Shown: positions 1-64,000 of the stretch, piece by piece
How positions within the stretch are numbered: the stretch's first letter is position 1
How the letters are laid out: each line of letters starts with the position of its first letter
NCBI GenBank assembly: GCA_964016885.1
Contig: OZ024750.1
Location: 49,476,001 to 49,540,000, forward strand
Length of the DNA stretch: 64,000 bases
Direction: 5' to 3'
Source: Eledone cirrhosa
Lineage: Eukaryota
Notes under the pieces: generated by a model
Databases searched by the model: none
Told to the model about the DNA's origin: nothing
What the model saw: the letters and a program-made list of their open reading frames with translations, nothing else
Translations under genes and position numbers: made by a program

Positions 1-910
1 TATTATCTTTTGGTTCTGTTTGGAGTTCTGGATCTTAGGGAGGGTGTCTCGTTGCCCCATGTCAGATTCTTTCATTTTCATCCATTCGATCATAATTTCA
101 TCCTTCAAGTTGGCAAGTTCATTCTCATTCATTTCTTTATCATTTACGATCTCATTATTTTCATTTGGAGTTTCATCCTGAGCATGCACTCCATCCACTT
201 TTTCGATCCTTTCATTAATTTTTTCTGTTGCCAGTGATTTCGCCCCAACCCTGGGGTTCGAAGTGTTACAGTTTACCTCGTTTTCACTGACACATGTTTC
301 ATTTTCCCTTCGCTGACTTTGTGCTAATAGCTTGATCTGATCAATTTCTATATCAGTTAGTAACTTTTTCTTACAATATTTCTTCGTACATTGGCTAGTT
401 TGTTACTGTCAATATAGCCTCTGTTTTCAGGATGTTTCTTTTTCCAGTTGATATATGTCTGTTCTGTATTCGATGTATTTGATGGGTAGTACATGGCAGT
501 GTTAGAAAGCCTCAAGGACTTCTTTATTATCTTCCCTTGACCATTTTTCTCTCTTTTTCTTTGGATTTCTTGGTGGTGAGCATGGAGGGCCAACAGTAGG
601 AGTATTCCGGTTATGGGAGGTCTCCAGCTCCGAAGTGATGGGAAGGTTTGAACCATTAGCTGATTTTTCGACCCCAGTCTGGTTCCTCTCTGAGGGACGC
701 GGCCCTTTTTTACCCGGGTGACGACCGATCCGGTATGAGATTTTATCATTAGACATTTACTTTATTTTGTCGCGTTTTATCCTTATCCGCCAAGGGGTAA
801 TCATTTCGTGTTACCACTTCTAGAACGAGTGTCAACCAATACTAGAGTGGTCGTTCTCCCCTAGAGACACGGCTATTCCCCGACGGCCACCATCCCGGTA
901 TTTCTTGGTC
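1..910 (-). mobile_element. 5' part of a degenerate R4/Dong-like RLE non-LTR retrotransposon (runs off the window start)
   Basis: Frameshifted ORFs 502..756 and 357..749 give 'KKKREKWSREDNKEVLEAF / YYPSNT..YINWKKKHPENRGYIDSNKLANVRRNIVRK', resembling the basic N-terminus of R4-clade ORFs. The 5' boundary is approximate. Confidence 0.6.
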
Positions 911-1892
911 ATGGCTTGTCTTTTTTTTTTTTTTTTTAGATTGTTATTATCATGAGTGGTTCCTTAATGTGAGCATTGCGTGGCTTAAGAATGAAATTAT
1001 TAATAATTGTCTCCACTCCAGGCACAAGGCCAGCAATCACCCAGCGCATTACAATAATATGATATACTTTTTGCTGAAGTTGCCTGTTATTGTTGTTGGC
1101 TATGTCGGTGGTGGTGCCGGGGCTTTTTTATATTGTTGGTGAGGAAGGGGTGAGCCAGCAGTCCCATAGTTGTTGATGTTGACGTTTGGCCGGTGGCCAG
1201 GTCACTAAGTCAATCTATTTATATCTTTTGCTAGCCTCTCCCTTGTCTAGTGATACCGCCACCTTCCCCCTTCCCTCTCAAGTTAACAGGGGAATAGTGG
1301 TGGTAGCAATGAAGGAGTGGTGGCGGCGGTGATGGTATAGTGGTAGCAATGATGGATGGGGTGATGGCGGCGGTGGCATTGTCATTACTGAGTTGTGTGA
1401 TGTAGTATGTATGAGTTTGTGTTCGTATGTTTAATATATATTGTGTTGACATATTCCGGTAAAATTGGGATTAAACAGTTTGTTAAAACTTGAGACAATA
1501 ATAATAGTAATTATTATTATAATGCTGGGATTGATGGTGGTGGTGGTGAAATTGCCGTTATCTGGCTGTTATATTTAGTGTGATGGGATATGTGGTGTAT
1601 CAAGTTTCTGGTGTTGGTGAAATTGCTGTTATTTGGCTGTTCTATATAGTGTAGACAGTAGGTGTTTTCTTCCATTTATAACCATTTTCTTTTTTTGAAT
1701 ACAAAATATATAATACAAAATTGAATATTTGAGCGATATAACAATATAATATGGATCCGAAATTTTATGGGACTTCATTCGGTGGTTTATGCAACATTTG
1801 TACTAAGAATTGTTATTTCACAATTGAATTAAATATGTTAAAAATCAAAAACTTACGGGAGCGATTTCATGACCTTCTACCACCTCGTGCGT

Positions 1893-1900
1893 CTTCTTCC

Positions 1901-1972
<72 letters not shown>
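1893..1972 (+). repeat. (CTT)n-(ATT)n compound microsatellite, 5' flank of the Tx1-like LINE
   Basis: Seen directly in the sequence. Confidence 0.95.
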
Positions 1973-2185
1973 GAATGCCATGGTTGACGGAGGCTCGGCT
2001 CTGTAAGGTATAGTAATTTTTAACCGTTAAAACAATTGTAAATTGTTTAAAACTTGAACCAAATTGTTGATAAAGACACCCTCCTCCTCGTGAGAGGGGT
2101 CTTTCTGTCCGTTATTTGGCCCTTCGGGGTTAAATAGCCAGTTATTGGGGTTTTGTACCCAAAATTTCATTTTAAACAAAAAAAC

Positions 2186-4289
2186 ATGGCTACCAAAAAA
2201 AAAAAAAAAATTTCATACGTCACTCCCACTCATTCCGTCTTCTTCTTCCTCAATCATCACTACAGGAGAGAGAAGATTGTCTCTCTCCCTCCCTTCTTTA
2301 AATGTGTCTCTCTCCCTACCTTCTCTTTCGCAAGCGACGAAAGAAAAGAAAAGTCTCGTGCAAAGCGTGCAAGGTTTCTCCACGACGACGACGACAGCGA
2401 CGAAACAGGTGTGCGGGAAATACGAAAACCCAGTTCATTCGTCTGACGTCAGGAATAATAGCAGTAGCAGCCGTAATAACAACAGCAACAGTGACAATGA
2501 AAACAACAGTAGCAGCCGCAACAGCATCACCAGCAGCATAAACAACAACAGCATTAGCAGCAGCAACACCAACAACAACCACAGCAACAGCGGCGGAGGC
2601 AGTAGTCGTAGTACCTGCAGCAACAACAAAAGTACCAGCAGCTCTGACGACAACAACAACAGCAGAGAAAAACCAATCTCATTTGCAGGTATTGCGAAAA
2701 ACCTGGAAACAATCCTCATAACAAATGAGGAATTAGAGGAAGCGAAGAAGATGGTGACAAAGAACGGACACCGAGCAATCTGCAAGGCAGCGAAAAATTT
2801 TTTCGAAACCCAAGAGCACTGTACGGTCACGTACCGTACAGTAAGTACAAAATCCCGTAGGGTGGAAAGAGCCACAGAGGCCCAAATACAAAAAGCCTTG
2901 GGGTCTGTGTGGCAGAGGAAAACGCACATCACCCGAGGCAAAAAATACGCCACCGTAGACGTACTTTTTGCCACACCCCAGGAGGCAAAGGCCCAATCAG
3001 TAGTGACCCTAAGGAGCGAGGAAATGGTGTTGGTGCCCTCCTACTGCGGGCAAAAAATTGTGAGGGTCAAACTGACCCACGTCCCCCCCGGAATGACCCC
3101 TTCTTGGCTGGCCGCGTCTGTCCTCGTCGGAATCGAGGACAAAACAACTGTACTGCAAGTACAGAAAAAAGTAAGAGAAGATTGGGTCGGCTCCTCCATT
3201 GAGATGCTAATCCAAACCAACCAGGAGTGCATCGAAGCTATCCCGGATGTGATAGACTTCGATAACGGCACTCAACTGCCCATAAGTGTTGAGGGCAAAC
3301 GCCCGAAATGCTTTCGCTGTGGATCGAAGACTCACCTCAGGGCCTTCTGCAACGAGAAGACCCTGAGAAAGGAGAAAACCCCCCTCCTCCCGAATCCGGT
3401 TCCACGGCTACCAGCAACAGGACAAGCGGCAACCAGGAACGATAGGTCCGTGGCACCCATACCCACTCCACGGAAATCAAAGACAGCAGCAGCAGTGGAA
3501 ATATTAACAACAACAACAGCAATACCAAATGCAGCTGCAACAGAGACTCCAGTGCAAACATCACCAACAACAACAAGTGAAAGAGTGGAGCTGGTACCCC
3601 TCCCCGACCTTACAGAATCAGACATGGAGTGTGAGGTGGGAGAGGGATGGCAAAAGGTCTCAAGAAGGCACAAACGCAGAAGCAGCGCATCGTCGCCTTT
3701 GAAAAGGGAGGAAAGAAATGAGAAAAGGGTAAAGTCTACTGCAAAGAGACCCACAGCAGCAACACCACCAACACCATCACCACCCACACCAGCACCACCA
3801 TCACCACCGGCGACAACCCCACCGCCAACAACACCTTCAACACCACCACCACAAGCACCAACATCGCAAACACAACAACAAAACACACACACCCAGCAAC
3901 AACGACAAGAAAATAGCAGAACCACACCCCACCCCCAGAAAAACAAATGCACGGCAATAAACACACACAACAAGAAACTAATGACTTACATAATTGAACA
4001 CACAGACATTTCACAACAGGACTACATAATACCAGCACCAATCAAAACGCCAACTAACATAAGACTGCTAAAAATAGCACAGAAACAATACACAAACATT
4101 AAAACGAAATTCCCCAACGCAGTTGGTGATTTCAGGGACCTAGGAGGAACCATTAATCGAAGAGTATATTCAGACATTCTCTTAGAAGAGCCGACGACCA
4201 GCCGAAGGGACGATTCAACGGTCCCTTCACCAGACGATCAAGTGAAAAGGGATGTAAAAACCATCCCTCCTCTACCAAAAATACGGTAA
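2186..4289 (+). CDS. LINE ORF1 (gag-like nucleic-acid-binding protein)
   Basis: Zinc knuckle CFRCGSKTHLRAFC plus S/N- and P/T-rich tracts. The likely start is ATG 2186 (aaacATGg), which reaches the long ORF only if the A16 run at 2195-2210 is A15. Confidence 0.85.
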
Positions 4290-4324
4290 GTGGTCTTTCC
4301 CATCTTTTCCACTCTATTTTAAAC

Positions 4325-7300
4325 ATGACCTCACTCAGAATAGGCAGCATAAATGCGCGTGGCTTGGGGTCGTCATGGAAGCAGGGTCACCTGCTCAACG
4401 ACCTCAGGTCACTAAACATAGATGTAGTGGCCATCAGCGAGACCAGAATCTCCGAAGCACGGGCCTTCGCACCGATCTTCGGCGGCTACGATGTGTACGC
4501 ATCTCCCAGCCGTCCTGGATCGGGTGGAGGAGTTGCTGTGCTTTTTCGGAGAGGTTTGGATCTCGCCATACGGGCCATCTTCCTGGACCCAGAGGGTAAG
4601 CTGGTGGTGCTGGACGTGACCAGCGGAGACGGGCAAGCTTTCAGGCTAGTGGCCGTCTATGCCCCGACAGGAGCAGGGCGGCCTGATTTCTTCCGGCGTC
4701 TGGAGACCTTTCTTGGAACGTCGCGCTCTTTAGTGTTAGTGGGCGACTGGAACGGGATCTTAGATGCACGCTGGGACTGTGTGGGATTAGCGGATAGGGG
4801 TGGAGGGTGCAAGAGCCTCACCAACCTGCTCAGGCGTTTTGAACTGTCTGACAGGTACCGATTGGATTTCCCGAATGTGCCAATGTGGACTTGGACAAAC
4901 CGCATAGGGTCATCCAGATCATATCTAGATAGAGTATTTTGTAGGGAAATAGATAGGTCTAGCATAGGCTGTCCACAATTCAAGATAGTCAGCTACACGG
5001 ACCACAAATTCGTGATCTGTGTGCTTGACTTAGATAGGCTTCATAGACGAGGACCCGGCTACTGGAAGCTAAACGCGTCCTTACCAGCGCGCAAGGCCTA
5101 CAGAGACCGGATTAGCGAACTAGTTAAGCGGGCGTTGACGGGGGCCATCGTCAACAACAAGTGGTGGTTTGCTCTGAAAAGAGCGATTAGAATAGAATCG
5201 ATTAGGTTTAGTAAGGCTTTAGCAATAGAGAAAAATAGAGCAGAGGGAGAACTAGTTAGAAAATTAGACGAGGCGCTTAGCAAAGGCATTGCGACCGACG
5301 TGCTTGCGGCGAAATTGGCCCTTGACCAATTCTTCAATGCAAAGCACGAAGGCTGCGTTGTCAGAGCTAGGGTGCGTGCTCTCAGACACGAGGGGACGAA
5401 AGCCGTTCAATGGGCCCGAGTGGCGGAGGCGCGTCGTGGCAACAAAGCCACGATCCGGTCTTTGGTGGACCACGACGGGCGCATGCTACTCGATCCCGGG
5501 CAAATGTGTGAAGCTTTTCAGCGACACTTCGCTCAGCTGTTCGGGGGCAGCGGGGGGCCGGGTAGAGGGATGGACTTTAGTGTCTACCTCGACGGACTGC
5601 CGCGGCTCTCGGCCACTGAGGCGAAGTGTTGCGAAAAGCCGATAACAGCCGCTGAAGTAAGGGAGGCAATGACTGGCTGCACAAGGGGTAAATCGCCTGG
5701 TTTGGATGGTCTGCCCTATGAACTTTACGTACAGATGCCAGACTTGTTCGGAGGCCTCTTGGCGGACGTCTACTGCAACTGGCAACAGAACGGGAGAATT
5801 CCCAGTTCTGTGAGCCGAGGAGCGGTGGCACTGCTGAGAAAGGATCCGAACAAGGGGGATAACATAGACAATTTCCGGCCCATAACTCTGCTAAACACAG
5901 AGTTTAAGATTTTGGCCAAGGTGCTAGCAAAGAGGTTGGCGCTTGTCGTTGGTGGTCTGGTGGGAGAGGCGCAGACATGCGCCATTCCCGACAGATCCAT
6001 CCACGACAACCTCCACCTCATGCGATACATCGTAGAGAGGGTAGCTAGGGAACCTGGCACGGGTGGGTCCTTGATCAATTTAGATCAGTCGAAAGCTTTC
6101 GATAGGGTCGACCATCGTTACCTAGCGGCAGTCCTGAGGGCGGCTGGCTTTGGGCCCGTCTTCAGAGGCTGGATCGCTGCCATGCACAGCGACATCTGCT
6201 CTGTGGTGAGAGTGAACGGTCACCTGTCGGAACCGTTCAACATCATGCGCTCGGTCCGCCAAGGATGTCCCCTCTCGTCCCTCTTGTACGTATTGACTCT
6301 CGAGCCATTACTGCACAAACTGGAGACGTTGAGGGGAGTCCCGCGCGAACTAGGATGCGGAAGATCCGTGTCAGCATATGCGGACGATGTCACCGTAGTG
6401 GTGTCGAACGCCAAACACATCGAGGCGATCGGCACTACACTAAGAGAATACGAAGCGGTGACAGGAGCAATGATCAACCAGGAAAAGTCAGTGGGCCTGC
6501 AGCTCGGCACCTGGAGAGGCAGGTCCATGCCGTCCAACAGCGTCGTCGGGCGCTGGACGGACGGACCGGTTAAATTGCTAGGGGTCTGGTTCGGTCCGGA
6601 CCTCCAGACGGACAAAAACTGGGACGAGGTGACGAGCAGGGTGGCTTCTCTCACCCAGAAATGGGCGGAGAGGAAGCTATCCCTGAAAGGTCGAGCGGAG
6701 GTGGCTAACGCGTACATCGCGTCTGTCATCTGCTACCGCCTAACCGTCGTACCTTGTCCTAAGCCTCGCCTGACTGCGCTGGAGCGTTTGCTCTTTCGCT
6801 TTTTGTGGAAGGGACGTGCTCCGATGGTCAGGCGGTCCATCTGTTGTCAACACCCGCTACGTGGAGGGCTGGGCATGCCGTGGCTGATGATGCGCAGGCA
6901 CGCGCTCAGGCTACGACATCTCCACCTCTTCCTCGACGGTGATCAGGTGTGGTCGCCGTTTGCTAGACGCGTTTTTCCCCAGCTCGTTTCCTTGACGGAG
7001 CTGCAGTCCTGGGTCAAGCGAAGACCGAGAGGGAGCGCCTGGAGACTGGAATGTCTTCAGGCGCTCACAGCCCTCGACCAATCGGGCAATGTGATCGGTG
7101 GAAACTCCACCTCGGCGTTCTATAGAGGATTAGTGGAGGGGAAGAGCGACGACGTACTTGGGGAAACTCTAGGCGTCGACGAAAATCAACTAGCCAATCT
7201 CTTCGGAAGAACCTTCGGGCCGGGGCCTATGGACAACTTCCAGAAATCTCTGGCCTGGCAGTGCTACCGAGGAGCCTTGCCAGTTCGGGATAAACTCTAC

Positions 7301-7744
7301 AGGCATGGAGGTGCCGTCAGCCGGGCATGTCCGAGATGCGCGCAGGGCGACGAAACCGTCCTGCACGCACTCGTCCAGTGTCCGAAAATTGCTGACTTGT
7401 GGGTTTATGTCGAACACCTGCTGTCGCGTTTAGGACGGATCCAGCTATCATCTGAGTCTATCGTGAGGATTGCCCCGCCCTCCTCCTTTAGCCGGGAAGG
7501 GCAGGCAGTTTTTATCTGTCTGGTGGCCATGGCGAAAGAGATAGTATGGTGGACACGTTTGAAAGGGCTGAAGACGAGCACTTACCTCTTCGGTGATGCT
7601 CTGATTGACTTTTTCAAATTTCATTTGAAAAGGAAAATCAGAGTAGAGAAGGAAGTGCTCTCTTCCCAGCATTTTGTTGAAAGATGGGTGAGAGAAGCAA
7701 GAATGGCCCGAGTGAATGGGCCGACTCTGAGTATATATCTGTAA
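4325..7744 (+). CDS. LINE ORF2: APE endonuclease + reverse transcriptase + C-terminal zinc finger (1139 aa, uninterrupted)
   Basis: APE motifs SINARGL, SETR, VYAP, GDWN, LDR, TDH. RT motifs KSPGLDG, FRPITLLN, DQSKAFDRV, RQGCPLS, YADD. Zinc finger CPRC..ETVLHALVQC. Confidence 0.97.
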   Translation: MTSLRIGSINARGLGSSWKQGHLLNDLRSLNIDVVAISETRISEARAFAPIFGGYDVYASPSRPGSGGGVAVLFRRGLDLAIRAIFLDPEGKLVVLDVTSGDGQAFRLVAVYAPTGAGRPDFFRRLETFLGTSRSLVLVGDWNGILDARWDCVGLADRGGGCKSLTNLLRRFELSDRYRLDFPNVPMWTWTNRIGSSRSYLDRVFCREIDRSSIGCPQFKIVSYTDHKFVICVLDLDRLHRRGPGYWKLNASLPARKAYRDRISELVKRALTGAIVNNKWWFALKRAIRIESIRFSKALAIEKNRAEGELVRKLDEALSKGIATDVLAAKLALDQFFNAKHEGCVVRARVRALRHEGTKAVQWARVAEARRGNKATIRSLVDHDGRMLLDPGQMCEAFQRHFAQLFGGSGGPGRGMDFSVYLDGLPRLSATEAKCCEKPITAAEVREAMTGCTRGKSPGLDGLPYELYVQMPDLFGGLLADVYCNWQQNGRIPSSVSRGAVALLRKDPNKGDNIDNFRPITLLNTEFKILAKVLAKRLALVVGGLVGEAQTCAIPDRSIHDNLHLMRYIVERVAREPGTGGSLINLDQSKAFDRVDHRYLAAVLRAAGFGPVFRGWIAAMHSDICSVVRVNGHLSEPFNIMRSVRQGCPLSSLLYVLTLEPLLHKLETLRGVPRELGCGRSVSAYADDVTVVVSNAKHIEAIGTTLREYEAVTGAMINQEKSVGLQLGTWRGRSMPSNSVVGRWTDGPVKLLGVWFGPDLQTDKNWDEVTSRVASLTQKWAERKLSLKGRAEVANAYIASVICYRLTVVPCPKPRLTALERLLFRFLWKGRAPMVRRSICCQHPLRGGLGMPWLMMRRHALRLRHLHLFLDGDQVWSPFARRVFPQLVSLTELQSWVKRRPRGSAWRLECLQALTALDQSGNVIGGNSTSAFYRGLVEGKSDDVLGETLGVDENQLANLFGRTFGPGPMDNFQKSLAWQCYRGALPVRDKLYRHGGAVSRACPRCAQGDETVLHALVQCPKIADLWVYVEHLLSRLGRIQLSSESIVRIAPPSSFSREGQAVFICLVAMAKEIVWWTRLKGLKTSTYLFGDALIDFFKFHLKRKIRVEKEVLSSQHFVERWVREARMARVNGPTLSIYL

Positions 7745-8005
7745 ACTAAAGGTGGAAAACTGGGAGAGGGCACTTGCCTTGGTGGTCAGGGTCATTGTGG
7801 CTTTTTACTGGGCTTTCTCCACAAATGTTCCTCCGAAGTCTCCCCCCTATTGGGGAATTTTTCATTGTTATTTTCATTGTTATTTTTGTTACATCCTCTA
7901 TTTTTGTTTTTTTTACACGCAGAAATGCCCATTTGTACCGTCCTGCATTGTCCTGCACTGTCCTTAATGTCTACTTTATGTAAACCCTTGTGGTTAATAA
8001 AGAAA

Positions 8006-8007
<2 letters not shown>

Positions 8008-8102
<95 letters not shown>
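8008..8102 (+). repeat. (ATT)n microsatellite at the LINE 3' end
   Basis: Seen directly, immediately after AATAAAGAAATC. Confidence 0.95.
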
Positions 8103-8104
<2 letters not shown>

Positions 8105-8688
8105 CTTGCTCGTTCTTCTCTATTTCTGAAAGCAAAATATACTTCGAACATTCTTCTTTGATTTTTACACTCCCTTTTTCTACGTATTTTATATCTTTCT
8201 CAATATCTTCTGACTATAGTCTGTATTGTACTGGTACACAATGTCCCACAACTATTTAAGGTAAACACAACCCTACAAGATATATGCACGTATATATCGC
8301 TAAATTTCTCCCTTTACTAAATTATATATACTAGCTATATATATGCGTCTCATATGATCGATCAAACTGCTAGCAATATTCAATATGAAATATATTTTAT
8401 TGGATTTTGAAGTTGTTTATTCCATGTCTACTTTGTGAAACAACCATCTACATATGTGGTGGAACAAAAATGTATTAAATTATCTGGTAATTAACTACTA
8501 GGAAATAGAGGGAAGCTTTCCAGGATCACATACAATGTAGTTTAAAGAGATAAACCAGAGAAACACGTGCAAAAATACACTCGCATTTAGTAACGATAAA
8601 AACCTCCATAGACTTACGTGGTAAGAAAAGCAGAGAGCGTAATATAAATAGAGATAGATAGGTAAATATATCTACACTCTCTTTCTCG

Positions 8689-8759
<71 letters not shown>

Positions 8760-8858
8760 TCCAGTTCTCAGAGAAATAACAACACAGCCAGGAGCTAGAC
8801 ATATCGAGTAAAACACACTTCAACAACATGTGTACCTGTCTTTCCCACACCAATTCGG

Positions 8859-8910
8859 ACTGCCTGAAGAGGTCACAGCTGATGGCTGTCACCGAAATAT
8901 ATATAGCAGT
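8859..8910 (+). ncRNA. Type I hammerhead ribozyme motif (Penelope-associated type)
   Basis: actgc-CTGAAGA-ggtcacagc/gctgtcacc-GAAA-tatata-TA-gcagt. Stems I and II pair and stem III is palindromic. Confidence 0.8.
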
Positions 8911-8963
8911 ATATCTATAATTTATAATACACGAAGCCACATTTTACATATTTGAGTTAATTG

Positions 8964-8997
<34 letters not shown>

Positions 8998-9393
8998 GAA
9001 AGGTATAGAAAACATTGTAGCGAAAAGCCAACAGTATTCCATAATATATAAGAGACTATAGCGTCAAAATGGGAAAAATAGTTAAAGTAAGATGTGGGAA
9101 AAATAATTCAAACTCATCTCAAAGAGAATCAGGATATAGATTCATCCACAGAATTGAGTGAAATCCAGGGAAAAATCCATAGAGCCTTAACTCATGATAA
9201 AATAAAGTTTAAAATACTCATCCTTCAATTTGGAAAAACTTCAAATGCTCTGTATATTCTTAAGTACTATTTCACGAAAACTTTCAGTGGAGATGGTCAC
9301 GGTTGGAATTCGATCCTCAGCAGAGCTCAACTCGATAACCAAGATTATATATATAAGAAAAAATGTTGTGATGCGTGGTTGCACATGGATTAC

Positions 9394-9500
9394 ATATGAA
9401 TAGAATTAGTCCCTCATCAGTGATCTTCCAACTTTTATAAATCGATGAAATACCAATGAAAGTTGGCAGATCACTGATGAAGGACTAATGTTATTCATAT
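9394..9500. repeat. Imperfect ~45-bp-arm inverted repeat with a partial hammerhead core (ctgatgaaggac)
   Basis: atatgaatagaattagtccctcatcagtgatcttccaactt pairs with aagttggcagatcactgatgaaggactaatgttattcatat. Confidence 0.75.
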
Positions 9501-9591
9501 ATATATATAAATATATAGTTCGGAATAACTGAAAATAAAAAAAATAAAAACAAACACAGGATTAAATTTTAAAAATATTATTAGTCTCACA

Positions 9592-9767
9592 GGGTGGTGA
9601 ATTGGCAGTATCGGTCGAGGGTCGGGCACCATGCTTCGACGCATAGAGTTACGGCCCTTGCCATTCTGAGTTCAAATCCCACCGCGGTTAACTTTGCCTT
9701 TCATCCTTACGGGGTTGATAAAATAAAGTACCAGTAATGTACTGGGTAATTGCTGGCCTTGTGCCTA
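9592..9767 (+). mobile_element. tRNA-derived SINE, 5' part, interrupted by the parvoviral insert (3' remnant at 17360-17368)
   Basis: Matches the intact copies at 40567-40750 and 51721-51908 (B-box gagttcaaatcc, 'ggggtcgataaaataaagtaccag', 'gctggccttgtgccta'). TSD attattagtctcaca at 9577-9591 and 17369-17383. Confidence 0.9.
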
Positions 9768-9899
9768 TCCGCTAAATTCTTTAGATTCCTCAACCTCCCT
9801 CCCTCCCGGTCAGGTCTCCTATCCAAAAGTTCAGTGCATAGCACAGTTAGGAGAGGGGACAGGCAAAGATATCAAATTACAAAGCAAGATTTGACAGTT

Positions 9900-10060
9900 A
9901 AGAAATGACGCAATATTAAAGCTACATCAGCAAAAAATAATGCTTGCGTTAGCAAAAGTATAAATAGAACCACGTGACAGTAATTCAATATGCTAACGTC
10001 AGCAAGAATCGAGATATAAAAACAAAGAGCGCGCAACTCAAACTGCCACAACTCAGCAGA
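9900..10060 (+). promoter_or_regulatory. Putative viral Pol II promoter (repeated in copies 2 and 3)
   Basis: TGACGCAA ATF/CEBP-like site at 9906, TATAAATA at 9959, E-box CACGTGAC at 9971, TATAAAA at 10015, all upstream of ATG 10104 and ATG 10168. Confidence 0.6.
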
Positions 10061-10103
10061 CATCTTGCAGATACGAACGCCGTTACTCCGCAAAAAGATC
10101 AAC

Positions 10104-10157
10104 ATGAATTACGAAGATTTAAAGACGAGAGATCGAGATATGATTACTTCTTTGGCG
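10104..10157 (+). CDS. NS1: Predicted NS1 exon 1 (MNYEDLKTRDRDMITSLA), copy 1
   Basis: caacATG start, ending at the consensus donor GCG|GTAAGT (GT 10158). Phase 0, in frame with the NS exon after the acceptor at 11775. Confidence 0.72.
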
Positions 10158-10167
10158 GTAAGTCAGA

Positions 10168-11736
10168 ATGCCTTTACATTTACCAGGTTATAATTATTGT
10201 GGTCCATACACAAACAATTTACAAAAACAACCTGTTAACGAATTAGATAAATGCTGTCAAATACACGACATAGAATACGGTAAAACAGAGGTAGATATAG
10301 CAGAAGCAGATAATAGATTAATACAGTGTTCTGAAAATATAGGCGGAGTAGCGGCGTTCGTAGTAGCAAACACAATCAAAGCTAAGAATTGGGTTATGCC
10401 ACCGGCGAACAAAAAAAGAAGAGTAGAAGAAGAACAATCTAAGAAAAATCAAGAAGACCTTTGCGACGCATCAGACGAAGACTTTGTATCACAAGACAGC
10501 GGAATTAATAGTCAAACAGTAGACATGGGTGATCCACATGTAGGTCCAGCTCCTGGGGGCTCAGCAGCAATGGCAAGTGGAGATCAACCACCAGACATAG
10601 GCGATAAAAATCCAATCGTTTCAAAAAAATTTTCAAGAACTTTCATACACTACATAAACTGTTCGGATAATCCTACAGATAAAGCAATATACAAAACACA
10701 TGATGATGAATACATAGAATTAACAATAAAACACAGAGCATCATACATACCATATACAGAATTAAAAGCTAGTATGACAATAGCAGAATTAGAAACATAT
10801 TTAACACCTTGCAATAATTTCAGAGTTAAATCATGTGGGTATCAAATATCAAATATAATTCCTTTAACAGACGAATTAGGAACATTACAAAATACAACTA
10901 CAACTAACACAACATTCAATACAAGACCATGGATGATACATTACGTCGATAATAAATACTGTTTATTTCCTAATCAAACATACTTAATAGGACATTTAAA
11001 CAATAATTGGACACATAACGTACCATTAACAAGGGAAGAAGGGAAACTAAATCAATGCATTACAAATAGATTAATTAGAAAAGATTGGTGGTTATGGCAA
11101 GATACTAAGGCAGCGAAACCTACAGAACAAGAAATACCAGCAGAAGAAATATTGTCTTATTTAAACACTGGTCAATTTCAATTCGTTTACGCTGGGGACA
11201 CAGCAGGATATACATGGGTAAATAGAACTCCAAGTTGGTTCAATATGATGAACTATTATGCATTTAATTCTACATACGAACCACCAACAATAAAACTAAC
11301 TAACGGGTTACCATGCGAAATAAATACTTATTCGGGGGCTAAAAAAAGTGCATGGGCACCAACGGAAAAAGGGGCATGGAGTAAATCAATGGCGGTAGAT
11401 AAATCAAATGAAGAACAAAACACTGGCAGATCACATTTAACACAGTTTCCAATAAATCCATCTAATCCACCGCCAATAGCTACTTTAGATTCTGTACCTA
11501 TTCTAGATTCTCAAAACAATCCGGCTAAAATATCATTCATGATCACAATAACTTATCATTCTGAAATAGATTTCGAATATATTTCTGGCAGTCCACAAAC
11601 CATGGGTTGGATGGCATGGGGAAAAGACAATGCAACAATACAAAATTCAGCCAAAACAAATCTATGTAAATGGCCGCAAGGTTTACGTAATTATGAAATA
11701 ACGAGAGTCGGTAAAACCCGACAAGCTCATCGTTAA
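10168..11736 (+). CDS. VP1: Parvoviral capsid protein with N-terminal PLA2 domain (522 aa, intact), copy 1
   Basis: Ca-binding loop LPGYNYCGP, catalytic NELDKCCQIHDIEY and ADNRL, NLS-like PANKKRR, Gly-rich segment near internal Met residues, T/N-rich capsid-like body. Confidence 0.9.
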   Translation: MPLHLPGYNYCGPYTNNLQKQPVNELDKCCQIHDIEYGKTEVDIAEADNRLIQCSENIGGVAAFVVANTIKAKNWVMPPANKKRRVEEEQSKKNQEDLCDASDEDFVSQDSGINSQTVDMGDPHVGPAPGGSAAMASGDQPPDIGDKNPIVSKKFSRTFIHYINCSDNPTDKAIYKTHDDEYIELTIKHRASYIPYTELKASMTIAELETYLTPCNNFRVKSCGYQISNIIPLTDELGTLQNTTTTNTTFNTRPWMIHYVDNKYCLFPNQTYLIGHLNNNWTHNVPLTREEGKLNQCITNRLIRKDWWLWQDTKAAKPTEQEIPAEEILSYLNTGQFQFVYAGDTAGYTWVNRTPSWFNMMNYYAFNSTYEPPTIKLTNGLPCEINTYSGAKKSAWAPTEKGAWSKSMAVDKSNEEQNTGRSHLTQFPINPSNPPPIATLDSVPILDSQNNPAKISFMITITYHSEIDFEYISGSPQTMGWMAWGKDNATIQNSAKTNLCKWPQGLRNYEITRVGKTRQAHR

Positions 11737-11775
11737 AGTAATATTACAACAAATCTATCCATTTTATATTTGCAG

Positions 11776-12531
11776 AAAAGAGGAATAAAAATGTACATGT
11801 GCATTTATCCTTGGATACTTGAAACGGACTTCAGTTGGGACAACGGTAGAGTTCCGATACAACACGACGAAATAACAACAAACGATTTCGACGAAAAAGA
11901 AGGGGCATACAAGAATAACTTTCTAATTAATGCAAACAGAAAAATAATAGAATTTATTCAAATCAACAAGGCAACAGTAATTTACCATCCAAAAGAATCA
12001 AAAATATGCGACAAAAAGGAATGGAATGCGTTCAACCACTTCCATATCATATGGAATTCAGAGATAAGACCAGGAGAAAACCAACGTCTCAAATACGTGA
12101 GAAGCTTGTACAAAAAGGGAACACAGTTAGCGCGATACATACCAGAGTGTCAAAGAGTAAAGTTCCCTAGCAGCATGGCCAATTACTTCTGCCAACCACC
12201 GAGATATTTACTGATAAAAGGCCTCGGTTCTATAAACTCTGAATTTGCAGAATGGTGCTCGAAAGAATACGTACCTAAATGTAGCCCAACACCTAAAACG
12301 AGTACATCAACAAGACATGCCACGGACGAACCGACATTCAAAAGCAGAAGTGGTACGACTTTAACTCTATTCAACTACCTGACGTATATATTCACATCAA
12401 AAAAATTTCGAAACGAACAGGAGATGAAAACACACTGGCTTAACCGAGCAAACAACGAAGTATTTATTTCGCATGGTAACCCGTTAGTTAGTTTTATTGT
12501 TGGTGGTTCGTATGTAGAATTAAATGCATAA
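11776..12531 (+). pseudogene. NS1: Truncated NS1 exon 2 (HUH endonuclease region only) fused to antisense capsid sequence, copy 1
   Basis: Matches copy 3 NS1 up to ..WLNRANNE (12459), then reads into inverted copy 2. No helicase domain. Confidence 0.88.
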
Positions 12532-13619
12532 TAGTTCATCATATTGAACCAACTTGGAGTTCTATTTACCCATGTATATCCTGCTGTGTCCCCAGCGTAA
12601 ACGAATTGAAATTGACCAGTGTTTAAATAAGACAATATTTCTTCTGCTGGTATTTCTTGTTCTGTAGGTTTCGCTGCCTTAGTATCTTGCCATAACCACC
12701 AATCTTTTCTAATTAATCTATTTGTAATGCATTGATTTAGTTTCCCTTCTTCCCTTGTTAATGGTACGTTATGTGTCCAATTATTGTTTAAATGTCCTAT
12801 TAAGTATGTTTGATTAGGAAATAAACAGTATTTATTATCGACGTAATGTATCATCCATGGTCTTGTATTGAATGTTGTGTTAGTTGTAGTTGTATTTTGT
12901 AATGTTCCTAATTCGTCTGTTAAAGGAATTATATTTGATATTTGATACCCACATGATTTAACTCTGAAATTATTGCAAGGTGTTAAATATGTTTCTAATT
13001 CTGCTATTGTCATACTAGCTTTTAATTCTGTATATGGTATGTATGATGCTCTGTGTTTTATTGTTAATTCTATGTATTCATCATCATGTGTTTTGTATAT
13101 TGCTTTATCTGTAGGATTATCCGAACAGTTTATGTAGTGTATGAAAGTTCTTGAAAATTTTTTTGAAACGATTGGATTTTTATCGCCTATGTCTGGTGGT
13201 TGATCTCCACTTGCCATTGCTGCTGAGCCCCCAGGAGCTGGACCTACATGTGGATCACCCATGTCTACTGTTTGACTATTAATTCCGCTGTCTTGTGATA
13301 CAAAGTCTTCGTCTGATGCGTCGCAAAGGTCTTCTTGATTTTTCTTAGATTGTTCTTCTTCTACTCTTCTTTTTTTGTTCGCCGGTGGCATAACCCAATT
13401 CTTAGCTTTGATTGTGTTTGCTACTACGAACGCCGCTACTCCGCCTATATTTTCAGAACACTGTATTAATCTATTATCTGCTTCTGCTATATCTACCTCT
13501 GTTTTACCGTATTCTATGTCGTGTATTTGACAGCATTTATCTAATTCGTTAACAGGTTGTTTTTGTAAATTGTTTGTGTATGGACCACAATAATTATAAC
13601 CTGGTAAATGTAAAGGCAT
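12375..13619 (-). pseudogene. VP1: 3'-truncated capsid ORF of inverted copy 2 (414 aa; tail derived from antisense NS1)
   Basis: Matches copy 1 VP up to ..GLPCEINT, then crosses the 12458 junction. Confidence 0.9.
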
Positions 13620-15586
13620 TCTGACTTACCGCCAAAGAAGTAATCATATCTCGATCTCTCGTCTTTAAATCTTCGTAATTCATGTTGATCTTTTTGCGGA
13701 GTAACGGCGTTCGTATCTGCAAGATGTCTGCTGAGTTGTGGCAGTTTGAGTTGCGCGCTCTTTGTTTTTATATCTCGATTCTTGCTGACGTTAGCATATT
13801 GAATTACTGTCACGTGGTTCTATTTATACTTTTGCTAACGCAAGCATTATTTTTTGCTGATGTAGCTTTAATATTGCGTCATTTCTTAACTGTCAAATCT
13901 TGCTTTGTAATTTGATATCTTTGCCTGTCCCCTCTCCTAACTGTGCTATGCACTGAACTTTTGGATAGGAGACCTGACCGGGAGGGAGGGAGGTTGAGGA
14001 ATCTAAAGAATTTAGCGGATACCTATCCGCTAAATTCTTTAGATTCCTCAACCTCCCTCCCTCCCGGTCAGGTCTCCTATCCAAAAGTTCAGTGCATAGC
14101 ACAGTTAGGAGAGGGGACAGGCAAAGATATCAAATTACAAAGCAAGATTTGACAGTTAAGAAATGACGCAATATTAAAGCTACATCAGCAAAAAATAATG
14201 CTTGCGTTAGCAAAAGTATAAATAGAACCACGTGACAGTAATTCAATATGCTAACGTCAGCAAGAATCGAGATATAAAAACAAAGAGCGCGCAACTCAAA
14301 CTGCCACAACTCAGCAGACATCTTGCAGATACGAACGCCGTTACTCCGCAAAAAGATCAACATGAATTACGAAGATTTAAAGACGAGAGATCGAGATATG
14401 ATTACTTCTTTGGCGGTAAGTCAGAATGCCTTTACATTTACCAGGTTATAATTATTGTGGTCCATACACAAACAATTTACAAAAACAACCTGTTAACGAA
14501 TTAGATAAATGCTGTCAAATACACGACATAGAATACGGTAAAACAGAGGTAGATATAGCAGAAGCAGATAATAGATTAATACAGTGTTCTGAAAATATAG
14601 GCGGAGTAGCGGCGTTCGTAGTAGCAAACACAATCAAAGCTAAGAATTGGGTTATGCCACCGGCGAACAAAAAAAGAAGAGTAGAAGAAGAACAATCTAA
14701 GAAAAATCAAGAAGACCTTTGCGACGCATCAGACGAAGACTTTGTATCACAAGACAGCGGAATTAATAGTCAAACAGTAGACATGGGTGATCCACATGTA
14801 GGTCCAGCTCCTGGGGGCTCAGCAGCAATGGCAAGTGGAGATCAACCACCAGACATAGGCGATAAAAATCCAATCGTTTCAAAAAAATTTTCAAGAACTT
14901 TCATACACTACATAAACTGTTCGGATAATCCTACAGATAAAGCAATATACAAAACACATGATGATGAATACATAGAATTACAATAAAACACAGAGCATCA
15001 TACATACCATATACAGAATTAAAAGCTAGTATGACAATAGCAGAATTAGAAACATATTTAACACCTTGCAATAATTTCAGAGTTAAATCATGTGGGTATC
15101 AAATATCAAATATAATTCCTTTAACAGACGAATTAGGAACATTACAAAATACAACTACAACTAACACAACATTCAATACAAGACCATGGATGATACATTA
15201 CGTCGATAATAAATACTGTTTATTTCCTAATCAAACATACTTAATAGGACATTTAAACAATAATTGGACACATAACGTACCATTAACAAGGGAAGAAGGG
15301 AAACTAAATCAATGCATTACAAATAGATTAATTAGAAAAGATTGGTGGTTATGGCAAGATACTAAGGCAGCGAAACCTACAGAACAAGAAATACCAGCAG
15401 AAGAAATATTGTCTTATTTAAACACTGGTCAATTTCAATTCGTTTACGCTGGGGACACAGCAGGATATACATGGGTAAATAGAACTCCAAGTTGGTTCAA
15501 TATGATGAACTATTATGCATTTAATTCTACATACGAACCACCAACAATAAAACTAACTAACGGGTTACCATGCGAAATAAATACTT
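12458..15586. repeat. Giant palindrome: ~1564-bp arms around a 2-nt CC spacer (14022-14023)
   Basis: Centre reads ..tttagcggata-CC-tatccgctaaa.. The only difference noticed between arms is the 1-bp deletion near 14980. Confidence 0.93.
14362..14415 (+). CDS. NS1: Predicted NS1 exon 1, copy 3
   Basis: Same sequence as 10104-10157. Donor GT at 14416, acceptor AG at 16031-16032. Confidence 0.72.
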
Positions 15587-15993
15587 ATTCGGGGGCTAAA
15601 AAAAGTGCATGGGCACCAACGGAAAAAGGGGCATGGAGTAAATCAATGGCGGTAGATAAATCAAATGAAGAACAAAACACTGGCAGATCACATTTAACAC
15701 AGTTTCCAATAAATCCATCTAATCCACCGCCAATAGCTACTTTAGATTCTGTACCTATTCTAGATTCTCAAAACAATCCGGCTAAAATATCATTCATGAT
15801 CACAATAACTTATCATTCTGAAATAGATTTCGAATATATTTCTGGCAGTCCACAAACCATGGGTTGGATGGCATGGGGAAAAGACAATGCAACAATACAA
15901 AATTCAGCCAAAACAAATCTATGTAAATGGCCGCAAGGTTTACGTAATTATGAAATAACGAGAGTCGGTAAAACCCGACAAGCTCATCGTTAA
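14426..15993 (+). pseudogene. VP1: Capsid ORF of copy 3, split by a 1-bp deletion at ~14980
   Basis: gaattaacaata (copies 1 and 2) versus gaattacaata (copy 3), giving ORFs of 186 and 320 aa. May be a sequencing error. Confidence 0.85.
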
Positions 15994-16032
15994 AGTAATA
16001 TTACAACAAATCTATCCATTTTATATTTGCAG

Positions 16033-17376
16033 AAAAGAGGAATAAAAATGTACATGTGCATTTATCCTTGGATACTTGAAACGGACTTCAGTTGGGACAA
16101 CGGTAGAGTTCCGATACAACACGACGAAATAACAACAAACGATTTCGACGAAAAAGAAGGGGCATACAAGAATAACTTTCTAATTAATGCAAACAGAAAA
16201 ATAATAGAATTTATTCAAATCAACAAGGCAACAGTAATTTACCATCCAAAAGAATCAAAAATATGCGACAAAAAGGAATGGAATGCGTTCAACCACTTCC
16301 ATATCATATGGAATTCAGAGATAAGACCAGGAGAAAACCAACGTCTCAAATACGTGAGAAGCTTGTACAAAAAGGGAACACAGTTAGCGCGATACATACC
16401 AGAGTGTCAAAGAGTAAAGTTCCCTAGCAGCATGGCCAATTACTTCTGCCAACCACCGAGATATTTACTGATAAAAGGCCTCGGTTCTATAAACTCTGAA
16501 TTTGCAGAATGGTGCTCGAAAGAATACGTACCTAAATGTAGCCCAACACCTAAAACGAGTACATCAACAAGACATGCCACGGACGAACCGACATTCAAAA
16601 GCAGAAGTGGTACGACTTTAACTCTATTCAACTACCTGACGTATATATTCACATCAAAAAAATTTCGAAACGAACAGGAGATGAAAACACACTGGCTTAA
16701 CCGAGCAAACAACGAAAATTTCATGCGCGCTATCAGTCATCCCATGTACGACAGCGTCATGAAGAAAGTACTCGAATGCGTGAAACTGAAAACACTGATA
16801 ATGCCATTCAAAGAGAAGTTCGAGAATATGAATTGGAAACAATTTGAAAACACCAAATTATGGATGGATACCGAAACTTCGTTGAAAATATTTAGATCAA
16901 TAATTATGACACAAGACATAGACGAAGAAGAACTTGTAAAATGTATTTGGGATTTGCTTAATAAATACAAAGCCAAAACAAACTTGCTTGTATTCACCGG
17001 CCTGCCTAACACAGGCAAATCAATGATCGCGCGTAGTATATCTAACATGTTTACGCACGTCAGTACCATTCAAGGAACGAGCAGCTTCCCTTTCCAGAAT
17101 TTAATAAATGTGGAGCTAGGTCTCATAGAAGAACCTAACTTCTCTCTTGAAACTCTACAAACTTTTAAGAAATTGGCGGAAGGGACGGATACTGAGGTAT
17201 CAGTTAAATTCCGTCAAGACCAAATAGTACACAGGACACCATTAATAATAACTTCGAATAATAAATTCGATAAAAATGCTCCTATAGAGGAAAAAATTGC
17301 TTTCATTACGCGTTACAATGAATTCAATTTCATTGCCGCATCACCTTTCAATACCAATTGTAGAAACAATTATTAG
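16033..17376 (+). CDS. NS1: NS1/Rep exon 2: HUH endonuclease + SF3 helicase; C-terminus truncated and ending in host DNA
   Basis: HUH motif NHFHIIW, candidate catalytic Tyr in ANYF, Walker A GLPNTGKS, Walker B LIEE, B' KKLAEG..VSVK, motif C LIITSN, Arg finger AFITR. The stop TAG lies inside the host TSD. Confidence 0.93.
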   Translation, partial: KRGIKMYMCIYPWILETDFSWDNGRVPIQHDEITTNDFDEKEGAYKNNFLINANRKIIEFIQINKATVIYHPKESKICDKKEWNAFNHFHIIWNSEIRPGENQRLKYVRSLYKKGTQLARYIPECQRVKFPSSMANYFCQPPRYLLIKGLGSINSEFAEWCSKEYVPKCSPTPKTSTSTRHATDEPTFKSRSGTTLTLFNYLTYIFTSKKFRNEQEMKTHWLNRANNENFMRAISHPMYDSVMKKVLECVKLKTLIMPFKEKFENMNWKQFENTKLWMDTETSLKIFRSIIMTQDIDEEELVKCIWDLLNKYKAKTNLLVFTGLPNTGKSMIARSISNMFTHVSTIQGTSSFPFQNLINVELGLIEEPNFSLETLQTFKKLAEGTDTEVSVKFRQDQIVHRTPLIITSNNKFDKNAPIEEKIAFITRYNEFNFIAASPFNTNCRNNY

Positions 17377-20300
17377 TCTCACACGCTTGGTGAGAGTATG
17401 TTATGCGACGTTTCGCGCATAAGCACTTCATCAGGAGAGTGACGGGCGGGGGGGGGGGGAGTTAGCGAGAAAAATAAAAATAAAAATAAATTGAAAATGG
17501 AACATGAAGTGGAAAAATGTTATATAAAAAAAAACAGAATATTAAAAAGTGAGAAGGATGTATGGATCTGCGAGAAAGGGCAAGGAAAAATGAAGTCTGA
17601 GCGGTGATGGCTAAAGGTGAGGTGTGTGTGTTTCTGTCTGTATATATATATACGTCTGTGTATGTGTATGCCTGCATGTAAGTGTGAGAGTCAGGGGGAG
17701 AGCGGGCGTACGCGACTGCGGCTTTTGAAAAATATGTGTGTGTGTGTATTTGTGTGTTTGTGTGTTTGTGTGGGTGTGTGTGTGTGAATTTGTTTTACTA
17801 CTACCTCTAAACAGAAATCCTTTTGCTGACAGTGTGTTCCACTTTACTATTTGGGAATCGCAAACTTCATAGTAATAAACGTTAATGATAGCCTTCATAT
17901 GATGTTTCATAACTATTCATATCACATTCTATTTAAGATTACTAGCATGGACATTTCATTGATTAGGAACTGATCATAATTTTGGTGTTATATATACCCT
18001 GTATAATTATCTTTAACTGCTGTTTAAATTCTGAATTCAGAATTCTGAAAGACTTATCTAGCCATTATATCCTAGTTTATTAAGCGCCAAATATACATGT
18101 GAAACATTGGAGATGAAATTGTCTGGCGAATATTTTCATCAAAATCACCCCAAATTTTTATTTCGTCGCACAGTCACTACAATATTGATATCAATATTCT
18201 GAGAATCTAATCCTGTATAAGACTTCCTAATCCGCATTCATTTTTAATTGAACTAGCGAATATTTTTACTTGAACAAAAATATTTAGATCTGAAAATATT
18301 TTCCTAAGATACACATATATTAGTATGCCCATGAGCCTCATTATCAACTGAAACTTGGACTTGTTTCAGGCGCATGCGAGGCGTGCTATAAATCTCGTTT
18401 CACCCTATGTGCCCTATATTTATTAGTGCTCGAGAAATCACTGAGATCCAGCAATGACGAGACCTCGGCATGTGAAGGAAAATTAAAGCTCACTTTACGA
18501 TGGGTTTGCTGTAAAATTACGACTTCATTAGGGATAGAGCATCAGAGATGGTGATCAGATGCCCCCTTCAATATACCGGTAGAAGTAATGTTCTGAGTGG
18601 AACGAAGCAACGTGAAATAAAGTGTTTCGTTCAAGGACATAATGCATTATCGGGAATCGAATTGACGACTATCAACATGCACTGCACCAAGACCACTTCC
18701 CAAATCACTTAAACACGCACCTTCATTATTCAACGGTGTTTTTGTCGACCGCAGAGTAACATGTTCGTTGGTGTTACAAAATGATATTTCGTTTATCCCC
18801 AAAAATATATATAGATTAATATTTATAGATATATGAAATACCTGAATTTGGTGACTAAATATATGTAACGACATGGGTTAAAGTGCAATGAATATTTTGT
18901 ATAATACATCATCATACAACACTAAACACTGTACATTTACTTAAGCTTAGTAATAACATGTATTTAATTGATATATTTATTTTAACAGGTTTGAGAGGAA
19001 CATAAACATGCTCAGTATGAAAATATAAGATTCATTGTGTTCATAATTATCATATACTTTTTTATAGATATAGTGAAATTTTCATTGTGTACATATACTT
19101 TAAACAATTTAGAAAAATTGGAAATTCTGAAAAATGCTGTAAACCGGAGAAAGTAAACTGCATCATATATGTGTGTTATGAAACATATAATGGTTTATAA
19201 TTTAGGCACAAGTCCAGCAGTTTGGGAGATGATAGTTAATGAATTTGAACGCAGAGTGTAATGGGCCGCAACCATGTTGTTCTACGTATGTGAATTGTTC
19301 TCTGGAGAATACCACGCCAGAAAAAAATTGGACGTGCTAGTTGCTAATTACCGTAGGTATTCTGAATAAAATTTGGGCTTTTGCAAAACAACAACAACGC
19401 ATATAAGCAGCAATTAAGGTTAGCTGAAGTCTGGGTATTTGATGCCTTATGCTAGTACTTACAATGTGACTGTCCTCCCAGTTATGCAAACCAATCGGCT
19501 AAACAAAATAATTTCAGCTTACATTTAAGTTAATGAATCCGAGTCATGATGCTTCTTACAATGACTACACTACTAATATTGCTAAGTCTGCATTTCCACT
19601 TTATAGTCACTCTCCTGTTAGTTTATAGTGTGATATATCCCTCAAAAAGCACATATTATTCTCCTAGGGCTGCTCTGCAGCAGAATTATTTGGCGATATA
19701 TTTATTGATCGCTGGAAATGTGTATACATTGGATATATTTTACACAATTTTACATAAAGCACTTATCCTTTCAGGTTCGGCAACGTGTCTCTCTTAAGGA
19801 CAGCAGAATGGTGTGGGGTGTTAAAAACGACGAAGCAAAAACAAAGTACATTGAATGTTTTCCTACCTTTATCAAAGTAATCCGACCGCTATGTATAGCA
19901 ATTCAAGCCAAAACATAGAGATTCCCTCGTGATCCTGTTTTATTATGAAGTAGGGGATAATGCTAAGACAGATGTCAGAGATTAAACCCCTCAAATGATT
20001 GATTAAGGTATATCTAATTATATACTTAAAGCGATTCACGTAAATCCCTCCTAAAGGACATTGAGTTTGGCACAACAATATACAAAATATATTCATTTTG
20101 TAAATATTCATATTCCATATATGTAACTATTTATATAAGTATAGACCAAAGAATATGATAGGGAGAACGCGAGATGTAAAATATATATATGTATTTATTT
20201 GTATTGAAATAGTAATAGAATTGTCACCGTAATATTGACTAAACAATATAGTCCAATAATGGGGCTCATAAAACTACTGAAAAGAAAAGCATCTGAAAAG

Positions 20301-20458
20301 AAAAGCATCGCCGAGCGCAGATTTGGAGGTATGGAATTGATTCTTATATTCATTGATACCCATTGTTTTTACGTTCAGTTGATGTAAACGTCCCTTTATT
20401 AAAATATATTATGTAGGCAAATTTTCAACTCTAAAATGTTGCTCACCGCGTTCCAAAC

Positions 20459-20558
<100 letters not shown>

Positions 20559-20591
20559 CTCTCTCTCCCTCACTCTCTCTCTGTCTCTCTT

Positions 20592-20671
<80 letters not shown>

Positions 20672-20672
<1 letters not shown>

Positions 20673-20850
20673 CGTAGGAGGTGTGGTAAGGAACTTGATG
20701 GACCTTAACGCACCAGAGTACTCAATACTTAGGGCAGTAGAGTGGGTAATAGGAAAATGTTTGACACCGAGGGCAGAGCGCAAGCCGTTTCGACGTCCAG
20801 AAATAGCCGTCGAAACGGCTTGAGCAATGCTGTCGGTGTCAAACATTTCA
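20672..20850. repeat. Short non-autonomous hairpin repeat between TA microsatellites; related inverted copy at ~29716-29928
   Basis: Internal palindrome aaatgtttgacaccga..tcggtgtcaaacattt. Shared 'accagagtactcaat..gtagagtgggtaat' segment with the second copy. Confidence 0.65.
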
Positions 20851-20941
<91 letters not shown>

Positions 20942-21081
20942 ATCTCTCTCTCTCTCTCTCCCTTAATATATATATATATATATAGTAATAATAATAAATT
21001 TGAAGACTAAAATCCAAAGAGGGCTCGATAAGGATAAATATATATCAAATATATAAGAACCCTAGAGCAAATATTTATTAA

Positions 21082-23133
21082 AATAACAGATTAAAGTTTA
21101 AGCAAATAATCGCTGCATTCACCCTTATCGGGATCTTCTGAAACTAACAAAGTCAATCTGTAAACGCGGAACTCGATATTTCAAAAAAACGTTCAAACCG
21201 GAAGAAGACAGGAAGACAATACTTTGGTTCGTGGAAACGTTCGCTGGCAAAGAACGGGAAAAAAAGAATATAATACGTCATTAATAGGAGCGGTGAAAAA
21301 CAATTACGCGCAAAGACAGAACCACGTTTATGGTATAAAAGAGGTCGTAGACTAATGTTCTCTTAGGTGGTGCATAGAGACATTCTCTAGAAATGAACGA
21401 AAAAAACGAAGATAATACGTCATATGTGGAGCGTGGAGAACAATAGCACGCAAAGACAAACCCACGTAAATGGTATAGCAGAAGTCGTAGACTAAAATTC
21501 TAACTAGGAGACCGAATGAATCTCCGCTACAGAGTTAAGAACAAAGTAAATAAATACAATACAGAAGTAATAGAAATAAATAAATACATACACGCAAACA
21601 AATACGTACATACACAAGCATACGCAAAAAACGTACCATAGGTAAACAAAACCAGGCACATATAAATATGTGTGTGTATGCGGGTATACAAATAAATAAA
21701 TAATTATATAAACGTATATAAATAAATAAATATGTATATAACAAGCGCACACGCATACCTACATGTAAATACACGAATGTTCGGAGACGTAAGTCAACCA
21801 AAATATGAAGTACACATATACACACGCCCTACATACGTACGAACCTGAATACTCATACAGACAAAACACCCGTATACACATAGCCGAACCATATGTACCA
21901 GAATATATAAAAAAATTATACGCCATAACAATCAAATGTACGTACGAGAAGGTATACATACCTTCACAAAACATACGGGTAATATATGCTTACTTATGAA
22001 AAGAAGTAAAGGTATAAACAAAACATATACTTAGCTCCCACATCAAGATGTAAAATATCCACGTATAGATCGTACTATCCGTTAGGGTAAAACGTGGGGC
22101 TGTAATACAGGAAAGTTTTGTGCAATTTATGTTTACAAGCCGAAATTGCCTCAGATTTTTTGATTAAGATGTGGTCTGTGGCGTAGAGTATTTCCAGGGC
22201 CTCAGCGGCGCAGAGGTCACATGGTCTTTTATTTCCGTTATAAGATCTAGCCCTAGCTCGGATCTCCCAGTGTAACTTATATTGGGTGTGGTTGTCTTTT
22301 AGACTCCAGATATAAGCTGAAAGTGACGTCATAATCATTCTTAGAGGGTAACGAAAAGAATGGGTATGCATGTAAAACGCTGCTTGAAACTACTGGCGGT
22401 TAACCCTATGTAGGCCCTTCGGGACGTGGGTGTTAAAACCTTACGTTTGTAGACAATGTTACTAGAGAGGCATTTCTCGGATAGGGGGCAATCAACCCGA
22501 TTCCTACAATTACAGTCGGTACTAACTACAGGGTTGCACGTGTTCCTACGGCTAGGTAGTTTAGCTAAATTTGAAGCTGTCATGTTATGTGCAAGGTTAG
22601 GAATCGTAGAGTAAGACATTTTAATAGTATTTCTATTAAACATTTTAATATATTTATGTGTAGGGGGAAATGCTTCGTAATAAGGGAAATAAAGATCTTA
22701 GCTAATGGTGTGGCCACCTCCATATTATATGGTGGGTTATACCATTTACGTGGTTTTGTATTTGCGTGCTATTGTTCTCTACGCTCCAGATATGACGTAT
22801 TATCTTCGGTTTTTTCGTTCGTTGCCAGAGAACAACTCTATGCGCCACCTAAGAGAACATTAGTCTACGACCTCTTTTATACCATAAACGTGGTTCTTTT
22901 TTTGCGCGTAATTGTTTTTCACCGCTTCTATTAATGACGTATTATATTCGTTCTTTCCCGTTCTTTGCCAGCGAACGTTTCCACAAACCAAAGTATCGTC
23001 TTCCTGTCTTCCTCCGGTTGCAACATTTTTTTGAAATATCCAGTTCCGCGTTTACAGATTGACTTTGTTAGTTTCAGAAGATCCCGTTAAGGGTGAAAGC
23101 AGCGATTATTTGCTTAAACTTTAATCTGTTATT
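21082..23133 (-). mobile_element. Decayed Penelope-like element with ~395-bp terminal inverted repeats
   Basis: Frameshifted GIY-YIG region 22075-22643 (KMSYSTIPNL, CNC..CPL..CL..NIVY..YIGLT..FKQRF, CDLC). 21082-21477 is inverted relative to 22738-23133. Confidence 0.85.
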
Positions 23134-24482
23134 CTAACTATGCTGGAAAGCATGGCGTCCGATCCTCTACCGATACTGCCAATGCACCGCCATATATATA
23201 TATAATATAAAATCAAAGGATGGTTAAAAGAGTTCCATGAATTGTATTATGCGCATTTCAAAAACAATTATCATCATGGGATGATATTGGCGTTCTCATC
23301 AGATAAGATAGGGATACAGGATACGAAGCTTAAAAAACACTTGCGAGCTGTGAAGTGTTAAATCAACATATGAAAAATAAGATAATAGCGATATAAGAGA
23401 TTGGAAAAAAGGAAAGGAAGAGGGGAAAGGAAAGGTAAGGAAGGGGAAGAAAAAATATAGATAGAAGAAAACATATAATAATAAGGAAAGGATGACGGAG
23501 TAGGAGTATAAGAAGGAAGGATGAGAGAGGATGAGAACATGAGTGATAGAGAGAGATAACCTTTAATACTGAGAAACACTCACAGAGAAAAATCAAAAAA
23601 AATCCGTTGTAAGATAATACATAATTTAAAAAAAAAAAGAAATTAAAAGTTAATGAGGTTTATGAATGGTGATGCTTATGATTAAACAAAAAGGAATTAA
23701 GAATACTATTTATTTAAGGTTAATATTTTGAAGAGTTTAATAAGATGTGCGAAAAGGAATTTATTAAAATGTATTATTAAAATAAAATATATTAAGTATA
23801 TAAGGTGAATGGAGTTAAGGTTAAATGAATTATGAACTTAGAGGAATTAATTAGGGTCCAAATTTGTTTCTATATATTGTGATAAGAAAAAGTAAATAAT
23901 AGATTTAATACGAGCATGGAAGGAGAGAAGAAACAAAAAAGTTCAAGGATGAAACAATATATAACGTCAAAAAAAATATGTTTACAAAATTTCTCTAATG
24001 GTAATATTAGTATATATTAAAAATAAAAATGTGTATGGCCGACAATATACGGAAAATGCTAAAGTGAGTTATAAGATGAATTAAGAAGTAATTGAGAAGT
24101 AAAAATTGTAGATTAAAGATTAGAAATTAAAAAAAGAAGGAAATTAGGGGACCACTAACGACATAGTATGAGAGATATTGTATAATATACTGAAATAACC
24201 GCTCTGTTTAATCAGTTCCTGATTATTACTAGAATTCAATAAGAATCAAACATTCATAATTTTCAGCAAACAGGTGGAGTAGCTAGCTTTGATAAGTACC
24301 AAAAAGTACGAAACATCTATGTCAGCTTTATCTCCCCTGTTTGCTGAATATTAAAGTGAGACTGTCACTACTCTAAAACAATAGCGTAAGGTCTTCGAAA
24401 TGCTTTTAATTAAGCATACAGTGTATTGCAAAATACACTATATATACATTCATATATATATATCGCTATTTCAGAGCACCAA

Positions 24483-24515
<33 letters not shown>

Positions 24516-24696
24516 TACACTCATATATATGTCTATACACACGTATATATACTGTAAATATTCCACAGCTTTATCTCCCTTGTTTGCTGAAAATTTAAGC
24601 GAGACTGTCACTACTCTAAAACAATAGCGTGAGGTCTTCGAAATGCTTATAATTAAGCATACATTGTATTGCAAAATACACTGTATATACATTCAT

Positions 24697-24727
<31 letters not shown>

Positions 24728-24978
24728 GATATAGATAGGTAAATATACACGGGTGTGTATGATTGTGTATAGAAGATTATATTAATAAGAGGAATTCCAA
24801 CTTTGTCTGATTTACTCGTTTTATTTACAATCCTTTAAAATATATATAATGGTATTATAATGAAATAGTATGATATATCATATTATTACATTATAATACC
24901 ATTATATATATTTTAAAGGATTGTAAAGGATTGTAAATAAAACGAGTAAATCAGATAAAGTTGGAATTCCTCTTATTA

Positions 24979-25066
<88 letters not shown>

Positions 25067-25405
25067 ATATTTGGGGAGGGTCATATTTGCGTAATATTGC
25101 CAGAATTAATAACAGAACACACTCACTGTTTGGTTGGTTTTCGCTTCTCGCTGTCTTTTATATCTGCGATCTAACTTACTCGGTCCTCAATGTTGCCATT
25201 GACTGACCGGCGGTCAAAAATAATACAGATACAATATAGACACAAACACATATATATAGTTTACATAATTTACATAAGTCTTTCGTTGCACATCTGCAAC
25301 ATCGTCAGTGGTGTTATATTCATTGTTCCTCCTGTTGTGTTGTATGTATACGCCATTTTTTGTTCAGTCTGTCTATATATTTATTTATTTATTTCTATAT
25401 ATTTA

Positions 25406-25438
<33 letters not shown>

Positions 25439-25636
25439 CATAAAACATGTCTATAGAATCATAAGATAAAATATATATTGTTTTAGTACTAAACAGTTTT
25501 TAAGAGATCATAAAGAATATATACCAAATATATATTTTATCTTATGATTCTATTGACATGTTTTATGATATATAGCTCTGATTATTTAATTTATTAAATT
25601 TTCATTGAGCCACAAAGTGACCCGTCGCAAAACACG

Positions 25637-25675
<39 letters not shown>

Positions 25676-26337
25676 GTAAACTTTTATATGTAATAATCTC
25701 CCATTAGGTTGAGATACACAATTGGCTGTATTGTGCTGTGCTTTCTAGCAAAAAAGCTACCAGCCGTAAGCAACTACCACACCTCTTCCAACCTGACCAC
25801 GACTACGTCACAATTCTTAGCCATTTTGAATGAATTCTTAGCGCGATCACTTTGGAAAATTTAGTGTCTAGATCAGAGCAAATCTCCTGATGAATCTGAT
25901 GCTCGAGTTATATAATTATTACATAATTATTGGAAATCTCAAAATGCGGACGAATCCATGGTAGAGGTATTTAAATGTATTCTATTTTCTCCTAGTTTAT
26001 TTTACACCTAATTCTGTTTAATTGACTGTATCTGGGCGATTACGCTATGGAAATATTCGATAAATATTCCGTTGCGGCCGACGAGAAGGGCTAGTTTCGG
26101 TTATTTGTTGGAGATTTCTTCATAGAAGCCTCATTCTTATAGCCTGGTCTATTCGATTTTTTATATAGTTAACCATGCTAATTGGGAGAGGAAATGGTAT
26201 ACATTTTATCTTATGATTCTATAGACATGTTTTATGATATATAGCTCTGATTATTTAATTTATTAAATGTTCATTGAGCCACAAAGTGACCCGTTGTAAA
26301 ACACGTATATGTATATATATGTATATATATATGTAAA

Positions 26338-26405
<68 letters not shown>

Positions 26406-26466
26406 AATGTATATATAGTGTATTTTGCAATACACTGTATGCTTAATTAAAAGCATATATATATAA

Positions 26467-26521
<55 letters not shown>

Positions 26522-26600
26522 TATGTATATATATATGTATATATATATACATATACATATGTATGTATATAACGTACTTACATATATGTACATATATGTG

Positions 26601-26655
<55 letters not shown>

Positions 26656-27276
26656 ATGTGTGTGTGTGTCAGTATGCGTGTGAGTGTGTGTGTGTATGTA
26701 TATATTCTAATCATTAATATGCGCCATTCAACCATTACTATGTAATTTCATATTTTGTTTTCTTTTCAGATTTTTCCAAAATTTTAATTGAATATATTCT
26801 TTATGATCTCGTAAAAACTGTTTAGTACGAAAAAAATATATTATATCACATTAAGTTTTCTTGGATTATTTATGTGAAGAACAATAACACAACAGCGTAT
26901 ATAAACAAACATGTAATCAATGTGGGAGGCAGAAATTATTGGTATTAACATATTATGGTAAAGTCTCAAAAAATATATACATAAGATTTATCTTTAGGTA
27001 AAGTAAATTCCATGAATGTAATATACTTTTCTTCAAAAGCAGGTATCGACATACTGGATATCGAATATCCATTTGAAAATAACATAATATTGGTAATCGA
27101 ATGGTTTCCAACTACTTCGAAATGACGTAAAATATATTCTTGCTGCTTTCATGCATATTCAAACAACGGATGAAGTATGTTCACAGTGCATAAGTATTGA
27201 TGGGTATATATATATATGCGTGTGTGTATATATATATATATATATGCCTATATATATATATATATATGGGTGTGTG

Positions 27277-27317
<41 letters not shown>

Positions 27318-27377
27318 ATGCCTATATATATATATACCTATATATATATACATATATATATATATACATATATATAC

Positions 27378-27426
<49 letters not shown>

Positions 27427-27869
27427 CGCACACACACACTCATATATATATATATGGTTGTGCGTTTTCATATACATGTATATATGGACATATATGTATA
27501 TATTTATATGATGTTTGTTTGTGTGTGTGGTGTGTGTTATGTGTGTGGCGTGCGTGTGTGGGTGGTTTGGTCTGTGTGTGGTGCGTATGTTGAGCAATGA
27601 CATCAAAAGTCGAAGATTAATGCTTAATCGGAACTTCCTCTTTTGTTTTCATTGTTCAACACATACACATGTATTTTGACATACACACATATATATTGAC
27701 ATAGACATATATATTGACACATACATATATTTACAAGTAAGTTTGTTTTTTGAATAAGCAACGAGGTTTGAAATAGAAGGAGAACGTTTGGCCATTTTTT
27801 TTTTTTACTAAAGAAATTTTCGCCTGGTAGTTAGAAAATGTTATAAGTAATGAACAAAATGCGTATAAA

Positions 27870-27938
27870 TGTACATGGGATTCGAACCTACATCTTTCGT
27901 TATGCAGACCACTGTGCTACCATTACACCAACAAATCA
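27870..27938 (-). pseudogene. Degenerate tRNA-like sequence (tRNA pseudogene or SINE head)
   Basis: Minus strand reads A-box tggtgtaatggtagca and B-box ggttcgaatcc. Acceptor and anticodon stems pair poorly. Confidence 0.55.
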
Positions 27939-28543
27939 CCCCCGTCATTCCATTCAAATTAGGAGTTACATTGTTAGCAAGTACAATTAAAATATCTATC
28001 TCGCACACGTATAGCAACTGCGGACAAATGCTTACTGGTTCACGAAGGGAATAACTTATTATGACCGGTAACATATCAATGGAAATTTACATCTTGTTTG
28101 GATTTTTTTCTGAAGAGAACATGTAGGGCAGAGGTTATACAACAGCCATACTTCTTTGAAATACGTATAACACACCAAATAAGAATGTACAAATGAAACC
28201 GGCATTCTTGTTTATTATTATAAGTATAATGCTAAATAAGTTCGCAAGGATTTTAAACTCAACTGTCAGGCTAAAATTCCTTTAGTAAAAAAAAATACGG
28301 CGGAGGCTTTTAGCCCTAGATTCCTATGGCTTTCTTATGGTCAGAAATATATTCTCTTACAACTAATACAGTGCGATAAAATATGCACACTCGACTTTTC
28401 CCTTCACAGCTCTGTATACACACATACACGCCCTTATATTAACATACTTTTGCTCATAGCTTCGTAATTACATGTACACACGCAATCTTTTGCTTCCATA
28501 TACACACACACATTACTTATTAGCTTCATACGGACGTGTAATA

Positions 28544-28602
<59 letters not shown>

Positions 28603-28980
28603 AATTCGCACGCGCACAAGTAGGGCACTTTTTCCCAAATGCTTTTTTTCCATTTCATGTAGACGCGCTCCATCATCCACTTTTCTAAAAAAAAAATCAT
28701 ACACAAAACGCCAGCATCTACAGTTTTCCAGGAAATGTAATCATGAATGGATCTGTCATTTTTATCTAAAGACATTTTTTCCAATTACAACCCACCCCTC
28801 CCTTCAATCTATCTTAGTTCTCATTCTTTCTTATGATGAAGGACTAACGTCCGAAAAGTTAATACTCTCTTCCTGCTATTTCAAGCTTAACCTAATATAT
28901 CCTTCCATATAATCTATCGATCGTGTTGTTATTTCTGTTTACCTTTTACATACACGCACAGAGACACACACACACACGCA

Positions 28981-29076
<96 letters not shown>

Positions 29077-29611
29077 CCTCTATGAGTACTGCGACGTACT
29101 TGTTTCTCATCTACCCCAATAATTTCCCTGATTTACATTAGACACGATATCTTACTTTCTTCTTATATATATGACGTCACTAGCCCTGTCTCCATGTGTG
29201 TTTATTAATTCAATTCCACATGAGGTTTGACTAAACTGCTTTTAAATTCCACTCTGGCATCTTTTAGCTGTGATTCTTAGTTAACGTATTGGGCACTACT
29301 GACGAACGACTCCAACCGTCACTAACCCCACTGAAAAGTTACGTGAAATAGTCTTTTTACGACTATAAGTGCATTTGTAGATTTTTCCAAATTGACGGAT
29401 AAGTATTTACTCTTAATTTTATTTTGAGTTAAGATTCTATTGGTTTTCTTTTCTCGGATTACACAAAATCTATGGATAACATTTCTGGTCTCTTGACTTG
29501 TTTTGAAATGGGATTAAATTATTTTCCCATATCTTACGTTAAATATTGTTCATCTTGACGTAATACTCACTTATATGTCTGAATTACTGTTGCTTACATT
29601 AATTTCTCTAT

Positions 29612-29718
<107 letters not shown>

Positions 29719-29927
29719 AAAACGTATGACCCCGACGACAGAGCTCAAGCCGTTTTGGCGGCTATTACTGGACAGAAATAGTCCAGAAATAGTCCAGAAA
29801 TAGCCGTCGTAAAGGCTTGAGCTCTGCCGTCGGGGTAATACTTTTTCCAATTACCCACGCTACTACCCTAAATATTGAGCACTCTGGTGCATTATGGTCC
29901 ATCAGGTTCCTTACCACAACTCGTTCG

Positions 29928-30029
<102 letters not shown>

Positions 30030-30430
30030 GTCTATGTATATATGTATATATGTATGTATCTATGTATATATGTATATATGTATGTATCTATGTATATATG
30101 TGTATATGTAGGTATGTAGGTATGAATGTATCGGAAAAATGAAAATGTTGTAAAACGTTGTTGCAATGAAGATATATCTCAGTTTAAATTCGTCTGAAAA
30201 TTCCAAACTTAATTCGTTAATCGATAAGAAGAATTAAAGAGATAAGTACAAGACAATTTAGTCGAGGATAAGAAAAGAAAGCACACGAGAAGAAACGTGG
30301 GGGAACAGATGCGTGTAGTTAATGAGATACCTTCGAAAAATAGATCTTTGAATGAGCCTGTTGTATCGATTGGTAGAAGAAGATATTCATATATAGATAT
30401 AGATAGATAGATGTATATATATATACAACT

Positions 30431-32206
30431 ATGGATAGAAATAGTAAGGTACTCAACTTTCTAGATGCCACACTAGATCTAGATAAGTTAGAATATGCAC
30501 CGTACCATAAACCTAACGAAAGGCTGACATACGTCAATGCCAGCTCCAACCACCCAGGCTCAGTCCTCAAAGCAATAGTTAAAGGAGTATCTAGTTGGAT
30601 TAGCGGACTATCTAGCAGCGTGACCGCATTTGAAGCGAACGCGGAATATTACAACAAGGCGCTAGCTGGGTCAGGGCACAAAGATAAACTCCACTATGTT
30701 GAGACAGGCGGCACCACCCCGCCACCCCAACCCAGCACTCTAATCACGCACAATATGTCCATGGGAGTTGGAAGGAGAGCTAGAAAGACGAATTGGCCTA
30801 GGAGACTCGAGACCAAGCACATACCACTGGGAGCACAGCAACCACACCTGGTAGAACCCGCAATAATATAGACTATCAAGCTATCGTACTCTACAACCCC
30901 TAATCTGGCCTCACACCTAGCTAAGACCAGTAAGAGTAAGATTAAAGAGGGACTTAAGGCCATCCGAAATAGTGAACCACGCCAGTACACACGACAACAC
31001 GGGACCAACCCACTGAGTGAAAGACCCAGGGGATAATAGACAATAGAACCGGTCCCACTAGGCAGCCCCTCGGCCGCTTGGAGGGACATGCACCCCTGAT
31101 TGAGGGGCATGACCCTACTAAAAAGTGTAATTGCAGAAGGAAGGACAAATGCCCACTAGCTGGACACTGCCTTATTAGGAACGTGGTATATGCTTGTAAC
31201 GTAACCACAGGCACGTTTACTAAGATGTATGTGGGATCAACCGCTAACGAGTTCAAGACGAGGTTCAACGCCCACCAGCATAGCTTCCGATATGAGAAGC
31301 TTAAAAATACCACGTCGTTAGCGGGGCATATACATAGCTTAAAACAAACAAAAACCCCCTACACACTAAGCTGGAGATGCCTTACTAAAGTTCCTCCATA
31401 TAGCTCGTTAAGCAGGTGTTGTAGCCTGTGCCTATCTGAATCTCATGCCATAGTATTCTCAGGACTCAACTTGCTCAACAGGAGATCAGAAATCTTCTCG
31501 TCCTGCCCCCATACCATACTTAGCTCTTTCTTTTTCTTCAGACCAGACACATGGCCCTGACACCACCCAGTCCTGCACTTGGCGGCCCCGCTGGCGAACA
31601 GGGTGCTCTTTAGTAACCCCGGCCGCATGGATGCCTCGGCTCCCCGATTACGATGGGGACTCTGGTGAGGAACAGACGACCCTGTGTCCCACTTGCCAAC
31701 CTGGCATTGGTGGCAACATTGTTGCTGGGCACCCTTTTCTCTAGAAGGAATTTCATAGGCAACTTTATATATTTTTTAGGGAAACTTTATATTTTTATTT
31801 TTTATTTTATTAGCGTCTTAATTTCTTCTAGTCTAGTAGGTTTATTGGAGACTGTATGCTTTATGCACTTATTGAGGGATTTTCTAAGGTGCTTCTACGG
31901 GACCCCAATTCTTTTAGTTTACTGTTAATGCGTAAATTATATATTATCTAATTTTTTAACTTCAATCCCTGACCCCGACAACTGATATAAAAGAGCCCCC
32001 TTAGAATATAGACCCCAACTATACAAGCGGAGTTGCTGATGTATACCACAATTTCAAACTGCTAGCCTTAAGTGATACGTTGATGTAAATAATGATCTTA
32101 CAATCACATGTTATATGCCTTGAAAAGTCCCACCATGTGGTCGGACGAAACAGCTGTCGGCAATAAACTTGTTATAATGTCATAATAGTTCCCTTGTTCT
32201 TTTTCA

Positions 32207-32210
<4 letters not shown>
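30431..32210 (+). mobile_element. 5'-truncated Penelope-like element (RT C-terminus + GIY-YIG + 3' repeat)
   Basis: LNFLDATLDL..PYHKPN..YVNASSNHP; CNC..CPLAGHCL..VVYAC..YVGST..FKTRF; hammerhead motif at 32117. Confidence 0.9.
32117..32161 (+). ncRNA. Type I hammerhead ribozyme, U3:A8 core variant
   Basis: gcc-TTGAAAA-gtcc..ggac-GAAA-cagctg-TC-ggc. Confidence 0.72.
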
Positions 32211-32267
<57 letters not shown>

Positions 32268-32443
32268 CTTACTTACTAATTAGTAAGTAAGTTAATTTTA
32301 AAAATCTTCTTATTTTACGTCTTTCATATAATTGTTCTGCATCCCCTTGCATAGAACCACAAAGTTACTAAGACATAACATATATATTTGGTAGCATAGG
32401 TATACATCTGTATACATATGTTGGTAGATATACTAATTATTTA

Positions 32444-32496
<53 letters not shown>

Positions 32497-32506
32497 ATGT
32501 GTGTGC

Positions 32507-32553
<47 letters not shown>

Positions 32554-33110
32554 CATGTGTATGTCTGTGTGTGTGTATGTGTGTGTGTGTGCGCATTTGT
32601 TGTATATATTTTGCAAGATTTCTTTTGTGAAAACATGTGTTTAGAGGATCATGGTGCCAATAAAAACAGTCGCATCTGTTCTGGGGAAAGATATGACTTT
32701 TATTTCAATGTTCATTTGTGTATCACCATGTTACGTTCTGGTATGGGAGTGGAGTACTAATGATTTTTTTTCTATCTTCGAACACTCCTTAATAGAAATG
32801 ATAAAAGAAAAGACGCAAAACTCCGACGGATTAAATCCAACCATAAGGAAACAGAAAACATGAATGGACAAGCGACATCCTCACTACTAGTAAGTAGGGA
32901 CAAGACAAATAGATACAGAGATACATGAGAACTAAACGAATAAAACAAACCAGACACACACAGCTAGATCAAGTAACCAACAAGGGAGAAGTAAATACAC
33001 GATAAATAAATAAATTAAAAAAAACAGACAAAAACAGCCACACAAACCCGGTAGTGTAGTGGCAGCCACAAAAAACAAGATAGTGTAGTGGCAGCTCAAC
33101 CCCTTCTGAG

Positions 33111-33165
<55 letters not shown>

Positions 33166-33296
33166 AGAGTGAGAAAGTGAGTGAGAGAGAGTGAGAGAGA
33201 GACATATATATAGAGACAGATATAGAGAGAGGGAGTGAGAGAGAGAGAACGAGAGAGTGAAAGAGAGAGAGAGAGCGAGAGAGAGAGAAATAGAGA

Positions 33297-33351
<55 letters not shown>

Positions 33352-33995
33352 GTCGGCAGTCAAAACGATGGCTTGATAATGTCAACCTATGAACTGGACT
33401 TGATCCTTGCTGTTTAAATCCTGTTGTCGGTGATCAAACATTGTGGAGACAAATATCTCATGTTGAGGTGCCGTCTGCAACTGGCAGAGATTCGCATGAA
33501 AGTAGTAGTGTGTGTGTATGAATATTTATAAGATTGCTTTTCCTAATGTCCTAGGACATCCATCATGATTTAAAACGAAGATACAGTTATAATATCTGTA
33601 GATTTGAAATATATATATATATATATATATATAGTGTTATACTTGGGGAGGGTCATATTTGTGTAATATTGCCAGAATTAATAACAGAACACACTCACTG
33701 TTTGGTTGGTTTTCGCTCTTCGCTTCTGTGTCTTTTATATCGGTAAACTAATGTAATATAATTTACTCGGTCCTCAATGTTGCCATTGACTGACCAACGG
33801 TCAAAAATAATACAGATACAATATAGACACAAACACATATATATAGTTTATCATAAATCTTTCGTTGCACATCTGCAACATCGTCAGTGGTGCTATTGTT
33901 TCCTCCCGTTGCATTGTATGTCTACGCCATTTTTTATTTAGTCCGTCTATATATTTATTTCATATAAAAAACCTCGCAAAACTAATTCATCGCCG

Positions 33996-34086
<91 letters not shown>

Positions 34087-34135
34087 GATTCCTGATGATT
34101 TCTAAAGAATGAAACAGTTCTAGTCCTGTAGAATC
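34087..34135 (+). ncRNA. Type I hammerhead ribozyme motif
   Basis: gattc-CTGATGA-tttctaaagaat-GAAA-cag..ctg-TA-gaatc. Confidence 0.68.
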
Positions 34136-35099
34136 CCATCTATATTAAAACTATATATATATATATATATATATATACTGCACATATTATTAAACACTGC
34201 ATAAATATACACTCTTTAAATCTAAGCTTACTCTCAAGATAGAGTCTGAAAACTACTATGATCTATTATATCATTGTTTATGCTATAAAAACATCTTTTA
34301 TATTCAGTTCTGTTTCCATACTGAGTATTTGAGACAAAGTTCTATGCACTGAACATTTATGACTGCAGATATTATGTAAATATATTTATTAATTAAATAT
34401 GAAAATATTGAAGAATATTGAAAAAAATATACTTTAGTATGATACTATAACACGAAGTTGAACTATTATATAGTAAAGAAAATGTCAAAGAAACCTTGCT
34501 CGTCTGAATACGAATGAATTACCATGTAAAGAATAGATCTTAAGAATGTTTGTTTCTTGAATGATGACATTTAAATGTAATAAACAGCAGGTATACGTTT
34601 TTCTTCTTTACCGATCTTTTAACGTTGAAGCCATCTTAAAATCTTATTATTTTCATCTGTGTTATGTCAGATATCACTTTTAGAACTAAAAAAATATGAG
34701 AAAGTTTTACATGAATTCACCATTATATGTTTTAAAAAAGAACTGAACATTAAAGAAGAATAACACATTGCAGTACATATGCGTATTTCACATTTATTAA
34801 ATAAAATGTATACCCATTAAACTAAGTGATAGAAATATATGATGGCATGTCTTGTCGAAAAACCAGTAATACATATAAGATTATGTAATATATTTCAGAT
34901 ACAAGGCTTTCATATGTTGGGGAAGGGAGGTGGATCCCTTACATTAGTGATAACTACCGTTAAACACTAAATTTTATTTCGTGTGATTTACACTAATGGA
35001 AAAGCTCTGAATCCTGAAAAAATAAGTTTATTGAACTCGTATTAATAAGAAGTATTTCATCTGACAGCCTTCACATATATCCAGTAGTGAGATATCAAA

Positions 35100-35370
35100 T
35101 ATTATATATTGCCGCGAGTGTTATAATTAGGTTTGGGGTTAACATTAACAACGTACAGTGTAGGAAGATGTGTAAGTATATCACACGGGTGTATGTGGTT
35201 TTCCGTAAAATATACATAGGTGTCAATGTAAGAAGCTTAACTATGAGAAGGCGTCTGTTAAAATAGATCAGACAGGGGTCGGGAGGACCATAATTCAATT
35301 ATTTTAATAAGATATTTTCTATATAGTCTGGAGTAGTTAAAAATGTATTTTTTATGTACTGATTTCAATA
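35100..35370 (-). mobile_element. Highly degenerate Penelope-like RT fragment
   Basis: 'ILRKTTYTRVIYLH' resembles the YRKPTHT..YLH motif. Confidence 0.35.
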
Positions 35371-36306
35371 GAAATATCCACTTCTTGCATGTTACACACA
35401 CACATACATACATACACACATGAATATATATACATACACACATCCACCCACACACACACAATGCTTCCAGATCGGTTATGTATGTGTATATATGTATATA
35501 TATATGATTGCATTATTTATTTTGTTAGACCTGTTTAGCTTGACTTGTTTTTTGGCTTTGGTGGTTAATGCCTTCTTGACCACTTTTTCAGTTTGTATGG
35601 CGTTTTAACATATATGTCTCGTTCTGTTTTTTTAACTATAGAGCGCTTGGCAGCATAACTCTGAATTTGCGTTACGTTTCGCTTTTCCGACCCACCGAAA
35701 TGCCATTCTCGCTCAATTTATATTTGTATTAATCTCCCGAGTCTTACAATTAACCTGTTAATAATTCTATTGACGGATTAATTGCATAAGTTTATTTTAA
35801 AACTACCCAGTTGAGTGCTTATTCGATTTGTGCTATTTATGCAATTTTTAGCATGATATACACATACTGAATTCATTTGCCAAAATCTGGGGTTTTCCCC
35901 TTGTGAATTACACACGTGCTTTTGCAAGGCTCTACGTCATTGAAAAAGTTGGTACAGAGAAAAAATAACTGTTGATAACGTGATATTCCTTGTTCGATCA
36001 TTATACCAAAAGCTAATAGTTTTAAGCAGACATTGATTTACGGGTCATAGAAACCCTGTATTTGGATTTTACCATCAATTCCAATGGGTGCAGGTTTGTT
36101 TTTATCATTTATTTTGTTTGACTTGTTTAGCTTGATTTGTTCTTTGGCTTAGGTGGTTAATGCCTTCTTGACCACTTTTTCAGTTTGTATGGCGTTTTAA
36201 CATATTGTTTACTCTGGTATTTTAACTATTGAGCGCTTGCCAGCATAATCCTGATTTTGCGTTTCGTTTCGCTTTTTTCTACCTACCGAAATGCGATTCT
36301 CGCTCA

Positions 36307-36378
<72 letters not shown>

Positions 36379-36881
36379 GGAGTAATTACGTATCGAGAGA
36401 GAGAGAAAAAAAGGAGGGATAGGTGATACATGTAGTTATTTGCCAAATAGCGTTTGCAGAAGGTGCTCAATACTAGTGCCGGCAGTATTAAATATTAGAA
36501 GTGTTAATATTTAGTGGGCGAGAGAGTTAGCAGAGCATAGGCACGTGGAACAGTAAGAGGTCGGAGAACAGACTGTTAATACATGTTAGACCCATGAAAG
36601 ACCCATCCGAGCGAAACGTACGTAGGTGTTGTTTTAAATATACATACAATAACGGCCCCGTTCTCCGATTTTTTTGATTTTTCCACGTATATATATATAT
36701 ATATATATATATAAACGGATAGTTTATACAATTTCTTTCATCACACACCTGCGACCTCATCGGTGGTAATATTATGTTTTCTCCTGTTGTATCTAAATGT
36801 CTATTTCACTTTTATTTTGATCATGTCTGATGATGACACAGGTATGTGATGAAAGAACCTTGATAGTCTATATATAAATAG

Positions 36882-36985
<104 letters not shown>

Positions 36986-36997
36986 ATATATAAATAG

Positions 36998-37083
<86 letters not shown>

Positions 37084-37314
37084 CTATTTATATATATATA
37101 CATATATATAAAAACATTCGTCCATCAATGATAAACATTAATTGCTATGCCAGCTTAATTAACTAAAGGGATATAAGATATACAGAAGCGAAAACCAACC
37201 CCAGAAAATATTGAATGTTTTATTATATATTTTGGCAATATTATAACAATATGACCATCCCCAAATACAGCAATATATACACACATAAACACACATCCAC
37301 AGACACACACACAC

Positions 37315-37384
<70 letters not shown>

Positions 37385-37475
37385 GCAATATTATAACAAT
37401 ATGACCATCCCCAAATACAGCAATATATACACACATAAACACACATCCACAGACACACACACACACACCCACACC

Positions 37476-37509
<34 letters not shown>

Positions 37510-38809
37510 ATTTTCATTATGAGCTGTTTGTTTACCGACACCTTAGTATACATGTTGGAACGTTCGACGAAGTGCGCAGGTTGGTCTGTTTACTCCGGAG
37601 TAATATAAAAAGAAGGCTAAGTCAACAGGGTAAAATTAGCTTCGTTTATTCATATTTGCTGCTATATATATTTCAGTGGTAGCCATTATCAAAGCTATGA
37701 CCTCTTCAGGCAGTAAGAACTGGAACAGAAAAAACAGGAAAACATAATGTTGTAATGGATTTTACCCAGTTAATTCATTGATATGCTCAGCTCCAGAGTG
37801 TCGTGTTAGTCCTCTAAGGAATTGAAAGCATATGGTATAGAATGAATACATTTCAGCATCCAAAGGACATGCGCTCACCTCATTGGTCAGATATCATACC
37901 TCACCCCAGCCGAAAGTCTATTGAAATTCAGTCATTTCTCCTAGAAACAGGCCAGCCTGTCATTGCTTTCAACAGTATGTATATAATTGGTCCGGTTTAC
38001 CTACTTAACTGCAGTGGTAGGGGTGTGAGTAGGTCAGCCAGCCAGTCAACTACAATCGCCTGTTGTCAAGGAAGAATGTATGTATGTAAACTGAGAGAGT
38101 TCAGTGCTTCTCTCTACCATCAGCTCTTATAGTGGGAGATGCTAAAATTCGTGTTTTAAAACAAATACGTGTTAAAATCTAGAAGTGTAAAGAATCATAA
38201 TCCGTATTTTAAACATTTAGTACACACCCGGAAACGTCTGTCAACATGCACCATTTCGTGTACACACGTATAAAAACAAATCTAAGTGCATTCACAAATC
38301 TACACAGACTCAAACGTCTCGTCATGTGGTGGGGAGAGGAGTAATTGGTGTGTTCTATTTCCTTGTAGTAGTTAATACTGACACTTGCATGCGAAAGGGG
38401 ATACGTTTGACGTTGCATATCTATCGGATAATCAGATCAGAAGTCGGCGTTGGTTGGTGAGGCCCTCTGGTCGGAAGCTTCGGGTGCCGGGTAGCATACA
38501 AGGTAGGAATCATCCGGCGAACATCATTTCGGTAATTAGCTAGTGTCCACTAACTTGCGTTCCAAGTTATGGAAGTGCGAGTGAAGGGTGAGCCACAGCG
38601 GTGTGAGGCATGGTTCTAGCTGCTAGGTAAGGGTAGTGTTATAAATGTTATTCGAGACGAGAGAAGAGGGGAGAGATAAGTATAGTGGGTGTGCTTGGTG
38701 TCCCGGAGGCTCAATGTGTCGGAGTTGCTATCCATAAAACTTGAGGGAAGTTTCCGTCCTAAGAGGTTGCTATCCTTATAGCTTGAGGAAAGTCCCGGCC
38801 CTAAGGTGT

Positions 38810-39150
38810 CTACAGGTACCAAAGAAATCGGTCCTAAGGTTTATTAGATTACTCCCACCACTGAGTATCTCAAGAGTCTCACTCAGACATAGGTTACAGA
38901 TACCAGATGCCCCTCAGTCATGTGGTACCCCCCTAACCATGGACTAGAACAAAGATTACGGAGTCTTGTTCAGCTGGAGCTTCCAGATCAGTTCGGAAAC
39001 GGTCATACTTTTCCTTTTGTCTATCCTCATAAACGAATGGCGGTGGATATATAATCCGTCCTTGAAGTTGGTGTGGCTTCTGTGTAAAGGTGCTCCGAAT
39101 TGGGGGTTGTAACTATGCATCTGTATACTACGTTTTTCAGTAGGCATTCA
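38810..39150 (-). mobile_element. Decayed Penelope-like GIY-YIG fragment
   Basis: HRHSF..KRKSMTVSELIWKL..CNLCLSE..LINLRTDFFGTCRH, read through stop codons. Confidence 0.7.
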
Positions 39151-40051
39151 TTAGCAAATGGGCATAATGTGGGCTCTCTGCAGTACGCATTTACGTATAC
39201 GTATTTGTGTGTGCATATGTGCGCATATGCTTATGTGTGATTGTGGGCATGTGTGCATGTGCGTGTGTGCATATATTTGTGTATGTGCACTTGTAAGTGT
39301 ATATGTGTGACCCTCTCATATATTCATCATATAACGTGCAGTCCTTCAATAATTATTTCTACTTTTGGCACAAGGCCAGTAATTATACCAGTGTATTACT
39401 GGTACTTTATTTTATCGAGCAGTAAGGATTAAAGCCAAAGTTAACCGCGGCAGGATCTGATTTCTGATATAAATTAAAATAAGCAGAGAATGTTACATAA
39501 TGTAATGTTCCATGGTATTTCACTATGGTGTCCTGGTTGAATCAGTTGTCAGCCATAATCAAGCAGTATTCATCTGTCGAGGCTGCATTGTGTGAGATCT
39601 GCCTAATTGAATTTCCTTTGAGTTTTCCTTTAAGTTCCGATGAGACGCTCTGTTTTTAAATATGTTAATTATTTTCAACTGAACCAGATCAATAATGATA
39701 TATAGTCATCTGACCCAGAATATTATATGGAGTAGCGAAACAATTGTAAACGGACATTATTATTATTAATATTATTATTATTATTCTCTACATTCCTTAC
39801 ATCAAACTAAAATATGTTGTCAATCTTTTAATAATGCCTTCCTTGTGAAATTTGTGGTCTTGTTTTGCTTAACTAATGTATATTTCCAGCTCTGCACGTC
39901 TAACTTCTGCATGAAACCAGCCACCAGGCTGCTTTCTACTGCATATTGCACATTGAGCACATGCCTTTACGCTTTGGCTTCTAACTAATTCACCAATCTC
40001 TCCTCTCCTATCTCCATCTCTCTCTTTGAGATTGGTTACTCTTGAACTGTA

Positions 40052-40173
<122 letters not shown>

Positions 40174-40508
40174 TAGTAACATTTGTTTACGCCGTATTTG
40201 GCTAAATAAAATAAGTCCGTTAGTTGTAATTTTTTAAAAACCTTCTGAATGAAAACATTCCCTAGCTTTTTCTAAACAAAGCCTGCTTTGCGTCTCCCTA
40301 CATATATACAAATATATAAATGCTATAGTTATATAGCTGGTCATTGAAGGGAAGGAACCTTGGTTGGCGGGTTGATTTAATGGTTACATATTGGTCCGGC
40401 AAACGAAAGATATGGGTTCATGTCACAGGCCGCATCAACGCGCATCCATTCTTTCCATTCAGAGCGCGTTTTAAACAATCCCAACTAACGGACCAAATTT
40501 ATATATAT

Positions 40509-40549
<41 letters not shown>

Positions 40550-40566
40550 CTATTATATGACAGGAA

Positions 40567-40750
40567 GGCGGTGGATTGGCAGTATCGGTAGAGGGTCGGA
40601 CGCCATGCTTTGACGCATAGAGTTACGGCTTCCCATTGTGAGTTCAAATCCCACCGAGGTTAAATTTGCCTTTCATCCTTACGGGGTCGATAACATAAAG
40701 TACCAGTAATACACTGGACATTTGCTGGCCTTGTGCCTAACGTTGAAACA
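40567..40750 (+). mobile_element. Full-length tRNA-derived SINE with TSD
   Basis: TSD attatatgacaggaag at 40552-40567 and 40751-40766. Same family as the copy at 9592. Confidence 0.9.
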
Positions 40751-42720
40751 ATTATATGACAGGAAGCGTAGCTTTCAGAATTCATTAATTATGCTATATG
40801 CTTGATACCTATTTTTGTGGTGATAGAGTTCGTCGGTCGGAGATGAGAGTCACTACAGGTAGAAATACTAGTTCTCGGAATAGAGAGAGAGCACCTCTCC
40901 CATATTAAGGACATGTGATTGCAATGTGTCAGGAAAGAATCGCTGAACAGATATTATCGGCAAAACCATCGACAGGTGACCCCAGTAGTACACCCGGTGC
41001 ATGATCGTTGGGTAACATCAATAAACTTAGATGGTGTCGCTTGGGGGCCAATTGGAAGAAGAAGAAGAAGAAAAAGAAAAAGAAAAAGAAAAAGAAAAAG
41101 AGAAAGAGAAAGAGAAATAAAAATAAAAATAAAAATAAAAATAAAAATAAAAAAAAAAGAAGAAGAAGAAGAAGATGTTTATGGATAATACTCTCTTTTA
41201 TTTGGAATTCTGAATATGTTGACAGCCTGAATCTGTTACCAAGTAATATTTTTTCTAGTCTTGTTTTGTGCCCCGTATTTTCTCCTACATCAATGACATA
41301 GTTTTAAACGTATAGTCAACTTATGATTGATTTCGATATTGTGTCAGTTATTACACCTCCAGGCCTGTTTTGTTTGCAAATGTTTAGTTATATTGTTTGA
41401 TGCACGGAATAGCATCTATATGTGTATGGTTGCGTGAGCATACATGTGTGTGTCTGTCTGTGATTTTGTGCACCTGTATGTGTGCATATTTATGCTTCTG
41501 TCAGTTTCTGTGCACTTATCTGAGAATGCGTGTGTGTATATATGTGAATGTGCATATATGTATATATGTGCATATATGAGAGTTATTATCGACCATGTTT
41601 TTGATCGACTGCCCCGGGTTCAGATTTCAATTATGACTATGTTTTTAATAAATTTAACCATTTAGTACGTACATTACTCTATATATATGCTATCATATTT
41701 TTCACGGTAACATGTTTTACCTCGCATAAATATCTCAGATAATATCACATCTCTGAGATTTTGATATTATTTATTTTGAGAACAATGACTTAACATGACT
41801 ATGAGTGGCCGGTTATCGCCAGTTTGAAAATAAAGAGGCCAGAGTATTCTGGCGGGATACGGCCGATTTAAATGCTAAATTGACGTGTAACGACTGAGAG
41901 AAGAGTATTGACGTGTAACGACTGAGAGAAGAGATGACAAGCCAGTCCTTAATAGAAAGTACTTCCAAAATCTTCTGCTACATATCTTCAGCTAAATGAA
42001 AACCATCATTGAAATATAAATAAATTTGATCTAAAACACAATAAGTACCCACATCGGGGATTCCAAATGGCAAGGATCAGACCATGTAAAATGTGTCCTA
42101 ACCAATAGGTAACGTACCTCCATGTGAGTTGTTGCAGATTTATGTTTAGTTCGAACCTGGTGAAAGAAATAAAAATTAGCCATAGACTTCTACAATAGTT
42201 CCAATTATTGAACAATGCACAACTACTTAATGATACATCAACATTTATCTCTCCATCGCGCTCTCTTTCCTCTCCCATCTCTCTCTCGCGCTCTAAATAT
42301 ATATATATGTGTGTGTGTGTGCGTACGTGTGTGTGTGCGTGCGTGTATTTGCGTGTGAGTATGTGCGCGTGTGTGCGTACGTGTCAGCGTGTAAGTGCGC
42401 GTGTGTGTGTAAGCAAGTGAGTGTGTGCGTCTGTTTATATATATATATATAATATATTTAAAGGTTAAACAAGGTTCGATGAATAAATCAAAGAATTAGT
42501 TTTACAATCCATGACTGGATCTTAACCATCTACTATATCAGGGTATGTCATGCATGATATTATTTTATCTGACGAGGATGCACTGTTGAAGTTAGTTCAG
42601 TACCTCTGAAATATGTATATTAGAATGAAGTTCTATTTTTGTTAATATTTTGAAATATGTATATCACAATGAAGTTCTATTTTTGTTAAGATCTTGAATG
42701 AATATATATATAATATATAT

Positions 42721-42803
<83 letters not shown>

Positions 42804-42829
42804 TATATATATAATATATATATACATAC

Positions 42830-44143
<1,314 letters not shown>

Positions 44144-44282
44144 ATACACTCCGGAATACTGAAGGATCAGGAACTTAGTTTCTTGAACAATTCTTCCATA
44201 ACTCGTAGAGTAATCTCTTACCGTACGTCAACCATATCCAGTGTAGTAATTAACCATCACTACATCTTGGATAATCCTATAC

Positions 44283-44316
<34 letters not shown>

Positions 44317-44431
44317 AATACATACATATTTACATATACATATATGTATATATATATATAAAAACAAATAACGAAACGAAATTAAATTTCGTTTCGTTTG
44401 TAACTCACTTTTGTATGACTGACGCTTAAAC

Positions 44432-45178
44432 AATTGAGTTAAAAATGTACATCCAGATATGTATACTGAAATACTAGTATGCATATGAATACACACACGT
44501 GTACATATGTAGATGTACCGAGTTTTTCACTGGTCACTTTACTGTGAGTGTCCAGCTATTCTGTATGTAAACACACAGACAAACCGGTTTTTAGAGTCAT
44601 ACTGGTTTTTGAGGAAACACCTTTCCTCTATTCTCCAGAAAGCCAGACAAGGAATATTGGACTAGTTTCGATGTTGTTACATCTCATCAGCAATATTTAC
44701 CCATCTTCCGGCCTTTCTAGAGAATCGTAAAAGCACATATCGTTATATGCTTTTTCTATGAAAATTAGTAGTGGGCAGACTAATTTGCATAGAGCGTGAG
44801 TACGTACCGCTCACGCTCTATGCAAATTAGTCTGCCCACTACTAATTTTCATAGAAAAAGCATATAACGATATGTGCTTTTACGATTCTCTAGAAAGGCC
44901 GGAAGATGGGTAAATATTGCTGATGAGATGTAACAACATCGAAACTAGTCCAATATTCCTTGTCTGGCTTTCTGGAGAATAGAGGAAAGGTGTTTCCTCA
45001 AAAACCAGTATGACTCTAAAAACCGGTTTGTCTGTGTGTTTACATACAGAATAGCTGGACACTCACAGTAAAGTGACCAGTGAAAAACTCGGTACATCTA
45101 CATATGTACACGTGTGTGTATTCATATGCATACTAGTATTTCAGTATACATATGTGGATGTACATTTTTAACTCAATT
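44432..45178. repeat. Near-perfect palindrome, ~369-bp arms with a 9-nt spacer
   Basis: 44432-44800 is the reverse complement of 44810-45178. The ORF track gives an identical 60-aa ORF on each strand. Confidence 0.95.
44913..44957 (+). ncRNA. Type I hammerhead ribozyme (mirror copy on the - strand at 44653-44697)
   Basis: aatattg-CTGATGA-gatgt/acatc-GAAA-ctag-TC-caatatt. Confidence 0.82.
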
Positions 45179-45290
45179 ATATATATATACATATATATAT
45201 ATATACATATACATACATATTTACATATACATATATGTATATATATATACATATACATATATATATACATATACATACATATACACACAC

Positions 45291-45357
<67 letters not shown>

Positions 45358-45360
45358 TAC

Positions 45361-45509
<149 letters not shown>

Positions 45510-45651
45510 CATACATATATATATATATATATAACACATATATACACATACATACATATATATATACACATATATTAATAATGAACACTTAAACTTATTC
45601 AAAATATATGTTTTATTATATATATTTCGGGGTTACTGTGCTGTTTTTTCA

Positions 45652-46331
<680 letters not shown>

Positions 46332-47174
46332 TGTCGAGAATCGGAATCTCGGCTCACGAAATAACGAAACACAATCTTCGAATGCGTGGCAAAGTGCTCA
46401 ATAGTTTGGATAAACCAGAGCTATAACTAACGTTTAAATACCAACACACTAAGACGATGCTTAAACAATCATTCGCACAGCCGAAAAAACGACCAAGAAA
46501 ATTCGGGTCAGACAAATAATAATATATATGAATGGAAAATATTTACCCGGACCCGCTAGAAATATGGTAAATTCCAGCATTTGGGTTTCTGCGGCTCCTA
46601 AATCAGTTACCGTCAGCTTACATAAAAAATATCCGGCTTCTGGTAGAATGATGAACAAGGAAACCACTTTTTCAACAGGCGTTTAGTTCAGATATACAAG
46701 GGAACCCGTTGCTAAATCCACGTGGGGTCTAGCAAGGGAGGGAACCCCTATATTAGGCGAATGAATTCAGTAGTGTATATTATTGTAAAAATACAAAATA
46801 TCACATATCGAATTTGAGTTCTCAACAGACGGGTTAAAATTAGCATGAGCTATTCATCAGTCAATAAGATCAACTAAAAAATCAATATATATATATATAT
46901 ATATAGAAGTGGTTACACAACAGTTAGTTCACCATACCGAGAACAATTGTTTCACCTTAACGGATCCTCACCTCGTAATGGACATGGTTATATGGAACAG
47001 TAAGGACAACCGTACGATCACGCATGCACAGAAACGATCACTTCCCACAGGCAATTGCGTGCAAGAAGTGTAAGGGAGATAACTGAGAAATTCCGAAAGT
47101 TTCTAGTTGATAAGAAAATTAGGATGTTGATGTAATTCAATCCGGAGCTTTGTAGTTATGTAAGATATGTTTCC

Positions 47175-47510
47175 AGACGTGTGGACAATGTGTGAATAAT
47201 TCAATCCTTGAGTTTTGGCAATTCCTATTGCGTAATCTCTTTAGAATATGTATTCGTTCATCAATACATAGTCCACACGACGGATTGCCCCTTGCGGATG
47301 GCTTGGACTTAGTGATGGCTTTCCATTGAATGGAGTAGGCTATACTTCAGTCCTTGAGGGACCACACGTGGCTCGCGATTTTCGTGGATGAACGTCTGTC
47401 CGGGTACGTAAATGTCAACTGGTGGTTCATGAAGTGTAAATCGGCCCTCCATCATACCCACAAAGGATTTGACCTCCTGTGCTTGATTTGGTCGACTGAA
47501 AATCACCACA
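47175..47510 (-). mobile_element. Decayed Penelope-like GIY-YIG fragment
   Basis: KSFVGMMEGRF..IASHVWSLK..SIQWK..CGLCIDE..NSRIELFTHCPH, read across frameshifts. Confidence 0.72.
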
Positions 47511-49251
47511 GCTTAATAAACTACTGCGGATGTGTTGCATTGCTGTTGAAGGGGACAAGCTCCGGGTTTACGGCAAGAGCACCATGGTGGGGTGTTGTTC
47601 TTAGAGGTGTTGGTGATGTGGGCCTTCATGTTCTTAGCGCAAGAGTACCCTAGCTTTACTTTGTGTCGGTTAAATATTGAGTGCGGTCTTGTAATTGTAG
47701 GGGTGGTCTGCTGGTCAGCGGTTTGCTGAAGAGGAATAAGAGAAAATAAAAAGGAAAATGAAAAAAGATAACTAACCTAGGTTAGTCATGTTTAGGGGTG
47801 TGGCTTTGGTGTAAACTATCTAAATACTTAAAGGGGTATTTTGTAATAGAGAGAATTAAGGTTTGTGGTTAGTGTTTGAAAAGAGTATGAATAAATAAAT
47901 AGATGAACATGTTGTTAAACTGACTATGTGTGTGAAGCTTTACAGGTTCATCTATCATTAACAGCAGAGGTCAGAGGAGTTTTCGATCCCAGTGTCGGGC
48001 CAGTTCGATATAGATTGAAACCTGAGCTGATCAATAGCGAAATGCGCGTCACTACTCAATCTAAACTATAATAAGGTAAGGTATGTGGGACTGCATCCAG
48101 AATACATTTTTTTATGCCGTTTGATTTCCTTCAATAAATAATTGTTTCTACTTTAGGCACAAGGCCAACAATTATACAGTGTATTACTGGTAGTTTATTT
48201 TATCGACCCCGTAAGGATGAATGGCAAAAATAATGAATGAATATTACATAATTTATGTACTAAATTTCGTAACTAAATTTCGTATTCATAAATATATTTA
48301 AAATTGACTTCTTTTCAAAGTTACACATTTCTAGACTTCCGGTAGATCGTCGCCACCACCACCACTTCAACTACCATATATATATAGAAAGAGAGAGTTT
48401 GTGATGTGAGAGATAGAGTGATTATGACTTTCTACACGCTGACGCCCATAAGTGTGCACATACATACATCTATATGTATGAGTATATAACTATTATCGCG
48501 CAAACACAAACTTATAAAAGTACACCCTCACGGACATACATTCAGATAAATACACATACTTTCACACAAATACATTCACACTTACATTTACACAAACACA
48601 CACACATACAGTCATGATAGCGTTCGTTGAATTGGAAATGGGATGGTAAAAGAAGTATAACCTTTTATTTATTTATTAACAACAGTTTAACTCTTTTTTT
48701 AAAAACTCTTTTGTATAAAAAGGTAATATACTCCTCACAAAACGAAAACACAAACAGATATATTATATATGCTGTAGCTTTCACTCTTACCGCTGCATCC
48801 ATGATGTGGAAACACGCAAGAGGCACTAACTGTGACGTACCATTCACACAAATACACATACTTTCACACAAACTCATACATACATTCACACAAATACACA
48901 TTCACACATGCATTTAGACAAACACACACATACAGTAATGATAGCGTTCGGTGAATTGGAAATGTGAGTGTAAAAGTACACATTTTTTATTTATTTATTA
49001 ACAACCTAGTTTAACTCTTTTTTTTAACACATTTATATAAAAATGTAATATAATGATTACAGGACGAAAACACTAACAAATATAATATATAAAAAGCAAA
49101 GGGAAAGGAAAAAAAGAAAGAGAAAAAATACATAAGCACGTAATACCCACATGTTAGACACCATAGAACAATATGCAGGCGAAAGAATGGTATAACGACA
49201 CGCTGCCAGAGCAAAAGATAGCAATATAGCGAGGAGCACTGGGAAACCTCT

Positions 49252-49590
49252 CTAATATTTTTTGAGGCGGGCCAGCACGCTCGCGGCGTTACCTAGTGTG
49301 ATGGCGAGGCTGAGGTGCTGGAACAACCAAGTGCACTCACGAACATCACCAGTTACCACTGTTTGGCGAGCCGCCAGTGAAGATAAGAACCTCGCAGTCA
49401 GTAGCCCGACTCCCCCAAACCTCTCGAACACCACAGGCTGGATAATGTAGTTAGCTGACAGAACACGGTATTTTAGGTTTGTGTTCCGTTCGGCTGTGGA
49501 TGCTGTTGCTCTCGCCCTTACCGCCCCATCCAGAATGTGGGAAGAAGCAAAAGAGTCACTAACTGTGACGTCCCAAGGTAAGGCACCTGC
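49252..49590 (-). mobile_element. Restriction-like endonuclease C-terminus of a CRE-like non-LTR element
   Basis: WDVTVSDS..AE..KY..L..YIIQPVVFERFG..TGDVRE..LFQHLSLAI..GNAASV. Confidence 0.75.
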
Positions 49591-49904
49591 CTCTTCACCA
49601 GGATCACATAGTAGGGCCGTCAAGTATTTTACCATCACTTCTGGTGGACAACCCAGATAGTTCCAAAACAGAGGGGTTGTTTGCCCGGGCCAAAGCTCTG
49701 GAGGGTAATAAGACAGTGTGTGTATGTGCACGCGCGAGTTCGTCGGTGTTCTTAAATTAGAGACGTGTGTGTATGTCACTGTTTTTAAATTACAGACATA
49801 TATGTGTGTATCTTTTTTCTTTGTTTTACACGCCCATACATTCAAACAAACACACAAACACATTGTGTGATGGCCGTGTGGACAGAACATCCTGAAATTT
49901 AGAC

Positions 49905-50553
49905 ACATGGGAATCGAGTTCTACTGAAGCAGTTAGAGAAGTTCAAATATATTGGAGCCGTGTTCATGAGAGATGGAATGCAGGAGGCTGAATTAAGTAC
50001 AATAATTGCAAAAGCTGATGCAGTAATGCGCCAGCCTCAGCATTCAGCAATCAGAATAAGGGGGTAACGTGTAAAAGCAAAACTCACTGTCTTCCTGGTA
50101 TTCCTGCCAACTCTTATTGAGGATTGTGAATCTTAAGTAATGACCAAAAGAATACAATTGCAAACAAAAGCGGCAGAAATGGGATTCCACCGTAGGGTCT
50201 TTGGAGTAACGTTCCCCGATAAATTGCATAACTCAGAGACCAGAGAGTCACACATGGTAGAGCCGCTACTTCTCCGAATTGAGAGATCACAATTCCGATA
50301 TTATGAGCATGTTGTTAGAATGTCTCAGTAAAGAATTCTTGGAGACATTTTACAGGCAAAACCAACCGTCAAGAGACCCAGAGGTAGGTCCTGAGCAAGA
50401 TAGTTGGATAACATCCACGAGCTTGGTTGGTCATGCGTTGGGATCCAGCTGGATCAGTTAGAGATATTTGCTTCTGACAGACTCGCTGGAATGAGTGTTT
50501 GAGAAGGACTTTGCCCCTACGACCCTCTCAGAAATAAGTGAGTGAAGAAGAAG
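49905..50553 (+). mobile_element. 3' fragment of an RTE-clade LINE
   Basis: EQLEKFKYIG, AAEMGFHRRVFGVT..DKLHNSE, IERSQFRYYEHVVRM, and a short (GAA)n tail. Confidence 0.8.
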
Positions 50554-50577
50554 ATATTGTCAATTTACTTTTCAATT

Positions 50578-50611
<34 letters not shown>

Positions 50612-51506
50612 AAATGGCGTAGGACAGAATAAAGGAGAAGCACAAAAACAAAGAAAACAATCCCCAGTTACTGAAGAGGTCACATAATGTCTGACGAAAA
50701 ACTTTGACAATATATAAACAACCATCTGGTTGTGGAACCAACCAACCAACCAACCGGAAATTTATAAATTCATAATTTTATAAATTTATTAAAATAAATT
50801 GAAGTGAAATCTTATGGTGCGTGTGTTTCTTATTGGCAACATGAGCCTCCCAAAGTATAACAATATCGGTTTCAACACACGTTTTCAGATAAAGAATCTT
50901 ACTAAACAAATTCAGAAACGAAATATATATATATATGCATAAAATACCAATATGCACACTGCATATGCTAGCAGAAAACCAACCGTGGGGCGGCTTTTCT
51001 GCTAGTAAACGTAATGATGGCATAGCAAATCGTCCATTTGTTATTATATTTACACTCTGCTTAGTTCTACACCTCTTTACAGACTAGATACTACGGATCG
51101 AGTGCTCAGCGGGAGAAACTACAGTAATTGCACGTTACACTCCCTATATATATATATGACATCGGTAAGGAATTTGTTCTTATATCAATGTTTGACGGGC
51201 ATCCACTGATAATTTATAAGTGCCCACCTGCATATGTTCTTACAGAATAATATGTTGGCTTTTACATAACCCGGATATATTCTCCCAACTTGTAAAAAAC
51301 TTATAATGAAACAATTGTTTGGAAAGAGAGATATATATTTTAATTTTAATTATATCTCATATAAAATAATACAAATGGCTTTCCACAAAATACATATAGT
51401 TAGCACCCCAAACATATAATTGGGATTATACTAAGGTATATCCTAATGTTTGTTGAGTGAGATGGTAGCCAGTCAGAGTAAAGCTTAAGGCTTTCTCTGT
51501 TAATGT

Positions 51507-51546
<40 letters not shown>

Positions 51547-51564
51547 CTTATTTGCTAAACTTTC

Positions 51565-51613
<49 letters not shown>

Positions 51614-51653
51614 TAAAATAACAAATTTTAGTCTTCAAATTTATTATTATTAC

Positions 51654-51686
<33 letters not shown>

Positions 51687-51720
51687 CCCAAATCCATTCT
51701 CAAGCGTGAAACTAATAATA

Positions 51721-51908
51721 ATTGTTTCTACGTTAGGCGCAAGGCCAGCAATTATCCAGTGTATTACTGGTACTTTACTTTATCGACCCCGTAAGGATCA
51801 AGGGCAAAGTTAACCTCGGCGCGATTTGAACTCAGAATGGGAAGGGCCGTAACTCTATGCTGGAAAGCATGGCATCCGACACTCTACCGATACTTCCAAT
51901 CCACCGCC
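51721..51908 (-). mobile_element. tRNA-derived SINE (same family)
   Basis: Reverse complement of the SINE at 40567. Flanking direct repeat cgtgaaactaataata. Confidence 0.85.
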
Positions 51909-52272
51909 TAATCCACCGTGAAACTAATAATAACAACATTTGTACTGCCTCTTCGTTTTTCTGTTTTTTTGTCCTCTGTTTCCTTTAAAATATATATGTA
52001 TCTATATATTTTCGGAGAGTCAACTTGCCAATAAAACCAGATGTACCTGTTGCTTTTCACTACAATTATTATAAATTTACGTTTTGCTGGTTGGTTGGTT
52101 GGTTCGATAACATAACCGGAAAGTTGTTTATATATTGACAAAGCTCTTTCTTTACAAAATTCTCTGGCTCGGTTTTTATTTTATGTCTCTCCTTTGTTCT
52201 GTCAACATGACCCTCCAAAGGTACGACAATATCTGTTTAAACAGATCTTTCTAATATATATATATATACATA

Positions 52273-52469
<197 letters not shown>

Positions 52470-52874
52470 GGAAAGTGAGGTTTTTTTTACAAATTGAAAA
52501 AATAACCGAGGTGTCCTACACGAGTGAAAGTATAAAGAAAAAGAGTAATAAATGTTCGATGAATGCCTACGTACATATATATATATCTGTGCATGTATGT
52601 ATATATTTATACATACTACTGTACGTCTGTATACATATATGTATGTACGTATACATACTTTTATTTAAGTAACAACCGTACTAAGAGTGAGAAATGAAAT
52701 TTCGTTTAATTTTTTTCTTTTATATATATATATATATTAGAAAGTGAGGTTTTTTTAATAAAATGAAAAATAACCGAGGTGTCCTACACGAGTGAAAGTA
52801 TAAAGAAAAAAAGATGAAATCGAAAATGCAACTGGAGTCTTATTTAAAAAATATATATATATATTTATTTGGTT

Positions 52875-52911
52875 CCTTTACCGGTTTCGCAGTTCTTCTG
52901 CTTTTCAAAGG
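52875..52911 (-). ncRNA. Minimal type I hammerhead ribozyme, U3:A8 variant
   Basis: Minus strand reads cct-TTGAAAA-gcag/ctgc-GAAA-ccgg-TA-aagg. Confidence 0.7.
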
Positions 52912-53329
52912 TAGAGTTGATATGAAGGGTCTGTGGTTTTTCTCACATCTGGTTGGTCTTTGAATGCTACTTGTTTTATATGTAGAAAAGTTGCTCGAAA
53001 CGCCATGTTTTCAGAGAAATAATTTAATAGCTTGGTCAATAATTATAATAAATTTCGCGCCAGTTCGCGTTACAGTTCTTTAAAAAAAAAAGGGGGGTGG
53101 GGGCTCAGGTTGATTTTTTCATATATGAGTGTTTGAATTCCTTTTTACTTAAAAAAAGGGGGTCATATATATATATGTGTTCTAATGAATTTATTTAAGT
53201 GACGTAATGAAGTCAATATTCAGCAATATTTTTGAAGAATTATATTTTCTATTACATGAAAGGACGTAATGTTCTCATAGATAAATTATAGAAAGATGCA
53301 CATTGGTAGGTGTGTGATACAGTACAATT

Positions 53330-53367
53330 ATATGCACATATGTGTATATATATACATATATATATAC

Positions 53368-53405
<38 letters not shown>

Positions 53406-54090
53406 GCGAATGTGTGTGAGTATATAAAAATGTGTGTAAGCGTGTGTGCGTCATTGTGTGTGCATACATAGAAACATATATACATATACATACATACAAA
53501 CCAATATACATACATACATACATACACGCATATATACATAGAAACAAATATACATACATACACGCATATATACATACAAACACATGCATAGATACAGACT
53601 TATATACATACAAACATAAATACATACGACTATACATTCATGCATACATACATATATATATATACATATATGCATACATATATACCTACATACGTACATG
53701 CATACATATATACACACACACATACATACATACAAACACAAACATACATACACACATACATATATGCATACATATATACCTACATACGTACATACATACA
53801 TATATACACACACACATACATACATACAAACACAAACATACATACACACATATATGCATACATACACACATACATATATGCATACATATATACCTGCATA
53901 CGTACATGCATACACACGAACACACACACATACATACATACATACATACACACATACATACACACATATGCATACATATACGCATGTAGGTATATATGCA
54001 TACATATATACCTACATACGTACATGCATACACAGATACATACATAGAAACACACATACATATATACACACATATATACATACATATCTT
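53330..54090. repeat. Degenerate (CATA/TA/CA)n low-complexity array
   Basis: Seen directly. It is the source of the spurious YIHT-type ORFs. Confidence 0.9.
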
Positions 54091-54310
54091 AAGCAATCAG
54101 ATTGTTAGAAATAAAAGTGAATAGACTTGTTTATAGAATATTTGTTTTTAATATTTATGAACTCAAAACATATAACTCAGATCAATTTCAATACAAAATA
54201 TATATTGCTGTACGGGAATTATGTACATAGTGTTTGTAGGTTTGATGAAAGCCGGTCTATTTTATTTTATAAGTAAAAAAAACATTCACCCCTCTAACTG
54301 ATTAACAGCA

Positions 54311-54380
<70 letters not shown>

Positions 54381-54459
54381 CTATGTGTATGTGTGTGTGT
54401 GTATCTATATATCTCTCTCTCTATATATATGTGTATATATATATATATATATACACATG

Positions 54460-54524
<65 letters not shown>

Positions 54525-54593
54525 CTCTATATATATATATATTATTATTACTATATATATATATTATTACTATATATATATATATATATATAA

Positions 54594-54666
<73 letters not shown>

Positions 54667-55693
54667 CACATATGTGTGTATATGTGTGCGAGTACATGTG
54701 TTTATATGCGTGTTTCCAATCGTTAATATGTTATAAACGAGTTTTTGCCTGTATTATGTAGATCTATTGTTGAATATATGTATTAAAATCAGTAAATATA
54801 TACTATAACTATGCATTCAAAATATAATGTTATACACAGAGAGAATAATCCTTTTAGGAAACCATTTAAAATTTGTTTGACTTCTATAGTTCGACATCAT
54901 TTTCTTTTTCATATATTTTTATAATATTCGTTTACAAATATTTCTTTTAAGTTAATTCTATATCTATATATTGTCATTCAAAATTGAAACATTGAATAGT
55001 GTATAACATGCTCAAGTGTAGATATAGATTTGATGTTGGCATAATCGAATATTAACCTGATAGTCTTTATATTTTTTTTAGTATTTATTTGCTGACAATT
55101 TTGTCAAAATCACAAACAAATATTGAACCGATTTGAACCGTAAATATATTTATGAGTAATGCACAACTTAAAATTGAAACTAGTTTGATCACATGTCTTA
55201 ATGAAAGCGCTTGAAATTATTATAGCTATAATTGTATGTAATATCTTTCCGTGAAAATATTTCGTCTTCACATTTCAAAATTCGAAATTTCAGTTAGACC
55301 GGCATTGGTATGACAATGTATTAATGTATATCTAATGAGCCATGCACAAAATATGAATATACTTTCAACAAGAAAGTTTCTTTACAAAATGTTTAAAATT
55401 TAATATGCTACATACCTCGATGGCTTGGCCTAAGTAATCGACTGAGAATTAATGAACCCGCAGTATAAACTTTATTCTGTAAAATATACACAGCTTAAAA
55501 TATTCACATGAAGATTTATACAGTTGTATTAAGTACTAGACCACCAGTGACACGTTGGGACACGTTCTCTTCCAAATATTTTTTTTAAAAAAATCATGTT
55601 CACTTATAAATATTTTTAAATTATTAAAATATACACAGGCATATATATAATGTGAAATTAACTGGAAGGTCCATATATAAACGTGCGTGTATG

Positions 55694-55734
<41 letters not shown>

Positions 55735-55817
55735 GTGTGTACTATATATATGTGTGTGTGTGTGTATGTGTGTGTGGGTGTCTGATCTATATAAACTGGT
55801 CAAAGACACACACGCAT

Positions 55818-55878
<61 letters not shown>

Positions 55879-56292
55879 CATACACACACTCTCATATATG
55901 TATATATACACATAGCAACACCACTAGCTTTCTCTCTCTTCCATTCTACTTCTCTCTCTCCTCTCTCTCTCTATTTCTATCTCACTCTTTCAATCTACTC
56001 TCTCACAAACACTATCGCTTTCTCTCTGTTCTTCTCTCTCTCTATTTATGAAGGTACCCGGAATAATCCCCGTATCTCGGGAACCCGTTCACCGATTTAC
56101 CCCAAAACTATTTTATTCTATTTGTATTCCCATTTCAGCGTTAACTTCCTTTCAAAGTATTTTCCCATTATGTGCCATTTTGACTGTATTACATTACAGA
56201 CATGCAAGCAAGCAATCACAGAGTTTTAGTAGTATATAGATAAACATATTGTAATGAGGACATATGCAACTTTACATTATTTAACGCATCGT

Positions 56293-56380
56293 TTTGCCTT
56301 TCATCCTCACGGGGTCGATAAAATAAAGTACCAGTAATGTACTGGATAATTGCTGGCCTTGTGCCAAAAGTAGAAACAAT
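56293..56380 (+). mobile_element. 5'-truncated SINE (same family)
   Basis: SINE 3' half ending gccaaaagtagaaac. TSD attatttaacgcatcgtt on both sides. Confidence 0.82.
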
Positions 56381-56876
56381 TATTTAACGCATCGTTGATG
56401 TTATCGCAAAAGCTATTAATGTTATCTATGATAGAAGAGTATCTTCCTACTAGAGTATTTTATTGAAGAAATAGAGGCTCGGCAGCACTTTCGGAGAGAG
56501 TGAAATTTGCCTCTTACGGGAGACATGAACTTGCGCCGATGAATTTCACTGTCATACTGAGTTCTTTAAAAATTTCGATTCACCGGCTGCAGGAAAAACA
56601 AAACACGACCAAACGAATGACTTTCCGTTTCCATGATAAGAAACAGTGTCGGAACTGTTGGAATAATAAACAAACATTCCATTACAGAATACAAATGTCA
56701 GATTTAAGTATACAAAGAGGCATTCCAGTTCCTTTAGCAAATACAAATACACACACACTGACACACATACACACACACACATACACACACATACACACAC
56801 ACAAATACACACACACATACACACACATACACACACACAGACCCACTCACACACTCACACACATACATATATATAC

Positions 56877-56976
<100 letters not shown>

Positions 56977-57087
56977 TTTAGGAGGGTCGCGAAACAAATT
57001 CAAAAACCCAGTATATAATCATAAATATGTATACATATATATATATATAAATATATTTATATATGTATATATATATATATAAGTGTA

Positions 57088-57191
<104 letters not shown>

Positions 57192-58430
57192 CCCGTATAT
57201 ATACATATATATATATGTATAATGTTTCCATAAAATAGATTTACGTGTCTTACTTGAGGAGCTTTTTATCTAACTGACTCGCCTATTTATATTTATATTT
57301 GTGTTTATATAATCATATTGATTTTAAATTTACCCAATACTTTACCTAAGAATAAATATTCAGTCAATATATGCTTTAGGTTCTTACTTCAGGGAACATC
57401 AGATTTACGGATTATATTTGTAATCTTTAGAAAATAAAATGTAGCTCTGAACATGGATCTACTACGAAAAATGAAAAAAGATTGTGAGATATTGCTCACA
57501 TTAGTGTTATTATCCATATTTTGAAATTTGGAATTCGAAAACAGTAACAAAAATAAAAAAAAATGATCATAAAACTATAATTGGCCCTTTTCTATATTTA
57601 GACAGAAACTTATATATTTTGTTTATATATCTTACATGTCTGCCTATTTCATACAGTATTGTGTATCTCATATCCACGTCATTTAAATATTATTTGACAG
57701 TAGTAAATATATTTTTGAGATGGATTTCAGGTTTTTCTTAATATTTTCCCGTATAAAAGCTGTTCTAGCATAGTTTTAATATACACAAGTTAAAGTTAAT
57801 AGAATATTATGCTCTCTATACAATATTTGTATTTCTTGGATTTCTGTAAAACTAAATCTAAATTTTCTTCTTGTTTCTTGTGGGAAACTAAGGCTACATG
57901 TGGTTATATAAATGAACCTAAAGTTTTATCTTCACCAGTTCAAGCCATACTTTAATAAAAACTATGGACCAAATCAGTGCAGAAGATTATGTGACTGCTA
58001 CTAAGTTCTATATAAGAGGATGGACGCAGCCTATTCAAATGTTTTAGCTTGTGCCTCTCAATCAGAAGTTCCATGGTTCGATTATACTGCAACGAAAAAA
58101 TATCAATATGGTATAACAACAAGAGATAACAGAACGCTACAAGGATGTATGCAACTTTTGAACAGGGAACAACAACATTAACAGAATGCATCGGTACATT
58201 CTCTTCCCCCTGTCATGACTTTATCTGTAATGGTGCGATTAACACTAAATACACTTATTGCTTATCTAATCATTTATCTCACCCATAGCTTACACAATCC
58301 CTTTTGTCTGCAGATAATTACTTCTCAACCGATAGAAAGTACCATTTCAGTAGCATCAAAGACTGTTCGATACCCGTTGGTCAACTTATCAGTCGTCACT
58401 GATTAATTTCGTAACTACAGAATATCTAGA

Positions 58431-58469
<39 letters not shown>

Positions 58470-60079
58470 TATATAACTGGAGACAGATTGTGACGACGAG
58501 GAGTGGGAGACGGTATCAGGAAAAATGAAAGAAGAAAAAGAAGCCAAAAAAGAAAACAATCCATTCCTTCCCCCTCCAAAAACAAAATACAGAGGGAAAC
58601 AAATAAACTATCAAACAAAAAAGTTAGGACAACTATGCCACCATCCATACCACCAGCATCCCCGACCCCATCACCACAAACACCAACACCATCACCATCG
58701 TTAACCCCAACACCACCATCACCAACACCACAAATGTCACCAAAAAGCGAAACAGAAACAAACCCACAACAAACGCAAACAAAACAAAACAACGAAAACT
58801 ATACACACTAAACAGCATTAAATTTGAACAACAACCAATTATTAGACTACATCCAACACAACACCAGCATCAGTGAAAAAGCCTACACAACAACCCAAAA
58901 GTTCACACCACCTCCACACATACAAATCACTCGCATCACACGGACACGACACAAACAAAAAAAATCCCCAAAGACATCGGAGACTTCCGACAAGCACTCT
59001 GCAGGAGGATTTATAAGGACATCCTTCCGGGGGAGGCCACAATCAGTGAAAAGGATGGACAAACCATCCTTCCTCTACGAGAAGCAAGGTAAGTGGACTT
59101 TCACAATTGTCAACTCCATTTCAACATAACCTCACTCAGAATAGGCAGCATAAATGCGCGTGGCTTGGGGTCGTCATTGAGGCAGGGCCACCTGCTCAAC
59201 GACCTCAGGTCACTAAACATAGATGTAGTGGCCACCCGCGAGACTAGAATCTCCGAAGCACGGGCCTTCGCACCGATCTTTAGTGTTAGTGGGCGACTGG
59301 AACGGGATCTTAGATGCACGCTGGGACTTTGTGGGATTAGAGGTCAGGGGAGGAGGGTCAAAAAGCCTCACCAACCTGCTCAGGTGTTTTGAACTGCCTG
59401 ACAGTTATCGATTGGATTTCCCGAATGTGGACTTGGACATACCGCATCGGGTCATCCAGATATATATCTAGATAAAGTATTTTGTAGGGAAATAGATAGG
59501 TCTAGTATAGGCTGTCCACAATTCAAGATAGTCAGCTACACGGACCGGAAATTCGTGATCTGTATGGTTGACTTAGATAGGTTTCTTAGAAAAGGACCCG
59601 GCCACTGGAAGCTAAACGCGTCCTTACCAGCGCGCAAGGCCTACAGAGACCGGATTAGCGAACTAGTTAAGCGGGCGCTGACGGGGTTCATCGTCAACAA
59701 CAAGTGGTGGTTTGCTCTAAAATGAGTATTTAGAATAGAGTCCATTAGGTTTAGTAAGGCTTTAGCAGTAGAGAAAAATAGAGCAGAGGGAGAAAATTAG
59801 ACGAGGCGCTTAGCAAAGGCATCGCGACCGACGTACTTGCGGCGAAATTGGCCCTTGACCAATTCTTCAATGCAAAGCACGAAGGCTGCGTTGTCAGAGC
59901 TAGGTTGCGTGCTCTCAGACACGAGGGCACGAAAGCCGTTCAATGAGCCCGAGTGAAGCAGGCGTGTCGTGGCAACAAAGCCACGATCCGGTCTTTGGTG
60001 GACCACAACGGGCGCATGCTACACGATCCCGGACAAATGTGTGAAGCTTTTATGTGACACATCACTCTGCTGTTCAGGG
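58470..60079 (+). mobile_element. Decayed second Tx1-like LINE (ORF1 3' part + ORF2 APE region)
   Basis: 59125-60079 closely matches 4323-5545 with stop codons and a ~251-nt internal deletion. The ORF1 tail is diverged but similarly P/T-rich. Confidence 0.9.
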
Positions 60080-62605
60080 ACTAAAAATAGACTGGAAATA
60101 AAGTACAAAACTAGGAGGAAAAAGCTAAATATTATCATAGAGGAACTGAAGCAACGCATTGTAGCAAAGAGTGCAAAAATCAGGCGATACGAGACCAGAG
60201 TCAGCCAGTATAGACAGAACCGCATGTTCGACAACAACCTGTTTGGACAGCTTGAAGGGAAAGAAAGAGGCAACGATTGATCCCTGAGGCGGAACAAACT
60301 AAAACATTCTGGAGAGGAATATGGCAGCAGGATGTTAAACATAATGACCAGGCAGTGTGGATTGAGACAGTACAGAAGGAGATTAGTGAACAGGCACACC
60401 AACAAGCTGATTTGAGTATCACAGTTGAAACTCTTAAGGGGCAGGCCAAAAAACTAACCAACGGGAAATCACCAGGCCCAGATGGTGTGCAGGTGTATTG
60501 GATTAAAAATATAACATCCCTCCACCGGAAACTGACAACCATGTTCAATGACTGCTTGATGGCAGGTGAGGTACCAGAGTGGTTGACAAAAGGTACCACA
60601 GTTCTGATAATGAAAGACCGACTATAGACCTATCACATGTCTGTCCGTAATGTGGAAACTGTTGACAAGCATTATGTCTGAGGAAATCTACCATCAACTC
60701 CACACAAACAACTTGTTACCGGACGAATAGAAAGGATGCCGAAAAAAGTCACGTGGTACAAAGGACCAGTTACTTATTGATAAGATGGTAATGAGGAATT
60801 GCAAGAGGAGACACACTGGTCTTGCCATGGGATGGATAGACTACAAAAAGGCATTTGACATGGTGTCTCATTCTTGCATCACCAAAAGCCTGGAGATCTT
60901 CAAGGTGGCAGATAACATCAGACAGTTGTTGGGGAAAAGTATGAAGTCCTGGGAAACAGAGTTAACAACAACTGGAGAATCCTTGGGTAGCGTGAAGATC
61001 AAGAGAGGTATCTTCCAGGGAGACAGTCTGTCCCCTCTGTTGTTTGTCTTTGCCCTGATGCCCCTGACCAGTGTACTGCGAAAAGTGAGAGCAGGATACA
61101 GATTGGGAAGGGGAGGGCTTACCATCAATCACCTCCTCTTCATGGACGATCTTAAGATCTTCGAGAAGAGTGAGAAGGAGTTGGATGTGCTTGCTGACAC
61201 TGTCCGTATGTTCAGCAATGATATATGTATGCAATTTGGTATTAGTAAGTGTGGAGTCATTGTGATGAAGAGGGGTAAATTGAGCAGAAGTAACGGAATC
61301 CAGGTACCAACAGGTGAGATGATAAAGGAAATTGACTGTGAAGAAGGATACAAGTATTTGGGTATTCTGGAGGCTGATGACATCAAGAACAAAACAATGA
61401 AGTCACATCTGAACAGTAGGAATGCCATAAGTGCAGTACATTCCCGAGCTGTGTCTATTATTAGGTACAGTGCTGGAATTCTGAGATGGAATGTTGCTGA
61501 ACAAAAAGTAATGGATAGGAAGACTGGGAAGCTATTGACTATCTACAATATGTTCCACAAGAGGAGTGATGTCGATAGACTCTACTTAAAGAGATCTGAA
61601 GGTGGACGAGGTATTATCAACATAGAGGACTGTGTTCGGATGGAGAAAAACAACCTATACAAATACGTGACTGATAGTAAGGAGCCAATGATCAGAACTG
61701 TACTGAAGGAGGAGACAATAGACCAGGGGATGTCCAAGGAGGAAATAGCATCGAGGAGCAAAGAGCAGCCTTCAGGAGAAATCCCTTCATAGTACCTTCT
61801 TTGAGAAAACTGAATTTAGAGATCCACAGACATGGAACTGGTTGAAAAGAGGAGGCCTTAAAAAGGCTACAGAAGGAATGTAAATGGCTGCGCAGGAGCA
61901 GGCCCTCAAAAGGAAGTGGTTGAAACACCATATTTACAAGGAGGAGGCTAGCCCACTGTGCATGATCTGTGGAGTGAGAGAGGAGACTGTGGCTCACATT
62001 GTATCCGAGTGTAAACACCTAGCCCAGACTCTCTATAAGGACTGCAGACATGATGCGATGGGCAGGGTGATCCACTGGCACCTATGCAAAGTAAACAATT
62101 TACCACATTCTTAGAAGTCGTATGAGCATAAGCCAGAGTCGGTGATAGAAAACGATCAGGTGAAGGTGCTGTGGGATTTTAGGATACAGACGGACAAGAA
62201 ATTGGAACACAATAAACCTGACCTGGTGGTTGTGGACAAAGAAAAAATATCGTGCTTGATTGTGGATGTGGCCTGCCCATTCGACACGAGAGTGCAAGAG
62301 AAGGAGAGGGAGAAAATTAACCGATACCAGGACTTAAAGTGGGAAGTAAAAAGGATTTGGAACTGCCATGATATCAAAGTGATCCCTATTGTCATAGGCG
62401 CACTGGGGACTATCTCAAAATGTTTCCAAGGATGGTTAAAGAAAATTGGCCCCTTAACGCTTTTTGCAACGCTTCAAAATGACATGCTTGCTGGGAACAG
62501 CAAGAACCCTCCGATACGTCCTGAATATCTGAGGCTGCAGCTAGTGGCTTGATATTCATTTCAACAAACTTTCCATTTAAATAACATCAATGAGTGAGAC
62601 TCAAA

Positions 62606-62607
<2 letters not shown>
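60080..62607 (+). mobile_element. 5'-truncated, decayed R4/Dong-clade LINE (RT + CCHC + restriction-like endonuclease)
   Basis: [68 protein letters not shown]. Followed by (TAA)n. Confidence 0.92.

Positions 62608-62647
<40 letters not shown>
62608..62647 (+). repeat. (TAA)n tail/target between two Dong-like elements
   Basis: Seen directly. Confidence 0.95.
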
Positions 62648-62648
<1 letters not shown>

Positions 62649-64000
62649 CCCAAGGAGAAAGGCTATAGGAAACGGATGCATAACATCTGGAATGAGATTG
62701 GTCTATTTAAATTAGATGAACAAAAATTGGCCGGGCAGGCTCGGCTAATAAGAACTATTGGGTGAATAAGCGAGCTGGAACTGGAGTAACTGAGCAGAAA
62801 GATTAGGTTGGAAATGGAGAGTGGAGTATGCCAGGCAAACGATCCAGTGGGAAATGAAGGTGAAGAGGTTGAAAGAACGGGGGAACCATCCGAAGCAGAC
62901 ATTGATCTGAATGCTGAAATAAATAATACCTGGAACAAAGATACGGCCATTGAGGAGATGAATGCTGACGGGCTAGGACAAGATTTGGGTGATATCCTAA
63001 ACTTAGTGGTAGATGAATTGAACAATGATAGTGGGAAACCTATGAACCTAAGATTTGTAGACAGGAATAAGTTAAAAGAAACAACAGCTAAGGTAAACAA
63101 AGTCATCTCATACCTTGAGGCGAGGAGCCTTCACCAGTGCAACAATATCCTCAAAGCAACAGCAAATGCGGTGAGGAAATTAGTTGGTATAAAAGCGAGA
63201 GGAAACAACAAACAAGAAAGATCAGAGCCTTGGTGGAAAAAACGACTGAGTGGTCAAATCAGGGAAATGAGAAATAACATTGGAAAGCTTGAGTCCCTAC
63301 TGAATGGGACACTAAAAAACATAGACACTAAAAATAGACTGTATATAAAAGTATAACACTAGGAGGAAAAAGCTAAATATTATCATAGAGGAACTGAAGC
63401 AACGCATTGTAGCAAAGAGTGCAACAATTAGGCAATACGGGAGCAGAGTCAGTCAGTATATACAGAACCGCATGTTTGACAACAACCAGAAGATGCTGTT
63501 TGGACAGCTTGAGGGGAAATAAAGAGGCAACGACTTGATCCCTGAGGCGCAACAGACTAAAACATTCTGGTGAGGAATATAGGAGCAGGATGTTAAACAT
63601 AATGACCAGGCAGTGTGGATTGAGACAGTACAGAAGGAGATTAGTGAACAGGCGCACCAAAAACTGACTTGAGTATCACAGTGGAAACTCTTAAGGGGCA
63701 GGCCAAAAAAATTAACCAACTGGAAACAACCAGGCCCAGATGGTGTGCAGGGTTATTGGATTACAAATATAACATCCCTCCACCCGAAACTGACAACCAT
63801 GTTCAATGACTGCTTGATGGCAGGTGAGGTACCAGAGTGGTTGACAAACGGTACCACAGTTCTGATAATGAAAGACCGAATCAAGGGTAATGATGTTACC
63901 AACTATAGACCTATCACATGTCTGTCCGTAATGTGGAAACTGTTGACAAGCATTATGTCTGAGGCAATCTACCATCACCTCCACACAAACAACTTGTTAC
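62648..64000 (+). mobile_element. Second decayed R4/Dong-like copy in tandem (continues beyond the window)
   Basis: GYRKRMHNIW..EQKLAGQARLI and PWWKKRL. 63328-64000 matches 60081-60718. Confidence 0.88.

Follow-up and report, generated by a model that had tools for sequence, protein, structure and literature searches.

Three partial parvovirus genomes within a SINE of the octopus Eledone cirrhosa

The analysed window, a 64-kb stretch of the Eledone cirrhosa genome, contains a 7.6-kb insert composed of three partial parvovirus genomes in forward, reverse and forward orientation (Table 1). The insert interrupts a SINE near its 3' end, and the SINE is still bracketed by a 15-bp target-site duplication (TSD). 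The TSD word, ATTATTAGTCTCACA, has just two sites on both strands of the window. At any one given position, a chance match of 15 bp has a probability of 3.5e-9; discounting ATTATT, which most tails of this SINE family carry, raises it to 3.6e-6. The left part of the SINE terminates in GTGCCTA, and the break lies 9–15 nt from the SINE 3' end. Intact copies are present within the window (CCTAACGTAG at 51734 and CCTAAAGTAG at 48154). The bracketing TSD, the interruption after 9767 with resumption at 17360, and both intact copies had been proposed in the initial annotation, and the sequence bears out all three.

Table 1. Features of the interrupted SINE, the viral insert and the host flanks (window positions)
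Feature	Position	Strand	Remarks
Older host repeat, left half	9491..9591	+	~70-79% to paralogs; collinear, adjacent to right flank in L087
Left TSD copy, 15 bp	9577..9591	+	exact word match
SINE body	9592..9767	+	A-box-like word near 9594-9607, B-box-like word 9668-9679
Left microhomology CCTA, 4 nt	9764..9767	+	common to SINE and viral hairpin bubble
Viral segment A	9764..12459	+	left hairpin (part), leader, VP, NS1 (5' part)
Leader ORF, 18 codons	10104..10157	+	ends at GTAAGT donor (10158); predicted NS1 first exon
VP capsid ORF, 522 aa	10168..11736	+	predicted within NS1 intron
Predicted splice acceptor	11769..11775	+	15 nt ahead of first NS ATG, same frame
Viral segment B	12458..14021	-	exact reverse complement of 9766-11329
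B/C fold-back turn	14010..14033	.	near-perfect palindrome unlike natural asymmetric bubble
Viral segment C	14022..17348	+	second forward copy; VP frameshift near 14980
Non-viral filler, 5-11 nt	17349..17359	+	last 2-6 nt may belong to SINE tail
SINE 3' end, resumed	17360..17368	+	GTAGAAACA from 17360
Right TSD copy, 15 bp	17369..17383	+	exact word match
Older host repeat, right half	17384..17786	+	paralog comparison

The SINE is a short, non-coding, interspersed repeat with a TSD. An Rfam search returned no match for it; A- and B-box-like words are present, judged against the pol III box consensus. Among tRNA-derived SINEs of octopuses are those named OK and OR1; such elements were reportedly described by Ohshima and Okada in 1994, as cited in PMC4758252. 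The element in the window resembles them in its length (~185 bp), pol III box-like words and interspersed distribution; TSDs of the window family are 10–21 nt long and begin with ATTAT. Among the first 100 of 227 tail matches, the variant CCTATT is found in 79 and CCAATT in 21.

Within the insert, segment B matches segment A at 100% and segment C differs by one base; a 1-nt deletion private to segment C is possibly an error of the consensus, which would hint at thin read support. NS1 is cut after ~223 codons in segment A; in segment C it runs from 16048 and is cut after the helicase (Pfam PF01057, E 4.2e-16). The start of A, the end of B and the start of C all fall within 3 nt of one base. Only part of the left hairpin is retained in the window. 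The insert begins in this hairpin, ahead of two TATA-like words (9959 and 10015), retains a predicted intron and lacks poly(A), all of which argues that the viral template was DNA-like. The insert, earlier termed a concatemer, consists of three partial genomes and not of unit-length copies. The forward-reverse-forward layout is known from the assembly alone.

The capsid gene precedes the NS body in the window and in 8/8 older genomic copies of the virus. The 18-codon leader is conserved, as are the splice sites (donor in 11/15 older copies, acceptor AG at the same place in 8/8), and we therefore predict an NS1 intron that contains VP. Unspliced RNA from a predicted left promoter would yield VP, and splicing of the leader over the whole VP gene would yield NS1. 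The N-terminus of VP carries a PLA2-like domain (Pfam PF08398, residues 2–40, E 2.4e-13). In another genomic copy the terminal fold-back ends lie ~3.9 kb apart.

Parvoviridae have terminal hairpins and genomes of 3.6–6.2 kb, according to PMC10267136, and the octopus virus conforms to the family in its SF3-helicase NS1, capsid fold, terminal hairpins and genome size. The NS1 helicase match is above the cut-off, with AAV Rep among the top matches. The VP model has a pLDDT of 69, and 49/49 of its listed PDB matches are parvovirus entries. The putative N-terminal HUH endonuclease region of NS1 shows the word HFH in 4/4 proteins that cover it among 10 aligned; it has no Pfam match and its model is of low confidence. 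The best solved-structure matches of the capsid are the Syngnathus scovelli chapparvovirus (9NEK, E 4.8e-13) and the Penaeus stylirostris densovirus (3N7X, E 2.3e-9). Hamaparvovirus NS1s also rank high in a fold search with the low-confidence NS1 model, a placement known from fold ranks only. Identity to these hamaparvoviruses is, however, only 11–17%, and in contrast to their genera the octopus VP has a PLA2 domain and precedes NS. Chapparvoviruses have the order NS-NP-VP (PMC6631224). A small genome and, as predicted here, splicing from one promoter region are shared with MKPV (10.1101/732537).

Gene models of Octopus vulgaris and O. bimaculoides named 'capsid' and 'nonstructural' are 38% (VP) and 72–78% (NS fragment) identical to the octopus virus; the names are automatic, and a single O. 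vulgaris chromosome carries five of the capsid models. No paper on these models was found. The literature search, which covered freely accessible main texts, likewise returned nothing on octopus parvoviruses or a VP-first order; the supplementary tables of PMC5013282, a study covering six mollusc hosts, may list such sequences. No free-virus relative was found among viral contigs. Two distant ambisense relatives, at 30%, occur among metagenome contigs. The longest contig is 4017 nt in both P0013 and P0004, perhaps representing one genome-sized relative.

At the left junction the virus and the SINE share exactly CCTA, preceded by A in the virus and by G in the SINE. The initial annotation had placed this microhomology at the viral terminus; it lies instead within the left hairpin as found in other viral copies, in an asymmetric bubble of 63 nt. 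The two nearest relatives of the SINE end in CCAATA rather than CCTA, so the microhomology may be 2 and not 4 nt. Microhomologies of 2 nt are found at both A/B and B/C. At the right junction, viral sequence ends at 17348 and the following 11 positions, up to 17359, are non-viral. Nine nucleotides of this filler match the left flank at 9449–9457; equally good matches were obtained for 2.5% of control words close to the site and for 13.5% over the wider region. For the filler, a 17-mer is unique to this locus, and a 19-mer has six other matches, of which 5/6 are SINE tails. The tail of a LINE or of a SINE subfamily was rejected as the source of the filler, the 17-mer being locus-unique and the 19-mer matches insufficient to show a second template. 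Since the right junction has a 5–11-nt filler and the TT at 17358–17359 fits a real tail variant, the SINE has lost 0–2 bases; the ~2-nt loss given previously is one parse of this junction.

Both host flanks are adjoining halves of one older repeat, and they are contiguous in paralogs L087 and L088, which carry a single target copy where the SINE has its 15-bp TSD; in a third paralog, L086, the target stretch is missing. This contiguity argues against an assembly misjoin. Host DNA is joined to the virus on both sides in the assembly, as in an endogenous viral element, and contamination is ruled out by the continuation of contig C10 with host repeats on both sides. The right flank has a 100% match only at this locus, and an alternative haplotype was not seen in the assembly, among 40 scored of 455 candidates. 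The TSD and, independently, the flanks of the two paralogs thus uphold the proposal of a real chromosomal insertion.

The SINE and the virus differ in apparent age. The nearest of 94 full-length SINE copies is 96.5% identical (3.5% divergent), 4/94 copies have a neighbour at 98% or above, the best match among 40 scored of 2746 candidates is 96%, and a 31-mer of the SINE is unique in the 3.0-Gb genome. The viral sequence is 99.85–99.94% identical to copies on C998, C14 and C5 (2–5 differences in 3.0–3.3 kb). The flanks of these copies are unrelated, inversions or deletions and short junction duplications are present, and no SINE lies within 370 nt of them. Their ends differ at every locus and no TSD of the virus itself was found at the recent loci; a virus-derived transposon was accordingly rejected. 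A 14-nt word shared at C998 is a microsatellite. Many older viral copies, at 64–84% identity, are also present in the genome, which indicates that the lineage enters the germ line.

The two ages bear on whether SINE and virus arrived together. A LINE reverse transcriptase could have switched from the SINE RNA tail to viral nucleic acid and back to SINE RNA, with the TSD arising from that single event. The break does lie where priming starts, segments A and C share the sense of the SINE and begin at one base, the right piece looks like a tail variant distinct from the left part where the two overlap, and an open LINE ORF2 is present in the window. Against this, the SINE has private alleles and no near-identical sibling in the copies sampled although viral identity between loci reaches 99.9%, the enzyme, after 7.6 kb, would need to have picked up the SINE RNA again to within 0–2 nt, the insert has hairpin DNA without poly(A), and the three other recent loci lack an abutting SINE. 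We hold such a co-insertion to be quite improbable. The age contrast and the SINE-free loci favour end-joining capture into an older SINE, as in the initial annotation, which had the insertion postdate the SINE and treated co-insertion as the lesser alternative. Its proposal of end joining also agrees with the 2–4-nt microhomologies and with the short local duplications here and at the other loci.

Public contigs leave the host-virus junctions neither confirmed nor refuted. None from runs X1–X4 spans these junctions, A/B or B/C, in an alignment swamped by SINE contigs, and none represents the empty allele. Candidate joints from ~9740 to 17354 were rejected as empty alleles: their short side has 20–22 letters and equals other SINE copies. 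Over 17150–17720, runs X1–X3 and X5 yielded no contig across the junction or across the host flank at 17400–17720, and nothing from X5 aligned. In runs X1–X3 the depth of viral contigs (2.8–18.6, against 4.2–6.9 for host contigs) is not a copy number and is of the order expected for few integrated copies. Contig 31 of run X4 starts at 16032, one base ahead of the predicted second exon (16033), a weak hint.

The ends of the insert could be real and its interior an artefact of assembling or reading palindromic DNA, the true insert being simpler or of another copy number. The identity of A and B, the single base that sets C apart, the near-perfect palindrome at B/C, and contigs that pass the viral position of A/B unbroken, with none over A/B itself, would fit such an artefact. 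Yet C14, C998 and C5 likewise show inversions or fold-backs, at different positions, and their assembled junctions are also mostly missing from the contigs of X1–X3, so missing junction contigs are not specific to this locus. Snap-back genomes are moreover a described by-product of parvoviruses (PMC9463555). We regard an artefactual layout as unlikely.

The virus occurs in 23 listed sequencing runs, of which X21–X23 are RAD runs and none is an RNA run, and reaches a high share in four, all from one study. This restriction to one study, the single individual from which the locus is known, and the near-identity of the four loci, which implies extreme recency, would suit a somatic insertion that arose in a clone of infected tissue in the animal that was sequenced. 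A rare somatic event, however, seldom wins the consensus. A second sample, X4, has the allele of the C5 copy at 11307 and a contig leaving the virus at the C14 junction position, though not this locus, and the many older copies show that the lineage reaches the germ line. We consequently give little credence to a somatic, uninherited insertion.

Most likely, with a probability of roughly 0.7, the three partial parvovirus copies were captured recently through end-joining repair of a break in a pre-existing SINE. The old host repeat was present first; entry of the SINE created the 15-bp TSD, as the single target copy of the paralogs shows, and the divergence of the SINE suggests that it then aged. 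During infection, a break near the SINE tail would have taken up viral DNA. Since A start, B end and C start lie within 3 nt, the viral DNA taken up was probably a by-product of replication that had broken within the left hairpin bubble; fold-back synthesis and one template switch could have produced its three segments. The left end would have been joined through the 4-nt microhomology and the right end through a short filler, possibly templated, perhaps by polymerase theta-type repair, which in worm germ cells is marked by templated inserts and microhomology (PMC4490562). AAV captured at breaks shows, according to PMC6769011, an enrichment of breakpoints in ITR loops, along with partial genomes, concatemers and, occasionally, microhomology. 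Together with snap-back genomes (PMC9463555), this resembles the octopus locus in the hairpin-loop breakpoint, the retention of one terminus and trimming of the other end, partial concatenated copies and short or no microhomology; the octopus case differs in being a natural virus of another lineage and in that no site-specific target was seen. SINE matches make up 1.5% of the window, and landing in the last 15 nt of one therefore needs some luck.

The virus is the more novel part, nested insertion per se being known biology. We lean towards the view that octopuses are hosts to an undescribed lineage of parvoviruses, distinct from the named subfamilies and with VP inside an NS1 intron; on this view it has entered the genome on many earlier occasions and is still doing so. 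Endogenous parvoviral elements described in PMC13711794 (tandem mosquito densovirus-like elements in Aag2 cells) and PMC6631224 (chapparvoviruses) are likewise near-full-length, present in several chromosomal copies and missing one terminus; the octopus case differs from these accounts in its inverted partial copies, split SINE, four loci at 99.9%, mollusc host and opposite gene order.

Together, the TSD and the older repeat that is split by the insert show this very young integration to be authentic, and the locus can serve as a clean marker of presence or absence for which three alleles are predictable. With four near-identical insertions in one assembly and many earlier entries, it would be a dated snapshot of ongoing endogenisation. 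A capsid gene within an NS1 intron, if true, inverts the usual layout and raises the question of early and late expression timing. With the four near-identical loci and the many older ones, it would be possible to measure in a mollusc how fast parvoviruses become endogenous and what then becomes of them.

The insert encodes a 522-aa capsid protein (VP) with a PLA2-like domain and a replication protein (NS1) with a parvovirus helicase. None of its three segments, termed A, B and C, holds a whole genome: NS1 is truncated in A and C, the right end is absent, and the VP of segment C is frameshifted near 14980. The start of A, the end of B and the start of C all lie at most 3 nt from one base inside the left-hairpin bubble, and the B/C turn differs from the natural one in folding back almost perfectly. 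The initial annotation called the insert a viral concatemer; several viral copies are indeed joined, but all are partial and run forward, reverse and forward.

Coordinates of the insert and of other features in the window
Feature	Position	Orientation	Basis or remark
Segment A	9764-12459	forward	self-alignment
Segment B	12458-14021	exact reverse complement of 9766-11329	self-alignment
Segment C	from 14022; virus stops at 17348	forward	self-alignment; one base differs from A
SINE body	9592-9767; last bases again from 17360
15-mer repeat	9577-9591 and 17369-17383		no third occurrence in window
Left-flank imperfect palindrome	9405-9489		85 bp (78%)
Leader ORF	10104-10157		18 codons; ends at GTAAGT donor, 10 nt 5' of VP start
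Predicted acceptor	ends 11775		15 nt 5' of NS ORF and in frame with it
LINE	2094-7744	+	two long open reading frames of 731 and 1195 aa between stop codons; second with endonuclease, reverse transcriptase and zinc-binding domains
Reverse transcriptase-like fragment	60731 onward	+	353-codon open stretch

A genome search with the virus gave 70 matches. Copies on contigs C998 (locus L012), C14 (L013 and L016) and C5 (L014) have only 2-5 differences from segment C in 3.0-3.3 kb; many older pieces are 64-84% identical. The other genomic copies reveal that the left viral end folds into a hairpin whose asymmetric bubble spans 63 nt. The left (L012 881-1000) and right (L014 4501-4650) hairpins differ, but each contains consecutive GGGA repeats, a candidate site for the binding of NS1. 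The two near-identical C14 copies (8497122-8502525) lie tail to tail, and read-through transcription would yield long double-stranded RNA; a contig of sequencing run X4 departs from the virus at this junction position. The C5 copy has an internal NS1 deletion. At L018 (C25:7914101-7920099) two pieces only ~70% alike stand head to head, suggesting capture of two strains at a single site.

The split of the SINE was confirmed, as was the attribution of the 15-bp repeat to the SINE as its own target site duplication (TSD), because TSDs of other family copies also begin ATTAT directly after GTAGAAACA. The family is large, with 8 matches within the window and 2746 first-look candidates genome-wide. 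The copy at 51734-51908 and that at L002 have target words closely resembling the 15-mer, so one and the same older repeat may be a frequent target of the SINE. At some loci (L055, L056, L081, L082) its first 42 nt are tandemly repeated.

The microhomology annotated at the left junction is present as CCTA, common to the SINE and the virus; the viral side is the hairpin bubble, where A also begins. On the right, another viral copy runs on differently from the virus end, and 11 nt of filler, overlooked initially, separate this end from GTAGAAAC. The SINE tail variants CCTATT and CCAATT are real (79 and 21, respectively, of the first 100 of 227 matches); therefore the SINE may already resume within the filler, with its final 2-6 bases, and the loss is 0-2 SINE bases, the annotated ~2 nt being one reading. 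The left flank at 9449-9457 matches nine of the filler bases; templating from there is suggestive only, since equally good matches occur for 2.5% of control words (n = 5000) close to the site and for 13.5% across the wider region.

The host flanks are two halves of one older repeat. In its paralog L087 they abut, the left one reaching 1930 and the right one starting at 1929, and one target-like word is present; L088 is consistent with this, and L086 lacks that stretch. A misjoin restoring both layers, TSD and older repeat, would not be expected, and the annotated chromosomal integration is supported. The region is present in four public runs, all from one study, whose contigs include none crossing the junctions and also miss host flank 17400-17720. 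Assembled junctions at C14 and C5 are likewise mostly missing from contigs of runs X1-X3. Misassembly of the insert interior and a somatic insertion are both considered unlikely. Contig depths are close (viral 2.8-18.6, host 4.2-6.9); although depth is not copy number, they fit a few integrated copies better than high-titre infection.

We favour viral capture into a pre-existing SINE, with a probability of about 0.68. Among 94 full-length copies collected, the nearest is 96.5% identical to the SINE, whereas for 4 of the 94 a neighbour reaches ≥98%; scoring of 40 candidates gave 96% at best, and a 31-mer that contains the rare alleles of this SINE is found at one place in 3.0 Gb. By sequence identity the virus, whose four loci agree at ~99.9%, is much younger, in agreement with the annotated order. 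The three other recent loci have no SINE within 370 nt. Of 12 older loci one has a SINE at a distance of 120 nt, although several loci are truncated before their ends. Co-insertion of SINE and virus would account for a break suspiciously near the reverse-transcription start point, and a mere 1.5% of the window is SINE sequence; siblings were sought among the 94 copies and 40 of the 2746 candidates, which also counts against a pre-existing SINE. Yet the insert starts with hairpin DNA upstream of TATA-like words, the predicted intron is still in place and poly(A) is absent, and we regard co-insertion as improbable.

Capture into the pre-existing SINE most likely occurred at a chromosomal break, as for AAV, whose breakpoints are described in PMC6769011 as clustering in hairpin loops, with one end cut back and occasional microhomology; the insert is alike in all three. 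The donor may have been a snap-back by-product of the viral genome (PMC9463555), and the scars resemble those ascribed to polymerase theta in PMC4490562, which would suggest the repair pathway. The three other recent loci are of the same style, with inversions, a 76-nt copied piece and 9-14-nt duplications. That piece, from VP, lies at the far junction of L014 (1179-1254) beside a TA microsatellite; at each of L012, L013 and L014 one or both ends fall in a TA or TG microsatellite, and two of these loci carry the viral duplications at a junction.

VP lies upstream of the NS1 body on the same strand in the window and in 8/8 older copies. In 11 of 15 older VP starts a GT donor follows an ATG at a distance of exactly 54 nt, with an open conserved leader (two of these read alike and are perhaps not independent); in one the leader remains but the donor is mutated, and three have no donor-like word. 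The acceptor AG is retained in 8/8 older copies and the first NS ATG in 3/8. On this basis VP is predicted to sit within an NS1 intron.

The virus works like a parvovirus, and the family tests on NS1 helicase, capsid fold, and terminal hairpins with genome size came out positive. The named homologues come from Octopus vulgaris and O. bimaculoides, so the host is probably an octopus. The best solved-structure matches of the capsid model are two hamaparvoviruses (11-17% identity); these genera lack PLA2 and chapparvoviruses run NS-NP-VP (PMC6631224), whereas the virus here has a PLA2-like domain and VP before NS1, so hamaparvovirus membership fails on both features. Parvovirus-related sequences in molluscs (PMC5013282) and tandem densovirus insertions in mosquito cells (PMC13711794) are on record; definitions and context follow PMC10267136, PMC4758252 and 10.1101/732537. 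The literature searched, with most subscription journals outside it, yielded no description of a parvovirus from octopuses or of a gene order with VP in front. To our knowledge, NS comes first in all known monosense parvoviruses. As an event the nested insertion is ordinary, and its sequence authenticates it well; what seems new is the layout of the virus and the four fresh loci.

Follow-up and report, generated by a model that had tools for sequence, protein, structure and literature searches.

The viral insertion and its surroundings

The stretch of DNA analysed here, referred to as the window, comprises 64,000 nucleotides of the Eledone cirrhosa genome, and self-comparison of this window reveals three pieces of one parvovirus-like sequence that lie between host repeats. 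The pieces, their joints and the host sequences on either side are arranged as follows:

9577–9591, plus strand: left copy of a 15-bp target-site duplication that belongs to a host SINE, an exact repeat of 17369–17383
9592–9765, plus strand: 5' part of a host SINE-type repeat that is split by the virus, with 85–96% matches to other copies in the window
9764–9765, plus strand: CC common to the SINE and the virus, a 2-nt microhomology as judged from other SINE ends and from the native viral arm
9764–12459, plus strand: viral copy 1, with outer hairpin arm, promoter region, VP and the cut 5' part of NS1; aligns with copy 3 over 2,696 columns with one gap
12458–12459: 2-nt microhomology at the joint of copy 1 and the inverted copy 2, found by sequence comparison
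12458–14021, minus strand: viral copy 2, inverted, 1,564 nt, with VP cut; 100% complementary to 9766–11329
14020–14025: TA-CC-TA, a micro-palindrome in the middle of the secondary palindrome, its six letters all being native to one viral hairpin arm
14022–17348, plus strand: viral copy 3, with NS1 cut past the helicase and a 1-nt deletion near 14980 that interrupts the VP frame
17349–17353, plus strand: 5-nt filler that resembles the adjacent SINE letters
17354–17374, plus strand: 3' tail of the same host SINE, matching the tails of other copies
17369–17383, plus strand: right copy of the 15-bp target-site duplication of the SINE, an exact repeat

The repeat that carries the virus is presumably a SINE, a label that is taken from its look and its duplication and not from a library match. 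In all 20 other SINE ends that were examined (7 of 7 within the window), the letters that come next are CC, and the initial CC of copy 1 is thus a microhomology shared by host and virus. On the other side, the viral match ends at 17348 and is followed by the filler and then by the SINE tail, which restarts with CC, and no SINE letters were lost at the insertion. The 15-bp repeat has also been considered as a target duplication of the virus itself, which is ruled out, as the repeat belongs to the SINE that the virus has split. Two halves of one SINE flank the virus, which argues for a true insertion, and the three-copy internal structure is less secure than the insertion itself. A search of the assembly for an empty allele gave none, as the left-flank query hit a repeat family and the right flank matched at 100% only at its own place among 40 matches. 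The region just left of the insertion, 8963–9350, is a member of a repeat family of which at least 39 copies, 95–97% identical, occur elsewhere in the genome.

Further elements of the window are a LINE-like element at 2094–7744, whose two long open frames are of 731 and 1,195 aa, with endonuclease, RT and zf-RVT domains in the latter, a pair of 400-nt inverted repeats (93%) around 1,260 nt at 21078–23137 that looks like a non-autonomous DNA transposon, and a reverse transcriptase fragment at 60731–61792 (PF00078, E = 8.3e-16). Also a near-perfect host palindrome is found at 44427–45183, which has arms of 374 nt and a spacer of 9 nt, occurs as a single copy in the window, and is either a foldback element or an artefact.

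The span 13900–14145, to which a preliminary description of this DNA had drawn attention, is centred on a palindrome. Copy 2, on the minus strand up to 14021, and copy 3, on the plus strand from 14024, form an inverted repeat with CC (14022–14023) as the spacer, which confirms the claim of that description that the two copies are palindromic around CC, with arms of 1,564 bp. The inverted repeat is exact for 957 bp and continues, after a 1-nt gap, for another 607 bp. This gap is a deletion private to copy 3, and copies 1 to 3 are identical except for one gap. The central 46 nt of the palindrome fold with z = −11.55, a value equalled by none of 200 shuffles, and the CC-centred palindrome is far beyond chance. 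The arms at the CC junction are unequal, 1,564 versus 3,325 nt, and both are cut short. Copy 1 had been described as starting at the same CC (9764), and this holds in so far as the leftward match of copies 1 and 3 extends exactly 2 nt past the start of the arm, through CC at 9764–9765, and then stops, but CC is also what the host SINE has as its next letters, and the copy may start at 9764 or at 9766.

Gene content and gene order

Two genes are recognized in the viral copies:

10168–11736, plus strand: VP gene, with an N-terminal PLA2 (PF08398, E = 2.4e-13) and a parvoviral capsid fold
16033–17348, plus strand: NS1 gene (nuclease and SF3 helicase; PF01057, E = 5e-16), the C-terminal part missing; a longer frame is present at the locus C998

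The NS1 profile matches solved NS1 and Rep structures with E = 7e-12 to 7e-9, and its alignment has the motif of an HUH nuclease, with H-F-H and a conserved Tyr presumably being the residues to which the HUH motif names apply. The structure model of VP has a mean pLDDT of 69.8, and the top matches listed for it in PDB and BFVD are without exception parvoviral, with identities of at most 19%. Among solved structures, the sequence of VP matches those of 6wh3 (E = 5.2e-8) and 9nek (E = 0.0019), and its fold matches those of 9nek, 3n7x and 6wh7 at 12–18% identity. The best solved-structure matches are thereby the capsids of Penaeus monodon metallodensovirus, Syngnathus scovelli chapparvovirus and Penaeus stylirostris densovirus, to which the likeness is remote only, and the capsids of AAV and bocavirus score alike. 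A PLA2 domain in VP1 is common among parvoviruses, though not universal.

A DNA search of the same genome gave 69 matches, among them three other loci that are at least 99.8% identical, namely C998, C14 and C5, with 4, 1 and 2 substitutions relative to copy 3, respectively; 10 loci and 12 further stretches of the 69 matches were inspected, and more left ends are possible elsewhere. At C998 the order is left hairpin, VP, NS1, A-rich run and right hairpin, with 3,900 nt from tip to tip, and the right hairpin consists of a 9-nt loop on a perfect stem of 103 bp. VP lies before NS1 also in all six diverged copies that have both genes in one piece, and in a seventh diverged copy, L017, a truncated VP is joined to a truncated NS1, again with VP first. 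The earlier claim that the VP-first order is native is thus borne out by the tip-to-tip sequence of C998 and by the six diverged copies, but the support that had been sought for it in a CC apex falls away, as the order rests on these copies and not on CC.

An SF3 NS1, a jelly-roll capsid, a PLA2 and palindromic hairpins at both ends of a linear genome in the range of 4–6 kb are all as in the Parvoviridae; the gene order, which in that family is NS left and VP right, is not. Because VP precedes NS1, the sequence is called parvovirus-like and is filed in no existing genus. The terminal hairpins of both ends are preserved in this lineage; from metagenomic or endogenous parvoviruses, terminal hairpins are seldom obtained.

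Predicted nested expression

The region upstream of VP and the transition to NS1 contain signals that suggest how the two genes may be expressed:

10013–10022, plus strand: TATA-like box of a predicted left promoter, its putative function being deduced from the sequence
10104–10157, plus strand: predicted 54-nt coding leader exon of NS1 in phase 0, with ATG at 10104 and a donor at 10158
10158–11775, plus strand: predicted intron of 1,618 nt that encloses VP
11758–11775, plus strand: predicted splice acceptor with pyrimidine tract and CAG, in frame with NS1 and in the same place in 7 of 7 copies

Ten VP starts are available from the window and from diverged copies, the VPs being 57–78% identical in the main matched stretches. 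In eight of these starts, a phase-0 leader of 54 nt that encodes a similar peptide is present, together with a canonical donor 7–10 nt before the VP ATG, and the other two are without canonical GT; two of the eight (the first start of L008, and L018) resemble copies of each other. In the five copies that have both splice sites, the intron is 1,586–1,660 nt long and the whole VP gene lies inside. Leu replaces the first Met after the acceptor in four of the six diverged copies, and the preceding residues stay similar, which would fit an NS1 coding region that runs from the acceptor on. The second NS1 Met after the acceptor is kept in all copies, and an unspliced start is possible as well.

As a phase-0 leader with a donor stands before VP in eight of ten starts, and an in-frame acceptor stands before NS1 in seven of seven copies, the whole capsid gene is predicted to lie within an intron of NS1. 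One left promoter would then suffice for both genes: the unspliced RNA would give VP, and the RNA spliced over the whole VP gene would give NS1. If the capsid gene is nested in this way, an early/late switch could be made by splicing alone.

An AATAAA just past the acceptor was considered as a poly(A) signal of VP and was discarded, as it is absent from the six diverged acceptor contexts. In two distant NS1 relatives on long ENA contigs, P0009 and P0011, the conserved start is preceded by unusual N-terminal extensions, which would be expected if their coding region, too, began at an acceptor after another gene.

The native left hairpin and the CC junction

Four left ends belong to the near-identical loci, one at C998, two at C14 and one at C5, and all four diverge from the window at the 23rd base of the arm, where they have 41 nt in place of the window's CC, resulting in a 63-nt asymmetric interior. 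The perfect outer stem around this interior has 123, 43, 9 or 1 bp in the four left ends (123 at C5, 43 at C14 and 9 at C998). A similar interior of 63–64 nt is found at the diverged loci C4 and C1, with 82–84% identity across the end region. Altogether, ten left ends from nine other loci can be compared, and the full asymmetric interior is found in six of them, a start 3–8 nt before CC in three, a joint further in in one, and the CC palindrome in none. The three ends that begin 3–8 nt before CC (C25 twice, and C12) have the same arm as copy 1, and the break positions given for them are approximate, their own native hairpins not being in hand. Also in the sequencing runs, the main left-end contig has the asymmetric arm in three of three readable runs, all from one sample, and this contig ends in the host junction of C14.

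The native arm reads TA-CC-TA exactly at the axis of the window's palindrome, and 14020–14054 matches the native arm for 35 nt. Folding predicts that the native tip is a 5-nt loop that ends 5 nt before CC; the position of the tip is to be taken as a prediction, because the 63-nt interior folds modestly when it is folded alone (z = −0.97 and −2.02) and its details vary between lineages. The native interior contains five micro-palindromes of the TA-CC-TA type.

The dimer bridge of MVM is described as one duplex copy of the left hairpin in which the mismatches are retained (passages of PMC1185569). By the standard of MVM, the loci C5, C14 and C998 would hold native unfolded left ends, and the window would not. 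At the CC junction inverted genomes are joined at their left ends, as in a native dimer bridge, but the native asymmetries are lacking and the axis does not lie at the tip.

The three sister loci show rearrangements and junctions of their own. C998 contains a tail-to-tail junction of right ends (L002 about 720–1200; L011 6577–7526), in which the 9-nt loop on the 103-bp perfect stem is asymmetric, about 950 nt are inverted and an A-rich run is present in each arm, and which looks like a native right-end bridge. In the C14 insert (C14:8497122–8502525; L015, L016), each end is a left hairpin, an internal join is inverted and the right end is lacking, which makes it similar to a snap-back defective genome; contigs of three of three runs contain its (TA)n junction with the host. 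At C5 (L013 7678–8003, L014), a VP piece of 76 nt is displaced, NS1 has an internal deletion, and the outer stem of the left bridge has 123 bp. The left and right termini have a 19-nt C-rich block in common (window 9792–9809 and 14050–14067; L002 955–973), which is a candidate for an origin or an NS1-binding element.

Origin of the junction

The CC palindrome differs from the native left hairpin, and there is a good probability that it is a repair junction of replicative DNA that had been opened a few bases from the hairpin tip, formed by a TA-mediated fold-back or head-to-head joint and inserted into the SINE. In the hairpin-closed replicative form, the coding strand would be attached to the CC arm, as suggested by the orientation at C5, and a nick at or near the hairpin tip would therefore yield ends that start just before CC. 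Such ends may have been self-primed, or primed on one another, via the 2-bp TA match, which would give copies 2 and 3, and another such end may have annealed to the SINE via CC, which would give copy 1. The route could be either alternative end joining or template switching, before or during the insertion. It supports this explanation that the viral pieces are joined by 2-nt microhomologies, and that the sister loci are rearranged too, by the inverted join at C14 and by the internal deletion and the 76-nt piece at C5. Fold-back on microhomology at DNA breaks has been documented in yeast, where in the passages of PMC11724301 an inverted duplication is likewise primed by a short microhomology and end joining captures the other end, but the templated insertions described there are mostly of 5–34 bp, compared with 1.5 kb of viral DNA in the window.

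Against a repair origin it has to be considered that priming from a stem of 2 bp and a loop of 2 nt would be very weak, and that five comparable micro-palindromes exist in the interior, so that TA-CC-TA is not special alone. No CC joint was found among the contigs listed for three runs, and in X1 and X3 no contig covers 17349–17377, which is a weak negative, as contigs drop rare forms. The view that the integrated molecule is a replicative form opened at the hairpin tip can be maintained in part: in three diverged insertions the viral DNA begins 3–8 nt before CC, and it is likely that inserted DNA comes from replicative forms that were opened near the left tip, but CC itself is not this tip. 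The repeated breaks near the left tip may thus be seen as a natural record of hairpin-ended viral DNA entering an invertebrate genome, and the CC junction would be an ordinary repair scar that is not to be read as a viral telomere.

Originally, CC had been proposed to be the apex of the real viral telomere and the junction to be a frozen native head-to-head dimer bridge, and a perfect palindrome at a parvovirus-like left end, together with a copy 1 that begins at the same place, indeed invites this idea. It has become extremely improbable, however, as all four left ends of the same virus, two diverged left ends and the contigs of three runs have the conserved asymmetric interior instead, and as the window has one arm mirrored around an axis that lies 5 nt past the predicted loop. 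A modified form of the idea would be that a defective variant with a perfect CC-tipped hairpin arose first, was replicated by the rolling hairpin mechanism and was opened at its tip, the junction then being the frozen bridge of that variant. Such a variant would account for the starts of copy 1 and of both palindrome arms lying within 2 nt and for copies that are identical save one gap, and its perfect hairpin would be far stabler than the native interior, but the palindrome occurs in none of the ten other left ends and in no listed contig of the three runs, the common start is explained without any variant by breaks that cluster close to the native tip at three other loci, and the CC of copy 1 may be host sequence, which makes the variant an unlikely source.

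Palindromes with near-zero loops are a known artefact of long reads, and fold-back long reads, or reads of free replicative viral DNA, might have turned a simpler insertion into three copies in the assembly or library. In line with this, the private 1-nt deletion of copy 3 is absent from the contigs of three runs, the CC joint is in none of the listed contigs, and another near-perfect palindrome exists in host DNA of the window. The arms are unequal, however, and the short arm leads, across another microhomology, into the left half of one and the same SINE, for which two separate chimeric events would be needed; moreover, the axis sits on a native micro-palindrome, and the host junction of the similarly rearranged C14 locus is present in three of three runs, and an artefact is thus considered improbable. 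Contig depth is 9.75–18 for the VP region, 6.6–13.8 for the NS1 region and about 6–8 for other contigs of the viral family, which leans below the copy total of the assembly, but depth is not equal to copy number. Finally, a single insertion could have been amplified later in the chromosome by template switching at a replication fork, and the forward-inverted-forward layout is indeed that of interstitial inverted triplications as described in passages of PMC10766183, but the fold-back axis is the left edge of the insertion and uses two native letters before CC that copy 1 lacks, and host DNA is not amplified, so that such a late triplication is very unlikely. The repair of replicative DNA opened near its tip is accordingly retained as the preferred explanation of the junction.

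Relatives and age of the lineage

Searches with NS1 gave 22 relatives, and a profile search gave 29, the only names being those of Octopus vulgaris and O. bimaculoides proteins and of one hypothetical MAG protein. P0007 and P0009–P0011 are relatives with an identity of 32–38%. None of the 29 NS1 relatives carries a virus name, in a search that depends on shared exact words, and the only named match in the VP search is a capsid of O. vulgaris. Among viral contigs, none of 27 pattern hits was confirmed as a free-virus relative, and among metagenome contigs, 591 pattern hits led to 21 weak helicase matches (27–33% over about 60 residues), which are not useful relatives. The ESM Atlas gave generic ssDNA capsid clusters only, and no described cephalopod parvovirus was found in a literature search.

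With identities of 99.8% or more, the four loci suggest that a cephalopod was infected very recently. The lineage has also left numerous older insertions, with 64–83% DNA identity on at least 14 contigs among the 69 genomic matches, and two loci, L010 and L020, have VP frames that are still uninterrupted over 525 and 538 codons. Sixteen sequencing runs (X5–X20, organisms B and C) contain 10–12% of the sampled words.

Taken together, the data probably represent an unnamed octopus parvovirus-like lineage in which the gene order is reversed and an NS1 intron contains the entire capsid gene, the switch between capsid and replication protein being governed by one left promoter and one splicing choice. 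This lineage would have invaded the genome repeatedly, most recently at the four near-identical loci, in which both hairpin ends are frozen along with a recurrent break near the left tip.

Comparison with known parvoviruses

Parvovirus-related sequences from molluscs that fall outside the known genera were reported in 2016 (PMC5013282), and the sequences described here are similar in that they, too, would branch outside the known genera. In the main-text passages of that report, gene order, termini and octopus are not named, and its supplementary tables may list these relatives. A parvovirus with VP first or with VP in an intron was not found in a literature search, the scope of which did not extend to subscription papers and ICTV proposals. 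The closest parallel is a lineage like Swazi bat megaparvovirus, which according to passages of PMC13426907 also has a PLA2-bearing ORF upstream of NS1 and predicted splicing, but in which the capsid ORF still comes after NS1 and large genomes contain four ORFs.

With the Parvoviridae in general, the lineage has in common the genome of about 4 kb, hairpin ends, an SF3 NS1, a PLA2-bearing VP and splicing, the last being predicted here (PMC11357303, in part). According to that source, NS lies left and VP right in all parvoviruses, whereas in the octopus lineage VP is the first gene, on the strand that also carries NS1, and an NS1 intron is predicted to contain it. Penaeus monodon metallodensovirus (PmMDV), the capsid of which is among the best structural matches, is described in the same passages as having no PLA2 and as having ITRs of 416 nt with T-shaped hairpins, and thus differs from the window, where VP has a PLA2. 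The VP and NS expression cassettes of Parvoviridae are distinct according to passages of PMC10267136, whereas the conserved splice signals of the octopus lineage predict a nested arrangement.

In terms of the termini, the best comparison is with MVM (Protoparvovirus), which as described in passages of PMC1185569 has two different termini as well, with an imperfect left hairpin that as an unfolded duplex bridges head-to-head genomes. In MVM, the asymmetry is a small GA/GAA bubble that is retained in the bridge, whereas the junction in the window is symmetric and one arm has been lost. The promoter beside the left end also differs in its direction, as it faces NS in MVM and would face VP in the octopus lineage.
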